Shown here: positions 1-64,000 of the stretch, piece by piece
Numbering within the stretch: the first letter of the stretch is position 1
Layout of the letters: every line of letters starts with the position of its first letter
Source of the DNA: Escherichia phage phiEc_1
Sequence record: LC768462.1
Length of the DNA: 64,000 nucleotides
Reading direction: 5' to 3' (one strand)
Position numbers and translations under genes: made by a program
The notes under the pieces: generated by a model
Database searches by the model: none
Seen by the model: the letters and a program-made list of their open reading frames with translations, nothing else
Told to the model about the DNA's origin: nothing

Positions 1-1
1 G

Positions 2-226
2 CATAATTACGGTGGCGTTACGTTATCCTTTGATGAATCAGCCGACGTTGGCTATTTGTCTTTTCTTTCCAAAGGTGAGATACAAAATATACGCTTTCCT
101 ATTGTCTGTTTAGTGCAAGATTATATAACCGTTGGGAAGTATTTAGCCCAACGCGGGATTCTCCTGTCGCTGGAAGAAGTGGAACAGATTAGCGTAGCAT
201 TTTTTGGTGAGGATAGCAACCAATGA
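2..226 (+). CDS. hypothetical protein, 3' fragment (5' end upstream of window)
   Basis: Open frame from window edge to TGA 224-226; stop overlaps next ATG (ATGA). Confidence 0.3.
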   Translation, partial: HNYGGVTLSFDESADVGYLSFLSKGEIQNIRFPIVCLVQDYITVGKYLAQRGILLSLEEVEQISVAFFGEDSNQ

Positions 227-309
227 TTCATGATTATTTTTGGCGTTGCTTGTTCGTTGTTACAGTGGCGTTATTCGTCGCTGATATGCTTTATTCTTAC
301 ATTCTCTAA
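223..309 (+). CDS. small hydrophobic peptide (28 aa)
   Basis: ATG overlapping upstream stop, GAGG 10 nt upstream, hydrophobic product; short, so uncertain. Confidence 0.25.
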   Translation: MIHDYFWRCLFVVTVALFVADMLYSYIL

Positions 310-325
310 CTAAAGGTTTATTATC

Positions 326-691
326 ATGGGTGTTATCAAGTTTGTAGTGAAAGTATTTGTAGGCTTCTTTCTGGTTGTTCTCCTGTTAGGTGTCCTGCTG
401 TCATCTATGGGTAGCGTTAAGGCTGCAACATTTTCCCCTGATACGGTTGACGGTTTACAGTGCACCTATTTGATAGAAAACTATGAAACTGGTAAAAAGT
501 CACCTAAAGTTATTATTTTACATGTGAATGATTTCGAACATGTACAATCATACGATAAAACTATTCAACTGGTAAATGAAACTACCGGTAAACAAATTAC
601 GGTGGATCACTTGATGCGCTCATCGTTGACGCTCTTTGATGAGTCCATGAATGAAATGGCATCCGGTAACGGTCAATGTGTAAATCCATAG
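326..691 (+). CDS. secreted/periplasmic protein, unknown function
   Basis: ORF track; N-terminal hydrophobic signal-peptide-like segment ending SVKA. Confidence 0.55.
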   Translation: MGVIKFVVKVFVGFFLVVLLLGVLLSSMGSVKAATFSPDTVDGLQCTYLIENYETGKKSPKVIILHVNDFEHVQSYDKTIQLVNETTGKQITVDHLMRSSLTLFDESMNEMASGNGQCVNP

Positions 692-766
692 GCTTAATCT
701 TTCTCCTGTATTGTGCCGTAGTCATGCCTATGGTCATAATTTATCTGATTCTCTAATCCTTCCTGT

Positions 767-794
767 AAGCCTCCTAGTGAGGCTTTTCTCTTTT
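767..794 (+). terminator. rho-independent terminator
   Basis: Stem AAGCCTC / GAGGCTT with 5-nt loop then TTCTCTTTT. Confidence 0.6.
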
Positions 795-950
795 ATGAGG
801 TGATTGTATGCCTTACTCCCTTTTAGCTCGTTGTGATGCGTTTTAGGCCGCTAAATATCGCTTTACAAGCCGTTTTCTATGATGTATCGCGTGCGCCTGC
901 TCTTTTACCTTCCTATAGTGAAAAAGTTTAAAATAATTTGCTTTACCCTA

Positions 951-978
951 TTGCAACCTCATCTGATTAGCGTATACT
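951..978 (+). promoter_or_regulatory. sigma70-type promoter (TTGCAA-N16-TATACT)
   Basis: Hexamers and spacing read directly. Confidence 0.5.
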
Positions 979-1025
979 TCATTTCATCGGGTACGATGTA
1001 AAACATACAAGGCAAGAAATTGCCC

Positions 1026-1039
1026 CGCTCTTTAAAAAT
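1026..1039 (+). promoter_or_regulatory. boxA-like antitermination element
   Basis: CGCTCTTTAAAAAT; matches rrn boxA GCTCTTTAACAA and lambda nutL boxA CGCTCTTAAAAA. Confidence 0.55.
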
Positions 1040-1075
1040 CAGGCTAGAAAGTGAAAATATTCTCAAAAAAGAGTA

Positions 1076-1104
1076 TTGACACCGGAAAAAGCCTGATATA
1101 TAGT
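1076..1104 (+). promoter_or_regulatory. strong sigma70-type promoter (TTGACA-N17-TATAGT)
   Basis: Consensus -35, 17-bp spacer, near-consensus -10. Confidence 0.7.
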
Positions 1105-1134
1105 GAGCATAGTCAGCGATGACTTAAAAAATCC

Positions 1135-1148
1135 CGCTCTTTAAAAAT
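1135..1148 (+). promoter_or_regulatory. boxA-like antitermination element
   Basis: CGCTCTTTAAAAAT, about 25 nt downstream of predicted start site of promoter 1076-1104. Confidence 0.55.
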
Positions 1149-1406
1149 ATGATTTGTCTTACGGGTGGCGGCGACGTCATTACTATAAGGCGCTCAGTTA
1201 ATTGGTAGAATTGATTCCTGATTCATACGTGACGCAGGCGGACAATAAGCAATATCAATAAGCCTTATTTGTTCGATACTTTCAAAAGATTAATGCTTGA
1301 AAGCGCACTAGATTCCCTGAAAGACAAATCAGACTTATCATCTTGCCCTTTCGCATAGATTCACGCGAGATAAGGGAAAGGAATTAAAAGAAGATGATAA
1401 AAAGAG

Positions 1407-1435
1407 TTGCAAACGTGGTTAAAGTAGTCCATACT
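1407..1435 (+). promoter_or_regulatory. sigma70-type promoter (TTGCAA-N17-CATACT), weaker
   Basis: Hexamers and spacing read directly. Confidence 0.35.
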
Positions 1436-1594
1436 AACCACAAGTTAGCAAAACATCGCTAACTAGTTCCCAAATCAACGTATCGCGGGAAAGGTGGCAC
1501 ATAGTGCAGCGATTAGTTCAGGTGTAGGCGGCCTGTTAATGAATCAGTAAGCCTTCAATGTGACAGTGATTAGCAGACACTTTAAAAGGCTAAA

Positions 1595-1608
1595 CGCTCT
1601 TTAACAAT
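1595..1608 (+). promoter_or_regulatory. boxA-like antitermination element
   Basis: CGCTCTTTAACAAT; 12/12 match to rrn boxA core GCTCTTTAACAA. Confidence 0.6.
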
Positions 1609-1708
1609 ATGAGTCATAAGTTAAGCCTCACCGCTTAATCTTCAATCAAATAAAGCTGATTGATATATCCTCCCAATAGCGGGAACGACGAAAAAGATTA
1701 AAAAGCGG

Positions 1709-1737
1709 TTGACAGCGAAAACAACATGATTCATAAT
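1709..1737 (+). promoter_or_regulatory. strong sigma70-type promoter (TTGACA-N17-CATAAT)
   Basis: Consensus -35, 17-bp spacer, 5/6 -10. Confidence 0.65.
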
Positions 1738-1827
1738 GAGCACTCACTAAGCAAATCATCGCTTCAGTGAAAAGCGTAACAACGGCTAACAGTTGCATAG
1801 TGTGAGAAAGCACACTGATAGATTTAC

Positions 1828-1841
1828 CGCTCTTTAATAAT
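1828..1841 (+). promoter_or_regulatory. boxA-like antitermination element
   Basis: CGCTCTTTAATAAT. Confidence 0.5.
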
Positions 1842-2660
1842 TTAAACATTCTCCTATATCGGTTGAATATGCTTGATGATAATAACCATCGGAAAGCATA
1901 CCAGATAAAACGGCGTAAAACTCCCTAAATTATCAGGGTAAACAGTTTTACATTCCCTTACTGGAAACGTCACCATTGATAAACGGATTCATTGAGTACA
2001 CGCAAAGACTTGAGCTAATCGCCCACGGTTAAGGGTAGCGGCGGTCATTGCTAACACGGTGCTACAGTGAAAGAAGTTAATCAGGGTAGGCAATCCCGAC
2101 GAATTAACGCTCAATTGAGAGCGGCGGGGAGTGGTTAAAAAGTGGCAAATTGCTATTTAACAATAAGGTTTAGTGTGAACGTTTACAATGTGAACGGCTT
2201 GAGATTCATCTTATGATGAAAGTACATAGTCGGTTTATGTAGTAAACTTGCCGAAAGATATAAAACGTCGGAACATTAGACGGTCAATGACTCTTTCGCA
2301 ATAGTATCCCGTAGTGGGCGATGACTAGCGATTGAGAGTTGATATAAAAGGATAGGCGAGAGCGAAAGCAAAGTAAACGATATTGCCGACGGTTACAATA
2401 ACGTAACTAATTAGAGTCGGACGCACTGCCTTATTGTGATGATTGATCATCGCTATCAGGTCGGCTTCGTTTATAGCGACTAATTAAAGATACCAGATGA
2501 AACATCACGGATAAGGGGGCGGCAAGGTTAACTCCTGATAAGACCGCCCCGCTTACCTATAACTACTTAACAACGAGTGGTTATAGTTAAGTTAATAGTG
2601 ACTTAAACAAGCTCATAGAGAGCGGGGCAATAGCGCCCTTACAATTGAAAGGTGAATATT

Positions 2661-3560
2661 ATGGCTAAAATCTTTACTCTGGTTAACGAATCCGGTTTTA
2701 ATGCTCTGGCTAACAACATTCGCAGTAATAACGCGGCGATCAAACAAGATGTTTCTAACTTCCTGTTAGGTCATTTGCAGCACTTTCGTAGCAACGGTAA
2801 GAAGTTAGATGTATTGCAGGCGGCGGTTGACTTCCTGTTAACCGAACGTTTCCGCGATATGGATGTTATTGCCACCGCGATTACTTTCTTAACTCCTATC
2901 AAGTTTAACACCGATGCGGCAAATGGTCGTAAAAAGTGGATTAATCTGGAAGGTGAGGCGAAAGCTAAAGAAGATGCGAAAGAAGCGCAAATTAAGGCCA
3001 AAATGGAACAAAACCGCGCTCGCTGGTCAAACGCTTTCGAAAACTTTGCATTAGGTCGTGCAATTGAAGTGGATAATCCTAACTTCTACAAAGGTTGCAA
3101 TGACAACGTGGCGGCACACCTGCAAATTCCGGCGAAAAACAAGGAAGATTTTAATCAGGATATTTACGCTTTGGTTGAACGCTTGAATGCAATCCGTATT
3201 GAAGCCAAATTACTGGCTGATGAGCGCAACGGCGCAACCAGCGATAACACTATCGCCCTGAGTGAAGAAGTTGGGAAGGTTAAAAAGTCCTTTGATTCAC
3301 TCATCAAGAAAATCACGGCCTCGACGGTAGCGATCTCGGATGATTATCTGATGAACGCATCAAGCAAGGAATTAGAATCACTCGATTCATACGCTGATGA
3401 AATGGAAAAGACTGTTGCAGCTATGCAGGAGAAGTTAGAAAGTCTGCGCGGTCGTATCTCTTCAACGGTTGCTACCCGTAGCGAACAAGCGGCGAAAGCA
3501 GAAGAGGAAGAAGTATTGCGTAAAGCGGCTGAAATTATGGCGGCACGTCAAGCGGCATAA
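2661..3560 (+). CDS. early protein, unknown function (first gene after leader)
   Basis: ORF track frame; ATG 2661 with AAAGGTG 7 nt upstream; helical, Lys/Glu/Ala-rich C-terminus. Confidence 0.7.
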   Translation: MAKIFTLVNESGFNALANNIRSNNAAIKQDVSNFLLGHLQHFRSNGKKLDVLQAAVDFLLTERFRDMDVIATAITFLTPIKFNTDAANGRKKWINLEGEAKAKEDAKEAQIKAKMEQNRARWSNAFENFALGRAIEVDNPNFYKGCNDNVAAHLQIPAKNKEDFNQDIYALVERLNAIRIEAKLLADERNGATSDNTIALSEEVGKVKKSFDSLIKKITASTVAISDDYLMNASSKELESLDSYADEMEKTVAAMQEKLESLRGRISSTVATRSEQAAKAEEEEVLRKAAEIMAARQAA

Positions 3561-3582
3561 GTAAGACAATTTAAATAAACAT

Positions 3583-3619
3583 AAGGCGCTATCTTAACGG
3601 GTAGCGCCTTTTCTTTTAT
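3583..3619 (+). terminator. rho-independent terminator
   Basis: Stem AAGGCGCTA / TAGCGCCTT then TTCTTTTAT. Confidence 0.65.
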
Positions 3620-3671
3620 CAGTGCATTGATTCAGTGCATTAATCAAAGAATCTAATTAAAGGTGACGATC

Positions 3672-3890
3672 ATGTTAATTACACATACCACGATCTATAG
3701 GAATCTTGTCAACGGTCAACATTACCGACTATCTAAAAAGTATGGCGTTGAATGTAAATGTGTTATTACCGGTGAATGGTATCCGTCGCCAATGAAGATT
3801 GAAACGTTGGAACGTGAAGCGATCAGCTATATTATCACGCAAGAAACAACGTTAGGTCGTATCTTAAGAAAGTTGGGATTGAGAAAATGA
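3672..3890 (+). CDS. small early protein
   Basis: ORF track frame; ATG 3672 with AAGG 9 nt upstream. Confidence 0.5.
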   Translation: MLITHTTIYRNLVNGQHYRLSKKYGVECKCVITGEWYPSPMKIETLEREAISYIITQETTLGRILRKLGLRK

Positions 3891-4111
3891 TATTCAGTAG
3901 CAATTTTGGCAAGTGTCCTATTTGTGAGAAACATCGCAGCACGGGAAACCATCGCAAATGTAGTAAGATATTACAGCGCCAACGTGATAACAAACATTGG
4001 GATACTGTACACACTAACCAGCGTAAAGAAGAAGTTAGGAAAATGGCTGTTAAAGCGTCATTTGCTCAATCCACCCGTATTGAACACATTCAAAGGTATC
4101 AAGCATTATGA
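3887..4111 (+). CDS. small early protein with CxxC-x-H zinc-finger-like motif
   Basis: ATGA overlap with upstream stop and with downstream start; CPICEKH motif. Confidence 0.5.
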   Translation: MIFSSNFGKCPICEKHRSTGNHRKCSKILQRQRDNKHWDTVHTNQRKEEVRKMAVKASFAQSTRIEHIQRYQAL

Positions 4112-4317
4112 TCACTAACATTTCAGAATTTAAGAAAGCACCTTCCCGCTTGTTAGGCCGTCGTGTTGTATATCTTTACAGCAATAAAGGTAAATGTACA
4201 ACTGGACGAATTACAACGGTGAGTAGTGCTAACAAGAAACTGTTAAAGTTATGCGTAGCTATGGATGACGGTACAATCCTGCTACGCAGTTGGAAATCGT
4301 TTAGTTTACTAGATTAA
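4108..4317 (+). CDS. small early protein
   Basis: ORF track; ATGA start/stop overlap. Confidence 0.5.
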   Translation: MITNISEFKKAPSRLLGRRVVYLYSNKGKCTTGRITTVSSANKKLLKLCVAMDDGTILLRSWKSFSLLD

Positions 4318-4386
4318 GTTATTTGTTCAAGCCTATCGCCTTGATGGGCTTGCCCGATATAACTTATCACTGAAAGGAATAAGATT

Positions 4387-4830
4387 GTGGCTAAATCTAA
4401 AATCAGCATGAAGGGCGGGCGTTGTTTTGCTATCTCTGAACTAGAGAAAGAGAAACCGAAGGCAACTAATCACGTTAGTAAGCGTAGTTTAAAACGTCGT
4501 GCTGCAAAGGCTGAGGCTGAATCCCATGTTCCTTCCAGTGTGGCAAAGCGTGTAGGCCATCGTGTCCATCGGGCTGATGCGTTGTTGTTGGCTGATCATA
4601 AACGTTCTTTGTTAAAGAGCGGGGGAGCTAAAACAGAAGAGGAGAAGAAGTTAGAAATCTTCTGTAATGGTCGCACCCGTGGTAAACAGAAGTTTAAAGG
4701 TAGCACGAAAGACCCGCAGGCTTTCCCTAAGACAAGCCAGTGTGCACCTGATGTTTTCTACGCAGATAGTAAACACAAGTGGGGCGTTGAAAAATACATT
4801 GACCCCATCAAAGAGGCAAGGGTTAAGTAG
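4387..4830 (+). CDS. basic protein, possibly nucleic-acid binding
   Basis: ORF track; GTG start with AAGGA 8 nt upstream; Lys/Arg-rich. Confidence 0.55.
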   Translation: MAKSKISMKGGRCFAISELEKEKPKATNHVSKRSLKRRAAKAEAESHVPSSVAKRVGHRVHRADALLLADHKRSLLKSGGAKTEEEKKLEIFCNGRTRGKQKFKGSTKDPQAFPKTSQCAPDVFYADSKHKWGVEKYIDPIKEARVK

Positions 4831-4900
4831 TAGGAATATAGCCCCCTCTTTTAGTACTATGACGCTCTTTCTGTAGCGTCGTGCCCTCTCCCCATTTGAA

Positions 4901-4927
4901 GCTTCCGCATAGCCGCCTTTGAGCGGC
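4901..4927 (+). terminator. rho-independent terminator
   Basis: Stem AGCCGC / GCGGCT then TTTTGCGTT. Confidence 0.5.
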
Positions 4928-5047
4928 TTTTTGCGTTGCTGTAAGTGCATTTGCGAGTGTATTTATAGCAACGGTCATGTGTTGCTTTCAGGTTTGCCCC
5001 GGCTACGGCTGGGGCTTTTTTATGTCTACTGTATAGGAATCTATGAA

Positions 5048-5782
5048 ATGAAAGCAATTGTATTATCCTCAATCCTAGCTCTGTCCGTAATGGCATCGCC
5101 TGTTTTTGCTAAAAGTGGAAACAATGGCAATGGCAATGGAGGTTGTGGTGTAGGTCAATCTACCAATGGTTGCGGTATCGGAGATTGGTTTAAAGGTGAA
5201 AAAGGTGATCAGGGAGAGAAAGGCGACACTGGCGCTAATGGCATTGATGGTAAAGATGGCATTGATGGTAAAGATGGCATTGATGGTAAAGATGGCATTG
5301 ATGGTAAAGATGGCATTGATGGAGAACAAGGCGCTCAAGGTGAAAAAGGTGATTCTGGTGCAGATGGTAAGAAAGGCGAAACTGGCCTAACTGGTGCAGC
5401 AGGTTTGAATGGCGTTGACGGATTAAATGGCAAAAACGGTAAAGATGCAGATATGTCTGCCGTTAATGCTAACGCCAAATCCATCAAAGCTCTGGAACAA
5501 TCCACCAATAAACGTTTTGCTTCTTTGCAAAAACAAGTAGACCGTAACCGTGATCATGCCTCTGCTGGTATTTCTGGCGTGGCTGCAATGGCTAACATCC
5601 CGCAAGTAAGTCAAGGATCTGCTTTCTCTGTTGGTGCTGGGGTAGGTGCTTACGATGGTGAATCTGCTCTTGCTATTGGTGTTAGTGCTCGTTTCAATGA
5701 AAACTTAGTAACTAAAGCATCAGTGGCAATGACTTCAGAGAGTGACGCTGTTCTGGGCGCTGGTGTAAGTTACGAGTGGTAA
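5048..5782 (+). CDS. trimeric-autotransporter-like protein: signal peptide, collagen-like Gly-X-Y stalk, YadA-type C-terminal anchor
   Basis: Signal peptide MKAIVLSSILALSVMASPVFA; ~30 Gly-X-Y triplets; C-terminus ...GISGVAAMANIPQV...LAIGVSARFNENLVTKASVA...GAGVSYEW matches YadA anchor pattern. Confidence 0.7.
   Translation: MKAIVLSSILALSVMASPVFAKSGNNGNGNGGCGVGQSTNGCGIGDWFKGEKGDQGEKGDTGANGIDGKDGIDGKDGIDGKDGIDGKDGIDGEQGAQGEKGDSGADGKKGETGLTGAAGLNGVDGLNGKNGKDADMSAVNANAKSIKALEQSTNKRFASLQKQVDRNRDHASAGISGVAAMANIPQVSQGSAFSVGAGVGAYDGESALAIGVSARFNENLVTKASVAMTSESDAVLGAGVSYEW
5240..5323 (+). repeat. perfect 18-bp tandem repeat (GGCATTGATGGTAAAGAT, about 4.6 copies) encoding GIDGKD
   Basis: Identical copies at 5240, 5258, 5276, 5294 plus a partial copy. 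Confidence 0.9.
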
Positions 5783-5789
5783 GATAGTG

Positions 5790-5816
5790 CCTCTCCCGAA
5801 AGGGAGGGGTGTTTCT
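5790..5816 (+). terminator. rho-independent terminator
   Basis: Stem CCTCTCCC / GGGAGGGG, GAAA loop, T-rich tail. Confidence 0.55.
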
Positions 5817-5892
5817 ATAAGCATCTTTTCGAGGGTGTTTATTGAAACAACAAAACAGGAGGTAGCAAGTTCTGATAACAACGGCACAGCTA

Positions 5893-6282
5893 ATGTTGAC
5901 ATTGACTATTTATTATGAGGCAGGGAATCAGCCAACCGCATGTAAGGCTTTAGTTGCGGATACCGTGATAAATAGAATGGCCCAACGAAAACTGACCGCT
6001 GAACAGGTGATAAGACAGAAGAACCAGTTTGAGTGGATTCCGGTACTATTAAAACAGGAGAAACCTTATAAACGTTATGTAAAGCTGATTCGTGATAAAA
6101 ATCCGATGACTAAGCAAGCCATTGGAGAAAGCGAGCGACTTGCTAAACGTGCCCTTAAGAAGAATTATGTTCCGCTGTACAGTGGGACTTACTTTCAGAG
6201 TAAGAGCGAAGGGGTGCCAAAATGGTATGCCAATCCTATGTATTGTGGTGATTTAGTGTTCGATAATAGCTCTAGGGAATAA
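5893..6282 (+). CDS. SleB/CwlJ-like cell-wall hydrolase domain protein
   Basis: TIYYEAGNQP...VADTVINRM...QFEW resembles Hydrolase_2 motifs; start uncertain (see findings). Confidence 0.5.
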   Translation: MLTLTIYYEAGNQPTACKALVADTVINRMAQRKLTAEQVIRQKNQFEWIPVLLKQEKPYKRYVKLIRDKNPMTKQAIGESERLAKRALKKNYVPLYSGTYFQSKSEGVPKWYANPMYCGDLVFDNSSRE

Positions 6283-6482
6283 TCACTAGTGCCAGATTTG
6301 ACAAACTAAATTCCTTTATAAACCAACCACTTAGTAAATTTATCGAAAAAGATGGTAGTATTCTGGGACTATGGGTAATGCTCTGTATATAGACCCTTTG
6401 AAAATTTCTTAGAAAATAAGTTTACTAAATATAACTTACTTAAATAATATTACTTTTAATCTCTGATAAAGGGTAAAATGAT

Positions 6483-6779
6483 ATGACTTTAGAAGTATAT
6501 AAATTCCTTTTTGTAAGCTGTTTAACTATCAGCGTTATAGGATTTATTGTTCTCAGAAACAAAGCAGCAAGCTGGGAAAGAATGTATAAATCCCTAGTTC
6601 GAGTGGATGAGATGTATAATGAGAAAGTTAAAGTAACACTCAACGATCTTATTATGCAAGTTGAAGACAGAAATAAGCGTCTTCAGAACCTCAACCATGA
6701 AGTATTACGACTTGCTCGTGCTAATGAAGACTTACGAGTGGCTATTGCTAAGCAGCAGGAGATTAACAGTGAAAGTTAA
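6483..6779 (+). CDS. membrane-anchored coiled-coil protein
   Basis: ORF track; N-terminal TM segment then heptad-rich region. Confidence 0.5.
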   Translation: MTLEVYKFLFVSCLTISVIGFIVLRNKAASWERMYKSLVRVDEMYNEKVKVTLNDLIMQVEDRNKRLQNLNHEVLRLARANEDLRVAIAKQQEINSES

Positions 6780-7005
6780 TATTAAATCCGATCGTACAAT
6801 GCTTCGCTTAAATAACATGAAGCCGGGCGTTCTATTTGAGCGTAAAGACTCTCTTTATATTAGAACCGACACACTATACGCAGATAACTATGTGAACTGT
6901 GTTGATGTGGTAACTGGAAAGCTCATGCCTTTTAAACGGGATGAAGTCTGCCAAGTACGTAGTGATCTTCACATAACCAACATAGAGGCTAAAGATGAAG
7001 ATTGA
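6769..7005 (+). CDS. small early protein, paralog family A
   Basis: GTG 6769 with AGGAG 8 nt upstream; shares G-x-F ... N/V-x-x-G ... P pattern with seven other ORFs. Confidence 0.5.
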   Translation: MKVNIKSDRTMLRLNNMKPGVLFERKDSLYIRTDTLYADNYVNCVDVVTGKLMPFKRDEVCQVRSDLHITNIEAKDED

Positions 7006-7246
7006 TCTTGAGATGAAAGCTAAAGAATTGTGTGTGGGTGATTTGAAACTTGGTGATGTATTCCAAGTTAAGGCAACATGTATTGATTATTACATGATCG
7101 TTCAGTTATATACACCACATGTGTCAGAGACTGATCTTCGGAATGGTTGTGTAGTGCTCAGTTTAAGCACCAATCAAGTAATGAAGCTAGATTCAAACTT
7201 ACCTGTTTCAGTTATCCATGATGCAGTAATTACCAATCGGAAGTGA
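6995..7246 (+). CDS. small early protein, paralog family A
   Basis: ORF track; family pattern. Confidence 0.5.
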   Translation: MKIDLEMKAKELCVGDLKLGDVFQVKATCIDYYMIVQLYTPHVSETDLRNGCVVLSLSTNQVMKLDSNLPVSVIHDAVITNRK

Positions 7247-7461
7247 ATATGAACATTGAAAAGAAGGTTGTTGACGAGGCTGTTCAGTTACGATCTCTTG
7301 AAACACATGATGTATTTGTGTGGGGAGGCAGTCTGTTTCAGAAATCTGCTTATGCTGTAGAGGGCGGGGTTCGTTGTTTTAATATCTTCAACAATGAGAT
7401 GCAAATCCTTCCTAACTTCGCTCATGTTAATAAACTTATCCACCTTTCTATATATCAATAA
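7243..7461 (+). CDS. small early protein, paralog family A (divergent)
   Basis: ORF track; ATGA overlap. Confidence 0.45.
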   Translation: MNMNIEKKVVDEAVQLRSLETHDVFVWGGSLFQKSAYAVEGGVRCFNIFNNEMQILPNFAHVNKLIHLSIYQ

Positions 7462-7471
7462 GGGCAATTAG

Positions 7472-7690
7472 ATGGAAATTAAAGTAGTTGATTATCCTAA
7501 ATATGCAAATGCAGAGGACGTTAAAGGTGGTGATGTTTTCTCTTATGATAAACGTTTCTGGCTGATGCTAGAAGATAAAACCCCTGATGGTTTGTGTAAG
7601 GCTGCTAACTTGAGCAGTGGTTCTGTTGAAGTCTTCGGTCTATCAACCACTGTTATGCCACGACCTGATCTGTGTTTATCCCAAAAGTAA
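7472..7690 (+). CDS. small early protein, paralog family A
   Basis: ORF track; GGDVF...FW...NLSSGSV...MPRPD. Confidence 0.55.
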   Translation: MEIKVVDYPKYANAEDVKGGDVFSYDKRFWLMLEDKTPDGLCKAANLSSGSVEVFGLSTTVMPRPDLCLSQK

Positions 7691-8048
7691 CACCGACTTA
7701 TAGCCCTTGTGTTTATCAGAGGGCTATGTGAGGGTGTTCCTCATTAACTTATTAATTCAGGCATATGCCACACCGCTAGGGAGAGCTTGCTCGAACATCC
7801 GGTGTTAGACTAAAACCTGTTAATTTTCGAAAGACTTTCCGATATGTAGGGGTACGTATTGGTTTGGGATTCAGGAGACTTCCTAGGGGTAGGGAGTCTT
7901 CACCAGTTGGAATAAGAGATAGCTCTAGAACCTGAACTCTTAGGCAGAGAAGGTCGGCAATGAGTACGCGGTCAGGGTTAGTCTACTGACTAGGGCTATC
8001 CCTTATATCAACTGGCAATAATGCCTCCACTAACAAAGAGAGATAGGT

Positions 8049-8189
8049 ATGAAAGTATCAACCAAACGTATGAACCGCCCTGAACGTATGGATGCAGTAG
8101 CTAATGGTGCTCTGAAACTGGAAGGCTTTTGGATTCATGCAATGTCAGCCATCCGTAACAAGCAAGGTAATTGGACGTATAACAGTTAA
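8049..8189 (+). CDS. small protein (46 aa)
   Basis: ATG 8049 to TAA 8187-8189, immediately followed by a terminator; below ORF-track size cutoff. Confidence 0.35.
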   Translation: MKVSTKRMNRPERMDAVANGALKLEGFWIHAMSAIRNKQGNWTYNS

Positions 8190-8197
8190 TAAATAAA

Positions 8198-8227
8198 AGG
8201 CTGCCTTCGGGTGGCCTTTGTTGTTTT
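8198..8227 (+). terminator. rho-independent terminator (UUCG loop)
   Basis: AGGCTGCC-TTCG-GGTGGCCT then TTGTTGTTTT. Confidence 0.7.
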
Positions 8228-8270
8228 AATTAAGGGACAACTCTTACTTAAACTAACAAGAGGTGCTTAT

Positions 8271-8624
8271 ATGAGACGCATGGTTAAAGATTGGGTCACT
8301 AAATCAGGTCTTCGTGCTGTGATTATGCACATGAACGACTCCCATTTTTGTGGATATGTAGAGCTACCAGACAGCTTAAAACATAAAAACTTCACCGGAT
8401 ATAACGGAAAGGAAGAGGTTTGTTATGTAAGTGTTCATGGTGGTGTCACATGGCAAGACACCCTTGAAGAGATGGGTGGTTTAGATACAATCGGATTTGA
8501 TTGTGCCCATGCAGGTGATAAGACACGGTTCAACCCTAACGGGATACCAAGAACAGAAGAGTTCTGCGTTAATGAATGCGAACAATTGGCTGAACAACTA
8601 AGAGATCTAGAATCAAATGTCTAA
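8271..8624 (+). CDS. hypothetical protein
   Basis: ORF track frame; ATG 8271 with AAGAGGTG upstream (track start at 8211 lies inside terminator). Confidence 0.55.
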   Translation: MRRMVKDWVTKSGLRAVIMHMNDSHFCGYVELPDSLKHKNFTGYNGKEEVCYVSVHGGVTWQDTLEEMGGLDTIGFDCAHAGDKTRFNPNGIPRTEEFCVNECEQLAEQLRDLESNV

Positions 8625-8793
8625 GCAAATAATCAAACATACGCAAGCTGGTTACTCTTATGTCAACTCTCCTTGCTGCGGTGCTCGTATTAGTCTGGTT
8701 AAGGAAGAGGTTCGTATTGTTCAGCGTGGCGCTACTGTTGTTCGTTCATGCTGTGTCTGTGGTAATGACATTTTTATCAAAGGTAAAGTATGA
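8617..8793 (+). CDS. small Cys-rich (zinc-ribbon-like) protein
   Basis: 58 codons; CC...CCxC pairs; overlaps neighbours. Confidence 0.4.
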   Translation: MSKQIIKHTQAGYSYVNSPCCGARISLVKEEVRIVQRGATVVRSCCVCGNDIFIKGKV

Positions 8794-9041
8794 AAAACTT
8801 CCAAGCTGCACCAATCACTAAAGTGATCGAAGTTGATGGTATAATGATGACTGTTCCTCTGAACACTCGTTACATTGCAATTGACAAGATGGGTTATGTA
8901 TGGGCTTGGAAGATCAAGCCTAGTTATAACGCATTGTTTGATGAGTTTGTTTGTACTGGAACTTACAGTCCCACATTCTTAGGTTTATTTGGAGAATTTG
9001 ATGGTAAGCATAAAATCATCACACTCCCTGCTTGTGCTTGA
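8790..9041 (+). CDS. hypothetical protein
   Basis: ORF track; ATGA overlap. Confidence 0.5.
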   Translation: MKNFQAAPITKVIEVDGIMMTVPLNTRYIAIDKMGYVWAWKIKPSYNALFDEFVCTGTYSPTFLGLFGEFDGKHKIITLPACA

Positions 9042-9048
9042 GGTTAAT

Positions 9049-9282
9049 ATGAAAGGAAAAGAGGTTAAATATTTTGGCGAAGTTGTTAAAGTGGACAGCT
9101 CTATAAGATATTTAGCAACTGATAGCAACGGCGAGGTATATGGGTTTACCCATAAGCCAGAAATTCGTGGGTATGCTTGGGCACTTCCTTATGGGACTCC
9201 GTTCGAGACGGGAGGAGCTGTTTATCTTAACGATAATGGACCTCTGTTTGCATGGAAAACATCTCTCGTTGAGGTGGTGTAA
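9049..9282 (+). CDS. hypothetical protein
   Basis: ORF track frame; ATG 9049 after GAGG. Confidence 0.5.
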   Translation: MKGKEVKYFGEVVKVDSSIRYLATDSNGEVYGFTHKPEIRGYAWALPYGTPFETGGAVYLNDNGPLFAWKTSLVEVV

Positions 9283-9284
9283 TT

Positions 9285-9449
9285 ATGTTCAAGTGGTTTA
9301 AACGTCTATTCCATCTGCATGATTGGGAGACAATAAAAGAAATTCGTTTACACATATATAATGAGATCGGTCAAATAGAAGACACAGGTACTCGTTATAT
9401 ACTTCGATGTAAAACATGTGGTCATATCACCAAACGAGATATGATCTAA
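9285..9449 (+). CDS. small protein with C-terminal CxxC
   Basis: GAGGTGG SD then ATG 9285; 54 codons. Confidence 0.4.
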   Translation: MFKWFKRLFHLHDWETIKEIRLHIYNEIGQIEDTGTRYILRCKTCGHITKRDMI

Positions 9450-9456
9450 ATCTTAT

Positions 9457-9532
9457 GCGCTCTTAGCTCAATGGATAGAGCAGTAGCCTTCTAAGCTATT
9501 GGTTACAGGTTCGAGTCCTGTAGGGCGCACCA
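9457..9532 (+). tRNA. tRNA-Arg(UCU): tRNA-Arg (anticodon UCU, reads AGA), encoded CCA
   Basis: Cloverleaf folded by hand: 7-bp acceptor stem, D stem GCTC/GAGC, anticodon loop CTTCTAA, T arm ACAGG-TTCGAGT-CCTGT, discriminator A, CCA. Confidence 0.9.
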
Positions 9533-9551
9533 AATCTAATAGGAGGTAATT

Positions 9552-9851
9552 ATGAGTTGGGGTGGTGTAATATCCTTAATCTGTATCTTCCTTGTCTGCA
9601 TAGCCCTTACAGGCTGCGTACAGAGCCGTCCTGATGGATGGTGTGCAGTAGCAGTGGAAGGTGTTTGTGTTTCTCGCTGGCATAAGGGTGAGAAGATTCC
9701 TTCTGGTGAAATTGATATGCGATGGAACGGAGCAACCTGTTCTAATGCTAACCCTTCTATCAACGAAGAGAAGTCTACACCGGATAATGTTGTTATTGAT
9801 ACAGCATTGTGGTGTGGTGGCTCTACGATTACAACCGGTAAGGAGTGGTGA
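9552..9851 (+). CDS. lipoprotein (Cys-rich)
   Basis: AGGAGG SD; signal peptide with lipobox LTGC (LICIFLVCIALTGC). Confidence 0.65.
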   Translation: MSWGGVISLICIFLVCIALTGCVQSRPDGWCAVAVEGVCVSRWHKGEKIPSGEIDMRWNGATCSNANPSINEEKSTPDNVVIDTALWCGGSTITTGKEW

Positions 9852-9852
9852 T

Positions 9853-10050
9853 ATGAATTACACATCTACAAAGGTGTTAATTGATTCGATTAATAACTCC
9901 TCAGAAACTGTACAGGAGCGTTTAATACAAGATGTTAGCAATGACATTAAGTTCTTTGTTAAGAGCCGCCTGTTAGGTTCTAAGGCTTATTACAGAGCTA
10001 AAGCAGAGCTTACAAAGAGGATGTTTCTTTTACATGGTTTGGTATATTAA
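9853..10050 (+). CDS. hypothetical protein
   Basis: ATG 9853 with AAGGAG upstream; same frame as track ORF 9661..10050 but non-overlapping start. Confidence 0.5.
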   Translation: MNYTSTKVLIDSINNSSETVQERLIQDVSNDIKFFVKSRLLGSKAYYRAKAELTKRMFLLHGLVY

Positions 10051-10059
10051 GGAACTTAT

Positions 10060-10281
10060 ATGAAACTAGACTCTAAGCAGTCACTTAAAACTGTTGAATT
10101 GTCCACGCTGCCAAACGGAAGTATTTTTGGTCATGATAAACACTTCTGGATTAAAACAGACATCATAGACGATGGATATATCACCTGTGTCAATCTTTGG
10201 AACGGCTCAGTGGATGGCTATCGCCCTAGTGCAAAAGTAGTCCCTCAGCCTGATGCAAAGGCTACAGGTTTAGTTTACTAA
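10060..10281 (+). CDS. small early protein, paralog family A
   Basis: ORF track; PNGSIF...FW...NLWNGSV...VPQPD. Confidence 0.55.
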   Translation: MKLDSKQSLKTVELSTLPNGSIFGHDKHFWIKTDIIDDGYITCVNLWNGSVDGYRPSAKVVPQPDAKATGLVY

Positions 10282-10290
10282 GGAGCCTGT

Positions 10291-10464
10291 ATGAGTTGTT
10301 TTGGTGGCGGTGAAGTAGATGACGATGATGACATGGAATCCAACGGTACATGTCCTGATTGTGGATGTGAGACGTTTGATGGGGTGTCTGTTTATCCTGC
10401 CTGTAGTTACTCACCAGTGATCTGTAAAACATGTGGTGATCAGCCGTGTGACCAATCTTGTTAA
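10291..10464 (+). CDS. small acidic Cys-rich (zinc-ribbon-like) protein
   Basis: AAGGAG SD; CPDCGC...CKTCGD. Confidence 0.4.
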   Translation: MSCFGGGEVDDDDDMESNGTCPDCGCETFDGVSVYPACSYSPVICKTCGDQPCDQSC

Positions 10465-10473
10465 GAGAATCTT

Positions 10474-10605
10474 ATGACTGAAGAATTTTTAGAGTGGTTT
10501 GGGAACACCTTCAAAGATTATCTATTCTCTCCAGAAGACTTTGAAGAACTGAAAACCTACACTTGGTTGGCTTGGAGAGATAGCCGACGAAAGTTGAACA
10601 AGTAA
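10474..10605 (+). CDS. small protein (43 aa)
   Basis: Short ORF between neighbours; weak support. Confidence 0.25.
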   Translation: MTEEFLEWFGNTFKDYLFSPEDFEELKTYTWLAWRDSRRKLNK

Positions 10606-10616
10606 GAGACGATTAA

Positions 10617-10874
10617 ATGGGTTTACTTGATATTTTTATCTCAGTTTACTTTATTGGAGTATTCCTTTCTGTCTTAGTGATGAAACTGCTATACAAGAAA
10701 GGTCTACTAAAAGGGGTCATTACAACAGGGTCTACCAGCTCTGAACCTGATGAGATGATGGTTGTTCTCTTAATTGTGTTGTGGCCTATCTCAATACTGT
10801 CAGGAGTTTTTTATCCAATAGGTTGGCTTCTGTTTAAAGCATATGATGCAGTTATGCATTTTATCTTTAAGTAA
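10617..10874 (+). CDS. membrane protein (two TM helices)
   Basis: ORF track; two hydrophobic segments. Confidence 0.55.
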   Translation: MGLLDIFISVYFIGVFLSVLVMKLLYKKGLLKGVITTGSTSSEPDEMMVVLLIVLWPISILSGVFYPIGWLLFKAYDAVMHFIFK

Positions 10875-11164
10875 TATCGTGAAGGATTCTTACGAGAGTC
10901 CTTTGAGATAGGACTTCAGATCTCCTATCAAACTAACATTCATGTAACTAGCCCATAAGGGCGTTACCCTTTAATAACCCAGCCCACTAAGGGGGCGGGA
11001 GTTTAGTGCTGGATTAGCATAACGCTTATTCCTACAAAGGCAACCGATTGTTAGATCTTACATGCAATATTAACTAATAGGATAAGGGAGGATTCGTCCC
11101 CTCCCCCTATTTTATTGAATCTTTATCTAAGCAAGTCTTATATAAACGTTTAATTGGAGGATGT

Positions 11165-11476
11165 ATGAAAGCACGAAGAACTATATGGACTCCGATGCAG
11201 ATTGAAAATCTTCGGAGACTGATCAAAGAGTACTCGGTTCAAGAAGTTGCTCAGATTATGAATGTAACGGAGAATGCTGTTAACACAGCTTGCACTAAAT
11301 TCGGAATATCAAGAGCTTCAATCCGAGTCAAGTGGTCTAAAGAAGAAGATCAGTTCCTTATCCGTAATGCCGGGTTTATGTCTATTCAGAGAATGGCTGA
11401 CATGCTTGGTAGAAGTTATGCTGCTGTACAGAACAGGGCATGTATGCACCTTAATATTAGCCTCAAACTTAAATAG
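11165..11476 (+). CDS. DNA-binding protein with two tandem HTH-like repeats
   Basis: Internal repeat W-[ST]-x-E-x-[LI]...S...A...G-[RI]-S. Confidence 0.5.
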   Translation: MKARRTIWTPMQIENLRRLIKEYSVQEVAQIMNVTENAVNTACTKFGISRASIRVKWSKEEDQFLIRNAGFMSIQRMADMLGRSYAAVQNRACMHLNISLKLK

Positions 11477-11484
11477 GAATCAAT

Positions 11485-11733
11485 ATGAAGATTACTCACA
11501 AGAAAGAAGAAGTGTCCACGGTTGATATCAACTCTCTTCCTAGTGGAGCAGTATTTAAATTCCCTGAGAGTTCTACTCTCTATGTCAAAGGGTCTGTGTC
11601 TGAAAGTCCTAATGTAACCGTTAACTCCGATCGAGCAATCACTCTTCGTCTATCTGATGGTAACGTAACAGCCCCTTCTATCTGGTGCCGAGTTGTCCCT
11701 GTATCGGCAGAACTTTTGGTGGATAATACATAA
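11485..11733 (+). CDS. small early protein, paralog family A
   Basis: ORF track; family pattern. Confidence 0.55.
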   Translation: MKITHKKEEVSTVDINSLPSGAVFKFPESSTLYVKGSVSESPNVTVNSDRAITLRLSDGNVTAPSIWCRVVPVSAELLVDNT

Positions 11734-11978
11734 TGAAAATCATCCCAAAGAAAAAGGATAATACGGTTCGATTGGAAACAATCATTCCCGGAAACCCCTT
11801 CGTAGTTCAGCACGGAAGTGCCTCTCCTCAGTATTATATGAGGGTTGAAAATGCTTCTGGTAACATCCGTATAGCCAGTGGCTGGGTTCCTGTAGTAAAT
11901 CTATCCACAGGTGCACTGTCTGTTAAAGGTCTTGATGATCAGGTAGAAATGATTCGTATGTCTGTGGTTCAGGAGTGA
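11733..11978 (+). CDS. small early protein, paralog family A
   Basis: ORF track; family pattern. Confidence 0.55.
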   Translation: MKIIPKKKDNTVRLETIIPGNPFVVQHGSASPQYYMRVENASGNIRIASGWVPVVNLSTGALSVKGLDDQVEMIRMSVVQE

Positions 11979-12226
11979 GAATGAGCACGATACATATTAA
12001 GGTTCACAACAAAGAAAAAAAGAAACTCTTTGTTAAAGATCTGTCAACCGCTGACATCTTTACTTTAAAAGATGATGACAGTCAGGTCATTTATTTGATG
12101 ATGCCTCTATCTGGTGGATATCGCAGAGCAGTTAATTTAGGTACAGGCGAACCTCGTCCTGTTTCTGACACTCTTGAAGTTGGCGAGAAGTTTGCCAAAG
12201 CAGAGATCATCTTAACTCCGATGTAA
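11975..12226 (+). CDS. small early protein, paralog family A
   Basis: ORF track; family pattern. Confidence 0.55.
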   Translation: MRMSTIHIKVHNKEKKKLFVKDLSTADIFTLKDDDSQVIYLMMPLSGGYRRAVNLGTGEPRPVSDTLEVGEKFAKAEIILTPM

Positions 12227-12459
12227 GGGTAAGTAAGTGAAAACAAAAGCATATTCTTATGATGATATGATCAACCAGAAAGGCTTCGGTCAACGCCAGC
12301 CTGACGGTTCAATTATCTGGTTTGTAAACGGACAGAAAAAGGTAGCTAAATAAGCCCTCTTCTCTCCTCCTTTTAGTACTATGACGCCTCTCTGTGGGCG
12401 GCCCAATTTGCGTAGGGAATTCCCTCTACGCAGCCATGACTTTTTAAGGAATTTCCCCT

Positions 12460-12693
12460 ATGTCTAAAGTAAGTGCAATTGATGCAATCCGTCAACCGTT
12501 CCAGTTCCAATCCAAATCAACCCAAACCTTCAGCGAACCTAAGCAAATTCGCTTGGGTGGCACAGAGAAAACTGTGTTCGATCTGGCTAAAAACAAGAGC
12601 GTTACCGTAGTTGATGGTGGCACTCTGGTTAACGTTTCTCATCGCATCCGCACTGGCAAAACTGCCAAAGATCGTGCTAAGAAAGGCGAGTAA
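12460..12693 (+). CDS. hypothetical protein
   Basis: ORF track. Confidence 0.5.
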   Translation: MSKVSAIDAIRQPFQFQSKSTQTFSEPKQIRLGGTEKTVFDLAKNKSVTVVDGGTLVNVSHRIRTGKTAKDRAKKGE

Positions 12694-12908
12694 TGATAAC
12701 ACTTGTGTCGATCGTTTACAGAATACACTACCGTCTAGACAAAGGTAAGACCTATAAGTGCAAGAGTAAGACAGGCAATAGATGCTCTGTAGAAAACAAC
12801 TCTGGTCAATGGGTGGATGTACCTTGTTGTTGGTTCAGGAAAGACTTGACTAACAAAGAAATTGACGAAATCCTTAGTGATGATTTTGTAAAATCAAGTG
12901 ATTTTTAG
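12693..12908 (+). CDS. hypothetical Cys-containing protein
   Basis: ORF track; TAATG overlap. Confidence 0.5.
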   Translation: MITLVSIVYRIHYRLDKGKTYKCKSKTGNRCSVENNSGQWVDVPCCWFRKDLTNKEIDEILSDDFVKSSDF

Positions 12909-13099
12909 TTGTAGTAACGCCTATAGCCTTCTTCGGAGGGCTATGTGAGTTATTCTGACTCAACTAACCTAATCTTAATATATTTCCCGTATGGGGCCGA
13001 TGCTAGGGAGAGGAACATTCCTCGAACATCCGTCGGATAGATATTTTAAGAGCAGGTTATCCACAGATATTGGGTAATATCTTTTTGTATTTAAAGCTT

Positions 13100-13126
13100 G
13101 ACTCTTTTCGGAGAGTCCTTTTTTAA
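13100..13126 (+). terminator. rho-independent terminator (UUCG loop)
   Basis: GACTCTT-TTCG-GAGAGTC then CTTTTTT. Confidence 0.6.
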
Positions 13127-13143
13127 ATTCAACGAGAGGAAAT

Positions 13144-13296
13144 ATGTCTAAATTAGATTTAAAACTGCTAGCAGCAGCGGTAGTGATTTGTGCACTAGCA
13201 CTGGTAACGCAGAGAACATCTGGATTTATTCAGTGTTTCTTTTCTGGGCAATCCACTTATCAGTGGGTTATTGACGAGTGTAAACAACAGGAGTAA
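13144..13296 (+). CDS. small membrane protein (50 aa)
   Basis: GAGAGGAAAT then ATG; hydrophobic core. Confidence 0.4.
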   Translation: MSKLDLKLLAAAVVICALALVTQRTSGFIQCFFSGQSTYQWVIDECKQQE

Positions 13297-13298
13297 GT

Positions 13299-13661
13299 AT
13301 GAATACACGTCCCATCAAGGGCAACGTTAATATTGAAACTCTGAACAAGGTTGCATCAAACCTCGGTGGTATGTCCAACGAAGAGCTTGAGCAAGAACTT
13401 GCTTGGATTGCAAATGGTATCAAGGTTGCTAAAGGTAAGATTGCTCGTGAGCAAAGTAACATGAAAGCTCATAAGTATCTAATCCATCGTGCAAACGTGT
13501 TACCGGAGCGGGTTGTACATCTTGCCCGTAAAAACTACGCAGAAGCAAAGAAAGCTCTGGAAGAAGCTGAGTTCCAGAAGCATCAATTTATGAACAACTA
13601 TCGAAACTTCCGAGATATTCTTTATATTCGTAAGTCGATTGAGTTGATTAAAAACCAATAG
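13299..13661 (+). CDS. hypothetical protein
   Basis: ORF track. Confidence 0.55.
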   Translation: MNTRPIKGNVNIETLNKVASNLGGMSNEELEQELAWIANGIKVAKGKIAREQSNMKAHKYLIHRANVLPERVVHLARKNYAEAKKALEEAEFQKHQFMNNYRNFRDILYIRKSIELIKNQ

Positions 13662-13672
13662 AGGTTGGTATA

Positions 13673-14872
13673 ATGTTTCCAGTAACATTAGAAGATACTG
13701 AAGGTAATGTTTTAACAGTCAACCCTCCTTGTTATGGGTTCCTTCAGCTTCGCAACTATAACGGTGGCGTTGATGAAGACGATGAAGAGTATGATGACTA
13801 CTTCGACCCTAACATGTATGAGGCAACTCATGGATGGAATATGCACGTTCGAGTGTGGCATGAAGAAGCTAACGTTCGTAGTGCTGATGGGGAAGAGTTC
13901 CTGTTAAGCCGAGAGATGGATATGTGTAAAATCAAGCATATCTGGAACTCTGGAACTCATATGAAGATGTTAGGTTTTAGACGTTGGCGTGATGAAAAGC
14001 ATGTAGCTGAAGCTTTAAGTTGGTGTTCGTATGAAGATGAAGACACGCCCCCTAAGAACAACATCGAACGTTGGAACGACAAAAACCCTGAGCATCGAAC
14101 CACACCTCGTGCTGTACTGGAAGCTATGGAAGCATTTGTGGACAAAGATCGTCCCTCCTGTTTACGCTGGCACGATAAAGGTTTTATGGGGGTAGCAACT
14201 GAGAATATCCCTGCTGATCGTTGTCTGTTCTATTTGATGTTAGACCGAATCTTCTATTGTGAAGATGAAGAGAGTCAAGTTGAAACCTTCCTCCATAAAT
14301 GGTTGGTTGAAGGCTGGACAATCCTTCAGGCTTATGTTTACTCACGAATGGTTAGCACTTACACTAACCTCTTAGGGGAAACGAAAGCAACTCTGGTTGG
14401 TAATGATTGGGATGCTTGTATCTTCCCAGCGTCGCTGTTTACAGTTGGCATGGCTAATAAATACGCTGAAGCATTTCAAGTGCCTTGGCGTCAACAGTCA
14501 TATAGAGATGGATGCGGTCATTTCCGTGATGAAGACTTTAAGTGGATTCATTACGAGAATGATGAAACAGCAGAATTACGAGTTAACAACTCAATGTTCT
14601 TGCCAGTGATGCACCCCGATCTAGTAAAAGACGGGTCAGAGACACTTAAAGGTGATAATCTTTTGGTTAACTTTACCCGTCGCGTGTCTAAAAATGAGAA
14701 AACAGCTAACAGGTTAATCTACGGCATTCGTGCCGAGGCTAAAGACCTGTTCAACATCTACAACATCATTCAGCGATTTAGTAGTGGAACTCTGGACCAA
14801 AGTTCGGAGTATTCAGTGATTCCGTCCTCTGAGTGGGATGGTATTATGAGCGGATTATTTTTAGGAAAATAA
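13673..14872 (+). CDS. acidic hypothetical protein (first gene of enzyme cluster)
   Basis: ORF track; GAGG SD. Confidence 0.6.
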   Translation: MFPVTLEDTEGNVLTVNPPCYGFLQLRNYNGGVDEDDEEYDDYFDPNMYEATHGWNMHVRVWHEEANVRSADGEEFLLSREMDMCKIKHIWNSGTHMKMLGFRRWRDEKHVAEALSWCSYEDEDTPPKNNIERWNDKNPEHRTTPRAVLEAMEAFVDKDRPSCLRWHDKGFMGVATENIPADRCLFYLMLDRIFYCEDEESQVETFLHKWLVEGWTILQAYVYSRMVSTYTNLLGETKATLVGNDWDACIFPASLFTVGMANKYAEAFQVPWRQQSYRDGCGHFRDEDFKWIHYENDETAELRVNNSMFLPVMHPDLVKDGSETLKGDNLLVNFTRRVSKNEKTANRLIYGIRAEAKDLFNIYNIIQRFSSGTLDQSSEYSVIPSSEWDGIMSGLFLGK

Positions 14873-14882
14873 AAGGTTAGTT

Positions 14883-15854
14883 ATGTCAATCTCCACAACG
14901 ATCGTACCTCTTAATCTTCAACAGGATTTAGGGGAACAGAAGTTCTTAGGTCGTGGGTGCTTCGGTATCCACAACTACATGCAAGGTCAAGTCGTATATG
15001 ATGTTAATGACGAATGTGTAATGGAAGATGGGCGCCATAAACGCTTCAACCGTGACATTAACTTGCAATTGGAGATGTTGAATTACTGGACCCACTCTTT
15101 TCATGGTCATGTTCCATCTGATATTGAAAAGAACTTGATTGAAACAGCAGACATTATGAATTCTATGTCTTGCTATCGTGATGTATTTACTATCACTTCA
15201 GCGAACAGTGTTGCTGTCAATCTTCGTGAGCATCCAGCAGATCAGATCTTCACAGGACTTATGCTCTTCCGTAGTATTCTGGAAGGGCAATATCGTGGAA
15301 TGGATTTCCTAGCAGAAGGAATTGAAGACAGGGAAGAGTGGCTGAAGCGTAAACGCATCGGCATCGCTCTAGTGTTAGCTGGGTTGGGTCGTGACTTCTT
15401 CGGTGGGTGGTCTCAACGAGGAAGAGCCAATGGGAGTAGCGAGAGCACCTCTATTGTTATTAACAACAATATGTCAGCAGCAGCTTTCCTTCCTTTGGTT
15501 GTAGACTCTGATGAATATACGAAGCAAGTATGGGTTCAAAACCCCTTCGGTGTTGGCGACAATGAGAATGGTTATGTTCGTAACCACAACCAAGATGCCT
15601 TACGAAGATTTGCTCGTGCTAAAGATCAAGACCCAGACGAGTATGAAACAATGTCAGAGTGGTTAAGACTCTGGTCCAACTGTTATGGTCACAAACGTGA
15701 AGCAATAGACGACAAGTTGGGAAACATTACGGTACAAAACTTTACATCCCGACTGATTCAAAGAACTGGAGCAGATTCCGGTCTTACTCTTGAAGAAGTT
15801 GGTAACACAATCTCATCTCTCTTTTCTGAACTAGTGGAGTATTACAATGACTAA
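14883..15854 (+). CDS. hypothetical protein (cluster-associated)
   Basis: ORF track; tightly spaced with neighbours. Confidence 0.6.
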   Translation: MSISTTIVPLNLQQDLGEQKFLGRGCFGIHNYMQGQVVYDVNDECVMEDGRHKRFNRDINLQLEMLNYWTHSFHGHVPSDIEKNLIETADIMNSMSCYRDVFTITSANSVAVNLREHPADQIFTGLMLFRSILEGQYRGMDFLAEGIEDREEWLKRKRIGIALVLAGLGRDFFGGWSQRGRANGSSESTSIVINNNMSAAAFLPLVVDSDEYTKQVWVQNPFGVGDNENGYVRNHNQDALRRFARAKDQDPDEYETMSEWLRLWSNCYGHKREAIDDKLGNITVQNFTSRLIQRTGADSGLTLEEVGNTISSLFSELVEYYND

Positions 15855-16653
15855 GCGCAAATTCCTCATCGGCTCTGACCCTGAAATGTTCGTTCGTACT
15901 AGTAATGGTATCATCACTTCTGTAGCCGGTTTATTAGGCTGCTCTAAGGACGATAAGATCGCTCTGGCTAAGGATGTTCGTCTCCAAGAGGACAACGTAC
16001 TGGCTGAGTTTGATATTGACCCACAGAGCGGTTTTGAAGCGTTTAACGATAACATGCAACGTGGTATTGATCTCACCAATAATGTCCTGAACAAACTGGA
16101 CATGGAAACAGCTCCGGGTGTTAGCTCTCACATCTTCACTGAAGAAGAGATGAAGACCTTTAACGAATCAGCGTTCATCTTCGGGTGCACTCCTGATTTC
16201 AACGCCTTCACTGGTCAGAAAAACCCATCCCCGACTTCTCAGAATAAGGGACTTCGTACTGCCGGTGGTCACGTACATCTTGGCGTAGTTGGTGCTTTGG
16301 ATATCACTCTGCAAACTCAGATGATACTGGGTGTGTTGTGTGACTACTTCCTGTCTCTCCCAGCAGTAATTATGGACAAAGATACTCGCCGTAAAGAACT
16401 CTACGGTAAAGCATCTGCAATCCGTTATAAAGACTATGGTATTGAATACCGCTCTCTGTCTAACTTCTGGATTAGTGATCGTGAAAACCGTAAGTTTGTT
16501 TACGATCAGGTTGACAAGGTTGTTCAGCAGTGTGATATGTCCACTCTGATGGCATTGCACTCTCGCCTTCCGATTGAGAAGCTTCATGAAATCATTAACG
16601 GGAACAACGTTAAAGAAGCTGACCAGCAGATCAAACTCCTTCAGGTAGCATAA
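15847..16653 (+). CDS. putative COOH-NH2 ligase (amidoligase)-like protein
   Basis: GSDPEMF near N-terminus and GGHVHLG motif, reminiscent of phage-type amidoligases; weaker than 17277 call. Confidence 0.4.
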   Translation: MTKRKFLIGSDPEMFVRTSNGIITSVAGLLGCSKDDKIALAKDVRLQEDNVLAEFDIDPQSGFEAFNDNMQRGIDLTNNVLNKLDMETAPGVSSHIFTEEEMKTFNESAFIFGCTPDFNAFTGQKNPSPTSQNKGLRTAGGHVHLGVVGALDITLQTQMILGVLCDYFLSLPAVIMDKDTRRKELYGKASAIRYKDYGIEYRSLSNFWISDRENRKFVYDQVDKVVQQCDMSTLMALHSRLPIEKLHEIINGNNVKEADQQIKLLQVA

Positions 16654-16662
16654 GAGGTTATC

Positions 16663-17280
16663 GTGAGCTTAGTAGCTGATTTTTCTCATTACTATAATGG
16701 TACATGGATTGCTAAACGAGCAGGCAATATCAACCTTCCGTGTTTTGTGATTGGTGTTGAGCAGAGCGGTAACTTCCGCAGCGATGACTTCTCGCATGAA
16801 GCAGAACAGGCTCTGTATTTTGTTGTAGAGCAGTGGTACAAGAATGAGCATGGGAATCTCCGAAACACTACGATGAATATTCCAGTGTTCGACCCAACCT
16901 TGATTCTTGAATCACCTGATGTTGGTTATCTGTTCCATAACGGTAACACTGTAAGCTGGACTCATATCAATCCTGTTCGTCAGAGAGCGAAGGGTTTGAT
17001 GGGTAACAAGATTCGAAACGCTCCTGGGATTGGTCGTTCGATCTCTGGTGAAATGGTTTACAGTCTGTTCAATCCTGAATTTGATGGATTGGTTACTCGT
17101 TATATTTACATCAATCCTACAGATGGTAAAGTGCATTATAAAGGTGCACTGGTAGGTCAGGTAGATCTGGAAGCGCCTCGTGACTCTTACGGTCAACAAC
17201 CGATGCGACTTCTGGAGCATTTTCATCACATCTCTGAAAACCTTAGCAATTATAATATTACGTTGGTGGATTCGTTATGA
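16663..17280 (+). CDS. hypothetical protein (cluster-associated)
   Basis: ORF track. Confidence 0.55.
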   Translation: MSLVADFSHYYNGTWIAKRAGNINLPCFVIGVEQSGNFRSDDFSHEAEQALYFVVEQWYKNEHGNLRNTTMNIPVFDPTLILESPDVGYLFHNGNTVSWTHINPVRQRAKGLMGNKIRNAPGIGRSISGEMVYSLFNPEFDGLVTRYIYINPTDGKVHYKGALVGQVDLEAPRDSYGQQPMRLLEHFHHISENLSNYNITLVDSL

Positions 17281-27136: not shown

Positions 27137-27670
27137 ATGAGTTTACTAGGAAGTATTGAACTGCATGATGTAATTGACAATGGCTATCTGGATGCGGAGC
27201 ATAAGTATGTTAACGCTGCTAGTGTGGATATCCGTATTGGTGATACTATCCTTGTTGAAGAACAGGCTGATGGCATCGTTGATATTGATGCGAAAGAGAA
27301 TCTTCAGTGGAAGGAAGTAAAGATTCCTGAAGAGGGTTTGGTTATCACTCCGGGTCAGTTCTTCTTGGCTCACTCTATGGAGGAGTTTAATCTTCCAGAT
27401 AACATCTCAAGTCTGTTTGTTCTGCGTTCGTCTATGGCTCGTTGTGGTTTGAACCACCTTCACGCCGGTTGGGCAGATGCAGGATTTAATAGTAGTAAGC
27501 TGACATTTGAATTCCATAACGTAACCAAGCACCACAGCTTACGAGTTCGTGCTGGTATGCGTGTTGGTCAGATGGTTATGTTTGAGCACTCTCATGCAGG
27601 GGAACATTCCTACGCAGTGAAGGGTCGTTATAATAACTCTGAAGGTGTGGTTGCATCTAAAGGTGTGTAA
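27137..27670 (+). CDS. dcd: dCTP deaminase
   Basis: VDIRIGD..., LRSSMARCGL, AGWADAGFN, GMRVGQMVMFEH align with E. coli Dcd motifs. Confidence 0.8.
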   Translation: MSLLGSIELHDVIDNGYLDAEHKYVNAASVDIRIGDTILVEEQADGIVDIDAKENLQWKEVKIPEEGLVITPGQFFLAHSMEEFNLPDNISSLFVLRSSMARCGLNHLHAGWADAGFNSSKLTFEFHNVTKHHSLRVRAGMRVGQMVMFEHSHAGEHSYAVKGRYNNSEGVVASKGV

Positions 27671-27868
27671 ATGAAAAAGTGGATTGTTCGTGTACATGAT
27701 AACACGACTGGAGAGTTAGTAGCTGTAGATTTTGTTAAGACTCGAGAACACGCACGTAGGGTCAAAAATCAATACAAGTCTACTTTTAGACTTAACAAGG
27801 TTACAATTGGAAAAGCTATTGTGAATAGCGAAGGTGCTTTTTTTGCCAACAGTAAGGTTTATTATTAA
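27671..27868 (+). CDS. small protein, paralog family B
   Basis: ORF track; tandem with two similar ORFs ending in ...KV-x-YY. Confidence 0.5.
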   Translation: MKKWIVRVHDNTTGELVAVDFVKTREHARRVKNQYKSTFRLNKVTIGKAIVNSEGAFFANSKVYY

Positions 27869-28077
27869 TGAGACCGATCACCATGAGACAATTTTGGTTA
27901 GCAAAGATTAAGTGGGCATCAGGTGGCATGACTATGACTGCACTACCCACTCGCCAACAAGCTCGAGATTTTAAAAAGACTATGCTTACTGGTGACGTGG
28001 TTAATAGTATCAGTATCCATAAGGCCAAGGAGTATTCTTCTGGTCGTGTTTATATCAGCGGAAAGGTACATTACTAA
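27868..28077 (+). CDS. small protein, paralog family B
   Basis: ORF track; ATGA overlap. Confidence 0.5.
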   Translation: MRPITMRQFWLAKIKWASGGMTMTALPTRQQARDFKKTMLTGDVVNSISIHKAKEYSSGRVYISGKVHY

Positions 28078-28286
28078 TGAAAAAGATGTGGGCTATTCAT
28101 GTTGTTTGGGATCTTGAGCAACACATGAGAAAAGATAACATCAAATTGTTTGATACTCGCAAAGAGGCTCGTATTGCTAAGAAACAGTTGAAGACTCTGG
28201 GCACAATAGTAAAAAGCGCTGACATACATCGCTGGTATGAAGACCCTAACACTGGTTCTTTTATGTCTAAAGTAATTTACTACTGA
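28077..28286 (+). CDS. small protein, paralog family B
   Basis: ORF track; ATGA overlap. Confidence 0.5.
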   Translation: MKKMWAIHVVWDLEQHMRKDNIKLFDTRKEARIAKKQLKTLGTIVKSADIHRWYEDPNTGSFMSKVIYY

Positions 28287-28311
28287 TTGGTAGTAGATAT
28301 GGTAACTCTCA

Positions 28312-28320
28312 AATGTATAT
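28312..28320 (+). promoter_or_regulatory. candidate phage-sigma promoter element (AAATGTATA)
   Basis: One-mismatch copy of recurrent TAATGTATA, 39 bp upstream of ATG 28359. Confidence 0.35.
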
Positions 28321-28358
28321 AGAGTACAATAAGAATTTGTATTTTACAGGAGAGAGTT

Positions 28359-28688
28359 ATGTTAGATTTGAGTAAAGTGGCCCCGCCCACTGAAGAGATT
28401 ACAAAATCCAAGGTGATGCAACAGTTTTATCATCGTGATATGCTTGGTCGCTTTATCAAGAATCGTGATGTTGTTGCTTGGTCTATTGGTAATCAGGGAT
28501 ATCTGTTGAAGGTTCTTCAGGTTACAGGTTCAACTGCTAAGCGAGTTAAGGTGTATGACCCTGAAATGGGGCGTTCTAAGTCAGTAGACCCACAGAACTG
28601 CATCGTAATTACCCAGCAGGTAATGGATAATATTGCACGTAACGTTGCTAACTCAGTTGAACTTGATGGAGAAAACCCAAATGCATAA
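28359..28688 (+). CDS. hypothetical protein
   Basis: ORF track. Confidence 0.55.
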   Translation: MLDLSKVAPPTEEITKSKVMQQFYHRDMLGRFIKNRDVVAWSIGNQGYLLKVLQVTGSTAKRVKVYDPEMGRSKSVDPQNCIVITQQVMDNIARNVANSVELDGENPNA

Positions 28689-29244
28689 GAATGTCTTTGA
28701 TTTACCTGAGATTGGTCGTGACAGCTATAGCATGTTAGACCGGTCTGATCTTTCAATCTCTCGCCTTGAAACAATGCAAGGCATGATTAGTGCAAACAGC
28801 CTAGAACACATCCTGAGCTGCTTACAAGCTAACATGGAACTCTTGCATATCAAAGCTAAAAACTACCACTGGAACGTCTCTGGTGCAGGATTTCAGGGTG
28901 TTCATGGTATGTTTGATGAGCTGGAAGATTACGCACGACAGGTAGGAGATCATATTGCTGAACGTATGCGTTACCACTGCGTTAAAGTGGACGCTACAGC
29001 AGCTAACTATCTTTCTCATGCTTGGTTCTCAGAGGGTAATGCTGACCTAGATATGGACGGTATGCTCTCTGATATGTGCATGACCTTGATGTGTATTATT
29101 GAGAAGATGGATGAGTTTGATGGTGATTTAGCCACCTACCCTGTTGATCAGAGTATGCTTCAAGAAATTAATGAAGGTCTTGGCAAGTATTGCTACTTCG
29201 TCAAGAGCAACATGTCCCATTCAAGTGGTGACGTGTCTTACTAA
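28681..29244 (+). CDS. dps: Dps-family ferritin-like protein
   Basis: KAKNYHWNVSGAGFQGVHGMFDE...D.IAER and C-terminal KYCYFVKSN align with E. coli Dps; ATG 28681 in track frame. Confidence 0.8.
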   Translation: MHKNVFDLPEIGRDSYSMLDRSDLSISRLETMQGMISANSLEHILSCLQANMELLHIKAKNYHWNVSGAGFQGVHGMFDELEDYARQVGDHIAERMRYHCVKVDATAANYLSHAWFSEGNADLDMDGMLSDMCMTLMCIIEKMDEFDGDLATYPVDQSMLQEINEGLGKYCYFVKSNMSHSSGDVSY

Positions 29245-29304
29245 AACCTCCGCCCTGTCTCCTAACCCGAGGTGGGGCGAACTTATTTATAAGGATATAG
29301 ATAT

Positions 29305-29484
29305 ATGTTATCAGCAATCGTATGGGGTATTTGGGCTATCTTTATTGGTGGTGGTATTTATTGGGCTTCTGGTAAGCTTATTGAAGAAACCCCTGATAAG
29401 AAAGGTGAGATTCAAACAGCATCAACTATCATGGTTATCGTAGCTGTTGTTATCCCATTCCTGCTTCACCTCCTGACTGCATAA
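29305..29484 (+). CDS. small membrane protein (2 TM), paralog of 29494..29679
   Basis: AAGGA SD; hydrophobic-charged-hydrophobic pattern; preferred over track ORF 29144..29443. Confidence 0.45.
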   Translation: MLSAIVWGIWAIFIGGGIYWASGKLIEETPDKKGEIQTASTIMVIVAVVIPFLLHLLTA

Positions 29485-29493
29485 GGATTTGAT

Positions 29494-29679
29494 ATGATTT
29501 CACTGATTGTGTGGGCCGTGTGGTCGTTAATAGTTGGTACTGTTATATATAAAGCTCGAAATTTAGCAATTAAAGAAAACCCAGCAGAAGAGGATGTTAA
29601 AGCTATCAAGCTAGGTAGTGTTGTTCTGGTACATTTTGCTATAACACTACCTCTTGTTATTATTCTTTGTATGCTATAA
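29494..29679 (+). CDS. small membrane protein (2 TM)
   Basis: ORF track; similar to 29305..29484. Confidence 0.5.
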   Translation: MISLIVWAVWSLIVGTVIYKARNLAIKENPAEEDVKAIKLGSVVLVHFAITLPLVIILCML

Positions 29680-29691
29680 GGAATCCAAAGA

Positions 29692-29868
29692 GTGAAACTA
29701 AACCTACCTGAAGAATTACAAGCACATGCCATTATCGTTAGTGGCTGTGTGATGGGTCTTGGTCAGACAAAGAAGATTGCTCATGACCTAGCAAAAGGTC
29801 AGTATAAATCTTTTATTGTTGTTCCTGCTACCCAGCGTCATATCAACCTGTTTATTAACAAGGAATAG
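29692..29868 (+). CDS. small protein (58 aa)
   Basis: GTG start with AAGGA 9 nt upstream. Confidence 0.3.
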   Translation: MKLNLPEELQAHAIIVSGCVMGLGQTKKIAHDLAKGQYKSFIVVPATQRHINLFINKE

Positions 29869-29869
29869 A

Positions 29870-30145
29870 ATGAGTAAAGTAATTAAGTTTTATAGTGATC
29901 AGTGTGCTCCATGTAAAGCAATGGCTCCTACCTTTGAGAAGGTTGTTAAGGAGTTTGATGTAGAAGTGGAAGAGATTAACATCCTTGAAGGTGATGGTCG
30001 TGAGCAAGCTGTTAAGTATGGTGTACGAAGTATCCCTGCTTTCGTTGTGCCTGACCGTAACAGTGGTGCACACTATAGCCTCTCTGGTATGCAGACTGAA
30101 GCAAACCTGAAAGCATTTTTGGACACAGCCCTGAGCAATAAGTAA
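29870..30145 (+). CDS. thioredoxin-like protein
   Basis: CAPC active-site motif in thioredoxin context; SIPAFVV cis-Pro region; ATG 29870. Confidence 0.7.
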   Translation: MSKVIKFYSDQCAPCKAMAPTFEKVVKEFDVEVEEINILEGDGREQAVKYGVRSIPAFVVPDRNSGAHYSLSGMQTEANLKAFLDTALSNK

Positions 30146-30160
30146 TAAGGATATTCACGG

Positions 30161-30817
30161 ATGAATGAACAACTACAAGCAACATTAATCGAAGCTATGG
30201 GAAGTGATCGTAGCGTAGTAAACGCAGCTCGAGTTTCCTTTGGCGTAACCCGTGAAGGTGATTTAAATGAACGTGATGAACGTCTCATCAACTTCCTCGC
30301 AAGAGAGAAGCATGTTACCCCATTCCGACACCCGCAAGTCAGTTTCCGATGCAAAGCACCTATTGCAATTGCGAGACAGTTGGGCAAGCATCAGGTTGGA
30401 TTCTCGTGGAACGAAATGTCCCGGCGGTATAAAGATGGAGCAGTTGAAGTCTTCATCCCTAAAGAGATTTTTGCGAGACCTTCGGACCTCCATGCAGGTT
30501 CAGGGATTCAACTCATCGACGGAGAGCGAGCTGAAGCATTAATGCTGATTAACGATGCATATGAAGCTTCTCTAGCAGCATATGACAAGTTGATTGAATT
30601 TATTGCACCAGAGCAAGCTCGATTTGTTCTTCCTCAGGGGATGATCACTGAGTGGGTGTGGACCGGTTCTTTGTATGGCTGGTTTGAGTTGTGTCGTCAG
30701 CGACTCTCCTCTCACGCTCAATATGAAGTTCGAGTGTTTGCTAAATCTGTAGACGAAGAGATAGCTAAGATCTACCCAATCTCGTGGGCAGCTCTGAAGA
30801 AAACATTGGAGATTTAA
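30161..30817 (+). CDS. thyX: flavin-dependent thymidylate synthase
   Basis: FRHPQVSF...SxRY ThyX signature. Confidence 0.8.
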   Translation: MNEQLQATLIEAMGSDRSVVNAARVSFGVTREGDLNERDERLINFLAREKHVTPFRHPQVSFRCKAPIAIARQLGKHQVGFSWNEMSRRYKDGAVEVFIPKEIFARPSDLHAGSGIQLIDGERAEALMLINDAYEASLAAYDKLIEFIAPEQARFVLPQGMITEWVWTGSLYGWFELCRQRLSSHAQYEVRVFAKSVDEEIAKIYPISWAALKKTLEI

Positions 30818-30963
30818 TATTGGAAGAAGATGACGACGTGTTCTGTACCAAGTGCGGAATGACAGTGGATGATGCATATGACCCAAGTGTAGAAATTTGT
30901 CCATGTTGCGGGGTATGTGAGTATTGCTGTTCTCATAATCCAGAGGATTAGCAGGAATTTCTG

Positions 30964-31197
30964 ATGAAAATCAAACATATTACAGATATTCAGGAGGCAT
31001 TTAGGATGCTTCCTCGAAGAGAGAAGGATAAGATTAAAAAGCTTATTCAAGTTTATGGTCATACATCTAAAGATGATGTAGACTATATGCCTTCTACTTT
31101 CGTAGAGTGTGGGATTGCTCGCGGTTTCACATTCGACCATAAAGTGTTTCAGCAATTCGTTGACCACTGGAGAAAAGATGGAAAAGAAAATCTGTAG
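30964..31197 (+). CDS. hypothetical protein
   Basis: ORF track. Confidence 0.5.
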   Translation: MKIKHITDIQEAFRMLPRREKDKIKKLIQVYGHTSKDDVDYMPSTFVECGIARGFTFDHKVFQQFVDHWRKDGKENL

Positions 31198-31363
31198 CTT
31201 CTGTAAGAAAGAGAAACCTATCGCCAACTTCAAACCTAACCCTGTAACCGGTCTGACCCATGTCATGTGCCACTCTTGCAGGATATATCTTGAAACAAAG
31301 CACACTATCAATAGGTTGCACTATTATCACCCAACAACATTCAAATTTAAGGTTGTGAAATGA
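31178..31363 (+). CDS. small zinc-ribbon protein
   Basis: CSFCKK...CHSC; ATG 31178 with GGAG upstream; track start 31109 rejected. Confidence 0.4.
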   Translation: MEKKICSFCKKEKPIANFKPNPVTGLTHVMCHSCRIYLETKHTINRLHYYHPTTFKFKVVK

Positions 31364-31683
31364 TTGACAGTAATACATTTAGGACTTCAAATGGAAGTGA
31401 AATAAGTCCCGCTGAAGTAATCAATCGGCATAGAAGGCAATTGATCATCCATTCCTATTTGTATTACTGGTTGGATGACCCTATCTGGTCTGATGATAAA
31501 TGGCAACAAGTTGCTAATGATCTAGTGGAGCTGCAAGCTCTGTATCCAGAACCTACTGGAGTCTTTGACAACGAGTTTAAAGATTGGGATGGTTCTACAG
31601 GTATGCATCTCCCACATAACGAAGCTGTTGCTTGTATGGCGACAGCTGTTTACAGACTTCATAAAGAGGTTAACGTCGCATGA
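31360..31683 (+). CDS. hypothetical protein
   Basis: ORF track; ATGA overlap. Confidence 0.55.
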   Translation: MIDSNTFRTSNGSEISPAEVINRHRRQLIIHSYLYYWLDDPIWSDDKWQQVANDLVELQALYPEPTGVFDNEFKDWDGSTGMHLPHNEAVACMATAVYRLHKEVNVA

Positions 31684-31880
31684 GCGTAGTTTATGTTCTA
31701 GAAAGATACGCTGAAGATCACAACAGTATTGTTGCCATATTTAAATATGCCCCGGATGTTGAGGACATTTTGAATGTGACTCACTTAACTGATGTTGATA
31801 AAATCAAAGACCTCATCAGGAATGACAATGCCCACATAGGTGACTCTCTGTGGTCTCTTACTGAATGGACATTGTGGTGA
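31680..31880 (+). CDS. hypothetical protein
   Basis: ORF track. Confidence 0.5.
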   Translation: MSVVYVLERYAEDHNSIVAIFKYAPDVEDILNVTHLTDVDKIKDLIRNDNAHIGDSLWSLTEWTLW

Positions 31881-32062
31881 AGTGCTCTAAATGTGAAGGA
31901 ACAAACCTTCACTTAAGTAACAAGGTTATCAGAGAGCTTGCCAAAGGCTCTCCAACCAAAGGGAAGAACAAACGATTTACTAACGTCAGGGTTTATACAG
32001 CAATCTGTAAAGACTGCTTAACTACTGAATGTCATTACGAAGAAATTGGAGAGCGTAAATGA
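31865..32062 (+). CDS. small zinc-ribbon protein
   Basis: CSKCEG...CKDC. Confidence 0.5.
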   Translation: MDIVVKCSKCEGTNLHLSNKVIRELAKGSPTKGKNKRFTNVRVYTAICKDCLTTECHYEEIGERK

Positions 32063-32796
32063 GTCGTCGTCAATCACGGAAAGAATCACGGAAAGACCTT
32101 CGTCGAGAAGCACTTGTTACTCGTAAGGGTAAGCGAGAGTATGAAGAGGTGGTTTTAGCAAAGCCTGTAGTCCCTCAGAACCAGTTTCAGTCTGAGCTAC
32201 TTAATGCTATCAAGACTAAACAAGTTGTGTTCACAGACGCTCCTGCGGGCTGTGGTAAGACCTTTGTAATCACTTCCACGGTTATTGATGCACTGAAGAG
32301 TGGTAAGATTCAGAAGATCATCTTGAGTCGACCTTCAGTTGGCATGGGTAACTCTCTTGGGTTACTTCCGGGAGGGATGCGTGAGAAGTTTGAACCGTAC
32401 CTTATGCCTATTATTGATGTTATTACTCAGCGATATGGTAAGGGGTTCTATGAATGCCAAATCGGAAATGGTAATATTGAATTTGTACCTCTGGAATATC
32501 TCCGTGGTCGTTCCTTCAATGATGCCATTGTTATCGTGGATGAGTTCCAGAACACCACTAAAGAGGAAGCCTTCTCCATCATGACTCGATTGGGAGAAAC
32601 CTCTCAGCTGTTCTGCATGGGTGATACAAACCAGCATGATATGCGTGGTCGTGAGAGTGGCCTCACTTGGGCTACTAACTTTATTGATGAACACGATCTG
32701 TATGAGTTTGCTGAGATTGTAGACGGTGAATCGGATGATATTGTTCGTTCTGGTTTCTGTAAGGCGATTGTTAAAGCAATGGAAAAGAAAGCTTAA
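32059..32796 (+). CDS. phoH: PhoH-like ATPase
   Basis: Walker A APAGCGKTF, ILSRPSVGMGNSLGLLPGG, VIVDEFQNTT, GDTNQHDM match PhoH. Confidence 0.9.
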   Translation: MSRRQSRKESRKDLRREALVTRKGKREYEEVVLAKPVVPQNQFQSELLNAIKTKQVVFTDAPAGCGKTFVITSTVIDALKSGKIQKIILSRPSVGMGNSLGLLPGGMREKFEPYLMPIIDVITQRYGKGFYECQIGNGNIEFVPLEYLRGRSFNDAIVIVDEFQNTTKEEAFSIMTRLGETSQLFCMGDTNQHDMRGRESGLTWATNFIDEHDLYEFAEIVDGESDDIVRSGFCKAIVKAMEKKA

Positions 32797-32807
32797 ACAG
32801 TAACTTA

Positions 32808-32816
32808 TAATGTATA
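32808..32816 (+). promoter_or_regulatory. candidate phage-sigma promoter element (TAATGTATA)
   Basis: Exact 9-mer 37 bp upstream of ATG 32853. Confidence 0.45.
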
Positions 32817-32852
32817 CTCCTTAGTGTACACTGATATATTAAGGAGTTCTAA

Positions 32853-33170
32853 ATGGCAGACCATGTAGGAAAGAGAGATTATGCACAAGAAAGACGTACC
32901 GCAATTGCCCGTGGTGAGACAGGCGTTGGGAGCAAGAGCGGAGATGCTCAGCGCCACCGTGCACGTCGCATCGTTGAAAAGCGCGATGGAAAAGCTGCTG
33001 TCAGAGGTAAAGATGTTGGACACAAACGAGCTGTCAAGTCTGGAGGCTCTAATGCGTCAAGCAACTTACGTGTTGAACCAGTCAGCTCAAACCGTTCAAA
33101 CGGCGGCAAAAGTGGTGATCGCGCTGGAAAAGCAGCTGGAGCACGCAAAGGAGCTTTAAGCTCATCGTAA
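32853..33170 (+). CDS. basic low-complexity protein
   Basis: AAGGAG 8 nt upstream of ATG. Confidence 0.5.
   Translation: MADHVGKRDYAQERRTAIARGETGVGSKSGDAQRHRARRIVEKRDGKAAVRGKDVGHKRAVKSGGSNASSNLRVEPVSSNRSNGGKSGDRAGKAAGARKGALSSS
32881..33159 (+). CDS. alternative-frame helical protein embedded in 32853..33170
   Basis: 92-codon open frame with amphipathic-helix-like composition; weaker SD. Confidence 0.3.
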   Translation: MHKKDVPQLPVVRQALGARAEMLSATVHVASLKSAMEKLLSEVKMLDTNELSSLEALMRQATYVLNQSAQTVQTAAKVVIALEKQLEHAKEL

Positions 33171-33174
33171 TATG

Positions 33175-33205
33175 AGGCTGCCCACTTGGGTGGCCTTTTC
33201 TTTTA
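33175..33205 (+). terminator. rho-independent terminator
   Basis: GGCTGCCCA / TGGGTGGCC stem then TTTTCTTTTAT. Confidence 0.6.
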
Positions 33206-33238
33206 TATAAACCAAACTAAACTTCCTAGGTAATAAAT

Positions 33239-33493
33239 ATGTCTATTGTAAAAATCGTAAATATCATTGATGTAACTCGTACCGGTAAAACTATCAGTTG
33301 GAAATTCACCAATAAGCATAGAGGTTCAGAGAACATCATTCGTTCTATGATTCAACAAAACCCAAATACAGCTCGCACTAACGTACTCCTTCGCGGAGCT
33401 GATGGAAAATTTATCTCTTATAAGAATAAGAACGTAGAAAAATCTTTCCGTGTTGCAGTAGAAAATCTCATCCCATTCACTAAAGGAGTTTAA
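33239..33493 (+). CDS. small protein, paralog family C
   Basis: ORF track; shares ART.V.LR...GKFISY...PF.KG with next ORF. Confidence 0.55.
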   Translation: MSIVKIVNIIDVTRTGKTISWKFTNKHRGSENIIRSMIQQNPNTARTNVLLRGADGKFISYKNKNVEKSFRVAVENLIPFTKGV

Positions 33494-33494
33494 T

Positions 33495-33779
33495 ATGAAT
33501 AAGTTAGCTATGGTACAGATTCGAGATACATACCCCAACCGCCCGGAGCAGAAACCTCGTACTTGGTCCTATCTGCTAGTAGGGAGTAAGACTATTAATT
33601 CATGCTCTGTAGGAATTGATACTATCCCAACCAGTATCACTTTGCTTCCTCACAAAACAGCCAGAACCCATGTGATGTTACGTGACAGCAAAGGTAAGTT
33701 TATCTCTTATCGTGATTCACGAATTAATAACGAGATTAAATCTGCTATGGAATTTTTGATGCCATTCCCAAAAGGTTAA
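33495..33779 (+). CDS. small protein, paralog family C
   Basis: ORF track. Confidence 0.55.
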   Translation: MNKLAMVQIRDTYPNRPEQKPRTWSYLLVGSKTINSCSVGIDTIPTSITLLPHKTARTHVMLRDSKGKFISYRDSRINNEIKSAMEFLMPFPKG

Positions 33780-33782
33780 ATA

Positions 33783-33941
33783 ATGAAAGAATATGTTTAC
33801 GTAGGACAGCGCTGGTTCGGTGACGAATGGGAAGGTGGGTACAATGTTGTGAAAGCTTTTAAGTCTGAAGAAGATGCCAAGGCATGGGTCTTAAAAGATG
33901 ACGTTGGCGAGAGAACTTACATTGAAGTAGAGGTGGAGTAG
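33783..33941 (+). CDS. small protein (52 aa)
   Basis: Short ORF filling gap; weak SD. Confidence 0.3.
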   Translation: MKEYVYVGQRWFGDEWEGGYNVVKAFKSEEDAKAWVLKDDVGERTYIEVEVE

Positions 33942-33942
33942 A

Positions 33943-34356
33943 ATGCCATTACCAGCTAGACACCAAAACCGTTTCCTAGTTCTCAAGTGGGATGATATTG
34001 AAATGAATCTCACTGAACATGAACTGGACTTGTTTCATGAATTATTATCAGAAATTCGCTCTGGTATTCCTGAACGTCAGTATGTGGTTATAAGCGATAA
34101 GCACCCTCAAGAGTTTGAAGAAGCTTGGGGTATGAAACTGGCTTACATCCAAAGAGCTATTCGAGAAAGAGAAGAAGTTGCTAATCAAAGAGTTGTGGCT
34201 CATCTAGTCAGAGAACAGCCTCGTGAAGTTAGGTCTTCTTATTCTCCATCTACTTGGGCACAAACAAATGCAGCAATGAGAACATACGCTGTTGATTCCA
34301 CATCCTTGGATGTAGTAGAAGATAACCAAGCATTTACAGATTTACTTTACCAATAA
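33943..34356 (+). CDS. hypothetical protein
   Basis: ORF track. Confidence 0.55.
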   Translation: MPLPARHQNRFLVLKWDDIEMNLTEHELDLFHELLSEIRSGIPERQYVVISDKHPQEFEEAWGMKLAYIQRAIREREEVANQRVVAHLVREQPREVRSSYSPSTWAQTNAAMRTYAVDSTSLDVVEDNQAFTDLLYQ

Positions 34357-34372
34357 TTTAAAGGAGTATAAA

Positions 34373-36217
34373 GTGAGCAACCCGGACGCTCTTCCATTTT
34401 TGACAGAGATGACTGTCGCTGATATAATCTCTAAGCAAGCAAAGCACGGAGTGAGTTTCAACCGAAGAAATGCTCGGTGGTATGTTCACCTCCTTAAAGA
34501 GATTATTGTTAATATTGACAGAGAGTTGATTCCTCTCTTACCTAAGATGAGATTAGATGGCTCTACTTACATGAAGCCGTTTAAGAAGTCTGGAGCTTTA
34601 CAGAAGTGGCCTCAAGCCTATTGTGATAGGGTTGGGCTGAAGAGAGAAGACATTGGTGGAGCTTTCACCTGTGTCGAATACGTAGACTTTGACCCATCGA
34701 AAGATGCACGAGTTAAAGAAGCTCTTATGGATGAGGGCTTTCTTCCTCCAGAGTTTAACGTATCTAAGAAGCCTTGGAATACTTTCGAAATTAAGAAAGA
34801 TATGAGAAAGTATGGAACATACCAAGCATGGTATACTGCTTGGATGCGAGGAAATGCTAAGCAGAAGCAGACAGCCGAGATGGTTGACGCTGATATTAAG
34901 AAGTTCTTAGAAAAGCATTTTAGGTTTAAAACTAAGAACTATATGAAGGCTTACGTATTTGGTTTGGGATTAAACCCGAATCGTCGTAATCCTGTAACGT
35001 TTGATGAGATTAAGAAAGCGCTAGCCACATCAAACAAGTGGCCTACAGCTCCTACAAACCTCGAGGAGACTCTTGAAGAAGGGTTAGGGGGTGAGCTAGG
35101 GAGTGTCGGAAGTTTGCTTAAGAGACGCGTTGTAGCGGCTCACAGGCTAGGTCTTATCAGTGGACTTATAGCAAAGGAACGCGAAGATGGTAAACTTTCG
35201 GCAGAAGCTAACAGCTGCGCTACGCCGACTTTTCGATTCAAACATCGTATCGTTGTTAATATTCCCTCCCGTGGTTTGTTTGGTCATGAGTGTCGCAGTT
35301 TGTTTGAGTCTGACTATAACTCAGACAGTGATCATTCTCGTCCTTTCGTTATTACTAACGTTGTTCCTGATGGTTGTTATATACGAAAAGGTACTAACGT
35401 AATTTACGAGAAAGGTAAGCCGGGGAAGAAAGACAAACCTGTAGGTGCTTACAAATATTACATACCCGCTGGTAAAGAAGTATTCTTAGGGTATGATGGT
35501 TCTGGACTTGAACTTCGTATGCTCGCTCACTACCTCATTAAAGAGTGTAGGGATATGCTTGCTGAGGCTATCGAAGAGAACAACCCAGCTAAGAAAGCTC
35601 TGGCAGAACGTGGTTTAGCTTCTGCTATTATGTATCGTGATATTCTCCTTGAAGGTGATATCCACTCCCACAACCAGAAACTTGCTGGTCTTCCTACTCG
35701 TGACAACGCTAAAACGTTTATCTATGCATTCAACTACGGTGCTGGCGATGCTAAGCTTGGTTCAATTGTAGGTGGTGGGGCTGACGAAGGTTCAGTGATG
35801 CGAGCACGTTTCTTAGCAGAGAACCCATGTATTGCAATCCTCATTGATCGTATGACAGAGAAAGCTGCTCAAGGATACTTGATTGGAGTTGATGGTCGTA
35901 AGATTACAATGAGACGGGATGCCACTGGTAAGGTTATGGTTCATAAAGCCCTTAACACACTCCTGCAATGTGCTGGTGCTGTTGTTATGAAATATGCTAT
36001 GATGTTCCTTAACAAGTGGATTGAGAAAGATAAGGTTCGTTGTGCTAAGGTAATTGATATGCACGATGAAGGTCAATTCTCAGTAAACCGTAATGATGTA
36101 CAGAAACTCAAAGAGCACACCGAGCTTTGTGTTAAGAAGGCTGGTGAGTATTTGAACATGGAATGCCCTCTGGCTTCTGATTGTCAGATTGGACTTAACT
36201 GGATGCACACACACTAA
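34373..36217 (+). CDS. DNA polymerase, family A, polymerase domain only
   Basis: Motif A DGSGLELRMLAHY, motif B RDNAKTFIYAFNYG, motif C HDEGQF; GTG start after AAGGAG; no exonuclease motifs in this ORF. Confidence 0.85.
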   Translation: MSNPDALPFLTEMTVADIISKQAKHGVSFNRRNARWYVHLLKEIIVNIDRELIPLLPKMRLDGSTYMKPFKKSGALQKWPQAYCDRVGLKREDIGGAFTCVEYVDFDPSKDARVKEALMDEGFLPPEFNVSKKPWNTFEIKKDMRKYGTYQAWYTAWMRGNAKQKQTAEMVDADIKKFLEKHFRFKTKNYMKAYVFGLGLNPNRRNPVTFDEIKKALATSNKWPTAPTNLEETLEEGLGGELGSVGSLLKRRVVAAHRLGLISGLIAKEREDGKLSAEANSCATPTFRFKHRIVVNIPSRGLFGHECRSLFESDYNSDSDHSRPFVITNVVPDGCYIRKGTNVIYEKGKPGKKDKPVGAYKYYIPAGKEVFLGYDGSGLELRMLAHYLIKECRDMLAEAIEENNPAKKALAERGLASAIMYRDILLEGDIHSHNQKLAGLPTRDNAKTFIYAFNYGAGDAKLGSIVGGGADEGSVMRARFLAENPCIAILIDRMTEKAAQGYLIGVDGRKITMRRDATGKVMVHKALNTLLQCAGAVVMKYAMMFLNKWIEKDKVRCAKVIDMHDEGQFSVNRNDVQKLKEHTELCVKKAGEYLNMECPLASDCQIGLNWMHTH

Positions 36218-36222
36218 GGTGA

Positions 36223-36591
36223 GTGATGAAAGAAACTAATATAATCTATAGAACACTTAGGTGTTTATTCAAGGAGAGAGGGATGGAAGATTTCCTCCTC
36301 CAGTATTATCATATAACTCAAACAGAAGAGTGTCCTCCTTGGTTTAACGAAGATCACGGACTATGCTTCAACTTCCGCTGTTATAAGAAGTATTATTATT
36401 TCACAAAACATCTAGACGTGGATGACATGAAGAATATGTTTAACCAAGATAAATTCTCGGACCATACATACCCTTTTGGCTGTGACCAATATTTCAGAGA
36501 TAGAGATAACAGATCACACCACAAGAACCAAAAACGAATTACTTGGATTAAAGATACACTGAAAACTCTATATAATATTGAGGTTGAGTGA
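36223..36591 (+). CDS. hypothetical protein
   Basis: ORF track. Confidence 0.5.
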   Translation: MMKETNIIYRTLRCLFKERGMEDFLLQYYHITQTEECPPWFNEDHGLCFNFRCYKKYYYFTKHLDVDDMKNMFNQDKFSDHTYPFGCDQYFRDRDNRSHHKNQKRITWIKDTLKTLYNIEVE

Positions 36592-36782
36592 TGAGTGTTC
36601 GTGGTTATTATGAATCTTGGGCCGTCTTCAGCGGTGGCTCCACTCTCGTAGCATTAAATGGTCAACTGTGTATCTTTGAGACAGAGAACTTAGCAATAAC
36701 CAAAGCAGCAGAGCTAGTTCGAAAGTTTCCAAACAAGATATTCACAGTTAAACGGATAGAAGTACCTGCATTGGTAGAGTGA
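36588..36782 (+). CDS. hypothetical protein
   Basis: ORF track; ATGA overlap. Confidence 0.5.
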   Translation: MMSVRGYYESWAVFSGGSTLVALNGQLCIFETENLAITKAAELVRKFPNKIFTVKRIEVPALVE

Positions 36783-36965
36783 ATAAATAAGACGAATGAA
36801 CTATTCTTATTGATTGGTTCATAACAAGGAGATTGAAGTGGAAGAGATGCCATCGGATTGGTGTTATCGTCAGAGCGCCATCTGTAATGAACAAGGTCGT
36901 CCTGATGAGGCTGAGTTCTATCTAGAGCTAGCCGAACTGTGGAAAGAGCGAGAGGAGAAAGAGTG

Positions 36966-37133
36966 ATGGAAGGTATTTACCGTAAGCCACCTCCGAAATA
37001 TAACATCCTTTATACTGATGCAACAGGTGAGTTTAGAAGTGTGTTAGTTTACACGGATGAAGAACGAAACCAAATGGTTGCTGCTATTGAAGCCAATGGT
37101 GGTACAATCATGCGAATTTATAACATAACATAA
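36966..37133 (+). CDS. small protein
   Basis: ATG 36966 in track frame. Confidence 0.4.
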   Translation: MEGIYRKPPPKYNILYTDATGEFRSVLVYTDEERNQMVAAIEANGGTIMRIYNIT

Positions 37134-37142
37134 GGAATATCA

Positions 37143-37319
37143 ATGACTGCTTCTGAATTAAAAGAAACCCTATCCACTGAAGAAGGTAAAGCTTTCTTCT
37201 TATCTCAAGTACACTCTATGGGTAAAGATGCCCTTCGCCAAGCAGTCGTTGAGCTTACTGGTGTAGTGATTGACTTGAGTATTGAAAACGAAACACTTGA
37301 AGCTAAAGTGAACAGTTAA
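37143..37319 (+). CDS. small protein (58 aa)
   Basis: AAGGA SD; followed by terminator. Confidence 0.4.
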   Translation: MTASELKETLSTEEGKAFFLSQVHSMGKDALRQAVVELTGVVIDLSIENETLEAKVNS

Positions 37320-37324
37320 ATAAG

Positions 37325-37350
37325 AAGCTGCCTTCGGGCGGCTTTTCTTG
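37325..37350 (+). terminator. rho-independent terminator (UUCG loop)
   Basis: AAGCTGCC-TTCG-GGCGGCTT then TTCTTGTCT. Confidence 0.65.
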
Positions 37351-37365
37351 TCTAAAGGATTTGAC

Positions 37366-37758
37366 ATGAATATTGGTTTAGATTATGATGACACTTACAC
37401 AGCAGACAGACGACTGTGGAGAGATGTGATAGGCTTGATGAAAGGGTATGGGCATGATGTAAGATTCGTGACTTTCCGTTTCTCAGAGCCTAACGGTTAT
37501 GATAACGTGGATATCTTCTATGATGCAGAGACCCTGCAAATCCCTGTCATCTTTTGTAATGGCGTACAGAAGGATGAGGTGTGTCGACAGTTAGGTTTCT
37601 TCGTCGATATCTGGATTGATGACTTCCCTGTTGGAATCCCCAAAAAGGATCACCTAGACGGTATGCTGAAGGGCGTAAGACTTAATGACCTTAGGGCAGC
37701 ACCTCCTGTAGAAATAGCCGCTCCTGTGTACTCTGAAGAGCCTTTGGTGATTCGATGA
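37366..37758 (+). CDS. HAD-superfamily phosphatase, possibly a 5'(3')-deoxyribonucleotidase
   Basis: N-terminal IGLDYDDTYT fits HAD motif I (DxDxT); ATG 37366 in track frame. Confidence 0.45.
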   Translation: MNIGLDYDDTYTADRRLWRDVIGLMKGYGHDVRFVTFRFSEPNGYDNVDIFYDAETLQIPVIFCNGVQKDEVCRQLGFFVDIWIDDFPVGIPKKDHLDGMLKGVRLNDLRAAPPVEIAAPVYSEEPLVIR

Positions 37759-37931
37759 AAAAGATAATCCTTTGGGCTTTAGGTATAGCTCTTTTCCTGT
37801 ATCTGATTGATCTCGGAGGAGATGCCAGTAGAGAAGACTGTGAAGTGAGATTGTCTCAGGAATTTAAGTCAGAGACAAAGTGGGTTAACGGTCGATGCTA
37901 TGTAAAAGATTGGGGAAGAACTTCTCGATGA
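37755..37931 (+). CDS. small membrane/secreted protein
   Basis: ATGA overlaps; N-terminal hydrophobic segment. Confidence 0.4.
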   Translation: MKKIILWALGIALFLYLIDLGGDASREDCEVRLSQEFKSETKWVNGRCYVKDWGRTSR

Positions 37932-38095
37932 AAAAGTATAGTGTATGGTTTAACGAAGTAGAAGAAGGTTTTGATGAAGTTGGAGGATGGGTAAATATCC
38001 TAAACACTGACGACATAGAAGAGGCCGAGAAGTGCGCCCTAAACTACAACTCTGGGTATTATGAAAGAAATTGGGAATATGAGGAAGAGGTATGA
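37928..38095 (+). CDS. small acidic protein
   Basis: ATG 37928 in track frame; ATGA overlap. Confidence 0.4.
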   Translation: MKKYSVWFNEVEEGFDEVGGWVNILNTDDIEEAEKCALNYNSGYYERNWEYEEEV

Positions 38096-38235
38096 TTTGG
38101 ATTCACACTTATAAGATTGGAAAGAAAGAGATCACCGTTGTACATCACTCTGAAGAAAGTGCAAATGCCTCTCAGGAAGTATTGAAAGGTGAAGTTAAAA
38201 CATATGTTGAAGTAAAAGCTAAATCTTGGTCATAA
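38092..38235 (+). CDS. small protein (47 aa)
   Basis: GAGGAAGAGG SD; ATGA overlap. Confidence 0.35.
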   Translation: MIWIHTYKIGKKEITVVHHSEESANASQEVLKGEVKTYVEVKAKSWS

Positions 38236-38251
38236 TGATAGGGAGTGTAAA

Positions 38252-38467
38252 ATGGAATATATCGATAAATACTCAAGCGAAGACTCAACCAACGCTGAAG
38301 TTTTGTTCGTACTAAAAACAGACTGCCTCGAACATGGTCAGCTCATTAACTTTATGGAGTTGGCAAAACTTAAAGAAGAGATTGATCAACTATACAGCGA
38401 TGAGCAATCCAGATTACTTTCCCTGTCCCTGCTAGGTGACTTAACTTGTGATGGGTGTACTATCTAA
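38252..38467 (+). CDS. hypothetical acidic protein
   Basis: ORF track. Confidence 0.5.
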   Translation: MEYIDKYSSEDSTNAEVLFVLKTDCLEHGQLINFMELAKLKEEIDQLYSDEQSRLLSLSLLGDLTCDGCTI

Positions 38468-38476
38468 GAGGTCTTT

Positions 38477-38980
38477 ATGGCTGAAGTTTATTTTGCAGGA
38501 GATGGTCACTTAGGTCATCGCAACATCTGTAGTTTTCGTAAGCAATTTAAAACCATCGAAGAGCATGACAAAGCAATTCTAGCTGCATTTGATCATGTAA
38601 CTAAGCGAGACAAAATCTTCTTTACCGGTGATTGGGTGTTTGAAAAGTATGCCCTTGATATCATCGCTGAAGTAAAAGGAGAGAAGCATCTAGTCTTAGG
38701 GAACCATGACAGGTTAGAACTTCTCCCTGATATGATGAAAGTCTTCCGTAGAATCTCTGGTGATTATAAATATAAAGAGTTTTGGGTAACTCATATCCCT
38801 ATTCACACTGATGAGATGAGAGGAAAGTTTAACATTTATGCTCATACACACAACCATGTAATTGATGATTGGAGATATTTCTGTACATCAATGGAGCAAA
38901 TTAACTATAAAGCTGTTTCTCTGCAAGAGATTAGGAAGGTCTTTGATGAAAGAAGAAAAGAACAAGATCTCGTTATTTAA
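38477..38980 (+). CDS. calcineurin-like metallophosphoesterase
   Basis: GDGHLGH, FFTGDWV, LGNHD, AHTHNH motifs. Confidence 0.7.
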   Translation: MAEVYFAGDGHLGHRNICSFRKQFKTIEEHDKAILAAFDHVTKRDKIFFTGDWVFEKYALDIIAEVKGEKHLVLGNHDRLELLPDMMKVFRRISGDYKYKEFWVTHIPIHTDEMRGKFNIYAHTHNHVIDDWRYFCTSMEQINYKAVSLQEIRKVFDERRKEQDLVI

Positions 38981-39458
38981 AGAACCTGTAGTACATAAAG
39001 ACTCTATCAGAGATCAATATAATGAGATGTTAAAGAAACAAGCTGATTCTAATCTTCGTTATCAGAGGATAGTAGAACAATCTAACTTTAAAGGTTTACT
39101 TGAATGGTAACTTATATTGTTTACTTCTTAGCTTTCTTAGGAATAATCTTTTTATCTATTCTTATTGAATTTGGTTTAAGTAAGTTAGTTAATTATTTAG
39201 GTAATAAGTAATTATTATTCTTTTAAATAGAGAATCAAAGTCCCTAGGAGTCCCTACAACCTAAATCAAGGATTCCTTAATTCTCTATTTTTATCTCGCA
39301 GGTGGCTCCTGCCCTTCGGTACTTGCAAGGGATTCTGTGAATTGCCCAATATACAAGCCTGCAATAACTTTATCAGCTATACAATATATACATTACTAGT
39401 GTGTTATATCTACTACCAAAGATACTTATATTATATAGTACTCTTATCGGTATAAGCG

Positions 39459-39467
39459 TAATGTATA
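39459..39467 (+). promoter_or_regulatory. candidate phage-sigma promoter element (TAATGTATA)
   Basis: Exact 9-mer 60 bp upstream of SSB start, inside an AT-rich intergenic region. Confidence 0.45.
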
Positions 39468-39526
39468 CTATACATAACCGCTCAAAGAGAGCAACAATCT
39501 TTCAAATTAAATAAGGAAATTACAAT

Positions 39527-40273
39527 ATGTCTATGATTCCAACTATCGCAACTGCTTCCCGTAAATCCAACTACGATGTAATCCCTGATGGTGAATACGA
39601 AGCACGTATCGTTCGTGTAGTAGGTTTGGGTGTTCACAATCGTGACCCTTGGATTGACCCGAAGACCAAAGCAGTAACTCCTAAGAATCCGGCTTTCCGT
39701 ATGGATTTAGCTTTCGAGCTGATTGGTGTTGATGCTACTGGTAAAGATTCCGATGGTAAGGCATTAGAACCACGTCCGGCTTGCCAGTTCAAGAGCTATG
39801 ATGTAAACCCACGAGCTAAAAACTCTGGTATTCTTGATCTTTGCAAAATGATTGACCCAAGTATTCAAGCACTGAAAGGTGATCTGTCTTGGTTCAAGGA
39901 TGTTCTGTTAGGTCAGCCTGTTAACATTCTGGTTAACTCTTATACTAACAAAGCTGGTGAAGTTAAAAACTCCATCAAGACCATTTCTCCAATCCCAACC
40001 AAATATCGTGCAGCAGTTGGTGAAGCTCGTAGTCCTCTGGTATTCTTCGAACCGTATGCTGAAACCGATGAGAACGTAGCATCCTATCAACTGATGTTCC
40101 CGTTCCAGCGCAACCTGCTTACTCAAGCTAATGACGCTAAGAACATGCCTCTGGCTGGTCGTGAAATTACTCGTGCTTCTGAAACAGAGCAGAAAGAAGC
40201 TACTCCTTCAATCCCTACGATTGATAAAGAGCCTGCTTCTACTTACGAAGACGACAACGATAGCCCATTCTAA
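39527..40273 (+). CDS. ssb: single-stranded DNA-binding protein (T7 gp2.5-like)
   Basis: Acidic C-terminal tail ...YEDDNDSPF ending in Phe; position in replication module. Confidence 0.6.
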   Translation: MSMIPTIATASRKSNYDVIPDGEYEARIVRVVGLGVHNRDPWIDPKTKAVTPKNPAFRMDLAFELIGVDATGKDSDGKALEPRPACQFKSYDVNPRAKNSGILDLCKMIDPSIQALKGDLSWFKDVLLGQPVNILVNSYTNKAGEVKNSIKTISPIPTKYRAAVGEARSPLVFFEPYAETDENVASYQLMFPFQRNLLTQANDAKNMPLAGREITRASETEQKEATPSIPTIDKEPASTYEDDNDSPF

Positions 40274-40294
40274 TAACTCTCCTTGTTATAGCTT

Positions 40295-40319
40295 AGCCAC
40301 CTCCGGGTGGCTTTTTTCG
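40295..40319 (+). terminator. rho-independent terminator
   Basis: AGCCACC-TCCG-GGTGGCT then TTTTTTCG. Confidence 0.7.
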
Positions 40320-40330
40320 TTGGAGACAAC

Positions 40331-40681
40331 ATGCAAAACACATTAAGTGATAACTTAGGGTTTATCGTTTTCTCAGCTCTTGTATTCTTTGGTGGTATGA
40401 AGTTTAACGAATATCAAACAGACAGCAGTAATCTGGACAAAGAGAAGCACCAGCAAGAGTTAGAGATTGAAAGAAGTAGAGCAGCTGATGAAGTTGCTCA
40501 GAGAGTTCTTACCGGTTTATCTAACTGGAAGAAGAACACGGAAACCGTTTATAAAGAGATGCATTATGAGAAAACTAAACCAGTTTTTTATAATGTCTGC
40601 GCTAGTGATGAGTATGTCAGCTTGTTCAACGAGCGACAACAGCAGGCAATCAATGCCCTTACCAACAAACCTAAAAGCTGA
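40331..40681 (+). CDS. i-spanin (Rz-like)
   Basis: N-terminal TM LGFIVFSALVFFGG then coiled-coil domain; embedded out-of-frame lipoprotein gene. Confidence 0.55.
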   Translation: MQNTLSDNLGFIVFSALVFFGGMKFNEYQTDSSNLDKEKHQQELEIERSRAADEVAQRVLTGLSNWKKNTETVYKEMHYEKTKPVFYNVCASDEYVSLFNERQQQAINALTNKPKS

Positions 40682-40825
40682 ATGTAGGGTTGACCTACCT
40701 CTTTTAGAAAGTGCTCAAGGAAAAGCACTAGCCACTACGTTGGAGTGGTATCAGGACCAGTACACAGAATGTGCTGCTAATCACAATGGATTGTTAGAAG
40801 CTCTGAAAGAGCGTGGAATAGAATA

Positions 40826-40826
<1 letters not shown>
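40566..40826 (+). CDS. o-spanin (Rz1-like lipoprotein), overlapping the 3' end of the i-spanin gene in another frame
   Basis: Lipoprotein signal MRKLNQFFIMSALVMSMSAC; Pro-containing mature part; starts inside 40331..40681 and extends past its stop. Confidence 0.5.
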
Positions 40827-42312
<1,486 letters not shown>

Positions 42313-42322
<10 letters not shown>

Positions 42323-43212
42323 ATGAAGAGGTAAAAGCTTTAAAGAAAGCTCTTGCAATTAAAATCAAACATTTAAATTTCGTCAGAGATGAGTTGGAGG
42401 AGCTATCCAACTTATCAGGATATGAGTTACAGAATGAGCTTGTAGAGTTTCAAATCAATATTGATGGCGGTAAATACGTAGAAACAACTAGAGCGATTTT
42501 ACCTAAAGTTACTGGTAACAAAACTTCTCCAGTAGACTACTCACATGACCACACGGAGCAATTAGAAATGGCATCTCAAGGCAATCCAGCACTGACCAAC
42601 ATGGTGGGAGATTCCCATAATAAGCCTTTAGTAGTAATTCTTAATGGGCCTCCGGGTTGTGGTAAAGATACGATAGCCAATGCTTGGGTCAATGCCCATT
42701 CATACCATCACAATTATTCAACCAAATCCTTCAAGGAGCCAATGTACAAGGTAGCTGCTGCTGCAATAGGCATACCTCTAGAAAACTTTCTAGCACGCTA
42801 TGAAGACCGTGAATGGAAAGAAAAACCTAGACCAGAATGGGGAGGGAAATCTGTAAGAGATTTGATGATTTCTACAAGTGAAGACTTCTTAAAACCTATG
42901 TTTGGCAACAGCCATATGGGGGATCTTGCTGTAAAAAGCATCAAACAAGAAGGGTTAGGTCAGGATGATATTGTCATGTTTACTGACGGAGGTTTTGATG
43001 CAGAGGTACGAGAACTAGAAAAGAATTTCCATGTCCAAGTTGTCCAAGTTCTTAGAGATGGTTGCTCTTTTGATGGAGACTCTCGCTCTTATATTGAAGG
43101 CGAACAGAGAAAAACATATCTACTGTTTAATGACTCAACTATTGAATCAGCAGTATCAGATCTAGATTGGATTATTGCTCAAGCTCAGGATGATATTTAT
43201 GGAAGAAGTTAA
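42313..43212 (+). CDS. P-loop kinase, dNMP-kinase-like, with N-terminal coiled-coil extension
   Basis: Walker A ILNGPPGCGKDT resembling T4 gp1 (SGKDT). Confidence 0.5.
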
Positions 43213-44017
43213 GCTCCCTGAAGTTGCTATAGTGGATGCTGACGTTCTTCGATATGAAGTGGGTGCTCTTACTCAGGAGCATCCCTTCCTTGACACAGGA
43301 CGTGTTCCAGTTGATTACAATTTCATGATTGAACGACTTCAGTACAAGATCGATACAATCATAGCTCGCTCGGGTTGTAGTAAGGTTGTATTCTACTTCA
43401 GCGAAGGTGGTAACTTTCGTTTCGATGTTGCTAAGCAACAAGACTACAAGGCAAATAGACCTCCCGGAGAAAGACCTTTTCACTGGCAAAACGTTGGTGA
43501 TTATATTAAAGCCAAGTACGAATATATTGAGGTCTTTGGGAGAGAAGCTGATGATGCACTAGCTGAAAGACAACGTAGGGATAAGAATACTATCATCTGT
43601 ACTAGAGACAAGGATTTGTTGATAACTCCCGGATGGCATTATCGCTGGGCTTGTGGAGAAAGACAGAAAGAAGTCCCTCCTCACTATGTATCCGATTTAG
43701 TCTCATGGCAAAACTTCTTCTATCAAATGTTGATTGGAGATGGTACGGATAATATCCCCGGATGTGGGGAACGTAAAGAAGTTATGTGGGGCGGTAAGCT
43801 TCAGCTTCGACGCCAAGGAATAGGGAAGAAGGCAGCAGCTAAATTACTAGCTGGTGTTACAGATAAGTGGACCATGTATCATATAGTACGAATGGAATAT
43901 TATAAGAAGTTCGATACTGAAGATGAAGAGAAGATGCTCGAGAATGCTCGGCTTCTCTTTGTTGGTCAGACTCCGGAAGACCTGTTCGACTGGACATGGT
44001 TAGATAAATCTTGGTAA
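43199..44017 (+). CDS. 5'-3' exonuclease / flap endonuclease (FEN family)
   Basis: H3TH motif GDGTDNIPG...IGKKAAAKLLAG and acidic clusters; ATG 43199 in track frame. Confidence 0.8.
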   Translation: MEEVKLPEVAIVDADVLRYEVGALTQEHPFLDTGRVPVDYNFMIERLQYKIDTIIARSGCSKVVFYFSEGGNFRFDVAKQQDYKANRPPGERPFHWQNVGDYIKAKYEYIEVFGREADDALAERQRRDKNTIICTRDKDLLITPGWHYRWACGERQKEVPPHYVSDLVSWQNFFYQMLIGDGTDNIPGCGERKEVMWGGKLQLRRQGIGKKAAAKLLAGVTDKWTMYHIVRMEYYKKFDTEDEEKMLENARLLFVGQTPEDLFDWTWLDKSW

Positions 44018-44030
44018 TAAGGATATTATA

Positions 44031-44210
44031 ATGGGTAAATTTGATTATCGTTCATATGATGAAAACTCCTCAAATCGTGAATCTCGTAAAGACCAAAAGA
44101 TCAAGCATCAGCTGTTTGATCAGCGTACTGGTCGTATTCCTCGTGAGGGCAAAGTAAGTCATCGTGTAAACAAACGAGTTTGGGAAGAAGCTGATTATGG
44201 CGAAGTCTGA
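44031..44210 (+). CDS. small basic protein (59 aa)
   Basis: AAGGA SD then ATG 44031. Confidence 0.4.
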   Translation: MGKFDYRSYDENSSNRESRKDQKIKHQLFDQRTGRIPREGKVSHRVNKRVWEEADYGEV

Positions 44211-44598
44211 GAAGACTCGCTGTAGTGGAATGTGGACTGAAGCTCGTTACAACTCTTTCATCAAGTCAGGGATTCGTTCTCTGACTAGAAAGTGGAAGCC
44301 CATGTTCGATGCACTAGCAGACGCCAAGACAGAGCAGAAGATTAATCCAAAGACAGGAAGACTGGCAATGCACTTTAAGTGTGCCATGTGTGGTTCTGAC
44401 CACCCTGTAAAGGATATGGCTATTGACCACATAGAGCCTATAGTTCCCTTAGATCACGAAGCAACTTGGGATGAAATCATCTCTCGTGCCCTGTGTGAGA
44501 AAGAGGGTTTTCAGGTTCTGTGTAAAGACCCTTGTCATAAGATTAAAACTAAGATGGAAAATGATGCAAGAAAACAATTCAAAAAAGGAAATGAGTGA
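44197..44598 (+). CDS. HNH endonuclease
   Basis: CxxC ... DHIEPIV ... CxxxCH pattern. Confidence 0.7.
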   Translation: MAKSEKTRCSGMWTEARYNSFIKSGIRSLTRKWKPMFDALADAKTEQKINPKTGRLAMHFKCAMCGSDHPVKDMAIDHIEPIVPLDHEATWDEIISRALCEKEGFQVLCKDPCHKIKTKMENDARKQFKKGNE

Positions 44599-44818
44599 TG
44601 ATCAAAAATCTACGCAACAAGTGCTTCGCTTTCGCTATCGCAATTGGAGAGGCGAGATTGCTGACCGGTCCGTTATTCCACTCCGAACCTCCGTTGCTAG
44701 CTCCCGTTTTCATAACGGTGGCAAACCTTGTTGGATTATGACAGCAATTGATGTAGAGAAAGATGAGATTCGAGAGTTCAAACTCTCTGACATTATCCAG
44801 TATTACGATTTGATTTAG
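44591..44818 (+). CDS. hypothetical protein
   Basis: ATG 44591 in track frame, overlapping HNH stop. Confidence 0.5.
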   Translation: MSDDQKSTQQVLRFRYRNWRGEIADRSVIPLRTSVASSRFHNGGKPCWIMTAIDVEKDEIREFKLSDIIQYYDLI

Positions 44819-44826
44819 GAAATAAC

Positions 44827-44988
44827 ATGATCACACAGTCAGATAAAAACAAACTCTTCGACTTAATCCATGACCTACTAGAAGCTCAGAGTTTTATTGA
44901 CAACGCACACACTTGGGAGATGGAATCAGCTGGAAAAGCTTTTGATGAAAGTGAAGAGAAGCTTATTAATTTTATAAACACAATCTAG
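44827..44988 (+). CDS. small acidic protein (53 aa)
   Basis: Short ORF before the convergent terminator. Confidence 0.35.
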   Translation: MITQSDKNKLFDLIHDLLEAQSFIDNAHTWEMESAGKAFDESEEKLINFINTI

Positions 44989-45140
44989 GGGGGTTATATG
45001 AATGAAGAAGTTGTTATTCTTGGCAGTAAATCAGATTGGTTCTACGGAGGCATCTCAGGATGCTTTGAAGATGAACATCCAGACTTCTGAAGAGAATTGG
45101 GATGTATGACGAATTTGATGGTTTTTAAAACTTAGAAACA

Positions 45141-45180
45141 AATAAAGCCCCTTCCTTTCGGTTGGGGCTTTTCTTTTATC
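45141..45180. terminator. bidirectional rho-independent terminator at the convergent module junction
   Basis: Stem AAGCCCC / GGGGCTT flanked by AAATAAA upstream and TTCTTTTAT downstream. Confidence 0.75.
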
Positions 45181-48100
45181 ACTCCTTAGGTCGAACTCTT
45201 ACACGGAGTCTCGATTGACGCTTACTGCGTTCAAGCTTCTCTGACAATGAGCCACGTTTAATCTTAGGCTTCCCTTCGTCATTAAACTTCTCCAAGAACT
45301 GCAAGTACTCAGTACGATTCGTTGTCTTGTAAGAAGGAATCTTAATATCAGGGTTCTCTTCAATTACACGTCTCATCTTCGCTACATCATCCCTACCAAG
45401 CAACTTACTCTTAGCCTGTTCAGCTGTAGAACCAAAGATCTTCTCCAGTGCTCTGGATTTGTTACCACCTGCGGAAGAAGCACCAAGTTTAGCAATGGCA
45501 GAGTAATCATCAGCACTAAACCAAGCTACTGGATTATCACCATACTTCTTCTTGTTTTCAGCAGCAGTCTGCAATGCACGTACAAAGCGACGGTTGTTAC
45601 CAGCCTTATCTGCACCATGAACCCTGTCTAAAACTTCAGCCACACTAGCCAACTCATCCAAGCTCTTCCCACTCAAGAAAGCTTTCTCTACTTTATCAGC
45701 AAAGACCTCTTCCTGTTGTTTAATGCTTTCCAAGATATCAGAATTTGCTTGAGATCTTTCATCGTCAGGCAGAGCAGAACGAATCTTCTCCATCTCCAAT
45801 TCTTCCTCTTGCAGTTTCTTAATATCAGAGTCAACCTTCTGAGCTTCCTCAATAGCCTTCCTAGTATCCGCATCCAAGTTATCAAGCTTACCTTCAGTAT
45901 CTCCAGTAACCTTAACAATCTCTTTCTCGATAGGGGTCATTGATTCGTACTTCTTAGCAAACTTCTCAACATCAGCTTCGATACGAGAACGAGCATTCTG
46001 ATGTTCAGTAGGAGTCATAGGCTTCTCAAGAAGTGCATAACGGTTATCCATATAGGAACCAGCAAATGCTTCAGCATCCTCTCTAGATATGCCCTTATCT
46101 TCCATAGTACGCATCAGGCGGCGATGAATGTCATCACGTTGACGTTGTACTGCCATAAGGTCATTCTCACGCTCTTGGGCCGCTTTAAGCTCTTCACTGC
46201 GCTTAACTCTCTTGTCCACATCAAACTTACGGTTCATTTCTTCCGCTTGCTCATACATCTTGTTCCACTTGGCCTGACGAGCGTCTTCCTCTGCATCAGT
46301 TAAACGACGCTGACGATCAAGGTAATCTGACTCGGCGTTGTGGATACGTTCAATGTAACTACGGAACTTCTCTGGAGGAACTGGAGAGTTCTTGTCATGG
46401 TGAGCAGCCAACTGTTTCAATGTACGAGATTCCTGAGCCTCACGAACAGGTTTAGGTAAACCTTCCATCATCTTCTCAATCTCACTCTTCTGAGCTGCAA
46501 TAGCCTCTAGAGTTTTACGTTCATTCTCAACAGCAGCCTTAGCATCTGAACGAGCCTGAGCCTTTTTCCTGAGGGTAGCAAGACGTTCTTCACGAGCCTG
46601 TAAATGCTTAGCAGCAGCTTCGTACTGAGAGTTCTTGTTAGCTTTGTTGAAGGCATTCACTTCTCTGTTATAGGTGTTAATAAACCCATCCCAAATATCC
46701 TTCATCTGACCAACTTCCAAAGCCTCTTTCCTACCAGCCTTCTCTGAAGATTTAAACTTCCCATCTACAAAGTCATTCATCAGCTTACGCATAGCATCTT
46801 TCTGAGCAGGACGTAAAGGTTCTGAATCAATCAAAGCATCAATCTCAGACTGAAGCTCTTTCTTCTGGTCAACCAGTTTAGGAGCATCTTTCTTATCGAA
46901 AGCTTTGTTCTCTTCTAGAGCTTGTTGATACAGTCTATCAAACTCATCCTCACGCTGCTTCTGATACAACCTTTCAGCACGACGTTTCAGACTATCCAAG
47001 TTAGTTACGTTCCCACCTAAACCTTTCTCTTCAGCACGTAATGCCTTAGTAGCAATGTCTTCTGGCAGACCACGTTCCTTAACCCATTCAGCAAAATTAG
47101 TTCGTACAGTGTTGTTCTTAGCAGTAGCAATACCTTGCTGAGAAGCCAGCTGGTTACGAGCCATTTCTTCATGACGTTCAGTGTTGATAGCATTGTCTTC
47201 CTGACGAATACGACGCATCAATTCCTTAGGATCACCTTTATAAGCCAAGAAGTTTTCAGCAGTAGCTTTAGCCTTAGCAGCCTTAGAGTACAGAGAACGA
47301 GCAAAACGTTCTGCACGATCTTTAGTAGACTGACGAGCAGCACTAGACATAGCAGCTAAACGTTCTACACCACTTGCCGGTTTAACGTCCTGTACAGCTT
47401 CCTTAGGAGCTTTAGGAGCACGGGCAGGTAATGGCTCAGCTTTGACTGTTGGTTCCTCTACAGTGGGTTCTGGAGCCTGTGCGGCCTCTTCTTGAGCACG
47501 TTGCTGTTCCATTGCACGACGCTCCTCTAAAGGGTTACGAGCAGGGAGAGGTTCAGCCTGTGGAGCTTGTTCGACTGGAGCTTCTTGAGCAGCAGCTGCC
47601 TCTTCTTCAGCGCGACGCTGTTCAGCCTGACGGATAGCACGTCTTTGCGCAACTAAATCACGAGCTGTAAGAGGAGTTTCTTGAGGAGTAGAAGAAGGAA
47701 GATTTTCTTCCATCACAGTACTAGAAGAAGGCTCCCGAACCGGTTCGGTTTCCGCGTCATTTTGCGTCTTAAATTTAACGTCATCAACAACTGGTTCTTC
47801 TTCCATCTTAGCACGAGCTTCATCAGCAGTCGACTTAGCACGAGCAACTTCCAAATCACCGCGAGCTAGAGAGCGGATAGCTTCACTGTTAGATTCTTGT
47901 TGCTTAACACGTTGAGAGCGAGCACGCTGAGAAGAGAAGCGATTCAGAGCATACTTAGCAGCACCGAGAGTGTTCATTACCAGACTAGGTGAAGAAGCCT
48001 CACGGAATCCATCATCAGTCAGGGAAGTCCAACCACGATCTTGGTTGCTCATGAATTTAGCTGTATTGTTCAGAGTGTAAGCATCTTGGATAGGATTAAA

Positions 48101-49600
48101 ACCTTCAGGCATACCTTTCAGTTTCTTCAACCCACCGATAGCTTTCTTCATCTCTGGAGAAACATTATCAGCCATCTTCTGTAGTTCAGCAGCTTTCTCT
48201 ACAAAGTTATTAAAGTCTTCACCATCACGAGCTTTGAATCGATTTGCTTCATTGTAGAAAGTCTTGTAAGCATCAATGAAATCACGGTCGGCTTGTGTAC
48301 GGTTCTTAATATCAATCGGACTACCAGTAAAATCACCAGAAGCTCGGAGAGAAGTTAATTCACGGTCTAGGTTATCTAGAACATCTGTAAGAGCTTTCGT
48401 ATTGTCTTTGGTGTAATCAGCCATTGCATCCTTCATAGCAACAGCCTGCTTCTGGTTGTGCTCGTTGTCAGCGAATGCTTTACCACGAGTCTTAGCAGGA
48501 GAAGCTAAAGGGTTGAGGCCCGGAATGTTGGAATGTTCTTTCTGAACGGAAGCAGCTTTCTCAGCACGAGCTTGGTCAGTATTAAGAATACGCTGAGCAG
48601 CAGGGGAGTCTACAGCAACAGCATCTGTAATACGGAATCCATTCTCATCCAGAAGGTTCAGAGCAGAAGCAGCGTTAGCAGTTTCAGCTTTAGAGTAGGC
48701 TTCTTTCAGTTCATCAATATTCTTAGCACTGCGAATTAGTTCGTCATCAGCAGCAATATCAGTCTTCGCATACTCTGGAGTATTCTTAAAGACAGTAGAG
48801 TCTGGACGGCTAATCAAACCATGAACCCCACCAACTGCACCACCAAATGCAGCACCCATAGCACCTTCTTCGATAGCACCCTCTAATACATTAGCAAAGG
48901 TTGTACCATCTCCATGCTTGTTCTGAGCTTCAGCAGCACCTACAAGAGCGCCACCTTTAGCACCAGCCACTGCGTTACTAGCAACGTTCTGACCGATACG
49001 TCCAAGTGTGGACTCAGCTGTACCAACAGCACCCGGAAGGATTCTCTGAGCCGCATAGTTAGCACCACCAACTAAGGCTGCATCTAGAATAGATTTATCT
49101 TCCCCCTCTTCAGGGGTTTGGTCTGCATATGCACGACCTGTCTCACGACCTGCGATGATAGCAGCAGCAGCCAATGGGTTAGCAACTGTCAAACCGATAT
49201 CACCAGCAACGCCAGCATACTGACCGACAGTTTTACCAATCCCATCCTCAATCTTATCCATACGTTCTTTAAGAAGGTTCTGAGAGTTCTCTTGGATACG
49301 CTTACCATAACTAGTTTGTGCTCCAGCTAGATTCTCACCAATCTCAACTAAACCACCAATACCTTTAGCAGCACTAGCTGCAATATTTGCACCACCAGAT
49401 TGAAGAGCATTTGACACACCTTGAGCAAACTCACCTATAGCACCACGTTCTTCTTGTTGTGGTTGTGCTACTGGCTGTTCCTCAGGAATAGAGCCACCTG
49501 CTGCCTTATATTGTTCTCTCATTTGAGCTTGTTGCTCCGGAGAGGCATTCAGATACGCAGGAGCTTTGGAAGCTTCTTCCCACGGTTTAATGTTAGCCAT
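45179..49600 (-). CDS. large internal virion/ejection protein (about 1473 aa, Ala/Glu-rich, coiled-coil)
   Basis: ATG at 49600 with AAGGAG SD (track's upstream Met at 49645 lies in the promoter-like motif). Confidence 0.6.
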   Translation of the reverse strand: MANIKPWEEASKAPAYLNASPEQQAQMREQYKAAGGSIPEEQPVAQPQQEERGAIGEFAQGVSNALQSGGANIAASAAKGIGGLVEIGENLAGAQTSYGKRIQENSQNLLKERMDKIEDGIGKTVGQYAGVAGDIGLTVANPLAAAAIIAGRETGRAYADQTPEEGEDKSILDAALVGGANYAAQRILPGAVGTAESTLGRIGQNVASNAVAGAKGGALVGAAEAQNKHGDGTTFANVLEGAIEEGAMGAAFGGAVGGVHGLISRPDSTVFKNTPEYAKTDIAADDELIRSAKNIDELKEAYSKAETANAASALNLLDENGFRITDAVAVDSPAAQRILNTDQARAEKAASVQKEHSNIPGLNPLASPAKTRGKAFADNEHNQKQAVAMKDAMADYTKDNTKALTDVLDNLDRELTSLRASGDFTGSPIDIKNRTQADRDFIDAYKTFYNEANRFKARDGEDFNNFVEKAAELQKMADNVSPEMKKAIGGLKKLKGMPEGFNPIQDAYTLNNTAKFMSNQDRGWTSLTDDGFREASSPSLVMNTLGAAKYALNRFSSQRARSQRVKQQESNSEAIRSLARGDLEVARAKSTADEARAKMEEEPVVDDVKFKTQNDAETEPVREPSSSTVMEENLPSSTPQETPLTARDLVAQRRAIRQAEQRRAEEEAAAAQEAPVEQAPQAEPLPARNPLEERRAMEQQRAQEEAAQAPEPTVEEPTVKAEPLPARAPKAPKEAVQDVKPASGVERLAAMSSAARQSTKDRAERFARSLYSKAAKAKATAENFLAYKGDPKELMRRIRQEDNAINTERHEEMARNQLASQQGIATAKNNTVRTNFAEWVKERGLPEDIATKALRAEEKGLGGNVTNLDSLKRRAERLYQKQREDEFDRLYQQALEENKAFDKKDAPKLVDQKKELQSEIDALIDSEPLRPAQKDAMRKLMNDFVDGKFKSSEKAGRKEALEVGQMKDIWDGFINTYNREVNAFNKANKNSQYEAAAKHLQAREERLATLRKKAQARSDAKAAVENERKTLEAIAAQKSEIEKMMEGLPKPVREAQESRTLKQLAAHHDKNSPVPPEKFRSYIERIHNAESDYLDRQRRLTDAEEDARQAKWNKMYEQAEEMNRKFDVDKRVKRSEELKAAQERENDLMAVQRQRDDIHRRLMRTMEDKGISREDAEAFAGSYMDNRYALLEKPMTPTEHQNARSRIEADVEKFAKKYESMTPIEKEIVKVTGDTEGKLDNLDADTRKAIEEAQKVDSDIKKLQEEELEMEKIRSALPDDERSQANSDILESIKQQEEVFADKVEKAFLSGKSLDELASVAEVLDRVHGADKAGNNRRFVRALQTAAENKKKYGDNPVAWFSADDYSAIAKLGASSAGGNKSRALEKIFGSTAEQAKSKLLGRDDVAKMRRVIEENPDIKIPSYKTTNRTEYLQFLEKFNDEGKPKIKRGSLSEKLERSKRQSRLRVRVRPKE

Positions 49601-49638
49601 AACGTCTCCTTTTATAAATAAAAATGTCCTACCCCCTA

Positions 49639-49647
49639 TATACATTA
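49639..49647 (-). promoter_or_regulatory. candidate phage-sigma promoter element (TAATGTATA on - strand)
   Basis: Reverse complement of TATACATTA, 39 bp upstream of the 49600 start. Confidence 0.45.
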
Positions 49648-49667
49648 TAGAAGGCAGGACTTAGGTC

Positions 49668-51323
49668 TTATTGAGTAAACCAGCTAGTGTCTTCGACAGC
49701 TGATAAAGCACCATTAAGCTTAGGATTGGTTGCTGCACCACCAACTGCTTCTTCTGCTTGTTCAGAGAAAACACCTAGAGGGTCATAGAAACCACCAGAA
49801 GGGATTGCACGGTTAACCAATGCAGTAGCTCTCTTCTTATCCATACCAGAACCGATGTAAGCTTCAATCGTAGCTCTCTTAGCATCAGCAACACCTTTCA
49901 TTGCAGAGGTGTGACCAACGTTAGCTTGCTTACGAGCATAAGCAAGAGCAGAATCAGTAGGACGCCATCCAGATTTCAGTGCAAACTTGTTGCCAACACG
50001 AATGAAGATTGATGGGTCTTCTGCAAAGTGCCCCAAGTCTTCTTCGGTAAGAGAACGAGTAGCACCGATTTCAGCCCTTGCGGAGTTCATGATAGCCTGC
50101 ATGTAAGCAGAACGAGCTGTCTGATAGTCTTTATCCTTAACAGCCTTATCAGCCAAATCCAAGTCTTTGTTAGACTGGTTAAACAGGCCACCTTTCTCTG
50201 CCCACTGCTTAGCAACCGTACCTTCAGCTGTATTCTGAGCAAGACGAACTTCTTTCGGGTTAAAGTTAAAACTCTGAGCAGCTTGTTCAGCACGTTCAGC
50301 CTTAACCTTATCACGATAACCAATCAACTCTTTCTGACGTTCAAAGTTCATGTTAGCCCTTTCTTCATCAGCACGACGAGTTTCATCAGCACGCTCACGC
50401 ATAGTTTGCTCTTGAATCTGTTGACGTCTATCCCATTCAGCATTTTGTCGTTCTTCACGAGCAGCATACAACGCTTCTTTCTGAGCAGGGTCTACAGCTC
50501 TCATCTTCAGTAGAGATGGGTCTCCGTTAGCAATAGCAGCTGCAATCGAGTCTTGAGAGAAGCCTTGTTCAATCAGAGCATCACGGTTAGCTTCCAGTTG
50601 CTTCTTAGTCTCATCTTGATTAGCCATTCCCTGACCAATCTGGAAAGCTTCAATAGGAGACTTACCTGACATAATGGAAAGACCTACACCCATCAAACCT
50701 GTGTAGAAACTAGAGTTCTGATAGAATGGTTCTTTCTGTAGCTTGTTCCAAGCTTCCGAAGGGTCTTTAGCTTTCGCAACTTGCAAGATATCATTGTTAA
50801 CACGTTCCTGATCTTTAGCACGAGTAGCAGCAGCCATTCCATCACCAGTATCTTGTCCTTGAGCAAGAGTATTAATCACACCTTGTGCCTGTTCCACCTG
50901 AGAAGGAGTAAACTCCATAGGACCAGCTTCTAACGGTTTAGTAGGAGGTGTTACCGGAAGAGGGTCACTAGGCATAAGCCCAGCATCCTGTAAACCTTGA
51001 TCAGTGGATAGGTTAGGGTTAGACGCTACAGGGGCCGGTGCTCCAATATCAATACCTTGAAGACTTGTAGGAGTTCCTTGATTCTGCTGTTCCATAAGAC
51101 GTTGCTGGAATCCCGGATTAACCATAGCAGTCTGATCTTCTTCTGCCTGAGAGACAAGACCCGCAAGAGATGAAGGTACAGCAGGACGTTGATACATAGA
51201 AATATCTGCTGTCTGAGTTGGTCTAGCCATATAAGGAGAGGCCGAAGCCGCTCCCGGATTAACACCATAGAAAGTATTTCTCGGGTCACGACTTCTGACC
51301 TGAGCGTAAGTTGTCTGTTGCAT
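49668..51323 (-). CDS. virion internal protein
   Basis: ORF track; AGGAG SD; Gln/Ala-rich with charged coiled-coil centre. Confidence 0.55.
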   Translation of the reverse strand: MQQTTYAQVRSRDPRNTFYGVNPGAASASPYMARPTQTADISMYQRPAVPSSLAGLVSQAEEDQTAMVNPGFQQRLMEQQNQGTPTSLQGIDIGAPAPVASNPNLSTDQGLQDAGLMPSDPLPVTPPTKPLEAGPMEFTPSQVEQAQGVINTLAQGQDTGDGMAAATRAKDQERVNNDILQVAKAKDPSEAWNKLQKEPFYQNSSFYTGLMGVGLSIMSGKSPIEAFQIGQGMANQDETKKQLEANRDALIEQGFSQDSIAAAIANGDPSLLKMRAVDPAQKEALYAAREERQNAEWDRRQQIQEQTMRERADETRRADEERANMNFERQKELIGYRDKVKAERAEQAAQSFNFNPKEVRLAQNTAEGTVAKQWAEKGGLFNQSNKDLDLADKAVKDKDYQTARSAYMQAIMNSARAEIGATRSLTEEDLGHFAEDPSIFIRVGNKFALKSGWRPTDSALAYARKQANVGHTSAMKGVADAKRATIEAYIGSGMDKKRATALVNRAIPSGGFYDPLGVFSEQAEEAVGGAATNPKLNGALSAVEDTSWFTQ

Positions 51324-51336
51324 ATTTATCTCCTAA

Positions 51337-52305
51337 TTAAGTACTAGCCAACCCACCGATTACACCCCCAGCTAATGCACCCCAAGGTCCAAAGGAAGAG
51401 CCAGCTGCTGCACCACTCATAGCTCCACCAAGGAAACCACCTTTGCCACCAGATGTTTTAGTAGTTGTAGTTTGTCCGAGAGCACCGTTAAGTACACCTG
51501 CTGCACCGAGTTGGTTATTGATATCTTGCCATCCCCAATTAGCTGCGTTCTGAGCATTCTGGTAGGCATTATCATATTCATTCTGTTGTTGCTGTTGTTG
51601 CTGCAACCCTGCATTCCATTGATTCATTATTTGCTGTTGAGACAAATTAGCACCCTGCTGACCTAGGTTAGAAAGGTTAGAACCAATATTAGAAAGACCA
51701 GAGAGAGCAGCTGCCTGATTCTGTCTATTACCAGAGAGGATGCTTTCAGCTTGGCTAATAGCCGAGTTATAGGCACTATTGGTAATATCTGTTGCTTGGC
51801 CTTGCATCTGATTCAGAGCATCACCTTGGGCAAAAGACTTAGCCATACGAGCACCTGAACCTTGTTGACCAGCAAACTGTTGAGCTAACTGAGGAAGAGC
51901 ATTACGTGCCAAGTTCTGTTGAACCTGTTCATTATTAGCTGTAATGGCTGCTTGCACAGCGTCATCATCATACAGTTGACCAGCGAGAGCACCAATCTGC
52001 TCTCCAGTAATCCCACCTTGTCCAGAGAGGCTCTGATAACCTTTATAGGCATTATCTAGATAACCCAAGCCTTGACCTGCTGCATCCATATACTGCTGTG
52101 AGAGAGTACCTAGAGCGCCAGATTGTGCTAGGTTGTTAAGTGCCTCTGTCTGATTGTTATTAAACCCTACATTGTCACGATAAACATAATCCCCTGAACT
52201 AGTATTACCAATCTGTTGGTTAAGCTGGTCAATATACTGTTGAATGTATTCAGGGCGAATCATTTGGGAAGTAGTTTTACTACCCCCTCCTCCGAAAAGT
52301 CCCAT
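51337..52305 (-). CDS. Gln/Asn/Gly-rich low-complexity virion protein
   Basis: ORF track; AGGAG SD; poly-Q run. Confidence 0.55.
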   Translation of the reverse strand: MGLFGGGGSKTTSQMIRPEYIQQYIDQLNQQIGNTSSGDYVYRDNVGFNNNQTEALNNLAQSGALGTLSQQYMDAAGQGLGYLDNAYKGYQSLSGQGGITGEQIGALAGQLYDDDAVQAAITANNEQVQQNLARNALPQLAQQFAGQQGSGARMAKSFAQGDALNQMQGQATDITNSAYNSAISQAESILSGNRQNQAAALSGLSNIGSNLSNLGQQGANLSQQQIMNQWNAGLQQQQQQQNEYDNAYQNAQNAANWGWQDINNQLGAAGVLNGALGQTTTTKTSGGKGGFLGGAMSGAAAGSSFGPWGALAGGVIGGLAST

Positions 52306-52317
52306 ATCAAATCTCCT

Positions 52318-53370
52318 TTAGTTTGCTCCAAATGCCCCTAAGACACCACCTAAGATATTACTACCTGCTGTGGATAACCAGTTAGACTGACCTTTCTGTT
52401 GAGAAAGATTAGAACCACCAATCATAGGACCAGCCATTCCAGATTGCCCACCTGAGTTGTTATAGGAACTCCAAGCATTCTGAGTCTGTTGATTAGGAGA
52501 GAAAGCACCCATACGACCTGCAATACCTAATCCAGTGATACCAGCACCTAGGAGCTGTTGTCCAGTATTAACCCCCGGAGCAGCATTCTTAATCGTGTAC
52601 CCAGCCATTGGGCTTACACTATTTAATACATTAAGTTGGTTGTTAAGCTGATTCCACCCATACTGTTGAGAGCCAATAGCATTCTGCCAATTAATATCAG
52701 CTTGAGCTTGGGCTTGTTGCTGTTGTAGATTACCAGCCATGAGTTGATTCTGGATAGCTTGTTGAGTTGCCTGAACACCTTGAGCACCAAGGTTGAGATT
52801 CTGTCCAGCCAATCCTGACTGAGCACCAAGTAATCCCCTCTGGAAGTTTTGGTCTTGTTGAAGAGCACTGATTCCCATATTCTTGCCACTGATAGTACGA
52901 GCTAAGTTTGTATTAGCACTGTTCAGAGCAGCACCTTGAGCAGCAGCTCTACGGAGAGAGCCTGAATCAGAACCATTTCCGAGGGATACATTGGAAGCTG
53001 CCTTACTAGTCGCTTGAGCAAGAGCTGAGTTATTCAATCCTTTACTAAAGTTATTAACACCATCAGCAGTTAGACCACCACCATTGACAATATTCTGATA
53101 CTGCTGTGCAAGAGAGTTTAATTGGTCCAACCCTTGCTGTGTACGAGGCGTGTACATATCAGCCAATTGCTTCTGAGTAGTAGAAGCTGCTAAGTTGTTC
53201 AGAGCACCCTGTTGGTTGCCATTAAACCCAGCCAGTTGTTGGGAGATGAATCCCGGATCGTTGTTCTGCATATTCTGAGCATTAGCAACAATCTGCTTCA
53301 GCAGGGCATCAACCTGAGAGGAAGGGGCCACTGTGGTTTTGCTAGAAGCTGATTTTCCAAATAAAGACAT
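52318..53370 (-). CDS. Gln/Asn/Gly-rich low-complexity virion protein
   Basis: ORF track; AAGGAGG SD. Confidence 0.55.
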   Translation of the reverse strand: MSLFGKSASSKTTVAPSSQVDALLKQIVANAQNMQNNDPGFISQQLAGFNGNQQGALNNLAASTTQKQLADMYTPRTQQGLDQLNSLAQQYQNIVNGGGLTADGVNNFSKGLNNSALAQATSKAASNVSLGNGSDSGSLRRAAAQGAALNSANTNLARTISGKNMGISALQQDQNFQRGLLGAQSGLAGQNLNLGAQGVQATQQAIQNQLMAGNLQQQQAQAQADINWQNAIGSQQYGWNQLNNQLNVLNSVSPMAGYTIKNAAPGVNTGQQLLGAGITGLGIAGRMGAFSPNQQTQNAWSSYNNSGGQSGMAGPMIGGSNLSQQKGQSNWLSTAGSNILGGVLGAFGAN

Positions 53371-53389
53371 AAGTCCTCCTTAAAGATTA

Positions 53390-54172
53390 TTACTTTACAC
53401 CAATGCTAGCCAGACGTCTGAGCACTGCTTGTGTTTGTGGACTGTACTGAGAACCTGCTGCATGTGGTGCACTTGCCCTCTGAACTGTTTGAGAAGTGGG
53501 AGGTTTACCAGCAAGCATAGCAGCTACCCCTAATACTGCATTACCAAAGTTCTGTTGAGGTTTCTGATTTTCGCCTTCCTGCACTTCATCAGAGTAAAAC
53601 TCTACTGGATTTCCACCTAAAGCACCTGTCTTAGAAGCAGCAATCTCTGCCTGAGTTGGAGCTTGTGCGGCCTTCTCTCTATCTAACAAGTCAGGACTAA
53701 ACTGATTGACTGGTTGAACAGCTTGCAAAGCTCCAACAGGGTTAGCAATCTGAGAAGCTGCATCACCATAGAAAGGAAGAAAGTGTTTATTGTTCATGGA
53801 GTCAAGAGCTTGTGGAGTAAACCCCTTTTTACCAGCGAACATTTGCTTAGCTCCACCGATACCTTCTGAATAACCAACCATTGCTTTCTTAACATCACCA
53901 TTAAAAGCTTTTAAGTTATCTCTTATGTAACGAGCGCCCATATCAATATTCTTTGCTGGGTCAAGTCTATCTTCTAGTTTGTAACCGTAATCTTTAGCCA
54001 ACCCTTTACTGATCTGCATTAAACCTACAGGACCAGTTCCAGAGGCCACTGTAGGACGACCACTGGACTCTCTTTGGATGACAGCATGAATCAAAGCAGC
54101 AGGAATCCCATACTTCTTTGAAGCTTGCTGTACCATTGGGTCTAGTTCTTCGATACCCATTCTGATTGCCAT
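53390..54172 (-). CDS. lytic transglycosylase (SLT domain)
   Basis: HAVIQRESSGRP...GPVGLMQI matches SLT catalytic region. Confidence 0.8.
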   Translation of the reverse strand: MAIRMGIEELDPMVQQASKKYGIPAALIHAVIQRESSGRPTVASGTGPVGLMQISKGLAKDYGYKLEDRLDPAKNIDMGARYIRDNLKAFNGDVKKAMVGYSEGIGGAKQMFAGKKGFTPQALDSMNNKHFLPFYGDAASQIANPVGALQAVQPVNQFSPDLLDREKAAQAPTQAEIAASKTGALGGNPVEFYSDEVQEGENQKPQQNFGNAVLGVAAMLAGKPPTSQTVQRASAPHAAGSQYSPQTQAVLRRLASIGVK

Positions 54173-54181
54173 AATATCTCC

Positions 54182-55216
54182 TTATTGTATACTCCTGAAT
54201 ATCTTTCTAGCATCTAATATTGGAATACTTAACCCGAGGGCACCACCCCCTCCTAAATCATATTGACTACTCCAAGAGTAAATCATCCTTCCGAAACCTG
54301 TACCGAAAGAAGAGCCATTCATCATGTGAGATCTTGTGTGTTGAAAATACCAACCACTAGCCTTGCCCCTTATTGCTCCTGCTCCGTAAGATAGTGGTAT
54401 CATTGGATAGGCCAGAGATGTGTTACCGCCACTCATAGGCATAAATCCCTCAACACTAAAAGGGGTTCTATATGTAGAAAATACACACTGAGACCCATTT
54501 GGAGAGAAGATATTTAAACCCCCATTGTGGGTTGGTACTCCAGAACCATCACAGAAGACGGCAATTCTAACACCACCAATGTATCCTGTTTGGTTTGTGT
54601 TACCATTATCATGAGATCTGTTCTGGTACACATAAACAACCCTATTGGATGGATTGTATAGCAGCCCTGCTCCACCGTTACTCCAATTCGCGTAGACAGT
54701 TGCTCGGCTCATATCAAAACCACCAATATCTGGTATTTGAAGAGAACCATTTATGTCACCCTCCCAAGCCCAAATACATTGACCAACAACCCCAGAATCG
54801 GATATTGAGAAATAGTCAGCAGAGTTGGAGAATGTGATTCCATAATTCCTGTTAGCTCTAGGCCATATTTGATACACATTAAAAGCCATATCAAATACCC
54901 AACCGTTTACATTATAGTCCATAGTAACTCTGAAGGTTGAGTTATTAATAACAGATATATCCGTTATCCAATACACATCAGACGTTACGTTAGGAGGTAT
55001 GTATCTCTCCCAAACAACAGACCCTGTTGGAACTACAACTATCTGACCACTACCATCCCAACCACTTATAGGCAAGTCACAGGTATTTCCACTAAAAGAG
55101 AAATTCCCACTGACTCTATTTCTGAGTTGAGGGAATGTGCTACCACTATCGATGTAAATATCAGCAGGTGCCGCTGGACCCGGACCAACCGGGCGTGTCC
55201 ATATTCCATATGCCAT
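54182..55216 (-). CDS. tail fibre / receptor-binding protein (beta-rich)
   Basis: ORF track; Gly/Ser/Asn-rich beta-like composition; adjacent to fibre-like gene. Confidence 0.45.
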   Translation of the reverse strand: MAYGIWTRPVGPGPAAPADIYIDSGSTFPQLRNRVSGNFSFSGNTCDLPISGWDGSGQIVVVPTGSVVWERYIPPNVTSDVYWITDISVINNSTFRVTMDYNVNGWVFDMAFNVYQIWPRANRNYGITFSNSADYFSISDSGVVGQCIWAWEGDINGSLQIPDIGGFDMSRATVYANWSNGGAGLLYNPSNRVVYVYQNRSHDNGNTNQTGYIGGVRIAVFCDGSGVPTHNGGLNIFSPNGSQCVFSTYRTPFSVEGFMPMSGGNTSLAYPMIPLSYGAGAIRGKASGWYFQHTRSHMMNGSSFGTGFGRMIYSWSSQYDLGGGGALGLSIPILDARKIFRSIQ

Positions 55217-55217
55217 G

Positions 55218-56186
55218 TTACCAACTCCCTATTCTTATGCGAAGAGTTCCACTCCCATCATAAAAATCTATTCTATTACCATTCATCCACAACTGAGAAC
55301 CACCTGTACCACCCATAACAAAATCACCACCAACAGTAAGTCTCCAGTTAGAACCCCACATAGAACCAGCAGTGATTTTATCCGCTGATAAGTTCTGAAT
55401 CTGAGCATTGGAGATAGATACGTTATCAATCTGTGCCCATTGGATCCTAGCGTTGGCAATCTGAGCAGTTGTGATGTTGACGTTCTTTATGTCAGCGAAT
55501 TCCATCCTAGCTCGCCCACCCTCAAATACGAAGGGGGTATTCCCAGAGCTGCCATCACCAACAATAAATTTGTTAGCTGTTACTTGGAATTGACTGTTTG
55601 TTCCGTTGTTAGTTAACTTGACCCCAGCATATCTTCCGTTGACTGTAGAGTTAACACCCCACGTAGCTTCATACTCAGAGAGTTTCATATACTGAGAAAG
55701 GCTTCCGTTGATATTTTGCAGTTCTGTCTGAACAAGAGCAATCTCTTGACCTTGATCGTTAACAATACCTTCTACTGTCTGAATTTTAGTTGTGTTACCT
55801 TCGATGCTGGTCTTAAAACCAGATACAGTGCTTTCTAGCTTCACAGGGGGTTGAACAGAATTATCCCAAATGTCCTCAGTGGACAGGTTCCCCATCTGGG
55901 TTTGGATATCTGCAATAGCTGTTTCTATCTCTGTAGTAATTCTATTCTCAAGCTCATCAAATTGTAGATTCATTGCATTAAGAGCTTTAATACGAACATC
56001 AATCTCTTCGTGAATTTCATCTATAGCTTGGAACATTTGGTTAGTAGCTGTGCTAACTTTTTGTAATTCATCATACACGGCTACGTTATATGTTTCTGTG
56101 TCCTGTACATTATTGAGAAACCCAACGTTGTACGGGAGTGTGGTGTTGTTGCGACCAGTATTCTTACGAAAACCACCTGCACCCAT
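55218..56186 (-). CDS. tail fibre protein
   Basis: ATG at 56186 with GGAGG SD (track start 56252 overlaps upstream gene); coiled-coil N-terminus, fibre-like C-terminal repeats. Confidence 0.5.
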   Translation of the reverse strand: MGAGGFRKNTGRNNTTLPYNVGFLNNVQDTETYNVAVYDELQKVSTATNQMFQAIDEIHEEIDVRIKALNAMNLQFDELENRITTEIETAIADIQTQMGNLSTEDIWDNSVQPPVKLESTVSGFKTSIEGNTTKIQTVEGIVNDQGQEIALVQTELQNINGSLSQYMKLSEYEATWGVNSTVNGRYAGVKLTNNGTNSQFQVTANKFIVGDGSSGNTPFVFEGGRARMEFADIKNVNITTAQIANARIQWAQIDNVSISNAQIQNLSADKITAGSMWGSNWRLTVGGDFVMGGTGGSQLWMNGNRIDFYDGSGTLRIRIGSW

Positions 56187-56229
56187 AAGTTCCTCCAAAA
56201 CAATAAAAGGGGCACGAAGCCCCTTGTTG

Positions 56230-59200
56230 TTATCTCCGCCCGCCAACAGCAAACTCTATCGTTAAACCATTGATAGCAGCATTACTATTAACATCATTAT
56301 CTATAACATTATAGAAAAGGTATGGATGGTTCAGTCTCACCGAGACATGCCTGTCAACACCGATCGTATATGTCTTAGATGTGTGTGGGTGTCCATATTC
56401 ATTTGAGAATTGACTACCACCAGCTTCAAATATGTAAGTACCTGAACCAGTTGTCTGAGGTCGGAACCTGTTAATATGCTTCTGATTCCACTCATTCGTC
56501 ACATTATCAAAATCTATACCAGTCCTCTCCAACCTCATTTCCAGAGGCTTCTCTATAACAACATCATTTAGCCTGTCATAGAAGTAATCAAGAGCACCCA
56601 CATCCACTTGATAGAATCCCTTCAAGAATGAACCTACTATCGTAACCCTCTGTCTAAAGTTTGTTGCATCCTTTCTCCAAACGAGTTCTTTAATAGATGG
56701 GTCATCCCAAGTGATTTCTTGGAAGTCGGACCAGATTGGACCTCTTTCTAAAACAGGAGGATCAACCAGACCAATACACTGAGCATATGGGATAGTACGG
56801 AAGGACCAAGTATCAAACTCGTAGTTCCATACAGCAGCTTTAGTACAAGCGAAGCTTTCTTTTGGCTCCCCCGGACCTACATACAGAACCCAAACCTCTT
56901 TCTTATCCTGATGCAAGTGTACTCGAGTTGCTAAAGGATTAACCAGACACACCTCGTTAATCAGCATGTTCTTGACACGGTTAGATGCAATTGATTTCTT
57001 AGTTGCACCGTTGTGTAAGATTACATCGTTCTGAGTAACTACGAAGTGACTACCTTCTACTTCAACCACACACTCAGGAGCAAGGATACCAGAGTCGTTA
57101 AAAAGCTTCTTGAACATTAGAGGTTGGTACGTGTTATTAGTTGGAGAACCAATATACGTTTCAAACTCTGTATAAACAAACAAGTAGTCTTTAAGAGGTA
57201 GGATATCAATCAAGCTACCATTAGAGTCAGCTAGGTCAATGTAACCAGCATACCCATTCTCTAGAGCCTGAGTCTGCCCTACGATATTAGAAGCTAAGTC
57301 CGAAGACACAACTCGATCATAGGCAAAGTCATCCCACAGTGTAGGAGCCTTGTTCTCATTGGCAAAGTTAGACCAACGAAGACGAAGCGGGTAGTTAGTG
57401 GTAACACCAGAAGCATTAGCCTCTCTCATATTCAGAGCAAAAAGACGGTTGTTAAAAGATCTTACTCTCTCACATTTCCAGTTAAACTTCTTGACTGAAG
57501 GGTTTCCATCATTATCAACAACTGTTTGCTCACCCCACCCCGGAAGGTCTACAAAGTATTCTGATTCGAATTCTTTTACCTGAGGAGTTTCATAGTGAGT
57601 TGTAGCAACTGCACAGTTAGAGATAACAGCGTGATACCAAGGATAGTCATCAAAAGCATCGTAATCTTTCTGAGTCATCTGACTAACAGTACAAGTTACA
57701 TTAATCTCCCCTTTACGGAGAGCAACCAGTTTGATAGATTTACCAGTGACTGAAGTTGTAGAAACATAGCCAGTTTTATCAACAGACCATTGATAAGAAT
57801 AATCACCTTCTGGAGAAGCCGTAGCTGTAATGACAATCTCTTCACCAACATCAAGTGAGGCGCTGACAACATCTAAGGTTACAGATGACAAAGGGGTTGC
57901 CAGTAAAGAAGCTCTTGCAAAACCTTCAATGTCATTCACGTTAGAGTAGTCATAGAAGTTATTACCTTCGTACATCCCTGACGTATCAATACCGGATGTA
58001 GGCTCAGCAAAATAAACCGTCTCTTCACTTTCAGGAGGAGTTACTACTTCTTCCTCTTGAGTTTCTACTGGCTCTGACACAGGAGCAGCAAATGCCATAG
58101 CACTTGTCCTCATTGTCCTTCCAGCTAAATCCACACGTACAGTACAGACAGCAACTCTGTTACCTTCTTCAGTGGTAGCTGTAATCTCAGTAAAACCAGC
58201 AAGTAGAGCGTTGATCGTCCCTTGTGTGCTAGTCCCTGATACTGTTGCAATATTTGGATTAGAAGAGGTCCAAGTAATATTTTGATTAGGGGCGTTAGCA
58301 GGAGAAAGGGTAGCAGTTAAGATATACTGAGAACCTCTACTCACAGTAACATCTGACTGGCTTAAAGAGATACTATCAATCTGAGGGATGGAAACAACCT
58401 CACAAGAAGCAGTCTTAGTTCCGTTATCAGCAGTGATTGTTACATTACCTTCTCCATTCGCTGTAATGACAGCAGTTAAAGAGTTGGCGTTAGGGGTTAC
58501 GGATACAATAGAAGCATTATTGCTGGACCAAGTTACAGGGGTCTTGCCAGTAACAGCCGTGAGAGTAGTAGTCCCTCCTTTACGAATTGTAACAGTATCT
58601 TGACTCAAGAAGATACCTGAATCACCATCGATAATATTAACAGCAATCTGAGCCACTACGGATTCGTTGGCAGTAGAGATAGTTACTACAAGATTACCCT
58701 CTTTCTCAAAAGATGTTAGAGTAGCAAGTTTAGAGTCACCAGGGTCTACCGTAATACTTCCATAGGATGAGTTACTAACCTCCCAAATAAGATCAGTGTT
58801 GTTAGCATCAGCAGGGAGAAGAGAAACCTCTAGATTCTTGGTCTGATTGAAGTTCATTGAGATAGTTGATTCTTTAGGAACAATCTGAGAAACAACTGGA
58901 TAAATCTTAATTGAGGCAGAAGCCTTCTTAGTGACTGTAGCAACCTTACGGCTAATATCAGTCAAGCTTTCATCTGTCAGTTTATATAACTTCTTATCCG
59001 TACCTACAACAAGAAAGCTATTACCTGCGCTATAATAATCGAAAGGCATAGAAACGAAAGACAGAGGGGTTAAATCCTTATCTTCATCTACATAAGAAAG
59101 AGGGGCATTGCCCCCCGTCTTAAATACTCTCTGCTCAACAAATCGAGCATTTATAGCATTAGTGAAAGCATTAGGAGCTAAGTCTGTCGGAGCCTGATCA

Positions 59201-59247
59201 GCGATAACGCCTACAGCACCTAGTGACTTTATTGGATACAGCGCCAT
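56230..59247 (-). CDS. large structural protein with bacterial Ig-like (Big_2-type) domains
   Basis: Three repeated ~80-aa segments with Big_2-like pattern. Confidence 0.55.
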   Translation of the reverse strand: MALYPIKSLGAVGVIADQAPTDLAPNAFTNAINARFVEQRVFKTGGNAPLSYVDEDKDLTPLSFVSMPFDYYSAGNSFLVVGTDKKLYKLTDESLTDISRKVATVTKKASASIKIYPVVSQIVPKESTISMNFNQTKNLEVSLLPADANNTDLIWEVSNSSYGSITVDPGDSKLATLTSFEKEGNLVVTISTANESVVAQIAVNIIDGDSGIFLSQDTVTIRKGGTTTLTAVTGKTPVTWSSNNASIVSVTPNANSLTAVITANGEGNVTITADNGTKTASCEVVSIPQIDSISLSQSDVTVSRGSQYILTATLSPANAPNQNITWTSSNPNIATVSGTSTQGTINALLAGFTEITATTEEGNRVAVCTVRVDLAGRTMRTSAMAFAAPVSEPVETQEEEVVTPPESEETVYFAEPTSGIDTSGMYEGNNFYDYSNVNDIEGFARASLLATPLSSVTLDVVSASLDVGEEIVITATASPEGDYSYQWSVDKTGYVSTTSVTGKSIKLVALRKGEINVTCTVSQMTQKDYDAFDDYPWYHAVISNCAVATTHYETPQVKEFESEYFVDLPGWGEQTVVDNDGNPSVKKFNWKCERVRSFNNRLFALNMREANASGVTTNYPLRLRWSNFANENKAPTLWDDFAYDRVVSSDLASNIVGQTQALENGYAGYIDLADSNGSLIDILPLKDYLFVYTEFETYIGSPTNNTYQPLMFKKLFNDSGILAPECVVEVEGSHFVVTQNDVILHNGATKKSIASNRVKNMLINEVCLVNPLATRVHLHQDKKEVWVLYVGPGEPKESFACTKAAVWNYEFDTWSFRTIPYAQCIGLVDPPVLERGPIWSDFQEITWDDPSIKELVWRKDATNFRQRVTIVGSFLKGFYQVDVGALDYFYDRLNDVVIEKPLEMRLERTGIDFDNVTNEWNQKHINRFRPQTTGSGTYIFEAGGSQFSNEYGHPHTSKTYTIGVDRHVSVRLNHPYLFYNVIDNDVNSNAAINGLTIEFAVGGRR

Positions 59248-59256
59248 AATTCCTCC

Positions 59257-60060
59257 TTAGCTAATACGTCTCCAAATGTGAGCTGCTCTGAATGGTGGCA
59301 AAGTGTTAATAGGTTGACGAGAGATATCATCACGACCAAGACTTACACTACCAGAGATTGTATGAGTGTGAGTGTCGCTATCAGTTCTCTGACTGTAACC
59401 ACCACCCGGACTATACCAGTTTGGTGAGCTGTTATGACCACTAGCATCTCCACGACCAAACACCATATTGTGACTGTGAGTGTTACTGGATAGAGAGAAG
59501 CTGGAGCCATTAACTGTCATCAGAGGTACGTTCTCAGTTCGAATGGTATTGAAGACACGACCACCAGTACCACCTGCTTGGAACTCAACTCTCTGAGCAT
59601 TAGGGACAGAACCATCAGGGTTTACTACACCAGTACCCATAATGACACCAGTCACTTTAGCCCAAGAACCAAACCCTAAGGAGATAGAATCACCGGGGTT
59701 AATATCTTCTTCAGTGATGTAGTAAGAACCAATTCGATAGAGCTTATTCTCCATCCAGTTCTTCATGAACGCTTCCATCTGACCTTTAGTAACAACATCC
59801 TTGTCACCAGTTCCCGGAGTAACGTTCTTGATCATAAGACCACCAACATCCATTGCATCACCAGTAAACTTGAGCTTCTCTGACATAATCTTAAAGGTGT
59901 CAGAATCTATATCAACCGGTTCTGTAACATTGGGGAATGTGTTCTGTAACGTTTGTTTAATGAGGCGGATTTGAGCCGCCCCTTCGTAGATGTAATCCCT
60001 GTCTCTAGGATAGAGTGGGTTTAAGTCGGTAATAACTACCGCATTAGTTTCGATAGCCAA
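59257..60060 (-). CDS. tail fibre protein with His-rich HxH tip motifs
   Basis: TTG start with GGAGGTG SD; THSHNM...THTHT motifs. Confidence 0.5.
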   Translation of the reverse strand: MAIETNAVVITDLNPLYPRDRDYIYEGAAQIRLIKQTLQNTFPNVTEPVDIDSDTFKIMSEKLKFTGDAMDVGGLMIKNVTPGTGDKDVVTKGQMEAFMKNWMENKLYRIGSYYITEEDINPGDSISLGFGSWAKVTGVIMGTGVVNPDGSVPNAQRVEFQAGGTGGRVFNTIRTENVPLMTVNGSSFSLSSNTHSHNMVFGRGDASGHNSSPNWYSPGGGYSQRTDSDTHTHTISGSVSLGRDDISRQPINTLPPFRAAHIWRRIS

Positions 60061-60072
60061 AAGGCACCTCCA

Positions 60073-60564
60073 TTAATATTTACCTTCGGTGTAAAGATTA
60101 GCTTCTGCAACTCTTCTATTATGAAGACCCTGACTTCTCTGCTTCTCTCCCTTGACCGTTATTTTATCCCAACGAAGAAATTCGGAATAAACATCCCCCT
60201 TAACATCTCCATTGATTACCTTCCTTAACTTAGATGTGCTCAAAGCCCCACTGCCAACATTGAAGTTGAAAGAAGTGAGTGCATCAAACTCATGAACTAG
60301 TAAAGGAACCTTTATGTTCTTCTGAGTAGCACGAACAGAGTCTTGTGTGTCTCTATCTAGCAGAGCTAGACAATCCTCTATAGAATACGTTAATCCTTGT
60401 CTAACCGGATAACCATTCATATCGCGCGTAGCCCCTACACATATAGTCCAGATACCTGCGGAATCTTTATAAGCCTTTGTTCTCATACCCTCATGCTTCA
60501 TGATGAATTCCATTCCAGCTGGGCTTAAGTTTAGTTGTACAGGTGGCAATGCGACGTTATCCAT
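60073..60564 (-). CDS. endolysin, GH24 lysozyme (T4-lysozyme-like)
   Basis: EGMRTKAYKDSAGIWTICVGAT catalytic motif; FDALTSFNFNVG. Confidence 0.85.
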   Translation of the reverse strand: MDNVALPPVQLNLSPAGMEFIMKHEGMRTKAYKDSAGIWTICVGATRDMNGYPVRQGLTYSIEDCLALLDRDTQDSVRATQKNIKVPLLVHEFDALTSFNFNVGSGALSTSKLRKVINGDVKGDVYSEFLRWDKITVKGEKQRSQGLHNRRVAEANLYTEGKY

Positions 60565-60593
60565 TTCTAACCTCCTTTTGTAGTCCCTTTAAA

Positions 60594-60812
60594 TTAAGGT
60601 AGTATCTTTCTCAGAGCGTTAGATTCAGCATCAGGGCAAATAACAACTAAGTTATTTTGAATTGTTCTCTGCTTGCATTGAGAGCTAAGCTTCTCTACTG
60701 GAGCAGGGACAGTTACTAATGGATGAACTGCGCCTACAGGAACTGCGGTGGATACCACAACACCTGCGCCTAAACATATTAAACCATATGCAGCTTGTTT
60801 CATCATTTTCAT
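60594..60812 (-). CDS. small Pro-rich membrane protein adjacent to endolysin (possible holin or lysis accessory)
   Basis: AGGAG SD; single N-terminal hydrophobic segment; no canonical lipobox. Confidence 0.4.
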   Translation of the reverse strand: MKMMKQAAYGLICLGAGVVVSTAVPVGAVHPLVTVPAPVEKLSSQCKQRTIQNNLVVICPDAESNALRKILP

Positions 60813-60904
60813 TTGAGTGTCTCCTATATATTAACCTCTTGGGATATATTAGTTTCATTACTTACTAAGGGTACTCACTACTAAAGCCCCCGAAGGGGCT
60901 TATA

Positions 60905-63103
60905 TTACCTCTCTGCTAGTTTTGCTTCTAGAACTTCAATACGCTTCAGAAGGTCTTGAACAACCTGCATAGTATCAAGGAGCATAGGAGCTGAGTCTAG
61001 CTCTTTCTGTTCTTGCTCTACACCATCATTGTCGTGGAACCTACGAGTCTTAACATAAAGAGGTTCTACCTTTTCTGCTTGCTGTGCAATAACACCGCGA
61101 CGAGTTCTTCCTTGTTCATCACTGTTGTACACAAACGATTTGAAATCCAAACCTTTGATAGCCTTGATAGCTTTCTCAGGGGAAATATCTTGGATATTAT
61201 GTTTTAACCTTTCATCTGACACAGGATTCAAGGCAAGGGTATATGTTCCAGTAGAGCTGGGTTGCCAAGTATAATAGAAAATCTCATTCCTGTTTGGTCG
61301 AAGGGTTAGGCGACAACCGTATTTGTTGTCTTCATCACCTGCAACGTGCCAGCAAGAATCGGCAAAAGTTCCGGCGTCGTTGTGAATCATGCCAACATGA
61401 GTGGTGGTCTTGTATCCCCCACTAGATGTTTGAGAAGCACTTAGTATGGAATTGAAGGAGAAGTTAGACCCTATCCCTTGGTTGTCCATGGAGAATGTTC
61501 CTTTCCTAGCTCCTGTTTCACTCCAAGACATCAAAGTGCCAAATCTAGAAACATACCTATCAGAATTCAGTGTACCAGAATCGTCGAAAGCTAACTGCTT
61601 GGTAACTCCTTTAGTTTTATTATAGACGTCAATGATTCCATAGTAAGCTCCGTTGATGTAGGCATCAGTTTTGAGAGTAGTAGAAGCTTCTACTTCTGAA
61701 CCGATTTTATACTCAGAGACAACTGACCCACTAGAAACTTTCGTTCCGTTGGAAGGTCGTGTGGTGTCACTATTAATAACAGACCAAGAAGTATTAGCAG
61801 CAACAAATCCACCATGAGCACGAATAGTCCAAACCCCCACAAAGTTTCTCGGTATAATGTTGTCAGAGATACTATAACGACCATAAACTGGGTTGGACTG
61901 GCTTGCGTCGAAGACTAGAGTATTATTACGTCCACCAACTGCACCGGACCCCGGAGGTATAGTGTCCCCTCCACCAGCCGGATACAAACTGTTATCCGTA
62001 TAGAATGAATCTTGCACAGACGTCCCGAATATCCCTGCATAAGTCCCGGCTGATACACCAGCGACCTTACCTTTGATATTAGGTGCAGCAGAATCATAGA
62101 TAACACCATCGTTGGATGATGTACCACCATCACCGCGACCAAATAGCTCCCTAATAGAACCGACCTGAACCCCGTTGCGGTCTGGAACGCGGAAAGTAGT
62201 AGAACCATCACCAGTAGAGTACTGTCCACGTTTTTGGGCATCACTAAGCCATTCAGAATCTGAGATAGGGGATAACAGCTGTGCATAAGCCCAGAGATCT
62301 GGGTACTCTGAACGATTAAGAAGCTGACCGTCTGACGTTACCTCAAAAGCTGGAATAAAAGCTCGACTGTCACGTAAATGGAAATCACCAATACCAAAGT
62401 TAGAGATACCGCTCATCGTAGGACCACCAGAGCCACCACCACTGTTTCGAAGCTGTCTCAAAGTAACCGCATCATAATCACCAACTGCATCAGGGACAGT
62501 TACTGGTTGAGTGAAAGTAACTTTCTGTGTGAGCTGTTTGATATCAGAGTTAATCCCTGTACGAGTAACACCTACCGTACGACCTTTAGAGTCTTTAACA
62601 TAAGAACCAATTGCAGCAAAAGGCAAATCCTCAATCTCAGGACGGTAACGTTTAGAATAAACTGGATACTTAGTTTCTACCCCAGAGTCATTCTGGTCAA
62701 CAACCTGAAGACGACCAGCAGAATGAATCTCTACACCTTGAACTGAAGAGGCATAACTACCAATCTTGATTGAGTTATCAGTAGTAACTTTCATCATATC
62801 AACTGATTCTACACCATTAGCTCCAGTAGAACGGAATGGGGTATCATTAACAACCCAAGGGTCTTCTCGGAACAGCGCACCAGACATAATAGGTTGAATC
62901 GAATCCAGCACAAAATCTTTAGATGCACCCTCTGTTTTAGTTTGATAGGTAGCAGCTGCGTCGGTTTTCTGTAAATATTTTCCGGTGAGGTTAATAGCTC
63001 CAGCCTGTCCATCTACAGTAGAAACCCCAACAACAGCCGCGTCTCTGGTTACAACCACATGAGGCATCATTATACCAGATTTGGGCATTAATTCTCTAGA
63101 CAT
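60905..63103 (-). CDS. tail fibre/spike with C-terminal intramolecular chaperone (peptidase S74-like) domain
   Basis: C-terminal SDERLKHNIQDIS...GVIAQQAEKV...LEAKLAER matches the chaperone signature. Confidence 0.75.
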   Translation of the reverse strand: MSRELMPKSGIMMPHVVVTRDAAVVGVSTVDGQAGAINLTGKYLQKTDAAATYQTKTEGASKDFVLDSIQPIMSGALFREDPWVVNDTPFRSTGANGVESVDMMKVTTDNSIKIGSYASSVQGVEIHSAGRLQVVDQNDSGVETKYPVYSKRYRPEIEDLPFAAIGSYVKDSKGRTVGVTRTGINSDIKQLTQKVTFTQPVTVPDAVGDYDAVTLRQLRNSGGGSGGPTMSGISNFGIGDFHLRDSRAFIPAFEVTSDGQLLNRSEYPDLWAYAQLLSPISDSEWLSDAQKRGQYSTGDGSTTFRVPDRNGVQVGSIRELFGRGDGGTSSNDGVIYDSAAPNIKGKVAGVSAGTYAGIFGTSVQDSFYTDNSLYPAGGGDTIPPGSGAVGGRNNTLVFDASQSNPVYGRYSISDNIIPRNFVGVWTIRAHGGFVAANTSWSVINSDTTRPSNGTKVSSGSVVSEYKIGSEVEASTTLKTDAYINGAYYGIIDVYNKTKGVTKQLAFDDSGTLNSDRYVSRFGTLMSWSETGARKGTFSMDNQGIGSNFSFNSILSASQTSSGGYKTTTHVGMIHNDAGTFADSCWHVAGDEDNKYGCRLTLRPNRNEIFYYTWQPSSTGTYTLALNPVSDERLKHNIQDISPEKAIKAIKGLDFKSFVYNSDEQGRTRRGVIAQQAEKVEPLYVKTRRFHDNDGVEQEQKELDSAPMLLDTMQVVQDLLKRIEVLEAKLAER

Positions 63104-63143
63104 TTAAATCTCCTTAAAGCCCCCCGAAGGGAGCATTGTTAAA

Positions 63144-64000
63144 TTACTCAGAAGGCATTTCAACACGAACTGAAATAAAAGCATCACTCGGGATATCAAT
63201 AGGATCACCGTCAGAAAAACCTTCTATCTCATTTCTAGCAAAAACCGGAGAGGTTGGATGGGTTCTGTGATAGGTTTTAACTAAAATAGAACCATCTTCT
63301 TTAATCTCATAGTCCAGCCAAACCCTAGGTTGTTTGTTGCGGTCAGTAGGGATTTCAAAGCCGCCGTCAATGCCTCCCCATTTTGCATCTGCGTTTAAGC
63401 CAAGGCAACCGGTAATCAAGTACTCACCAACACCTTGCCGAATGACATTAACCCCCTCAGATTCCTCGTTCGTCTCATATCGACCGTCGGAGTAAATATG
63501 AACTACCGGAGATGCCGCTTTGATAAATCCGTTTACATCAACAGTGGTGTTTTTGTTTGTAAGACAATGGACATATTTTATTGTTCCGTCTGCAATCTTT
63601 ATTGCGTAAGATATGCGACCGTATTGTGAGGCTTCGCCACCAGACCCTGCATATGACACACCGTGGGCAATCCAGAAGTTAGTATCCTCTGGCTGCATAT
63701 ACCAGTAGCAGTTAAACAAGTCTAAAGTAAACAGGCCGTTCCCGGAGGCATGTTGGACACGATCCCCAGTACCACCTACGCCTGAATTTGCTGGGGTGTT
63801 ACTTAGCGCTCCAATATTGAACCTTGCACCAGCAGCATCTCCAGCCCCTGTCCCACCATTAGCAATAGGTACATTATCCAGAGTAGAAACACTTCCCAAC
63901 CCTAGATTAGAACGAGCACCAGCAGCATCTCCAGCCCCTGTCCCACCATTAGCAATAGGTACATTATCCAGAGTAGAAACACTTCCCAACCCTAGATTAG
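63144..64000 (-). CDS. tail fibre protein, partial (N-terminus beyond window)
   Basis: Open frame runs off the window edge; N-terminal repeats LGLGSVSTLDNVPIANGGTGAGDAAGAR. Confidence 0.65.
   Translation of the reverse strand, partial: NLGLGSVSTLDNVPIANGGTGAGDAAGARSNLGLGSVSTLDNVPIANGGTGAGDAAGARFNIGALSNTPANSGVGGTGDRVQHASGNGLFTLDLFNCYWYMQPEDTNFWIAHGVSYAGSGGEASQYGRISYAIKIADGTIKYVHCLTNKNTTVDVNGFIKAASPVVHIYSDGRYETNEESEGVNVIRQGVGEYLITGCLGLNADAKWGGIDGGFEIPTDRNKQPRVWLDYEIKEDGSILVKTYHRTHPTSPVFARNEIEGFSDGDPIDIPSDAFISVRVEMPSE
63829..64000 (-). repeat. near-perfect 90-bp tandem repeat inside the tail fibre gene, truncated by window edge
   Basis: 63829-63910 is identical to 63919-64000. Confidence 0.85.

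What the first reader, a model, noticed from the sequence alone, without database searches (positions are those of the whole stretch)
700..2650. About 2 kb untranslated early leader with tandem sigma70-type promoters and four rrn/lambda-type boxA elements
No convincing ORF lies between the terminator at 767-794 and the first early gene at 2661. The region holds at least three near-consensus sigma70 promoters (951-978, 1076-1104, 1709-1737). It also holds four copies of CGCTCTTTAA[A/C/T]AAT (1026, 1135, 1595, 1828), which match the rrn boxA core GCTCTTTAACAA and lambda nutL boxA CGCTCTTAAAAA; a fifth degenerate copy (CGCCCTTACAAT, about 2634) sits just upstream of the RBS of the first gene. A long untranslated transcript would normally be terminated by Rho, and boxA recruits NusB/S10 to suppress that. 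The phage may therefore be borrowing the host rRNA antitermination system to read through a long leader, which could itself encode structured RNA. No uniform boxB-like hairpin follows the boxA copies, so an rrn-type (N-independent) mechanism seems more likely.
Basis: partly seen in the sequence, partly recalled or inferred. Interest (0 to 1): 0.7.

Follow-up and report, generated by a model that had tools for sequence, protein, structure and literature searches.

The report
Phage early leader: boxA-guarded structured RNA
The 1.9-kb gene-free stretch at the head of this phiEco32-like coliphage's early operon carries four host-type promoters, each with its own ribosomal-RNA-type boxA signal, and they feed into a roughly 0.9-kb conserved folded RNA that matches no described family and whose function is unknown.

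Summary
The window is a phiEco32-like (Gordonclarkvirinae) coliphage. All relatives examined keep a gene-free gap of about 1.9 kb before the first early gene (the gp124 homologue).

- **boxA copies.** GCTCTTTAANAA occurs exactly at 1027, 1136, 1596 and 1829 on the + strand. The whole window holds 5 exact matches against 0.02 expected. All four copies fit the gamma-proteobacterial consensus GYTCTTTAANA.
- **Promoters.** Each copy lies 31-160 nt downstream of a sigma70-type promoter.
- **Relatives.** 20 relatives carry 3-5 such promoter-boxA modules. T7 has the identical 14-mer 63 nt after promoter A3.
- **Structured RNA (new).** The stretch from about 1744 to 2660 is as conserved as the adjacent gene. 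It folds with z = -11. It has 265 consensus pairs, 72 with compensatory changes, against 34 +/- 3.5 in shuffles. G-U outnumbers A-C 594 to 46, which points to + strand RNA. Seven held-out metagenome sequences keep 97-99.6% of the pairs. Rfam has no match.
- **Geometry.** boxA1, boxA2 and boxA4 are each followed directly by the 5' strand of a domain-closing helix, as in rrn operons.
- **Correction.** The "fifth boxA" near 2634 is one strand of a covarying hairpin.

Nus-factor recruitment and the RNA's function are inferred, not shown.

The parts
767..795 (+). Intrinsic-terminator-like hairpin plus T tract that ends the upstream small-gene operon
   Evidence: Terminators are annotated at the homologous place in 4E8 and SU7.
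951..978 (+). Promoter P1: TTGCAA, 16-nt spacer, TATACT
   Evidence: 9 of 12. The hexamers are kept while the spacer varies among relatives.
1011..1024 (+). Hairpin GGCAA-GAAA-UUGCC directly 5' of boxA1, in the position of rrn boxB
   Evidence: Read from the sequence. The scan picked up the same stem on the - strand. SU7 and NC-B have GGCAC-UUA-GUGCC directly 5' of their second boxA copy (2487).
1026..1039 (+). boxA1: CGCTCTTTAAAAAT
1040..1095 (+). Helix CAGGCU/AGCCUG that starts right after boxA1 and encloses a covarying hairpin (about 1056-1077) overlapping the -35 of P2
   Evidence: Three phages (4E8, Bas93, LAMP) have UAGGCU/AGCCUA, a compensated change; four copies in three phages (MN05, NJ01, pEC-N1203) have a C-A mismatch. 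The inner hairpin shows several compensated variants.
1076..1104 (+). Promoter P2: TTGACA, 17-nt spacer, TATAGT
   Evidence: 11 of 12.
1111..1124 (+). Hairpin AGUCA-GCGA-UGACU at the start of the P2 transcript, 5' of boxA2
1135..1148 (+). boxA2: CGCTCTTTAAAAAT
1150..1331 (+). Cassette 2: a self-contained RNA domain of about 180 nt, closed by an 11-bp stem (1150-1160 with 1321-1331). It is present or absent among relatives and is shared with the unrelated phage PJNS034.
   Evidence: 51 pairs, 7 with double changes, including two in the closing stem in PJNS034.
1336..1399 (+). Conserved long hairpin (UAUCAUCUU...AAGAUGAUA) just upstream of P3
   Evidence: pairwise identity 0.86. The stem is read from the sequence.
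1407..1435 (+). Promoter P3: TTGCAA, 17-nt spacer, CATACT. At the same place, SU7-type relatives have TTGACA-16-TAGAAT, Bas93 has TTGACA-17-CATACT, and phiEco32 and EP335 have TTGACA-16-TAAGCT.
1436..1594 (+). Cassette 3: a variable insert between P3 and boxA3. It is present in the window, 4E8, ECBP2, KBNP1711, MN05 and two metagenome contigs, and absent in phiEco32 and SU7.
1595..1608 (+). boxA3: CGCTCTTTAACAAT, identical to the T7 14-mer and 12 of 12 to the rrn core
   Evidence: PMC2724277.
1709..1737 (+). Promoter P4: TTGACA, 17-nt spacer, CATAAT, with an A-rich UP-like tract upstream
   Evidence: It is conserved in all 20 relatives. A homologous promoter exists in PJNS034 and TacPo2.
1799..1816 (+). 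Covarying hairpin (AGUGUG/CACACU) 5' of boxA4
   Evidence: 3 of 6 pairs with double changes.
1828..1841 (+). boxA4: CGCTCTTTAATAAT. Together with its 5' flank it forms an 18-nt block (1820-1837) that is invariant in 27 sequences.
1841..2139 (+). RNA domain I, closed by helix 1841-1853 with 2127-2139, which begins at the last base of the boxA4 14-mer
   Evidence: the closing helix has 4 covarying pairs.
2140..2158 (+). Hairpin containing the invariant boxA-like GCTATTTAACAA (2152-2163). It has A in place of C at position 4 and is paired, so it is probably not a working boxA.
   Evidence: Position 4 is critical (PMC5725501), as in lambda boxA16 (PMC2724277).
2160..2437 (+). RNA domain II, closed by the invariant helix ACAAUAAGG/CCUUAUUGU. 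It holds the inner helices richest in covariation (for example 2247-2252 with 2355-2360, 6 of 6 pairs covarying).
2438..2639 (+). Series of 3' hairpins up to the ribosome-binding site.
2647..2657 (+). Shine-Dalgarno region of the first early gene. It is predicted to pair with 1822-1832, the 5' flank of boxA4. This helix is not tested by covariation.
2661..3560 (+). First early gene (gp124 homologue, 299 aa, unknown function)
3583..3620 (+). Strong intrinsic-terminator-like hairpin after the first gene. It is the first of several that early transcription must pass.

Best explanation
The gap is the transcribed, untranslated head of the phage's early operon, built like a small rrn operon. Four host sigma70 promoters (P1-P4) fire rightwards. 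Each transcript carries, within its first 30-160 nt or so, an rrn-type boxA. The transcripts run, with no terminator in between, through modular folded RNA domains: optional cassettes 2 and 3, then the conserved core of about 0.9 kb from 1744 to 2660. They then continue into the first early gene and beyond.

Inferred mechanism:
1. boxA RNA binds host NusB-NusE(S10).
2. Together with NusA, NusG and SuhB, and possibly S4, this converts RNA polymerase into the rrn-type antitermination and chaperone complex.
3. That complex keeps Rho off a long RNA that no ribosome covers.
4. It also holds boxA, and the 5' strand of the domain-closing helix next to it, at the RNA exit channel until the 3' strand emerges. 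This would help the large domains fold.
5. The modified polymerase then continues into the early genes.

Shown here: absence of coding, conserved promoters, statistically and evolutionarily supported boxA copies, the + strand RNA structure, and the boxA-to-closing-helix geometry.

Inferred: Nus binding, protection from Rho, chaperoning, and what the RNA does.
For: Identity of the phage and of the gap.
- The window is a phiEco32-like phage and the gap is universal in the group.
- There is no coding signal.

boxA.
- 5 exact matches against 0.02 expected.
- All four copies fit GYTCTTTAANA (PMC5725501) and the rrn form UGCUCUUUA rather than the lambda form CGCUCUUA (PMC2724277).
- There are 85 copies in 22 loci. 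69% have a promoter match scoring at least 9.5 within 220 nt upstream, against 2.9% of control positions.
- boxA4 with its flank is one of the two longest blocks invariant in 27 sequences.
- T7 has the same CGCTCTTTAACAAT 63 nt after promoter A3 and before gene 0.3.

Structure.
- Conservation of 1600-2650 equals that of the gp124 gene.
- The core folds with z = -11.0 on the + strand against -4.45 on the - strand.
- There are 265 consensus pairs, 72 with double changes, against 33.9 +/- 3.5 in shuffles (0 of 500) and 7-12 in slid controls. 99.0% of cells are paired.
- G-U counts 594 against A-C 46 on the + strand.
- Held-out sequences keep 97-99.6% of the pairs, with 4-18 double changes each.

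Geometry.
- boxA1, boxA2 and boxA4 are each followed immediately by the 5' strand of a closing helix.
- This mirrors boxA followed by boxC and the leader-trailer helix in rrn, and the 'delivery' model for that helix (PMC10250234, PMC8632103).

Precedent and need.
- boxA protects long untranslated CRISPR array transcripts from Rho (PMC7665894).
- No terminator-like site lies on the + strand between 795 and 3583.
- No strong promoter lies between 2600 and 21094, while several strong terminator-like hairpins lie on the + strand there.
Against: - No transcript ends, Nus binding or Rho data exist for this phage group in the literature I could read. The two primary phiEco32 papers were not available.
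- Highly structured RNA may resist Rho on its own, as reported for rRNA (PMC5725501). Anti-Rho may therefore not be the main role.
- Phage 7-11 has a long, stable leader of about 1.15 kb with no boxA. boxA is therefore not mandatory for such leaders.
- The rrn-type complex is not known to defeat strong intrinsic terminators, and several follow the first gene.
- A phage-encoded cofactor cannot be excluded, because the adjacent early proteins all have unknown function.
- The long-range helix that would sequester the Shine-Dalgarno sequence, and the helix after boxA3, have no covariation support.
Confidence: 0.62

Rival explanations
1. Translational control of the first gene. The boxA-Nus-RNAP loop, together with the leader fold that pairs 1822-1832 with the Shine-Dalgarno region at 2647-2657, mainly sets or delays translation of gp124. 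This would resemble lambda nutL with the N gene, or suhB. The big RNA would be a regulatory 5' UTR rather than a product.
For: - The long-range helix closing onto the SD is predicted by RNAalifold and by both the MFE and centroid folds.
- Bas88, which has a rearranged RBS region, keeps complementarity (GGUAAAU).
- Nus factors repress translation of suhB and of lambda N through an RNA loop, in lambda across a structured leader of about 200 nt (PMC5725501).
- There is no terminator between the RNA and the gene.
Against: - The helix is invariant, so covariation does not test it.
- About 830 nt with roughly 36 helices, conserved as strongly as the protein gene, is far more than any known 5' UTR switch needs.
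- Cassettes 2 and 3 and boxA1-3 lie far upstream of the gene.
- The RNA is conserved at about 89% where the gp124 protein is 79% identical.
Confidence: 0.15
2. Nus-factor sink. Four or five strong promoters each produce boxA RNA early in infection, which titrates NusB/NusE/SuhB away from the host rrn operons as part of host shut-off. Antitermination of phage RNA would be secondary.
For: - There are several boxA copies per genome, each behind its own strong promoter.
- NusB/NusE bind boxA with nanomolar affinity (PMC2724277).
- phiEco32 shuts off host transcription (PMC8948821, PMC4281155).
Against: - This does not explain the conserved 0.9-kb structure or the boxA-to-closing-helix geometry.
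- T7 manages with one copy.
- The phage already encodes a sigma70 inhibitor, gp79 (PMC8948821).
Confidence: 0.07
3. DNA-level element. The repeats are iterons, or the region is a replication origin or packaging-related site, and the promoters provide transcriptional activation.
For: The region is gene-free, lies about 2-4 kb from a genome end, and has direct repeats and strong promoters.
Against: - The compensatory changes include many G-U pairs that would be A-C on the other strand (594 against 46). This indicates single-stranded + strand RNA.
- All repeat copies share one orientation, downstream of promoters.
- The repeat equals the host and T7 boxA.
Confidence: 0.05
4. Overlooked small proteins. 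The region encodes short peptides, as some deposited annotations suggest.
For: Some annotators-127 aa ORFs here (MN05, E20-1, pEC-N1203, CHD5UKE1).
Against: - The ORFs are not conserved in length or frame.
- Indels are not multiples of three.
- There is no codon periodicity.
- Most of the called ORFs are on the - strand.
Confidence: 0.03

Closest known systems
E. coli rrn operon leader (tandem P1/P2, boxB-boxA-boxC, leader-trailer helix, rrn antitermination complex)
   Same: - Tandem strong sigma70 promoters with A-rich upstream tracts.
- A hairpin 5' of boxA.
- A boxA core identical to rrn (GCUCUUUAACAA in copy 3, and in copy 4 of many relatives, which continues as AAUUUA as rrn does).
- boxA followed directly by the 5' strand of a long-range helix that closes a large folded RNA.
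- A long untranslated, highly structured product.
   Different: - Each promoter has its own boxA (4-5 per leader), not one shared copy.
- The RNA is unrelated to rRNA (no E. coli match).
- It runs straight into protein-coding genes.
- Closing helices are 11-15 bp, against 25-40 bp for the leader-trailer helix.
- No RNase III processing is shown.
Phage T7 early leader (promoters A1, A2, A3, boxA, RNase III site R0.3, gene 0.3)
   Same: - A lytic coliphage with tandem strong host promoters near the genome end.
- The identical 14-mer CGCTCTTTAACAAT in the untranslated leader, before the first early gene.
   Different: - T7 has one boxA shared by three promoters.
- Its leader is about 175-430 nt, against 0.9-1.7 kb here.
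- T7 has no large conserved multi-domain RNA.
boxA upstream of CRISPR arrays (Stringer et al. 2020, PMC7665894) and in the suhB 5' UTR (Baniulyte et al. 2017, PMC5725501)
   Same: An rrn-type boxA placed at the start of a long untranslated RNA to recruit Nus factors without a phage N protein. The copies here fit the same consensus, GYTCTTTAANA.
   Different: Those are host loci with one boxA each. Here the element is carried by a virulent phage, is multiplied, and is coupled to a large folded RNA.
Lambda nutL/nutR (N-dependent antitermination)
   Same: A phage-borne boxA in early transcripts. The CGCUCUU...AAAAAU flavour of copies 1 and 2 resembles the nutL boxA with its spacer.
   Different: - Lambda boxA lacks one U (CGCUCUUA).
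- It is followed by a conserved boxB hairpin and needs N.
- Here the copies have the rrn UUU, no conserved 3' boxB, and no recognisable N.
Large 'ornate' non-coding RNAs associated with phages (GOLLD, ROOL; from my own knowledge, both are in Rfam)
   Same: - Several hundred nucleotides long.
- Many covarying helices.
- Phage-borne.
- Function unknown or only recently approached.
   Different: - No sequence or structure match to any Rfam model.
- This RNA is a promoter-proximal leader fused to an mRNA.
- It carries boxA signals.

Membership tests
rrn-type (N-independent) boxA Nus-factor recruitment signal | RNA sequence matching the gamma-proteobacterial consensus GYUCUUUAANA, with the rrn-type CUUUA | tested here: met
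   All four copies match (GCTCTTTAAAA twice, GCTCTTTAACA, GCTCTTTAATA). Consensus from PMC5725501; rrn and lambda forms from PMC2724277. The elements at 2152 (C4 to A) and 2634 fail.
rrn-type (N-independent) boxA Nus-factor recruitment signal | Lies in the nascent transcript, on the sense strand and downstream of a promoter | tested here: met
   All four copies are on the + strand, 31-160 nt after conserved sigma70-type promoters. Across 22 loci, 69% of 85 copies have a strong promoter within 220 nt, against 2.9% of controls. The promoters are predictions: there are no start-site data for this window. PMC4281155 reports three sigma70 promoters in this spacer for SU10 and phiEco32.
rrn-type (N-independent) boxA Nus-factor recruitment signal | Binds NusB-NusE and assembles NusA, NusG and SuhB on RNA polymerase | not testable with these tools
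   Needs binding assays, or ChIP/CLIP during infection.
rrn-type (N-independent) boxA Nus-factor recruitment signal | Suppresses Rho-dependent termination, or aids RNA folding, in a boxA-dependent way | not testable with these tools
   Needs boxA mutants, nusB/nusE hosts and bicyclomycin.
rrn-type (N-independent) boxA Nus-factor recruitment signal | Works without a phage-encoded cofactor | tested here: inconclusive
   There is no conserved boxB 3' of boxA, and no N- or Q-like domain in six nearby proteins. All of them are of unknown function, so a novel cofactor is not excluded.
Lambda-type nut site | boxA (CGCUCUUA), a spacer of about 8 nt, then a conserved boxB stem with a GNRA-like pentaloop bound by N | tested here: not met
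   The copies have UUU. The sequences 3' of the four copies differ, and they begin long-range helices rather than a common hairpin.
Conserved structured non-coding RNA (generic criteria) | Compensatory base changes above controls, strand asymmetry, thermodynamic stability, and no conserved ORF | tested here: met
   - 72 of 265 pairs have double changes, against 33.9 +/- 3.5 in shuffles and 7-12 in slid controls.
- G-U 594 against A-C 46.
- z = -11.0 against -4.45 on the other strand.
- Held-out sequences keep the pairs.
- No ORF signal.
Any described RNA family (Rfam 15, 4227 models) | Covariance-model match at or near the gathering score | tested here: not met
   The best hits score 21.6 bits or less against gathering scores of 34-167, with E-values of 0.24 or more.
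Stand-alone small RNA gene | Its own promoter and its own terminator | tested here: not met
   Promoters are present, but no terminator-like site lies on the + strand between 795 and 3583. A separate RNA would need processing, which was not tested.

The most novel reading that the evidence does not exclude
The leader is not merely a leader. It is a new class of large phage RNA of about 0.9 kb, with optional cassettes of about 160-180 nt. It would be made like a miniature ribosomal RNA: host rrn-style promoters, a boxA per unit, closing helices delivered by the Nus complex and perhaps cut by RNase III. It would then act in trans as a scaffold, sponge or decoy during host take-over or against bacterial defence. 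The cassettes are exchanged between unrelated phages (Gordonclarkvirinae and PJNS034), which would fit accessory, arms-race functions. The BASEL study describes this phage group as unusually resistant to the defence systems it tested (PMC11990801).
Probability: 0.3. Interest if true: 0.85.

Novelty: new variant of a known kind. Interest (0 to 1): 0.68.

Why it matters
1. It would be a clear case of a virulent phage copying the whole logic of host rRNA synthesis (promoters, boxA, closing helices) for an RNA of its own. That gives a compact and genetically tractable system for studying how the Nus complex protects and folds long non-coding RNA.

2. It adds an unannotated RNA of about 0.9 kb with many covarying helices to the very short list of large bacterial and phage non-coding RNAs. 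It occurs in a common coliphage group for which K-12-infecting isolates exist (BASEL Bas86-Bas94), so deletion, probing and pull-down experiments can start straight away.

3. Practically, genome annotations of about 100 deposited phages either leave this region blank or fill it with spurious small ORFs.

Tried and rejected
- **Rfam.** Scans of 1-6000 and 800-2700 at permissive E-values gave only noise.
- **tRNA/tmRNA.** None in the leader.
- **Host origin.** No match in 5,426 E. coli genomes.
- **gp124 and the first gene of PJNS034.** Not detectably related.
- **More distant homologues through gp124.** Only the same roughly 97 phages, and 5 IMG/VR contigs that are mostly the same isolates.
- **A conserved 19-mer in metagenomes.** It gave 8 useful contigs and 4 chance hits: three marine and L032.
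- **A shared GGUAGCGG...UAACACGG core in Kuravirus, PJNS034 and 7-11.** I suspected this by eye. nhmmer gave E = 4.6, and a covariance model of 1965-2095 found nothing outside the family, so I rejected it.
- **The element at 2152 as a fifth boxA.** Rejected. It has C4 to A and is paired.
- **The element at 2634 as a boxA.** Rejected. It is a strand of a covarying hairpin.
- **Composition.** No C-rich, G-poor rut-like tract stands out.
- **Tandem-boxA contigs.** Two non-Kuravirus viral contigs have no relatives in the phage collection, so they could not be placed.
- **Literature.** The two primary phiEco32 papers (PMC2587145, PMC3275717) are not held. No paper in the library links Kuravirus or phiEco32 with boxA. 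One literature query was badly designed and wasted.
Full report
**What the window is.** The region 700-2700 matches 97 phage records, nearly all from Escherichia or Shigella. The best matches are 98-99% identical (FS2B, EcM-vB1, SkaterBoy_Bas90), and phiEco32 itself is 93% identical. These phages are Gordonclarkvirinae podoviruses (Kuravirus, Suseptimavirus, Nieuwekanaalvirus). In phiEco32 the homologous stretch is the 1.9-kb gap between gene 125 and gene 124. The same gap is present in every relative I fetched. In 4E8 it lies about 2.3 kb in from the direct terminal repeat. It comes after a small promoter-driven operon that ends in a terminator, which corresponds to 767-795 here.

**Checking the observation.**
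- No + strand ORF longer than 40 aa lies between 800 and 2660.
- Across 20 relatives the longest open frames vary from 48 to 98 aa, mostly on the - strand. Variable alignment columns show no codon periodicity (115/127/119). The small ORFs some depositors annotate here are therefore not supported.
GCTCTTTAANAA occurs 5 times in 64 kb against 0.02 expected, and four of these are on the + strand inside the leader. De novo repeat finding recovers the same family.
- The promoters at 1076-1104 and 1709-1737 match 11 of 12 consensus positions, and 951-978 matches 9 of 12. Only six + strand sites in the whole window reach 11 of 12.
- A generic promoter scan of the region is not above chance on its own (12 against 13.8). 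The case for the promoters rests on the comparative data below.

**Promoter-boxA modules.**
- All 20 Gordonclarkvirinae leaders carry 3-5 copies of [C/T]GCTCTTTAA[A/C/T]AA.
- Printed in register, each copy sits behind a TTGACA-type promoter whose hexamers are kept while the spacers and flanks drift. SU7-type relatives have TTGACA-16-TAGAAT at that position.
- Of 85 boxA copies in 22 loci, 69% have a promoter scoring at least 9.5 within 220 nt upstream, against 2.9% of 2000 control positions.
- In the window the distance from the -10 hexamer to boxA is 48, 31, 160 and 91 nt.
- All four copies fit the consensus GYTCTTTAANA that Baniulyte et al. derived for gamma-proteobacteria (PMC5725501). They have the rrn form (UGCUCUUUA), not the lambda form (CGCUCUUA, one U fewer) (PMC2724277).
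- Copy 3 is 12 of 12 to the rrn core. In many relatives copy 4 reads CGCTCTTTAACAATTTA, the rrn boxA plus its spacer (PMC2724277 Table 1).
- Short hairpins lie 5' of boxA1 (1011-1024), boxA2 (1111-1124) and boxA4 (1799-1816, which covaries). That is the rrn order boxB then boxA, not the lambda order (PMC8632103).

**The leader is a conserved folded RNA.**
- Pairwise identity across relatives is 0.8-0.92 over 1600-2650. This equals the gp124 coding region, while 1150-1330 and 1440-1590 are present in some relatives and absent in others.
- SU7-type phages keep the RNA at about 89% nucleotide identity while the gp124 protein is 79% identical.
- An alignment of 20 leaders (A2, window 1590-2680) gives an RNAalifold consensus of 265 pairs. 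Of these, 72 show changes on both sides that keep the pair.
- In the pair-count test, 99.0% of cells are paired against 94.1% after shuffling. There are 72 covarying pairs against 33.9 +/- 3.5 (0 of 500 shuffles), and 7-12 when partners are slid by 1-3 columns. The covariation score is 0.225 against 0.125.
- In an independently recomputed 320-pair consensus fold, G-U pairs outnumber A-C 594 to 46. The best fold of the opposite strand gives 296 to 163.
- The single window sequence 1744-2665 folds with z = -11.0 on the + strand and -4.45 on the - strand.
- Seven metagenome contigs that played no part in deriving the structure keep 97-99.6% of the pairs. Each has 4-18 double compensatory changes relative to the window.
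- Together these results show a + strand RNA structure under selection. It is not a DNA element and not a spacer.

**Architecture in window coordinates.**
- After P4 (start near 1744) come small hairpins, then boxA4 (1828-1841).
- Domain I spans 1841-2139 and is closed by 1841-1853 with 2127-2139.
- A hairpin follows at 2140-2158.
- Domain II spans 2160-2437. It is closed by the invariant ACAAUAAGG/CCUUAUUGU helix and is the part richest in covariation.
- Nine hairpins follow, at 2438-2639, then the ribosome-binding site and the ATG at 2661.
- Upstream, cassette 2 (1150-1331) is a self-contained domain closed by an 11-bp stem. That stem carries two compensatory changes in the unrelated phage PJNS034.
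- No + strand terminator-like site lies between 795 and 3583. Unless the RNA is processed, it is the 5' part of the early mRNA.

- The 'fifth copy' CGCCCTTACAAT is the 3' strand of hairpin 2624-2628 with 2635-2639, which covaries GC to CG.
- A better-looking extra copy, GCTATTTAACAA at 2152, is invariant in all 27 sequences. It has A at the critical position 4 (compare suhB C4T in PMC5725501 and lambda boxA16 in PMC2724277), and it is base-paired.

**Geometry that suggests a mechanism.**
- boxA1, boxA2 and boxA4 are each followed at once by the 5' strand of a helix whose 3' strand lies about 50, 170 and 290 nt downstream. The helices are 1040-1045 with 1090-1095, 1150-1160 with 1321-1331, and 1841-1853 with 2127-2139.
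- The last two have clear compensatory support. The first has mixed support.
- In rrn operons boxA is followed by boxC, which is part of the 5' strand of the leader-trailer helix enclosing 16S rRNA (PMC10250234).
- The rrn elongation complex fastens the nut-like element next to the RNA exit. boxC can then be 'delivered' to its complement far downstream (PMC8632103).
- The phage modules reproduce that arrangement on a smaller scale.

**Most likely mechanism (inference).**
1. Host sigma70 RNA polymerase starts at P1-P4.
2. Each nascent RNA presents boxA to NusB-NusE.
3. With NusA, NusG and SuhB, the polymerase becomes an rrn-type complex. That complex resists Rho on 0.9-1.7 kb of untranslated RNA and promotes closure of the domains.
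4. It then proceeds into the early genes.

The need for processivity is plausible. From 2600 to 21094 there is no + strand promoter at or above 10 of 12. Promoter-like sites are depleted (24 against 40.8 +/- 6.0). Terminator-like hairpins are enriched (31 against 12.5 +/- 3.4), including strong ones at 3583, 4911, 4996, 8196 and 13100. The use of boxA to carry polymerase through long untranslated RNA has a direct precedent in CRISPR arrays (PMC7665894).

**Caveats.**
- rRNA is reported to resist Rho on its own, with Nus factors serving folding and assembly (PMC5725501).
- The rrn complex is not known to override strong intrinsic terminators.
- Salmonella phage 7-11, a distant relative, has tandem early promoters and a stable leader of about 1.15 kb (z = -5.15) with no boxA.
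- The adjacent early proteins are all of unknown function, so a phage cofactor cannot be ruled out.

**Comparison with what is known.**
- The tandem sigma70 promoters in this spacer were already described for SU10 'like phage phiEco32' (PMC4281155). That part is not new.
- I found no paper in the searchable library that mentions boxA, antitermination signals or a non-coding RNA for this phage group. The two primary phiEco32 papers could not be read.
- T7 carries the identical 14-mer CGCTCTTTAACAAT at 812-825. That is 63 nt after the A3 start and about 100 nt before gene 0.3. So a promoter cluster plus an rrn-type boxA in an early leader also occurs in the best-known coliphage.
- Two unclassified 65-kb phages, PJNS034 (E. 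coli) and TacPo2 (Pantoea), have the same design in a 1.6-1.8 kb gap. They share the boxA3-to-P4 module with Kuraviruses (nhmmer E = 3e-8 and 3e-5). PJNS034 also shares cassette 2, but neither has domains I or II.
- Two uncultivated viral contigs also carry two exact rrn boxA copies about 110-130 nt apart in ORF-poor DNA.
- What appears new is one boxA per promoter, the size and conservation of the folded RNA, its modular cassettes, and the rrn-like boxA/closing-helix geometry.
- The RNA matches no Rfam family and nothing in E. coli.

**Verdict.** The antitermination signal itself is a new member of a known kind. The boxA-guarded, multi-domain RNA is a new variant whose function is open. I rate interest at 0.68. 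A specialist would be surprised by a covariation-rich RNA of about 0.9 kb at the head of a common coliphage's early operon, and isolates that infect K-12 make every prediction testable. The score is held back because the promoters were known, boxA in phage leaders has precedent (T7, lambda), and no function can yet be assigned.

Noticed in passing
window 4609-4620 (- strand): A fifth exact GCTCTTTAACAA lies on the minus strand, inside the + strand ORF 4387-4830 (codons LLKS). It is improbable by chance (0.02 expected for the whole window), but no promoter is evident upstream of it on that strand.
   Followed up: no
window 4919-5782 (+): An ORF with a signal peptide and collagen-like G-x-y repeats (GIDGKD five times). 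A strong terminator-like hairpin lies just before its start (4911-4928) and another near its 5' end (4996-5015), in the early region.
   Followed up: no
window 9457-9532 (+): tRNA-Arg (anticodon TCT), the only tRNA in the window.
   Followed up: no
window 2600-22000: Sigma70-like sites are depleted (24 against 40.8 +/- 6.0) and terminator-like hairpins are enriched (31 against 12.5 +/- 3.4). No + strand site at or above 10 of 12 occurs before 21094, so about 18 kb of early genes appear to depend on the leader promoters.
   Followed up: partly
window 326-691 (+): The 121-aa protein upstream of the leader is labelled 'terminase' in relatives and in PHROG 13168. It has an N-terminal hydrophobic segment and no Pfam match, so the label looks doubtful.
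   Followed up: no
window 1150-1331 and 1436-1594; L011 4001-4200: Two RNA cassettes in the leader are present or absent among close relatives. Cassette 2 also occurs, with compensatory changes, in the unrelated 65-kb phage PJNS034 but not in its relative TacPo2. This suggests that promoter/boxA/RNA modules are exchanged between phage groups.
   Followed up: partly
L049 2365-3417 (- strand) plus L048 (Salmonella phage 7-11): Phage 7-11 has three or four tandem early promoters, then an ORF-free leader of about 1.15 kb before gp151 (which starts MAK, like gp124). The leader folds with z = -5.15 but has no boxA within one mismatch.
   Followed up: partly
L047 812-825 (phage T7): T7 carries CGCTCTTTAACAAT, identical to window copy 3, between promoter A3 (750) and gene 0.3 (925). 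It is not annotated in the RefSeq record.
   Followed up: yes
L041 3470-3589; L043 3450-3582; L045 1285-1417: Uncultivated viral contigs of 34-44 kb carry two exact GCTCTTTAACAA copies about 110-130 nt apart in ORF-poor DNA. They have no relatives in the phage collection. Two further hits (L042, L046) are coding repeats.
   Followed up: partly
window 1898-1911 and 2490-2503: A conserved, mostly unpaired motif AUACCAGAU(A/G)AAAC occurs twice in the structured RNA. It is a candidate binding site for a protein or an RNA.
   Followed up: no
window 2145-2168: GCAAATTGCTATTTAACAATAAGG is the longest block invariant in all 27 sequences. It contains a boxA-like element with C4 to A, and it forms a hairpin 3' strand plus the 5' strand of the helix that closes domain II. 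It could be a relic boxA or a different recognition site.
   Followed up: partly

What the first reader, a model, noticed from the sequence alone, without database searches (positions are those of the whole stretch)
5048..5782. Phage-encoded trimeric-autotransporter-like protein with a collagen-like stalk and a length-variable tandem repeat
The protein has a Sec signal peptide, about 30 Gly-X-Y triplets and a C-terminus (...GISGVAAMANIPQV...AIGVSARFNENLVTKASVA...GAGVSYEW) that matches the YadA-type outer-membrane anchor, including the terminal aromatic residue. This predicts an outer-membrane trimeric surface fibre made in the infected cell. The best-known phage-linked examples are prophage-encoded; here it sits in the early region of a lytic-looking genome, which suggests surface remodelling such as superinfection exclusion, receptor masking or aggregation. 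The stalk contains 4.6 perfect copies of an 18-bp unit (5240-5323), a substrate for slippage that would change stalk length between isolates.
Basis: partly seen in the sequence, partly recalled or inferred. Interest (0 to 1): 0.7.

Follow-up and report, generated by a model that had tools for sequence, protein, structure and literature searches.

The report
Phage-encoded collagen-stalk outer-membrane fibre gene
A lytic E. coli phage of the phiEco32 group carries an optional early gene for a small YadA-type surface fibre with a collagen-like stalk whose length changes between isolates; the gene is real and correctly read, but it was already annotated in 2008 and nobody knows what it does.

Summary
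Window 5048-5782 (+) encodes a 244-aa protein with four parts: a Sec-type signal peptide, a short two-cysteine cap, 28 uninterrupted Gly-X-Y triplets, and a heptad coiled coil leading into a full-length YadA-type anchor. The anchor is supported by Pfam (E=2.5e-19), by sequence matches to solved YadA, Hia and AtaA anchors, and by a model whose best five fold matches are those anchors. The 18-bp repeat is perfect (4.7 copies). As predicted, its copy number runs from 0 to 7 among near-identical phages.

The window is a Kuravirus (phiEco32-like) genome. The gene is the ortholog of phi32_119, annotated "agglutinating adhesin" in 2008. Papers from 2013 and 2023 already note YadA homologues in lytic phages.

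New details found here:
- The gene sits in an 827-bp cassette carried by about 12 phages among 114 related records.
- The slot is empty in other phages, or holds a different gene.
- The "tail protein" label is probably wrong.
- Three other lytic lineages carry signal-peptide plus YadA-anchor genes outside their structural modules.

Display on the infected cell is well supported by inference. The biological role (exclusion or shielding versus aggregation) is untested.

The parts
1076..1104 (+). Sigma-70-type promoter match (TTGACA-17-TATAGT, 11/12). Likely one of the early promoters of the cluster that contains the gene.
   Evidence: PMC8948821 states that phiEco32 early genes are transcribed from sigma-70 promoters at the start of the early cluster.
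1709..1737 (+). Second sigma-70-type promoter match (TTGACA-17-CATAAT, 11/12).
4911..4928 (+). Terminator-like hairpin upstream of the gene. It belongs to the conserved flank, not to the cassette.
   Evidence: It is conserved in phages that lack the cassette.
4996..5015 (+). Strong terminator-like hairpin (8 pairs, 7 G-C, followed by TTTTTT), 33 nt before the start codon. Transcription of the gene must read through it.
   Evidence: It is conserved in phages that lack the cassette.
5025..5851 (+). Presence/absence cassette of 827 bp: ribosome-binding site, ORF, its own terminator-like hairpin and about 45 bp downstream.
   Evidence: In CHD5UKE1 and DE5 the flanks join precisely at window 5024 | 5852, with 98-99.6% flank identity.
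5035..5038 (+). Shine-Dalgarno AGGA, 9 nt before the ATG.
   Evidence: read directly from the sequence.
5048..5782 (+). ORF of 244 aa plus stop codon: a YadA-like collagen-stalk protein, ortholog of phiEco32 phi32_119.
5048..5110 (+). Sec-type signal peptide, residues 1-21, with predicted cleavage VFA|KS.
   Evidence: An N-terminal signal peptide is present in 29 of the 30 aligned family members; the exception is a fragment.
5111..5194 (+). N-terminal cap, residues 22-49 (KSGNNGNGNGGCGVGQSTNGCGIGDWFK), with a Cys-x8-Cys pair. No recognisable head domain.
   Evidence: An alternative cap type, HSDKC..C, occurs in EcM-vB1, P0004 and P0008.
5195..5446 (+). Collagen-like domain: 28 uninterrupted Gly-X-Y triplets, no proline, 55% charged X/Y residues. 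Calculated length about 24 nm.
5238..5322 (+). Perfect 18-bp tandem repeat (ATGGCATTGATGGTAAAG x 4.7) encoding GIDGKD. Copy number varies between isolates.
5195..5209 (+). First copy of the 15-bp direct repeat GGTGAAAAAGGTGAT (encodes GEKGD). The second copy is at 5339-5353. The KM01 allele has exactly the structure expected from deletion between the two copies (144 bp, 16 triplets).
5339..5353 (+). Second copy of the 15-bp direct repeat.
5453..5593 (+). Predicted alpha-helix, residues 136-182, with an unbroken heptad register. The a positions are M136, A143, E150, F157, V164, A171 and V178. The d positions are V139, I146, T153, L160, N167, G174 and M181. It is preceded by the family-conserved junction GKDADM.
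   Evidence: helix 136-182, pLDDT 76-89; N167 and D133 invariant; K132, A134, D135 and M136 at least 90% conserved. The register was read from the sequence.
5600..5779 (+). YadA-type membrane anchor, residues 185-244. Four predicted beta-strands at 193-202, 205-215, 220-229 and 234-242. The C-terminal G-x-x-Y-x-W resembles a BAM beta-signal.
5790..5807 (+). Terminator-like hairpin just after the stop codon (6 pairs, weak T tract). It is shared with the alternative HTH cassette of phage 172-1.

Best explanation
The gene encodes a minimal, headless trimeric autotransporter (type Vc secretion) made by a lytic Kuravirus phage. It is an optional cassette in the early gene block.

Proposed sequence of events:
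1. The gene is transcribed by read-through from the upstream early promoters. This is inferred from position only.
2. The 244-aa precursor is exported by Sec and cleaved after residue 21.
3. Three C-terminal four-stranded units are assembled by BAM into a 12-stranded outer-membrane barrel, with a trimeric coiled coil (residues 136-182) running through it.
4. The passenger emerges on the infected cell as a proline-free collagen triple helix about 24 nm long. The helix zips from the membrane-proximal coiled coil outwards and ends in a small two-cysteine tip.

These steps are inferred by homology with YadA, Hia and AtaA. None has been shown experimentally.

Stalk length changes quickly and always in frame. 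One route is slippage of an 18-bp unit, at 1.7 nm per copy. Another is recombination between other short Gly-X-Y-coding repeats.

The protein is not part of the virion. Its most likely role is 'lytic conversion' of the infected cell's surface. My leading guess is a steric or adhesive coat that changes how phages adsorb to infected cells and lysis debris, that is, exclusion or shielding. In that case stalk length would be tuned to the depth of the host's O-antigen layer. This functional step is speculation. I put it at about 0.35, against about 0.3 for cell-to-cell aggregation.
For: Domain identity:
- Pfam YadA_anchor E=2.5e-19, matching the full profile length, and Collagen E=8.6e-17.
- Sequence matches to solved anchors: YadA 2LME E=1.7e-8, Hia 2GR7/3EMO/2GR8, and AtaA 9VNJ.
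- The AlphaFold model has a helix at 136-182 and four strands at 193-242, with pLDDT 76-89.
- Its top five Foldseek PDB matches are Hia, AtaA and YadA anchors, with TM-score 0.69-0.88 on the target and rmsd 1.5-4.9 A.

Export:
- The signal peptide has the expected features.
- It is conserved in 29 of 30 aligned homologs from two phage families.

Not a virion part:
- The gene lies in the + strand block of small early ORFs, downstream of promoter matches at 1076 and 1709.
- Tail-fibre genes lie on the - strand at 45-64 kb.
- The cassette is carried by about 12 distinct phages among the 114 related records.
- It is precisely absent from CHD5UKE1, which the record classifies as species Kuravirus SU10, and from DE5.

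Functional, not decaying:
- All complete carrier genes read have intact ORFs.
- dN/dS over the last 111 codons is 0.20-0.26.

Length variation:
- Repeat copy number runs from 0 to 7.
- EK5 and MN03 show zero nucleotide differences from the window in the last 333 nt.

Recurrence in other lytic lineages, always outside structural modules:
- N4-like FSL SP-058: between an RNA polymerase gene and the dUTPase gene.
- N4-like Erwinia phage S6: next to a lipoprotein gene and a membrane-protein gene.
- T4-like phiR1-RT g139: among tRNA genes, with its own signal peptide.
- Jumbo phage GAP32.

Receptor context: kuraviruses depend on O-antigen for infection (PMC11990801).
Against: - Nothing was tested experimentally: not expression timing, export, trimerisation, surface exposure or any phenotype.
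- Two terminator-like hairpins lie directly upstream. There is no promoter-like site between them and the ATG, so expression level and timing are uncertain.
- There is no head or ligand-binding domain, so a specific receptor-blocking mechanism is hard to picture.
- A few thousand fibres could hardly mask roughly a million LPS molecules. This figure is my own estimate.
- phiR1-RT g139 has almost no passenger. This suggests that the shared function of phage YadA-anchor proteins may lie in the anchor itself rather than in a fibre.
- Most kuraviruses do well without the gene.
- The collagen part of the monomer model is unconfident (pLDDT below 50). No trimer model could be made.
- The primary phiEco32 papers on virion proteomics and transcription classes could not be read.
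Confidence: 0.6

Rival explanations
1. The fibre makes infected cells stick to neighbouring cells or to surfaces (auto-aggregation or agglutination). Progeny would then be released next to fresh hosts. Charged collagen stalks from adjacent cells would zip together, or the tip would bind a surface component.
For: - Trimeric autotransporters commonly mediate auto-aggregation; PMC7568254 (listed) is one study of this. The historical annotation is 'agglutinating adhesin'.
- X and Y positions of the stalk are 55% charged, with alternating K and D.
- The tip comes in at least two variants on a conserved anchor, as expected for a ligand-facing end.
- Stalk length variation could keep the tip beyond the O-antigen layer.
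Against: - Aggregation by known family members is mediated by globular head domains, according to the PMC7568254 abstract. This protein has none.
- The near-passenger-less phiR1-RT g139 cannot work this way.
- No experimental data exist.
Confidence: 0.3
2. It is an ordinary virion collagen-like tail fibre or tail protein, as the PHROG and RefSeq labels say.
For: - Best PHROG match is phrog_26246 'tail protein', E=2.9e-105. Many weaker matches are to collagen-like tail fibre families.
- RefSeq calls the phiEco32, SkaterBoy and FSL SP-058 orthologs 'tail protein'.
- Cyanophage proteins named 'YadA domain-containing structural protein' are found in virions (PMC9146016).
Against: - A cleavable Sec signal peptide is conserved across the family, and the C-terminus is an outer-membrane barrel unit. 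Both are hard to reconcile with assembly of virions in the cytoplasm.
- The gene lies in the early block, on the opposite strand from the structural genes and more than 40 kb from the tail-fibre genes.
- It is missing from all but about 15 of the 114 related records, including CHD5UKE1, which its record classifies as species Kuravirus SU10. [quoted passage not shown]
- The weaker PHROG matches cover only the Gly-X-Y region.
- One 'tail protein' CDS, in CHD5UKE1, is demonstrably an artefact over non-coding leader sequence.
Confidence: 0.04
3. It is a virulence-type 'auxiliary' gene. It would make the bacterial host more adhesive to animal or plant tissue, as speculated in the literature for phage YadA-like genes.
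For: - Authors have proposed this (PMC3728262; PMC10654107).
- YadA and collagen-like surface proteins are classical adhesins. The NCBIfam matches to the YadA, BimA, Scl and Lcl models cover only the shared domains and all fall far below their cut-offs.
Against: - The phage group is strictly lytic. Nothing read in the window or in the annotated relatives pointed to lysogeny, although I made no dedicated search for integrase or repressor genes. An infected cell is committed to lysis, so its gain in tissue adhesion cannot benefit the bacterium. It would benefit the phage only indirectly.
- There is no head domain.
- No DNA match was found in 5,426 complete E. coli genomes, so there is no sign of transfer to hosts.
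Confidence: 0.08
4. The active part is the anchor, not the fibre. The barrel would load or perturb the BAM pathway and the outer membrane. This could reduce display of new receptors or porins, or prime the envelope for lysis. The passenger would be largely dispensable.
For: - Passenger length ranges from about 45 residues in phiR1-RT g139 to 56 triplets in Salmonella-phage homologs. The anchor stays conserved: 25 columns of alignment A1 are invariant, 19 of them in the coiled coil and anchor.
- dN/dS is 0.2-0.26.
- The KM01 allele lost 16 triplets yet keeps an intact ORF.
Against: - Collagen stalks are maintained in frame and uninterrupted across hundreds of homologs. This argues for selection on the fibre itself.
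- The gene is dispensable for lysis, since most kuraviruses lack it.
- No data exist.
Confidence: 0.12

Closest known systems
phiEco32 gp119 (phi32_119, ABY52920.1, 'agglutinating adhesin') and its Kuravirus orthologs (EK5, Ec3-ASingh, KM01, SkaterBoy_Bas90, MN03, FS2B, PGN6866, EcM/EcK/EcP-vB, ShigP1)
   Same: It is the same gene in the same genomic slot. Protein identity to the four orthologs that tblastn aligned end to end is 78-96%, with the differences lying almost entirely in repeat-length gaps. The signal peptide, cap, coiled coil and anchor are the same.
   Different: Only the number of GIDGKD units differs: 4 here, against 0-7 elsewhere. There are a few point substitutions. The EcM-vB1 group has a different N-terminal cap. 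The GenBank start of gp119 (265 aa) runs through two terminator hairpins and is probably 39 codons too long.
Trimeric autotransporter adhesins (type Vc secretion): Yersinia YadA, Haemophilus Hia, Acinetobacter AtaA
   Same: Shared features are the Sec signal peptide, a C-terminal coiled coil followed by a four-strand anchor, and a terminal aromatic residue. Sequence and predicted fold both match the solved anchors.
   Different: There is no head domain. The stalk is a collagen triple helix rather than a coiled coil or beta-roll. The mature protein is very small (223 aa). It is encoded by a strictly lytic phage rather than by a bacterium.
Chromosomal enterobacterial 'YadA-like family protein' with Collagen plus YadA_anchor (for example Pseudescherichia P0115, 389 aa)
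   Same: The domain order is the same: signal peptide, Gly-X-Y stalk, coiled coil, anchor. Identity is 43% over 77% of the query. The gene lies in an ordinary chromosomal neighbourhood of arc, pyrBI and argI genes, not in a prophage.
   Different: The bacterial protein has a longer N-terminal region and an extended coiled coil. It is not phage-borne.
Eib immunoglobulin-binding proteins of E. coli (prophage-encoded trimeric autotransporters)
   Same: They are phage-associated YadA-family outer-membrane proteins in E. coli. That they are prophage-encoded is from my own knowledge; papers on Eib proteins are listed.
   Different: Eib proteins are carried by temperate prophages and expressed by lysogens. 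They have coiled-coil stalks and Ig-binding regions. No DNA similarity to any complete E. coli genome was found for this cassette.
Lytic-conversion and superinfection-exclusion envelope proteins of virulent phages (T5 Llp lipoprotein, T4 Imm and Sp)
   Same: These are early-expressed, exported proteins made by lytic phages that act at the infected cell's envelope. Llp is cited in PMC8948821, and relevant papers are listed. This is an analogy of strategy only.
   Different: There is no sequence or fold relationship. Those proteins block a defined receptor or the DNA-entry step, and no such activity is shown here.
Collectins and other proteins with a collagen stalk followed by a coiled-coil neck; bacterial collagen-like proteins Scl1, Scl2 and Lcl
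   Same: A Gly-X-Y stalk lies directly N-terminal to a trimeric coiled coil that can nucleate it. Proline-poor, charge-rich triplets resemble those of bacterial collagen-like proteins. The NCBIfam matches to Scl and Lcl cover the Gly-X-Y region only and fall far below the cut-offs.
   Different: The anchoring differs: an outer-membrane barrel here, against LPXTG or secreted forms there. There is no globular C-terminal or V domain.

Membership tests
Trimeric autotransporter adhesins (type Vc) | C-terminal YadA-type translocator or anchor domain (a helix followed by four beta-strands per chain). | tested here: met
   - Pfam PF03895 E=2.5e-19, 69.6 bits against a cutoff of 22.7, covering profile positions 1-60 of 60.
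- phmmer against solved anchors: YadA 2LME E=1.7e-8, plus Hia and AtaA.
- The model shows a helix at 136-182 and four strands, with pLDDT 76-89.
- The top five Foldseek hits are anchors of this family.
Trimeric autotransporter adhesins (type Vc) | N-terminal Sec signal peptide. | tested here: met
   Rule-based check: a Lys in the n-region, a 14-residue hydrophobic core, and V-F-A at positions -3 to -1. The signal peptide is conserved in 29 of 30 aligned homologs. No SignalP run was available.
Trimeric autotransporter adhesins (type Vc) | C-terminal aromatic residue and beta-signal for BAM. | tested here: met
   The protein ends G-V-S-Y-E-W. W244 is invariant in alignment A1. The end aligns with the ...NIEW of YadA and the ...GYQW of Hia.
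Trimeric autotransporter adhesins (type Vc) | Obligate homotrimer forming a 12-stranded barrel in the outer membrane, with the passenger exposed on the surface. | not testable with these tools
   Support is indirect only. There is an unbroken heptad register over residues 136-181 with an invariant Asn167 at a d position. A collagen domain is trimeric by nature. No multimer prediction or experiment was possible.
Trimeric autotransporter adhesins (type Vc) | Head-stalk-anchor passenger organisation with an adhesive head. | tested here: not met
   No head, neck or stalk family matched in Pfam at E up to 1. The region before the stalk is a 28-residue Gly/Asn-rich cap with two cysteines. The anchor, not the head, defines the family, so this lowers 'adhesin' rather than 'autotransporter'.
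Bacterial and phage collagen-like proteins | A long uninterrupted Gly-X-Y tract next to a trimerisation domain. | tested here: met
   28 uninterrupted triplets. Pfam Collagen E=8.6e-17. A coiled coil follows directly, after the conserved GKDADM junction. Triple-helix formation itself is not testable here.
Phage 'moron' (autonomous accessory cassette) | Present or absent between conserved flanking genes. | tested here: met
   There is a clean 827-bp indel with 98-99.6% identical flanks. A third state of the slot holds an HTH_37 gene.
Phage 'moron' (autonomous accessory cassette) | Own promoter and own terminator; composition deviating from the genome. | tested here: not met
   A terminator-like hairpin is present at 5790-5807. 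No promoter-like site exists, because the cassette begins only 23 nt before the ATG. Cassette GC is 44.5% against 42.2% for the window, which is not distinctive.
Virion tail fibre or tail protein (PHROG 26246 label) | Encoded in the structural module, assembled in the cytoplasm, present in virions. | tested here: not met
   - The gene is in the early block, on the opposite strand from the structural genes and more than 40 kb from the tail-fibre genes.
- It has a Sec signal peptide.
- It is absent from most kuraviruses.
- Virion content itself could not be tested.
Superinfection-exclusion or lytic-conversion proteins | Blocks adsorption or DNA entry of incoming phage. | not testable with these tools
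   Only position in the early block and predicted envelope location are consistent with this. No assay was possible.

The most novel reading that the evidence does not exclude
A strictly lytic phage uses the host's type V secretion and BAM pathway to re-coat the cell it is about to kill. The coat would be a headless collagen fibre whose length is a fast-evolving 'ruler' (18-bp slippage, 1.7 nm per step). The length would be tuned to the depth of the host's O-antigen layer. The purpose would be to control phage adsorption to infected cells and debris, or to glue infected cells to fresh hosts.

This would be the first functional 'lytic conversion' by an autotransporter. It could also explain the recurring YadA-anchor genes of N4-like, T4-like and jumbo phages.

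One anecdote fits: KM01 has 12 triplets, and SkaterBoy, isolated on an O16-restored K-12 strain, has 34. KM01's host record says only 'K-12', so its O-antigen status is unverified. With two phages this is not evidence.
Probability: 0.3. Interest if true: 0.65.

Novelty: new member of a known kind. Interest (0 to 1): 0.35.

Why it matters
If the protein really is displayed on infected cells, it is a simple handle on a neglected question: what virulent phages do to the outside of their host during the latent period. Few such proteins are understood; T5 Llp and T4 Imm and Sp are among the best known.

Genes combining a signal peptide with a YadA anchor recur in at least four unrelated lytic phage lineages of Enterobacterales. 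In every case seen here, the product label is either a guess by similarity ('adhesin', 'tail protein', 'tail fiber', 'receptor binding protein') or simply 'hypothetical protein'.

There are practical consequences:
- The 'tail protein' or 'receptor binding' label can mislead host-range predictions for therapeutic kuraviruses.
- The perfect repeat breaks short-read assemblies.
- The label 'virulence factor' may wrongly disqualify phages from therapeutic use.

The protein is also a compact natural design: signal peptide, proline-free collagen rod, coiled coil and 12-stranded barrel in 223 mature residues. That could serve surface display of length-adjustable rods.

Tried and rejected
Literature:
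- The two primary phiEco32 papers are not held (Savalia 2008, PMC2587145; Pavlova 2012, PMC3275717). The virion proteome and the measured expression class of gene 119 therefore could not be checked.
- Searches for any functional study of a YadA-like protein from a lytic phage found only passing mentions.
- The SU10 proteomics paper and the Kuravirus taxonomy paper do not mention the gene.
- I checked whether Ralstonia RcpA and RcpB are collagen-stalk autotransporters. The preprint gives no anchor or localisation data, so the lead was dropped.

Origin of the cassette:
- A recent origin from the E. coli chromosome or a prophage was rejected. blastn found no match in 5,426 complete genomes.
- GC content does not mark the cassette as foreign.

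Promoters:
- I considered a phage sigma (gp36) promoter, consensus tAATGTAtA, at tACTGTAtA, 5028-5036. I rejected it as the gene's promoter. The transcription start would fall at or after the Shine-Dalgarno sequence, only about 4-6 nt before the ATG.
- No sigma-70-like site lies between the upstream terminators and the ATG.

Other points:
- The longer TTG-initiated ORF (4919-5782, 287 aa) was rejected. It runs through both terminator hairpins, and that part persists as non-coding sequence in phages lacking the cassette.
- The downstream Hydrolase_2 gene (5893-6282) was considered as a functional partner. It is conserved whether or not the cassette is present, so it was rejected.
- Salmonella-phage homologs show no perfect tandem repeat. 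Their length variation must come from recombination among degenerate Gly-X-Y repeats rather than from simple slippage.
- The monomer AlphaFold model says nothing about the collagen part (pLDDT below 50).
Full report
**1. What is at the coordinates**

Window 5048-5782 on the + strand is an intact ORF of 244 codons. An AGGA Shine-Dalgarno sequence precedes it at 5035-5038. The protein reads MKAIVLSSILALSVMASPVFA | KSGNNGNGNGGCGVGQSTNGCGIGDWFK | (Gly-X-Y)x28 | ADMSAVNAN...DHASAGISGVAAMANIPQV... | ...LGAGVSYEW.

Tandem Repeats Finder reports an 18-bp unit (ATGGCATTGATGGTAAAG, encoding GIDGKD) at 5238-5322. It has 4.7 copies at 100% identity and scores 170.

The Gly-X-Y run spans residues 50-133 (nt 5195-5446). 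It is the only run of six or more triplets in any of the six frames of the 64-kb window. It contains no proline, and 55% of its X and Y positions are charged.

**2. Domain identity**

Pfam gives YadA_anchor (PF03895) at E=2.5e-19, 69.6 bits against a gathering score of 22.7. Residues 185-244 cover the whole 60-position profile. Pfam also gives Collagen at E=8.6e-17.

Against sequences of solved structures, the C-terminal 110 residues match four anchors:
- the YadA membrane anchor 2LME, at E=1.7e-8 and aligned to the last residue;
- Hia 2GR7, 3EMO and 2GR8;
- more weakly, AtaA 9VNJ.

I built an AlphaFold2 model from a 30-sequence family alignment (A1). It is unconfident for the monomeric collagen part, as expected. 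It gives pLDDT 76-89 for a helix at 136-182 followed by four strands at 193-202, 205-215, 220-229 and 234-242. The five best Foldseek matches in the PDB are Hia, AtaA and YadA anchors, with TM-score on the target 0.69-0.88 and rmsd 1.5-4.9 A. The next hit has E=0.12.

Read directly from the sequence, the helix has an unbroken heptad register:
- The a positions are M136, A143, E150, F157, V164, A171 and V178.
- The d positions are V139, I146, T153, L160, N167, G174 and M181.
- N167 is invariant in the family.
- Small residues occupy the part that would lie inside the barrel.

The C-terminal G-V-S-Y-E-W fits the G-x-x-aromatic-x-aromatic pattern of outer-membrane beta-signals, as I know it. The signal peptide passes a rule-based check. 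It is present in 29 of the 30 aligned homologs; the exception is a fragment.

No head domain of any kind was detected. The 28 residues before the stalk carry two cysteines (C-x8-C). An alternative cap in some relatives also carries two cysteines (C-x5-C in EcM-vB1), as do the caps of many Salmonella-phage homologs.

**3. What the window is, and what was already known**

The region is 98.5% identical to phage Ec3-ASingh and 95% identical to phiEco32, in the genus Kuravirus, subfamily Gordonclarkvirinae. The ortholog in phiEco32 is phi32_119, deposited as 'agglutinating adhesin'. RefSeq and PHROGs call it 'tail protein', and one record says 'YadA-like protein'.

Two papers already point this out:
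- Moreno Switt et al. 2013 (PMC3728262) states that a yadA homologue occurs in phiEco32 and other virulent phages. It notes that in FSL SP-058 and SP-076 the gene is not near the tail genes.
- A 2023 survey of N4-like viruses lists the YadA anchor as the commonest 'virulence-associated' auxiliary gene (PMC10654107).

I found no paper that tests any function. The two primary phiEco32 papers were not available. The feature is thus real and correctly interpreted, but its existence is not new.

**4. Genomic setting**

The + strand from about 0.3 to 44 kb carries small ORFs and then replication genes: a primase/helicase at 23471 and a DNA polymerase at 34373. The - strand from 45 to 64 kb carries tail fibre and other structural genes.

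Two near-consensus sigma-70-type promoter matches lie at 1076-1104 and 1709-1737 on the + strand. This fits the published statement that phiEco32 early genes are transcribed from sigma-70 promoters at the start of the early cluster (PMC8948821). The gene is therefore in the early block, 3.3-4 kb downstream of those sites.

Two terminator-like hairpins (4911-4928 and 4996-5015, the latter followed by TTTTTT) stand immediately upstream. No promoter-like site lies between them and the ATG. Expression must depend on read-through. The downstream early genes of cassette-free relatives need the same read-through, because the hairpins are conserved there. 'Early' is thus an inference from position, not a measurement.

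**5. An optional cassette in a variable slot**

In CHD5UKE1 and DE5 the flanks are 98-99.6% identical to the window and join precisely at 5024 | 5852. The 827-bp segment 5025-5851 is therefore a clean presence/absence cassette.
- Of 114 phage records matching the 4-kb neighbourhood, 15 records contain the cassette. They represent about 12 distinct phages.
- In phages 172-1 and SGF2 the slot holds something else. In 172-1 it is an HTH_37 gene, whose last codons still read ...GDGVSYK*. That is a relic of ...GAGVSYEW*, and the same hairpin follows it. SGF2 shares the same 91-bp remnant, but I did not read what fills its slot. In 172-1 the YadA-like gene therefore came first and was displaced.
- Cassette GC (44.5%) is close to the genome's (42.2%).
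- blastn finds no match in 5,426 complete E. coli genomes.

**6. The gene is under selection and its stalk evolves fast**

All complete carrier genes read have intact ORFs. Over the last 111 codons, dN/dS is 0.20-0.26 in comparisons with and among the N4-like Salmonella-phage homologs.

Among close Kuravirus relatives, GIDGKD copy number varies as follows:

| Phage | GIDGKD copies |
|---|---|
| KM01 | 0 |
| EK5 | 1 |
| phiEco32 | 2 |
| this window | 4 |
| EcM-vB1 | 4 |
| Ec3-ASingh | 5 |
| MN03 | at least 6 (the record ends inside the repeat) |
| SkaterBoy_Bas90 | 7 |

EK5 and MN03 have no nucleotide difference from the window in the last 333 nt. Repeat change therefore far outpaces point substitution, and it always stays in frame.

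The KM01 allele has exactly the structure expected from deletion between two identical 15-mers (GGTGAAAAAGGTGAT at 5195 and 5339), which removes 16 triplets.

Across the wider family, 1541 proteins score E<=1e-5. All but one of the best 120 combine Collagen and YadA_anchor, and many lie on 70-77 kb contigs. Among the 40 best-scoring homologs, triplet counts run from 12 to 56.

At 0.286 nm per residue, the stalk here is about 24 nm and each repeat unit adds 1.7 nm. The rise per residue is taken from established knowledge of collagen geometry.

The repeat also breaks assemblies. FS2B is split into two records within it, and MN03 and PGN6866 end in it.

**7. The same theme in other virulent phages**

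tblastn finds the anchor in 80 phage records. Where I looked, the gene was outside the structural modules:
- FSL SP-058 (Schitoviridae): it lies between an RNA polymerase gene and the dUTPase gene.
- Erwinia phage S6: it follows a lipoprotein gene and a membrane-protein gene.
- Jumbo phage GAP32: membrane-protein genes lie nearby, one of them separated from it only by a tRNA gene.
- T4-like phiR1-RT: g139 lies among tRNA genes. It has just 122 residues, a signal peptide and a short linker followed by the YadA anchor (Pfam E=9.2e-11).

A chromosomal, non-prophage homolog with the same architecture exists in Pseudescherichia. Collagen-stalk autotransporters are therefore also a bacterial kind.

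**8. How it most likely works**

By homology I infer the following sequence of events, none of which is shown:
- Sec exports the precursor and the signal peptide is cleaved after A21.
- BAM assembles three four-stranded units into a 12-stranded barrel around the coiled coil.
- The passenger is extruded.
- The collagen helix zips from the conserved GKDADM junction outwards to the cysteine-bearing tip.

The protein would thus decorate the outer membrane of the infected cell. It cannot plausibly be a virion part, for three reasons: the signal peptide, the barrel anchor, and its absence from most kuraviruses.

What it does there is unknown. I lean towards a surface-remodelling role that alters phage adsorption to infected cells or debris. 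Stalk length might be matched to the O-antigen layer, given that kuraviruses depend on O-antigen (PMC11990801). Aggregation of infected cells with neighbours is nearly as likely. The near-passenger-less phiR1-RT protein keeps open the possibility that the barrel itself is the active part.

**9. Verdict**

The protein is a member of the trimeric autotransporter family by its defining anchor. It is atypical in lacking a head and in having a collagen stalk.

It is an allele of a gene annotated since 2008 and mentioned in the literature. The novelty lies only in the details (cassette structure, repeat dynamics, mis-annotations) and in the still-open function. Interest is moderate to low as a discovery, and higher as an experimental opportunity.

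Noticed in passing
L095 (phage 172-1) 1202-1591, compared with window 5740-5851: In phage 172-1 the slot holds a 105-aa HTH_37 gene instead. Its last codons read ...GDGVSYK*, a relic of the adhesin's ...GAGVSYEW*, and the same terminator hairpin follows. The HTH gene therefore displaced an ancestral YadA-like gene. SGF2 shares the same 91-bp remnant, but its slot was not read. The slot has at least three states: empty, YadA-like and HTH.
   Followed up: partly
L088 (CHD5UKE1) 1420-1554; window 4919-5047: The 44-aa CDS annotated 'tail protein' or 'recognition of host receptor' in CHD5UKE1 is an artefact. It lies over the non-coding leader containing two terminator hairpins. It was presumably named by similarity to over-extended N-termini of adhesin annotations. 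The phiEco32 gp119 start (265 aa) and the Bas90_0117 start (305 aa) are likewise too far upstream.
   Followed up: yes
window 9552-9851 (+): A 99-aa early-block ORF begins MSWGGVISLICIFLVCIALTGC..., a lipoprotein-type signal with lipobox LTGC. phiEco32 annotates a 'putative phage lipoprotein' (phi32_106) in the same early block. It is a second exported early protein and a more classical candidate for receptor blocking, in the manner of T5 Llp.
   Followed up: no
window 5893-6282 (+): The next gene downstream encodes a 129-aa protein matching Pfam Hydrolase_2 (SleB-like cell wall hydrolase, E=1.7e-7). It has no signal peptide and sits in the early block, away from any lysis cassette. It is conserved whether or not the adhesin cassette is present.
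   Followed up: partly
L091 (Yersinia phage phiR1-RT) 2902-3270: g139 is a 122-aa protein made only of a signal peptide, a linker of about 45 residues and a YadA anchor ending in F. It lies among the tRNA genes of a T4-like phage. It is the smallest YadA-anchor ORF seen here, with essentially no passenger.
   Followed up: partly
records MW929182/MW929183 (FS2B), NC_070990 (MN03), MT127620 (PGN6866): These public assemblies are split or end inside the 18-bp repeat, and they give many partial BLAST places. The repeat breaks short-read assemblies, so the deposited copy numbers are lower bounds. The apparent genome 'ends' there are artefacts.
   Followed up: partly
window 4911-5015: Two consecutive terminator-like hairpins lie inside a long early operon. 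They are conserved in all relatives examined. The literature describes only four promoters at the start of the cluster. This implies attenuation or antitermination of early transcription, which I did not examine.
   Followed up: no
alignment A1, positions 125-140 of the window protein: The collagen-to-coiled-coil junction G-x-N-G-K-D-A-D-M-x-x-V-N is nearly invariant across Kuravirus, N4-like phage and chromosomal homologs. The triplets before it and the helix after it both vary. It looks like a dedicated adaptor motif between the two kinds of trimeric helix.
   Followed up: no

What the first reader, a model, noticed from the sequence alone, without database searches (positions are those of the whole stretch)
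6769..12226. Eight-member paralogous family of about 75-aa early proteins
ORFs at 6769, 6995, 7243, 7472, 10060, 11485, 11733 and 11975 share a recognisable scaffold, for example L-P-x-G-x-[IV]-F, an aromatic pair such as FW, then N-L-x-[ST]-G-[ES]-V and V-x-P-x-P-D. They occur in two tandem runs with overlapping or abutting stop/start codons. Tandemly diversified small early proteins are typical of host-takeover or anti-defence arsenals, where each copy may target a different host variant.
Basis: seen in the sequence. Interest (0 to 1): 0.5.

Follow-up and report, generated by a model that had tools for sequence, protein, structure and literature searches.

The report
Eight paralogous small phage barrel proteins
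The eight small early genes really are one protein family, a tiny SH3-like beta-barrel found in more than a thousand phage protein clusters (including coliphage N4 gp21 and Pseudomonas phage LUZ24 gp7), but nobody knows what it does, and the anti-defence idea is still untested.

Summary
The window comes from a phiEco32-like E. coli podophage (Kuravirus, Gordonclarkvirinae). All eight ORFs exist and are arranged 4 + 1 + 3 on the + strand, downstream of sigma-70 early promoters.

They form one family:
- Each held-out member ranks first of about 640 window ORFs in a leave-one-out HMM test.
- An HMM built only from 118 non-Kuravirus metagenomic relatives hits all eight over their full length (27-67 bits; shuffled copies reach at most 14 bits).

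Two AlphaFold models, the second made from a sub-alignment of only three of the paralog groups, give the same small SH3/Tudor/KOW-like beta-barrel.

The family is very large: 1,420 clusters at 50% identity, almost all stand-alone proteins of 65-90 aa. It has no Pfam, NCBIfam or PDB match and no literature. Members include N4 gp21, LUZ24 gp7, PaP3 ORF.65 and phiEco32 gp95-97/104/113-115.

Copy number runs from 3 to 11 among related phages. Every orthologue group is under purifying selection (dN/dS 0.08-0.24). The paralogs are old (15-40% identity), not recently diversified. LUZ24 gp7 was non-toxic in a published screen.

My best reading, held with low confidence, is that they are non-enzymatic binder modules, each with its own partner, acting on host factors early in infection. 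Function is unproven. Interest is moderate.

The parts
6769..7005 (+). Family member 1 (78 aa, GTG start; orthologue of phiEco32 gp115; phrog_16423)
   Evidence: ORF and ribosome-binding site GGAG. Scores 62.5 bits against the outgroup-only HMM. Orthologues in 8 of 11 genomes, dN/dS 0.135.
6995..7246 (+). Family member 2 (83 aa; orthologue of phiEco32 gp114; phrog_9955). Overlaps member 1 by 11 nt.
   Evidence: Scores 42.5 bits against the outgroup HMM. Leave-one-out E 5e-6. Present in 8 of 11 genomes, dN/dS 0.24.
7243..7461 (+). Family member 3 (72 aa from GTG 7243, more likely 70 aa from ATG 7249; phrog_33163). The least conserved member: found in only 3 of 11 genomes and absent from phiEco32.
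   Evidence: Scores 33.6 bits against the outgroup HMM. hhalign to the 10060 group gives 79% probability, E 1.5e-5. Leave-one-out E 0.016, still rank 1.
7472..7690 (+). Family member 4 (72 aa; orthologue of phiEco32 gp113; phrog_6570)
   Evidence: 40% identical to member 5. Scores 51.5 bits against the outgroup HMM. Present in 8 of 11 genomes, dN/dS 0.16.
10060..10281 (+). Family member 5, a singleton (73 aa; orthologue of phiEco32 gp104; phrog_6570). The most central and most widely kept member.
   Evidence: Leave-one-out E 2.8e-10. Scores 67.5 bits. AlphaFold model with pLDDT 82, a five-strand beta-barrel. Present in 10 of 11 genomes, including a Salmonella phage of the Grimontviridae.
11485..11733 (+). 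Family member 6 (82 aa; orthologue of phiEco32 gp97; phrog_7832). First gene after the tandem-HTH regulator gene.
   Evidence: Scores 41.8 bits against the outgroup HMM. Its nearest paralog is the extra copy that sits next to it in Bas90, SR02 and Ptacy1479. Present in 7 of 11 genomes, dN/dS 0.165.
11733..11978 (+). Family member 7 (81 aa; orthologue of phiEco32 gp96; phrog_7431). Its start overlaps the stop of member 6 (TAATG).
   Evidence: Scores 40.9 bits against the outgroup HMM. Leave-one-out E 3.4e-7. Present in 9 of 11 genomes, dN/dS 0.087.
11975..12226 (+). Family member 8 (83 aa from GTG 11975, more likely 81 aa from ATG 11981, which has an AGGAG ribosome-binding site; orthologue of phiEco32 gp95; phrog_12612)
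   Evidence: Scores 27.5 bits against the outgroup HMM; shuffles reach at most 7.2 bits. AlphaFold model from a sub-alignment of three paralog groups, pLDDT 80, all-beta. Its structural neighbours overlap those of member 5. Present in 9 of 11 genomes, dN/dS 0.20.
1076..1737 (+). Context: cluster of sigma-70 promoter matches (TTGACA-17-TATAGT at 1076-1104; TTGACA-17-CATAAT at 1709-1737). It probably corresponds to the early promoters mapped in phiEco32.
   Evidence: Consensus scan. Early promoters lie at the start of the early cluster in phiEco32 and SU10 (PMC8948821, PMC4281155). This is inferred by position and was not tested in this phage.

Best explanation
SHOWN. The eight ORFs are genuine genes under purifying selection. 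They encode paralogous single-domain proteins of 70-83 aa with a small SH3-like (Tudor/KOW-like) beta-barrel. They belong to one very large, uncharacterised family found almost entirely in phages. Its members include N4 gp21, LUZ24 gp7, PaP3 ORF.65 and phiEco32 gp95-97, gp104 and gp113-115. Members often occur in several tandem copies or as two-domain fusions.

INFERRED from homology with phiEco32 and from promoter positions. The genes are transcribed by host sigma-70 RNA polymerase from the early promoters as part of one long + strand early block. Within each run translation is probably coupled.

INFERRED mechanism, low confidence. The domain has no catalytic motif. The positions conserved across the family are few and are mainly glycines and hydrophobic residues (L-x-x-G-[DS]-[VI]-F, the Y/F-h-K-T strand, C/A-V-N-L-x-T-G, V-x-P-V, and the terminal MKI and ELxI strands). 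That they are turn and core positions is my inference from residue type; I did not map conservation onto the models. Everything else differs between paralogs but is conserved within each orthologue group. This is the pattern expected of a stable scaffold that works by stoichiometric binding, with each paralog having its own partner. I therefore think the proteins are small early-expressed binders that modulate or neutralise particular host proteins, possibly including defence components, without being lethal on their own. The set a phage carries would then be an exchangeable accessory repertoire.
For: Family and fold:
- PHROG cross-hits between members.
- Leave-one-out HMMs, held-out member always rank 1.
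- The outgroup-only HMM finds all eight.
- Shuffle control.
- Outgroup proteins hit 5-7 of the Kuravirus PHROG families at once.
- AlphaFold models with pLDDT 82 and 80, the second from a sub-alignment of three paralog groups.
- Both models retrieve the same set of full-length 70-87 aa uncharacterised phage proteins in BFVD.

Real genes: dN/dS is 0.08-0.24 in every orthologue group, and the ORFs have ribosome-binding sites.

Early expression.

Breadth:
- 1,420 clusters at 50% identity, almost all stand-alone.
- N4 gp21 matches at E 3e-16, LUZ24 gp7 at 2e-10 and PaP3 ORF.65 at 1.5e-8.

Accessory repertoire:
- 3 to 11 copies per genome and 26 groups at 50% identity among 11 genomes.
- Phage LAMP is viable with only 3 copies.

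Binder reading:
- There is no enzyme-family hit.
- Stand-alone SH3-like structural neighbours are protein-binding modules. Examples are the VapX antitoxin, FeoA, HspQ, KapB, and the RNA-polymerase-binding Tudor domains of UvrD and CarD.
- The members are neutral to mildly acidic: window pI 4.9-9.2, outgroup median 5.1.
- LUZ24 gp7 was non-toxic when expressed alone (PMC4635203).
- 11 of the top 150 relatives are two-domain fusions, and tandem arrays occur in an unrelated low-GC contig.
Against: - No partner, phenotype or binding has been measured for any member. The binder reading comes from fold and conservation pattern only.
- I could not map conservation onto the models, because no coordinates were available to me.
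- The only clear cellular occurrence is a repeat array fused to a SprT-like protease, an enzyme type that depends on DNA. This points towards nucleic-acid binding.
- Purifying selection and ancient divergence are not the classic signature of counter-defence arms races.
- The non-toxicity result comes from a Pseudomonas homologue about 20-25% identical to the window proteins.
- Gordonclarkvirinae resistance to restriction may equally be due to a DNA modification, as the BASEL authors suggest (PMC11990801).
Confidence: 0.4

Rival explanations
1. The proteins are small nucleic-acid-binding barrels, in the manner of KOW, Tudor, Sm or cold-shock domains. They would bind phage or host RNA or DNA and so tune transcription, translation or DNA metabolism early in infection.
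For: - The same domain occurs five times in tandem, with strongly basic loops (KGEKKRTRY), behind a SprT-like metalloprotease domain in a Tenacibaculum chromosome.
- Two window members are basic, pI 9.0 and 9.2.
- Run 2 directly follows a tandem-HTH regulator gene.
Against: - Six of the eight window members, and about two thirds of the outgroup members, are neutral to acidic (median pI 5.1).
- The basic loop of the SprT-fused repeats is replaced by an acidic loop (for example TDEEDDNG) in the phage proteins.
- There is no sequence match to KOW, Tudor, S1 or CSD models.
Confidence: 0.2
2. The proteins serve the phage itself. They would act as adaptors or chaperones for phage proteins, for example the replication, DNA-modification or transcription-switch machinery, rather than targeting the host.
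For: - Purifying selection, and near-core conservation of three members in 9-10 of 11 genomes.
- LUZ24 gp7 is non-toxic.
- N4 gp21 lies among N4 middle and replication-region genes, not among the earliest genes.
- Di-domain fusions and tandem coupling would fit proteins that assemble with one another.
Against: - The members are lost and gained freely, and phage LAMP lacks the whole first run. That would be unexpected for parts of essential phage machinery.
- The same family occurs in phages with entirely different replication and transcription systems: N4-like, LUZ24-like, T4-like and Vibrio phages.
- No member was detected in the SU10 particle preparation.
Confidence: 0.15
3. The proteins are host shut-off or growth-arresting takeover toxins, like T7 Gp2 or LUZ24 Mip and gp9.
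For: They lie in the early takeover block and have the small size typical of such inhibitors.
Against: The LUZ24 member gp7 was among 13 early proteins expressed in P. aeruginosa, and only gp4, gp6, gp9 and gp11 impaired growth (PMC4635203). Eight to eleven copies of a general toxin would be redundant.
Confidence: 0.05
4. The resemblance is due to chance or composition, or the ORFs are non-functional remnants.
For: Several direct pairwise comparisons are insignificant: BLASTP E above 0.1 and hhalign probability below 10%.
Against: - Leave-one-out test, outgroup HMM and shuffle control.
- Concordant models, the second from a sub-alignment of three paralog groups.
- dN/dS of 0.08-0.24 with dS up to 1.8.
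Confidence: 0.02

Closest known systems
Uncharacterised small proteins of model phages: N4 gp21, LUZ24 gp7, PaP3 ORF.65, phiEco32 gp95-98/gp104/gp113-115 (PHROGs 6570, 7832, 7431, 8365, 16423, 9955, 12612, 33163)
   Same: They are sequence-level members of the same family, full-length and colinear. They have the same length and the same predicted fold, and they lie in early or middle regions of virulent phages.
   Different: - None has a known function, so the link transfers only one fact: LUZ24 gp7 is non-toxic.
- N4 (in the first 22 kb scanned), PaP3 and LUZ24 each carry a single clear copy, whereas this phage group carries 3-11.
- PHROGs splits the family into at least eight unlinked groups, and Pfam and NCBIfam have no model for it.
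Stand-alone SH3-like small beta-barrel binders: VapX antitoxin (6zn8), FeoA (3e19), HspQ (5ycq), KapB (1y71), and the UvrD C-terminal and CarD Tudor-like RNA-polymerase-binding domains (7egs, 4l5g)
   Different: Sequence identity is only 8-18% and no profile match exists. The similarity is at the level of fold, so common ancestry and a shared function are unproven.
Ribosomal uL2 C-terminal, EF-P/eIF5A N-terminal and Spt5 KOW, Tudor domains
   Different: Those domains are parts of larger proteins that bind RNA, the ribosome or methyl-lysine and methyl-arginine. The phage proteins lack their signature motifs and are mostly acidic.
Multi-copy accessory gene sets in phage early regions (anti-CRISPR/anti-defence loci, T4 hyperplastic regions, T5 pre-early genes); this comparison rests on my general knowledge
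   Same: They consist of small ORFs, expressed early, with variable presence or absence between close relatives, and tightly packed co-directional genes.
   Different: Anti-defence loci usually hold unrelated proteins. Here a single fold is reused up to 11 times per genome. No member matches a known anti-defence protein, and no marker gene (aca-like or similar) was identified.

Membership tests
The uncharacterised phage family itself (PHROG 6570/7832/7431/8365/16423/9955/12612/33163 superfamily) | Significant full-length, colinear profile match of each ORF to profiles built without it | tested here: met
   Leave-one-out test: rank 1, E 3e-10 to 0.016. Outgroup-only HMM: E 3e-20 to 1e-7, 27-67 bits, against at most 14 bits for shuffles. 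PHROG cross-hits.
The uncharacterised phage family itself | Same predicted fold in divergent members | tested here: met
   The model of 10060 (pLDDT 82) and the model of 11975 from a sub-alignment of three paralog groups (pLDDT 80) retrieve overlapping BFVD neighbours. The 11975 model also hits the NJ01 orthologue of 10060. I did not superpose the two models directly.
SH3-like small beta-barrel fold class (Tudor/KOW/uL2-C/EF-P-N) | Five-stranded, highly bent antiparallel barrel of about 60 residues | tested here: met
KOW / Tudor / SH3 homologous families (Pfam) | Sequence-profile match to the family models or their signature motifs | tested here: not met
   The eight ORFs and ten outgroup members have no Pfam hit at or above the curated threshold. 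NCBIfam gives none. The PDB sequence-profile search finds nothing below E 0.09.
Known anti-defence proteins (anti-CRISPR, Ocr/ArdA, Gad, Tad, Acb and others) | Homology to a characterised anti-defence protein | tested here: not met
   No Pfam, NCBIfam or PDB sequence hit. All structural neighbours in BFVD are uncharacterised. No dedicated anti-defence library was available.
Known anti-defence proteins | Relief of a defence system when expressed in trans | not testable with these tools
   This needs plating assays on strains carrying defence systems.
Host shut-off / growth-inhibitory early proteins | Growth inhibition when expressed alone in the host | tested here: not met
   This rests on literature for a homologue only. 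LUZ24 gp7 (family member at E 2e-10) was in the 13-gene screen, and only gp4, gp6, gp9 and gp11 were inhibitory (PMC4635203). The window proteins themselves have not been tested.
phiEco32 early expression class | Transcribed from sigma-70 early promoters and located before the first gp36-dependent promoter | tested here: inconclusive
   The position is consistent: strong promoter matches at 1076-1737 and no exact tAATGTAtA before 32808. The orthologues lie in the block reported as early (PMC8948821, PMC4281155, PMC9965538). No expression data exist for this phage, and I could not see per-gene macroarray data.

The most novel reading that the evidence does not exclude
The family would be a phage-borne 'binder scaffold' repertoire: one robust SH3-like barrel reused many times per genome, as separate genes, tandem arrays or fused di-domains. 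Each copy would present a different surface that neutralises a different host factor or immune component. Phages would then change host range by swapping copies. Neighbouring copies might also act as hetero-dimers, as the natural two-domain fusions suggest. This would be a new, very widespread class of counter-defence or host-modulation proteins, with N4 gp21 and LUZ24 gp7 as ready entry points in model systems.
Probability: 0.2. Interest if true: 0.75.

Novelty: new member of a known kind. Interest (0 to 1): 0.4.

Why it matters
On its own, a set of paralogous small ORFs in a phage early region is ordinary. Three things add value.

1. At least eight separate 'unknown function' PHROG families collapse into one family. 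It has about 1,400 clusters at 50% identity and no Pfam model.
2. The family reaches three experimentally tractable model phages: N4, LUZ24/PaP3 and phiEco32/SkaterBoy.
3. Copy number expands from one in those phages to as many as eleven in Gordonclarkvirinae. The BASEL study reports that group as unusually resistant to restriction, with no known inhibitor.

If the proteins prove to be specific binders of host factors, the family would be a large, easily mined source of new host-modulating or anti-defence activities. If they bind nucleic acids or phage proteins, it would still be a common phage building block worth naming. Either way, this analysis supplies the alignment, the fold and the candidate genes for direct tests.

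Tried and rejected
- Pairwise BLASTP and hhalign between orthologue groups. Only a hub around 10060 and 7472 is significant, and many pairs are not. I therefore relied on leave-one-out and outgroup profiles.
- Searches for further members in the window. The recurring weak hit at 22766-23248 lies upstream of the real start of a GGCT-like gene and is spurious. No other window ORF qualifies.
- Pfam, NCBIfam and PDB sequence searches with single proteins and with the profile found nothing.
- P0123, a 1315-aa hit in the exhaustive search, is a cadherin-repeat protein. Its score is a sum over repeats, so I rejected it as a relative.
- The giant 1,920-3,223 aa proteins of high-GC phage-like contigs match only weakly per repeat (domain E 1e-9 to 0.8), so I treat them as possible, not proven, relatives.
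- The search for related loci with the diverse alignment failed because no stretch is conserved enough.
- tblastn with an outgroup member found almost nothing among isolate phages. The family consensus worked better.
- Genomic neighbourhoods of five outgroup members showed only unannotated small ORFs and one helicase, with no known anti-defence neighbours.
- PaP3 gp70.1, an RpoS-binding inhibitor that turned up in the literature search, is 131 aa and not a family member.
- SU10 particle proteomics lists no 8-9 kDa family member, which is weak evidence against a virion role.
- Literature searches for a description of this family, for N4 gp21 or for phiEco32 early-protein screens found nothing relevant.

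Full report
**Identity of the window.** The region 6400-12400 matches phiEco32-like E. coli podophages at 92-98% identity (Ec3-ASingh, DE5, SkaterBoy_Bas90, MN03). These belong to Kuravirus, Gordonclarkvirinae. The genes of the finding lie on the + strand in the block corresponding to phiEco32 genes 95-115.

**The observation.** All eight ORFs exist at the stated coordinates. Their lengths are 72-83 aa, and each has a plausible ribosome-binding site. Two starts are probably slightly downstream of those given:
- ATG 7249, as annotated in Bas90.
- ATG 11981, preceded by AGGAG.

The arrangement is a run of four (6769-7690), a singleton (10060-10281) and a run of three (11485-12226). Within the runs, stops and starts overlap or abut. 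The others carry a degenerate version. In the eight-way alignment only Phe23 and Val60 are invariant, and identities are 15-27%.

**Is it more than chance?** Direct pairwise tests are significant only around a hub: 10060-7472, 10060-6769 and 10060-7243. Many other pairs are not significant. Profile tests are decisive.
1. Each ORF hits its own PHROG family and also cross-hits those of other members, always colinear from residue 1, with E from 3e-8 to about 1e-2.
2. In leave-one-out HMMs the held-out ORF is the top hit among about 640 other window ORFs every time, E 3e-10 to 0.016.
3. An HMM built from 118 relatives that are not from Kuravirus-like phages finds all eight over their full length, E 3e-20 to 1e-7. 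The next ORF, at 1e-3, is a 21-residue match upstream of the true start of a GGCT-like gene and is spurious.
4. Real scores of 27.5-67.5 bits compare with at most 14.1 bits in 500 shuffles of each sequence.
5. Individual outgroup proteins hit five to seven of the Kuravirus PHROG families at once, which provides the intermediate links.

One caveat applies to point 3. The outgroup sequences were themselves found with a profile made from the eight. The leave-one-out and shuffle tests cover that circularity.

**Fold.**
- AlphaFold2 on 10060 with the family alignment gives pLDDT 82 and a five-strand beta structure.
- A second model, of 11975, used an alignment restricted to the 6995, 11733 and 11975 groups. 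It gives pLDDT 80 and the same central strands, plus paired N- and C-terminal strands.
- Both models retrieve overlapping sets of full-length 70-87 aa uncharacterised phage proteins in BFVD. The 11975 model also hits the NJ01 orthologue of 10060.

**Size and spread of the family.** A word-indexed search found only Kuravirus-type proteins. An exhaustive HMMER search of 1.84 billion cluster representatives found 1,420 clusters at E of 1e-3 or better, almost all 65-90 aa and matched end to end. Their consensus is MKI...v.l.dLk.GDvF...g.lYiKT...(loop)...CVnL.tGe.....d..V.Pv.aELvI.

Sequence-level members in model phages are:
- N4 gp21, E 3e-16.
- LUZ24 gp7, E 2e-10.
- PaP3 ORF.65, E 1.5e-8.

Structural and tblastn searches add N4-like Pseudomonas phages, large Vibrio phages, T4-like Erwinia and Pectobacterium phages, and Proteus, Klebsiella, Yersinia and Morganella phages. 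No Pfam, NCBIfam or PDB sequence match exists, and I found no paper describing the family.

Exceptions to the stand-alone pattern are informative:
- 11 of the top 150 representatives are two-domain tandem fusions.
- One 3.3-kb low-GC contig has two single-domain genes and one di-domain gene in a row after a helicase.
- A chromosomal Tenacibaculum protein has a SprT-like protease domain followed by five copies of the domain with very basic loops.
- Giant proteins of high-GC phage-like contigs match weakly and repeatedly.
- A cadherin-repeat protein among the hits is spurious.

**Evolution within the phage group.** I scanned the same roughly 13-kb region of ten relatives plus the window.

| Phage | Copies in region |
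|---|---|
| LAMP (reduced 68.5-kb genome, lacks run 1) | 3 |
| PAS59 | 6 |
| Salmonella phage PKM.Hi.22.6 | at least 6 |
| This window | 8 |
| MN05 | 8 |
| SR02 | 8 |
| phiEco32 | 9 |
| Bas90 | 10 |
| NJ01 | 10 |
| Ptacy1479 | 10 |
| EP335 | 11 |

These members fall into 26 groups at 50% identity.
- The 10060, 11733 and 11975 types are nearly core, present in 9-10 of 11 genomes.
- The 7243 type is present in only 3.
- Median dN/dS is 0.08-0.24 in every orthologue group, with dS up to about 1.8. These are functional genes under purifying selection.
- The nearest non-orthologous relative of several paralogs is an outgroup protein rather than a neighbour.
- Two cases look like old local duplications: the 11485 type with the extra copy next to it in Bas90, SR02 and Ptacy1479, and the 6995 type with an extra run-1 copy in Ptacy1479 and NJ01.

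The arrays are therefore ancient and are reshaped by gene gain and loss, not by recent diversification.

**Expression class.** In phiEco32 the right-hand cluster, transcribed opposite to the late genes, is experimentally early. It is driven by sigma-70 promoters at its start (PMC8948821, PMC4281155, PMC9965538). In the window, near-consensus promoter matches lie at 1076-1104 and 1709-1737. The first exact match to the phage-sigma promoter consensus tAATGTAtA on the + strand is at 32808. Early expression of the eight genes is thus a well-founded inference, but I could not verify it gene by gene.

**Function.** Nothing here measures function. These facts constrain it:
- The proteins are a single small barrel with no catalytic signature.
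- Few positions are conserved family-wide. They are mainly glycines and hydrophobic residues, which suggests turn and core positions. Each paralog is conserved in its own right.
- Charge is neutral to mildly acidic for most members.
- Stand-alone SH3-like barrels among the structural neighbours work as protein binders.
- LUZ24 gp7 was one of 13 early proteins expressed in P. aeruginosa. It was not among the four that impaired growth, nor among those that reduced biofilm formation (PMC4635203).
- Most copies are dispensable, as LAMP shows.
- No member was seen in the SU10 particle preparation.

The most economical reading is a repertoire of non-enzymatic, non-lethal binders, each with its own partner, probably host proteins. 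I give it about 0.4. Anti-defence is one attractive subset of that reading, because Gordonclarkvirinae are reported as unusually resistant to restriction-modification without known inhibitors (PMC11990801). However, no evidence specific to anti-defence was found.

**Comparison and novelty.** The genes are already deposited as hypothetical proteins and clustered piecemeal in PHROGs. Paralogous small early genes are a familiar kind of thing. What is new:
- The groups are unified into one large family without a Pfam model.
- The family has an SH3-like fold.
- The links to N4 gp21 and LUZ24 gp7.
- The documentation of 3-11-copy repertoires and di-domain fusions.

I classify it as a new member of a known kind, with moderate interest (0.4).

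**Side observation.** The ORF-free stretch at 7691-8048, immediately after run 1, is more conserved at the nucleotide level than the flanking genes across ten phages. It has a consensus structure of 81 pairs, 15 of them with compensatory changes. A 55-nt indel is confined to one hairpin. It folds with z = -3.5 and matches no Rfam family. It may be an undescribed structured RNA and deserves its own follow-up.

Noticed in passing
window 7691-8048 (+): An ORF-free stretch of about 358 nt directly after the first paralog run. Its nucleotide sequence is conserved across 10 Kuravirus and Nieuwekanaalvirus loci, more than the flanking genes. The RNAalifold consensus has 81 pairs, 15 of them with compensatory changes, and a 55-nt indel is confined to one hairpin. 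MFE is -121 kcal/mol, z = -3.5. There is no Rfam match at the gathering threshold or at E up to 1. It is a candidate undescribed structured phage RNA, or a DNA element.
   Followed up: partly
window 5051-5782 (+): An early-region gene encoding a signal peptide, collagen-like GxY repeats and a YadA-type outer-membrane anchor (Pfam Collagen 8.5e-17, YadA_anchor 2.4e-19). It is the counterpart of the phiEco32 gp119 'agglutinating adhesin'. This is a trimeric-autotransporter-like protein made early by a lytic phage. It might alter the cell surface or block superinfection.
   Followed up: no
window 8790-9041 and 9046-9282 (+): A second, unrelated pair of adjacent small paralogs sharing V..RY[IL]A.D..G.V[WY].[WF]..KP (BLASTP E 2e-4 over 35 aa). 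They have no Pfam hit.
   Followed up: partly
window 11165-11476 (+): The gene immediately upstream of run 2 encodes a 103-aa protein with two helix-turn-helix units resembling sigma-70 region 4 (Sigma70_r4_2, 1.6e-7). Relatives annotate it as a 'D5-like transcriptional regulator'. It keeps this position next to the run in all relatives examined except PAS59 and PKM.Hi.22.6.
   Followed up: no
window 5893-6282 (+): An early-region ORF with a SleB-type cell-wall hydrolase domain (Hydrolase_2, 1.7e-7). This is an unusual place for a murein hydrolase.
   Followed up: no
L006 3583-5019 / L007 8001-9437 (Tenacibaculum chromosome): A cellular protein with a SprT-like metalloprotease domain followed by five tandem copies of the same barrel domain, here with strongly basic loops. 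It sits among housekeeping genes. This is the only clear non-phage occurrence found, and a hint that the domain can act as a DNA-binding or substrate-binding module.
   Followed up: partly
L008 6481-16152 (high-GC phage-like contig): A 3,223-aa protein, together with 1,920-aa and 2,140-aa relatives, made largely of weakly matching repeats of an L.PGD.F...G..Y.V...........L.TGE type. They share a conserved N-terminal region containing HPRWPKGTP.GGQF. Their nature is unknown.
   Followed up: no
window 32808 (+), 39459 (+), 39387 (-), 49639 (-): Exact matches to the phiEco32 phage-sigma (gp36) promoter consensus TAATGTATA. They probably mark middle and late promoters. The divergent pair at 39387 and 39459 coincides with a dip in GC content (0.368).
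   Followed up: no
window 9457-9529 (+): A tRNA gene (Rfam tRNA, 72 bits), annotated as tRNA-Arg in relatives. It lies between the two parts of the family.
   Followed up: no

What the first reader, a model, noticed from the sequence alone, without database searches (positions are those of the whole stretch)
7699..13032. Conserved structured elements in early intergenic regions (tetraloop hairpin followed by TGAG, and a GCTAGGGAGAG...CTCGAACATCCG block)
Within about 15 nt after three stop codons there are stable hairpins, each followed by [G/T]TGAG and lacking a U-tract: 7699-7727 (ATAGCCC...GGGCTAT), 12923-12944 (ATAGCCTTC-TTCG-GAGGGCTAT) and 10882-10903 (AAGGATTCT-TACG-AGAGTCCTT). Two of them are followed 45-55 nt later by a near-identical block GCTAGGGAGAG-(short hairpin)-CTCGAACATCCG (7775-7801 and 13002-13032). 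These are not canonical intrinsic terminators, so they may be RNA processing or stability sites, protein binding sites, or parts of small RNAs.
Basis: seen in the sequence. Interest (0 to 1): 0.45.

Follow-up and report, generated by a model that had tools for sequence, protein, structure and literature searches.

The report
Portable structured RNA module in coliphages
The flagged hairpins belong to a conserved multi-hairpin RNA element shared by several unrelated families of E. coli and Salmonella phages, and one copy carries a tail almost perfectly antisense to the leader of the host's anaerobic ribonucleotide reductase (nrdD) mRNA, so it may be a phage small RNA aimed at host nucleotide metabolism.

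Summary
The window is a phiEco32-like Kuravirus. The hairpins and the GCTAGGGAGAG...CTCGAACATCCG block are parts of one roughly 125-135 nt sense-strand RNA element present twice (7687-7811 and 12910-13042). It consists of hairpin H1, hairpin H2 (whose 5' arm is the 'TGAG'), an AU-rich linker, a small hairpin H3, and hairpin H4, whose conserved internal loop is the 'block'. All five helices show compensatory changes across 29 distinct sequences (93.7% of cells paired, against 35-46% when partners are slid). About 80 G-U cells place the fold on the + strand. Homologues occur in Kuravirus, Suseptimavirus, Moazamivirus (7-11), an uncultured CVT22-like phage and N4-like Gamaleyavirus. No Rfam family matches. 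The third hairpin (10882) belongs to a different intergenic module that is also conserved. In the 12.9-kb copy the linker pairs with the stretch after H4, forming a three-way junction. That stretch (13041-13077) is 35/37 identical to the antisense of the E. coli nrdD leader next to its Shine-Dalgarno sequence. The similarity follows the host, and an intrinsic terminator comes after it. Best reading (about 0.4): a portable non-coding RNA scaffold, which in this copy forms a 3'-UTR-type small RNA against nrdD. Rivals are processing or stability sites, antitermination, and DnaA or other DNA-level roles. No expression data were available.

The parts
7687..7811 (+). Copy 1 (IG1 type) of the four-hairpin RNA element, from the GTAAC that holds the stop codon of ORF 7472-7690 to just past H4
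   Evidence: Covariance model R1 scores 101 bits, E = 4e-25. Alignments A2 and A4.
7700..7727 (+). H1 of copy 1: AUAGCCCUU / AGGGCUAU, with a 10-13 nt loop
   Evidence: Fold z = -4.3. Helix 1 has an invariant base (AUAGC/GCUAU) and an upper part that changes C-G to U-G and U-A to A-U.
7729..7743 (+). H2 of copy 1: UGAGG-GUGUU-CCUCA.
   Evidence: Pair 47-63 is seen as U-A, G-C and C-G.
7744..7759 (+). AU-rich linker of copy 1
7760..7769 (+). H3 of copy 1: GGC-AUAU-GCC
   Evidence: Two of its three pairs flip G-C to C-G between lineages. The RUAU loop is conserved.
7770..7805 (+). H4 of copy 1. Outer stem ACACCG/CGGUGU, internal loop CUAGGGA (7776-7782) / GAACAUC (7793-7799), inner stem GAG/CUC.
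   Evidence: Outer-stem pairs are seen as C-G, U-A, A-U and G-C. The loop-closing non-canonical position is A-G 17 times, C-A 10 times, A-A twice, and never C-G.
7806..8048 (+). Rest of IG1: further conserved hairpins (7842-7859 AUAUGUA-GGGG-UACGUAU; 7874-7901 GGAGACUUCCUA-GGGG-UAGGGAGUCUUC) and the leader of the 46-aa ORF 8049-8189
   Evidence: Alignment with compensatory changes. Fold z = -4.6. The AUGUAGGGGUA motif is also present in L046 and IME11.
12910..13042 (+). Copy 2 (IG3 type) of the element: H1 12923-12944, H2 12946-12962, H3 12986-12995, H4 12997-13036
   Evidence: R1 scores 124.5 bits, E = 3e-31. Fold.
12965..12985 (+). 5' strand of the long-range helix P1 (the linker: UAACCU, UCUUAA, AUAUUU)
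   Evidence: It pairs with 13039-13059 in the minimum-energy folds of all six IG3-type lineages, although the sequences differ. It is also seen in IME11.
13039..13059 (+). 3' strand of P1 (AGAUAU, UUAAGA, AGGUUA). It closes a three-way junction with H3 and H4.
13041..13077 (+). Stretch antisense to the host nrdD mRNA leader (positions -10 to -46 from the AUG). It contains GGTTATCCACA, which is invariant in the Kuravirus, Suseptimavirus and 7-11-group copies (altered in Gamaleyavirus), and the DnaA-box consensus TTATCCACA at 13057-13065.
   Evidence: 35/37 identity to the treC-nrdD intergenic region of 5325 of 5426 E. coli genomes. None of 300 shuffles reaches the score. Duplex energy is -59 kcal/mol against -24 +/- 3.7 for shuffles.
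13065..13082 (+). Small AU hairpin AGAUAUU-GGGU-AAUAUCU
13100..13125 (+). Intrinsic terminator (GACUCUU-UUCG-GAGAGUC plus U6) that ends IG3. It is conserved in Suseptimavirus and 7-11.
10882..10929 (+). Front end of a different module (IG2): hairpin 10882-10903, UGAG, then hairpin GAUAGGA...UCCUAUC at 10907-10929
   Evidence: Not matched by R1. Conserved in phiEco32, Suseptimavirus, 7-11 and IME11, with an A-U to G-C compensatory change.
11048..11105 (+). Distal part of IG2: conserved TTGTTAGATCTTACATGC (11048-11065) and the intrinsic terminator at 11086-11105

Best explanation
SHOWN. The flagged pieces are parts of a previously uncatalogued structured RNA element that folds on the + (sense, early-transcript) strand. 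It consists of two tandem hairpins (H1, H2) directly after a stop codon, an AU-rich linker, and a core made of a tiny hairpin H3 abutting hairpin H4, which has a sequence-conserved internal loop. The window has two paralogous copies. Homologues occur in at least four otherwise unrelated groups of virulent enterobacterial phages.

INFERRED, and my commitment. The element is a portable non-coding RNA scaffold carried in, or cut out of, a polycistronic phage transcript. H1 and H2 are very stable and often UNCG-capped. They keep ribosomes and 3' exonucleases away from the upstream cistron. The AU-rich linker is the likely site of endonuclease entry. H3-H4 is a specific fold that binds or resists a conserved factor and stabilises the RNA downstream.

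In the 12.9-kb (IG3-type) copy the linker pairs with the stretch after H4 (helix P1), giving a three-way junction. That stretch plus the next roughly 16 nt is antisense to the host nrdD leader right next to its Shine-Dalgarno sequence, and the RNA ends at an intrinsic terminator. This is the layout of a 3'-UTR-type small RNA. I propose that it base-pairs with nrdDG mRNA, starting from the exposed UCCAC(AG) and displacing P1. That would block ribosome entry and create an RNase III substrate, lowering the host's anaerobic ribonucleotide reductase. The 7.7-kb (IG1-type) copy uses the same scaffold in the leader of the small ORF 8049-8189 and has no nrdD complementarity.

The confidence of 0.4 refers to this mechanism. 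That this is a real, selected sense-strand RNA structure I put at about 0.9.
For: Structure. Five helices were counted on 29 distinct sequences. 93.7% of cells are paired, against 35-46% when partners are slid. 11 of 32 pairs have changes on both sides, with at least 2 in every helix. No shuffle out of 500 reaches the percentage paired or the covariation score. RNAalifold independently predicts the same helices. About 80 G-U cells against 2 A-C cells place the fold on the + strand. The non-canonical closing position varies A-G, C-A and A-A, and is never C-G.

Distribution. The element is found in 98-103 Kuravirus and Suseptimavirus records, in 7-11, SE131 and pSal-SNUABM-01, in the CVT22-like contig L046 at 64.9 bits with H1, H2 and the outer stem entirely re-sequenced but still paired, and in Gamaleyavirus IME11 at 37.9 bits. 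IG3 is the only non-coding stretch with nucleotide similarity between the window and 30 kb of 7-11.

P1 and the three-way junction appear in the minimum-energy folds of all IG3-type lineages although the sequences differ.

nrdD. Identity is 35/37 (Kuravirus) and 32/34 (Suseptimavirus) to E. coli, at a single locus in 5325 of 5426 genomes. L024 is 19/19 and L036 26/29 to Salmonella. A host-type-specific single-base difference is followed: ATTTTAAG in E. coli and its phages, ATTT[G/A]TAAG in Salmonella, Citrobacter and L036. IG1-type copies, L046 and whole IG1 and IG2 show no such similarity. IME11 keeps 27/31 identity with the E. coli-type 3' flank although its DnaA box is broken (TTATC-ACA).

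The nrdD promoter (NrdR boxes) lies 165-220 nt upstream of the ATG, so the target lies in the mRNA leader (probe sequence in PMC12176259, located). In Gamaleyavirus the element lies downstream of the replication-gene cluster. By analogy with N4 (my own knowledge, not checked here) that cluster is read by a phage RNA polymerase, so a mechanism tied to host RNA polymerase is less likely.
Against: There are no transcript data. RNA ends, abundance, and whether a discrete small RNA exists are all unknown. Much of the antisense stretch is sequestered in P1, and only about 5 nt (UCCAC) are predicted free. The nrdD transcription start was inferred, not verified. The scaffold also occurs without nrdD complementarity (IG1 type and L046), so the role of its conserved H3-H4 core is unexplained. 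The invariant 11-mer is also a perfect DnaA box. The similarity could be a relic of captured host DNA. Why a phage would lower the host's anaerobic RNR is not obvious. Complementarity of the Salmonella phages is shorter (17-26 nt) and does not follow the Salmonella-specific 3' flank.
Confidence: 0.4

Rival explanations
1. The element is purely a cis-acting intercistronic processing and stability element. RNase E cuts the AU-rich linker, or RNase III cuts H4. H1-H2 then protect the 3' end of the upstream mRNA and H3-H4 protect the 5' end of the downstream RNA, as with the RNase III sites between T7 early genes. No trans target is involved.
For: The element sits directly after stop codons in a long early operon that has no strong internal sigma-70 promoters. 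H1 is often a cUUCGg or UNCG hairpin. The layout of hairpin, hairpin, AU-rich ACUAAC linker, then hairpins is shared by the unrelated IG2 module. The upstream genes vary while the junction to the element is fixed.
Against: RNase E sites and protective hairpins do not need 13 invariant loop nucleotides kept across phage families. H4 has only 6-7 plus 3-5 Watson-Crick pairs, which is short for RNase III. In IG3 a processed 5' end would be followed by a terminator rather than a gene. This reading does not explain the host-tracking nrdD similarity.
Confidence: 0.2
2. The element is a cis-acting antitermination RNA, put-like (binding host RNA polymerase) or nut-like (binding a phage protein plus Nus factors). 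It would let early transcription read through the intrinsic terminators at 8196-8219 and 13100-13117.
For: There are two paralogous copies, each upstream of an intrinsic terminator, like putL/putR or nutL/nutR. The early operon needs read-through. The 7-11 transcription paper states that an antitermination strategy 'remains to be defined' (PMC8948821). HK022 put is also a two-stem RNA with non-canonical G-A and C-A pairs (PMC9378689).
Against: Strong terminators lie upstream of the first copy (3583-3610 and 4996-5015), and also in 7-11. L046 has no evident terminator downstream. Kuraviruses already carry four boxA-like sites next to their early promoters. In Gamaleyavirus the element follows the replication-gene cluster, which in N4 (my own knowledge, not checked here) is transcribed by a phage RNA polymerase. 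No sequence similarity to put or nut was found, and there is no Rfam hit.
Confidence: 0.12
3. The function is at the DNA level. GGTTATCCACA would be a DnaA binding site, serving as an origin or replication cue, a roadblock, or a titration site. The conserved intergenic blocks would mainly serve as homology anchors for exchanging early gene cassettes.
For: TTATCCACA is the high-affinity DnaA box consensus, and it is invariant in Kuravirus, Suseptimavirus and the 7-11 group. The nrdD leader carries two such boxes. At least six different upstream genes join the element at the same (T)AAGTAAC junction.
Against: The compensatory changes and the roughly 80 G-U pairs are strand-specific, which points to RNA. 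Loop lengths within the inverted repeats vary from 4 to 13 nt, which does not fit a dimeric operator. The similarity to nrdD extends 19-37 nt, well beyond the 9-bp box, and follows host-specific flanks. IME11 keeps the similarity although its box is broken. The cumulative GC skew shows no turn near 13 kb.
Confidence: 0.12
4. These are ordinary, unselected hairpins or weak terminators, and the repeats are a recent duplication with no function.
For: Motif counts alone are not above chance when mismatches are allowed.
Against: The element is conserved across phage families with compensatory changes in every helix. Both paralogues are retained in two genera.
Confidence: 0.02

Closest known systems
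3'-UTR-derived and trans-encoded base-pairing small RNAs of enterobacteria (for example CpxQ, SroC, DapZ) and prophage small RNAs such as DicF
   Same: The IG3 copy lies at the 3' end of a transcription unit and ends in an intrinsic terminator with a U tail. Upstream of the terminator it carries a conserved stretch complementary to the translation-initiation region of a host mRNA.
   Different: The complementarity is 19-37 nt instead of a short seed, and it is partly masked by an intramolecular helix. The RNA is encoded by virulent phages. It is preceded by a conserved three-way-junction scaffold that is not known from these small RNAs. Dependence on Hfq or ProQ is untested.
RNase III processing sites in the early region of phage T7 (R0.3, R0.5, R1, R1.1, R1.3)
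   Same: Both are repeated, related, irregular hairpins with an internal loop, placed between cistrons of a long early transcript of a virulent coliphage. Both leave a stable hairpin at the end of the upstream message.
   Different: Here there are four hairpins plus a long-range helix instead of one roughly 50-nt hairpin. The helices are much shorter than two turns. The element is shared between unrelated phage families. No cleavage has been shown.
HK022 put RNAs and lambda nut sites
   Same: Both involve two related copies per genome, just after a stop codon and upstream of terminators. Put is a two-stem fold with non-canonical purine pairs that is read by a conserved host machine.
   Different: There is no sequence or Rfam similarity. 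The copies lie 6-12 kb from the promoters, after other terminators. The element is also present in N4-like phages at a place that is probably not read by host RNA polymerase.
cUUCGg / UNCG hairpins of T4-type phages (Tuerk et al. 1988, as cited in PMC8948821)
   Same: H1 of the 12.9-kb copy is C(UUCG)G, and H1 of IG2 and of the 7-11 group is U(UACG)A. They are intergenic and very stable.
   Different: Those are single hairpins. Here H1 is only the first module of a larger conserved fold.
PeSL cassettes of T4-type phages (promoter plus stem-loop repeats flanking variable ORFs; from my own memory of Arbiol et al. 2010, not checked here)
   Same: Both are conserved intergenic repeats that bound variable early gene cassettes. 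A sharp junction between variable genes and the conserved element was seen.
   Different: No conserved promoter is part of this element. Selection acts on RNA pairing, not only on DNA homology.

Membership tests
Intrinsic (Rho-independent) terminator | A G+C-rich hairpin immediately followed by a U tract | tested here: not met
   H1 of both copies and the IG2 hairpin are followed by GUGAG or UGAG, which starts the next hairpin. The scan calls only 8196-8219, 11086-11105 and 13100-13117.
Any Rfam 15 family | A covariance-model match at the gathering score, or at least a suggestive E-value | tested here: not met
   At the gathering threshold only the tRNA-Arg is found. With E up to 10, nothing overlaps the elements.
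Base-pairing small RNA (3'-UTR type) | Extended complementarity to a target mRNA near its ribosome binding site, greater than chance | tested here: met
   35/37 identity to the antisense of the E. coli nrdD leader at -10 to -46. None of 300 shuffles reaches the score. Duplex energy is -59 kcal/mol against -24 +/- 3.7 for shuffles.
Base-pairing small RNA (3'-UTR type) | Complementarity conserved, and co-varying, between the regulator and the target of the cognate host | tested here: inconclusive
   All IG3-type copies keep at least 17-19 nt. E. coli phages follow the E. coli flank and L036 follows the Salmonella/Citrobacter single-base difference. However, 7-11 and pSal do not follow the Salmonella 3' flank.
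Base-pairing small RNA (3'-UTR type) | An intrinsic terminator with a U tail at the 3' end | tested here: met
   13100-13125, conserved in Suseptimavirus and 7-11.
Base-pairing small RNA (3'-UTR type) | A discrete stable transcript, chaperone (Hfq/ProQ) binding, and a regulatory effect on the target | not testable with these tools
   No RNA-seq, Northern or reporter data are accessible.
T7-type RNase III processing site | About two helical turns of mostly paired RNA with an internal loop | tested here: inconclusive
   H4 has 6-7 plus 3-5 Watson-Crick pairs around a 7x7 loop, about 17-19 layers if the loop stacks. This is shorter than typical substrates.
T7-type RNase III processing site | Cleavage by RNase III | not testable with these tools
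   This needs rnc mutants or in vitro cleavage.
HK022 put RNA | A put-like sequence or fold of about 70 nt (two stems, a triple helix, a junction G-A pair) recognised by the RNA polymerase beta' zinc-binding domain | tested here: not met
   There is no similarity in sequence or in an Rfam search. The architecture is different: four hairpins and a three-way junction. Put features were taken from PMC9378689.
HK022 put RNA / lambda nut | Suppression of downstream terminators | not testable with these tools
   The positional argument goes against it: terminators lie upstream of the element, and N4-like phages also carry it.
Hammerhead ribozyme | Core CUGANGA ... GAAA in a three-way junction, with invariant G5, A6 and G12 | tested here: not met
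   The loop CUAGGGA/GAACAUC resembles the core only in part. The positions equivalent to A9 and G12 vary naturally (C-A variant), the junction is two-way, and there is no Rfam hit.
Kink-turn | A three-nucleotide bulge followed by tandem sheared G-A/A-G, with the opposite strand continuing directly into the C helix | tested here: not met
   The loop is symmetric, 7x7. The A-G next to the inner stem is replaced by C-A or A-A. In IME11 the purine part is replaced by a GGG/CCC stem, leaving a 3x3 CUA/AUC loop.
DnaA box | The 9-mer TTATNCACA | tested here: met
   TTATCCACA lies at 13057-13065 and is invariant in six aligned phages. In Gamaleyavirus, however, it is broken (TTATC-ACA) while the flanking similarity to nrdD is kept. 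Binding was not tested.

The most novel reading that the evidence does not exclude
Several unrelated families of virulent enterobacterial phages (phiEco32-like, 7-11-like, G7C/N4-like) share by horizontal transfer a non-coding RNA. Its conserved three-way-junction scaffold presents a partly masked, toehold-like antisense sequence of 19-37 nt against the leader of the host's anaerobic ribonucleotide reductase mRNA (nrdDG). The antisense sequence follows the host's own sequence. This would be a phage-borne, host-directed small RNA that reprogrammes dNTP supply under gut-like anaerobic conditions. The same scaffold (IG1 type, L046) and the sister module IG2 would carry other, still unidentified targeting tails.
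Probability: 0.35. Interest if true: 0.82.

Novelty: new variant of a known kind. Interest (0 to 1): 0.7.

Why it matters
Very few regulatory RNAs of strictly virulent phages are known, and almost none has a defined host target. This element is an RNA fold supported by covariation. It is absent from Rfam and from the literature I could search, and it is shared by phage families with quite different transcription strategies. One version makes a concrete, cheap-to-test prediction: pairing with the nrdD leader next to its ribosome binding site. If the prediction holds, it shows that phages trade host-takeover RNAs as mobile modules, and it links phage infection to anaerobic nucleotide metabolism in the gut. 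It would also give a natural example of a masked antisense sequence on a structured scaffold. If it does not hold, the element is still a new conserved phage RNA motif. It marks the boundaries of variable early gene cassettes, and it bears on the unexplained read-through and processing of the long early operons of phiEco32- and 7-11-like phages, several of which are used in phage therapy collections.

Tried and rejected
1. Rfam at the gathering score and at E up to 10 gave nothing at the elements.
2. I looked for a third copy in the window. The covariance model R1 finds only two, and the 10882 hairpin is not a member.
3. Hammerhead-like and kink-turn readings of the H4 loop were rejected because of natural variation at the key positions and the loop symmetry.
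4. Stop-codon read-through or recoding stimulated by H1 was rejected. In IG3 a second stop follows at once, and the extension is not conserved.
5. An internal sigma-70 promoter in the linker (CTGACT-18-TATATT at 12955-12984, a 9/12 match) is not conserved in Suseptimavirus or 7-11, and its -35 element lies in H2, which shows compensatory changes.
6. A tertiary pairing between the H2 loop (GAUGUUC or GGUGUUC) and the H4 3' loop (GAACAUC) fits the IG1 type only. The IG3 type has an A-C mismatch and there is no covariation.
7. An attenuator-like alternative pairing of the H2 5' arm with the 5' arm of the terminator rests on one shared A/G difference between Kuravirus and Suseptimavirus, and 7-11 does not keep it. 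I judged this too weak.
8. A replication origin at IG3 is not supported. There is no turn in the GC skew and only a single DnaA box.
9. Looser DNA patterns in IMG/VR gave only chance hits in coding regions.
10. Citrobacter phage CVT22 itself gave only a weak 16-bit hit with different loops. I did not count it as a member.
11. BLAST of whole IG1 and whole IG2 against E. coli genomes gave no match, so no host target can be proposed for them.
12. The phiEco32 papers of Savalia 2008 and Pavlova 2012 are not held. Literature searches for phiEco32, Kuravirus or G7C with intergenic, non-coding or RNA-seq terms found no prior description.

Full report
CONTEXT. The window is a phiEco32-like podophage of genus Kuravirus. 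The best match is PQ561398 at 98.6% identity. The finding lies in the early region, which consists of dozens of small + strand ORFs. These ORFs are fed by four strong sigma-70-type promoters at about 950-1740, and no comparably strong + strand promoter follows. Three unusually long intergenic regions interrupt the small genes: IG1 at 7691-8048, IG2 at 10875-11164 and IG3 at 12909-13143. IG2 and IG3 each end in an intrinsic terminator, at 11086 and 13100. The next terminator after IG1 (8196) follows the small ORF 8049-8189.

OBSERVATION. The hairpins start 8-15 nt after stop codons and lack U tracts. The two 'blocks' are exact repeats found only at these two places.

ANATOMY. Folding and alignment show that the pieces form one element.
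- H1 is AUAGCC.../...GGCUAU.
- One or two nucleotides later comes H2, whose 5' arm is the 'UGAG'. It reads UGAGG/CCUCA in IG1 and UGAGUUA/UGACUCA in IG3.
- An AU-rich linker follows.
- H3 is a 3-bp hairpin with loop RUAU.
- Directly abutting H3 is H4. The 'block' is H4's 7x7 internal loop (CUAGGGA / GAACAUC) together with its inner stem GAG/CUC. An outer stem encloses it and differs between the copies (ACACCG/CGGUGU against CCGAUG/CGUCGG).

COVARIATION. I collected 29 distinct copies from related phages and metagenomes and aligned them by fixed anchors, with N padding in the loops.
- On this alignment 93.7% of cells form standard pairs, against 35-46% when partners are slid by 1-3 columns.
- 11 of 32 pairs change on both sides, with at least two such pairs in each of the five helices.
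- No shuffle out of 500 reaches the percentage paired or the covariation score.
- RNAalifold predicts the same helices on its own, with 27 pairs of which 10 are compensatory.
- Many of these cells reflect a few old splits (IG1 type, IG3 type, the 7-11 group), so the number of independent events is smaller than the cell counts. The later, more distant members (below) add independent events.
- About 80 cells are G-U pairs, which would be A-C mismatches on the other strand. The fold therefore belongs to the + strand, which is the transcribed sense strand.
- The position that closes the inner stem varies A-G (17), C-A (10) and A-A (2), and is never C-G. It switched repeatedly within both paralogues and within the 7-11 group. 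This is the pattern of a sheared-type non-canonical pair. That is an inference from base-pair isostericity, which I recall and did not test.

DISTRIBUTION.
- The element is present twice in every Kuravirus and Suseptimavirus examined (98-103 records).
- It is present once in Salmonella phages 7-11, SE131 and pSal-SNUABM-01. In 30 kb of 7-11 it is the only non-coding stretch with nucleotide similarity to the window.
- A contig binned with a Flavobacterium MAG encodes proteins closest to Citrobacter phage CVT22 and Klebsiella and Erwinia podophages. It carries a copy scoring 64.9 bits. In that copy H1, H2 and the outer stem have entirely different sequences yet still pair, while the H3 loop, the loop strands CUAGGGC and AAACAUC, and GAG/CUC are kept.
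- N4-like Gamaleyavirus phages (IME11 and relatives) carry a copy scoring 37.9 bits inside a 2-kb gene-free region after the replication genes. In it the purine half of the loop is replaced by a GGG/CCC stem, so a 3x3 CUA/AUC loop remains.
- The sequence-specific core is therefore H3 plus the CUA/AUC part of H4. H1 and H2 are structural.
- Rfam has no matching family. The literature I could search does not describe the element.

THE THIRD HAIRPIN. The covariance model does not find the hairpin at 10882. It is the front end of a different module, IG2. IG2 is conserved in phiEco32, Suseptimavirus, 7-11 and IME11. It shows an A-U to G-C compensatory change in this hairpin, a second hairpin after UGAG, an ACUAAC linker, a conserved 18-mer (11048-11065) and a conserved terminator. 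IME11 joins an IG2-type H1-H2 front end to an IG3-type core.

JUNCTION WITH UPSTREAM GENES. At least six different upstream genes join the IG1-type element, and several join the IG3-type element. In each case the junction falls at (T)AAGTAAC or GAGTGAC, which supplies the stop codon. The elements are fixed points between which early gene cassettes are swapped, and translation is kept out of H1.

THE IG3 COPY IS LARGER THAN THE FLAGGED PIECES.
- The linker (12965-12985) pairs with the stretch after H4 (13039-13059). This long-range helix, P1, closes a three-way junction with H3 and H4. It appears in the minimum-energy fold of every IG3-type lineage, although linker and partner differ in sequence.
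- After P1 come 5 unpaired nucleotides (UCCAC), a small AU hairpin and the terminator.
- The stretch GGTTATCCACA is invariant in six aligned phages and contains the DnaA-box consensus.

A HOST MATCH.
- Window 13041-13077 is 35/37 identical to one site in 5325 of 5426 complete E. coli genomes. The site is the treC-nrdD intergenic region, 10-46 nt upstream of the nrdD start codon, and the match is on the strand opposite to nrdD.
- The phage transcript is therefore antisense to the nrdD leader, ending right next to its GGAG.
- The NrdR boxes of the nrdD promoter lie 165-220 nt upstream of the ATG. I located the probe sequence from PMC12176259. The site is therefore inside the mRNA leader. This is inferred, and the transcription start was not verified.
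- Whole IG1 and whole IG2 give no E. coli match at E up to 10. IG1-type copies and L046 score like shuffles.
- I fetched the same region from Salmonella and Citrobacter rodentium. All IG3-type copies resemble it well beyond the 9-bp box: Suseptimavirus 32/34 to E. coli, L024 19/19, L036 26/29, 7-11 17/18 and pSal about 24/29. No shuffle out of 300 reaches these scores, with one exception: for 7-11 against Citrobacter, 1 of 300 shuffles did.
- E. coli phages carry the E. coli form (ATTTTAAG...CAGAWATTGGG). L036 carries the extra base of Salmonella and Citrobacter (ATTTATAAG). 7-11 and pSal do not follow the Salmonella 3' flank.
- IME11 keeps 27/31 identity, including the E. coli-type flank CACAGAAAATG, although a one-base deletion destroys the DnaA box. 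That argues for pairing rather than DnaA binding.
- The predicted duplex energy of Kuravirus RNA with the E. coli leader is -59 kcal/mol, against -24 +/- 3.7 for shuffles.

MECHANISM.
Shown: a selected sense-strand RNA fold; its spread across phage families; P1; the nrdD complementarity; the terminator.
Inferred: the element is a portable non-coding RNA scaffold.
- H1 and H2 insulate and protect the upstream cistron.
- The linker is where an endonuclease or an alternative pairing acts.
- H3-H4 is a specific fold that binds or resists a conserved factor.
- In IG3 the scaffold plus antisense tail plus terminator make a 3'-UTR-type small RNA. It would pair with nrdDG mRNA from the exposed UCCAC(AG), displace P1, block the ribosome and create an RNase III substrate.
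- I give this about 0.4.

Rival readings:
- Purely cis-acting processing or stability (0.2). This does not explain the invariant loops or the nrdD match.
- Antitermination (0.12). It is attractive because the 7-11 paper says an antitermination strategy is still undefined. It is weakened by three things: terminators upstream of the element, the lack of a downstream terminator in L046, and the presence of the element in N4-like phages downstream of genes that, in N4, are read by a phage polymerase (the last point is from my own knowledge of N4).
- DNA-level roles (0.12).

What remains unexplained: the role of the H3-H4 core in copies without nrdD complementarity, and why lowering, or possibly otherwise modulating, anaerobic RNR would help the phage.

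VERDICT. This is a new, covariation-supported phage RNA family with a concrete, testable host-target hypothesis.

Noticed in passing
window 950-1850 (+ strand): There are four strong sigma-70-type promoters: TTGCAA-16-TATACT at 951, TTGACA-17-TATAGT at 1076, TTGCAA at about 1407, and TTGACA-17-CATAAT at 1709. Each is followed by a small hairpin and a boxA-like CGCTCTTTAA(A/C/T)AA, at 1026, 1135, 1595 and 1828. The rrn boxA is TGCTCTTTAACAA. The four-fold repeat is conserved in phiEco32, ECBP2, SU7 and Bas88, and is absent from the 7-11 segment I examined (60-89.9 kb, the early side). This suggests Nus-factor antitermination of early transcripts.
   Followed up: partly
window 5190-5450 (inside ORF 4919-5782): A 9-nt and 18-nt periodic tandem repeat (GATGGCATTGATGGTAAA...) encodes a G-x-x collagen-like repeat in the homologue of phi32_119, which is annotated 'agglutinating adhesin'.
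   Followed up: no
window 10875-11164; L015 20950-21188 (- strand); L052 1290-1480: IG2 is a second conserved non-coding module. It has a hairpin-UGAG-hairpin front end, variable middle hairpins, the conserved stretch TTGTTAGRTCTTACATG, and a conserved terminator (GGGAGGATTCGTCCCCTCCC). It is shared by Kuravirus, Suseptimavirus, 7-11 and Gamaleyavirus. No host target was found by BLAST.
   Followed up: partly
L053 5592-7676 (IME11 record 27591-29675): N4-like Gamaleyavirus phages have a roughly 2-kb region without annotated genes. It holds, in tandem, an IG3-like element, an IG2-like element, a copy of the IG1 hairpin AUGUAGGGGUAUGUA, and two tRNA-like T-arm sequences (GGTTCGAGTCC and GGTTCGAATCC).
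   Followed up: partly
L015 22135-22845 (- strand), Salmonella phage 7-11: A 711-nt stretch without annotated genes lies downstream of gp135, the homologue of phi32_112. It contains tRNA-like 3' halves (GGTTCGAATCC...CCACC and GGTTCGACTCC...GCTCCA) that ARAGORN does not call. It ends in ACTAACAAAGAGAGAT before gp134, the same ribosome-binding context as window 8024-8045.
   Followed up: partly
L046 1978-5668: In the CVT22-like contig at least six small early ORFs end in the same acidic tail (D/E)EENE (for example VVDEENE, LLEEENE, LIDEENE). This is an unexplained shared C-terminal tag.
   Followed up: no
L049 1501-1592; L050 3440-3560; L051 3440-3560 (host nrdD leaders): The nrdD leader of E. 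coli, Salmonella and C. rodentium carries two perfect DnaA boxes (TTATCCACA on the antisense strand) about 60-80 nt apart. The stretch AAGAACAGGTTATCCACA next to the ribosome binding site is identical in all three genera, so the host sequence is itself under constraint.
   Followed up: partly
window 7776, 7885, 7991: The motif (C)UAGGG recurs three times in IG1: in the H4 loop, in the loop of the 12-bp hairpin at 7874-7901, and near 7991. It is conserved in relatives, and its meaning is unknown.
   Followed up: no
L015 19370-19393 (- strand): 7-11 has a further H1-like hairpin (UAAGCCUUCU-UUCG-AGAGGGCUUA) right after the stop of gp126, here followed by a U-rich tract. The same hairpin type therefore serves as a front end and as a likely terminator.
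   Followed up: no
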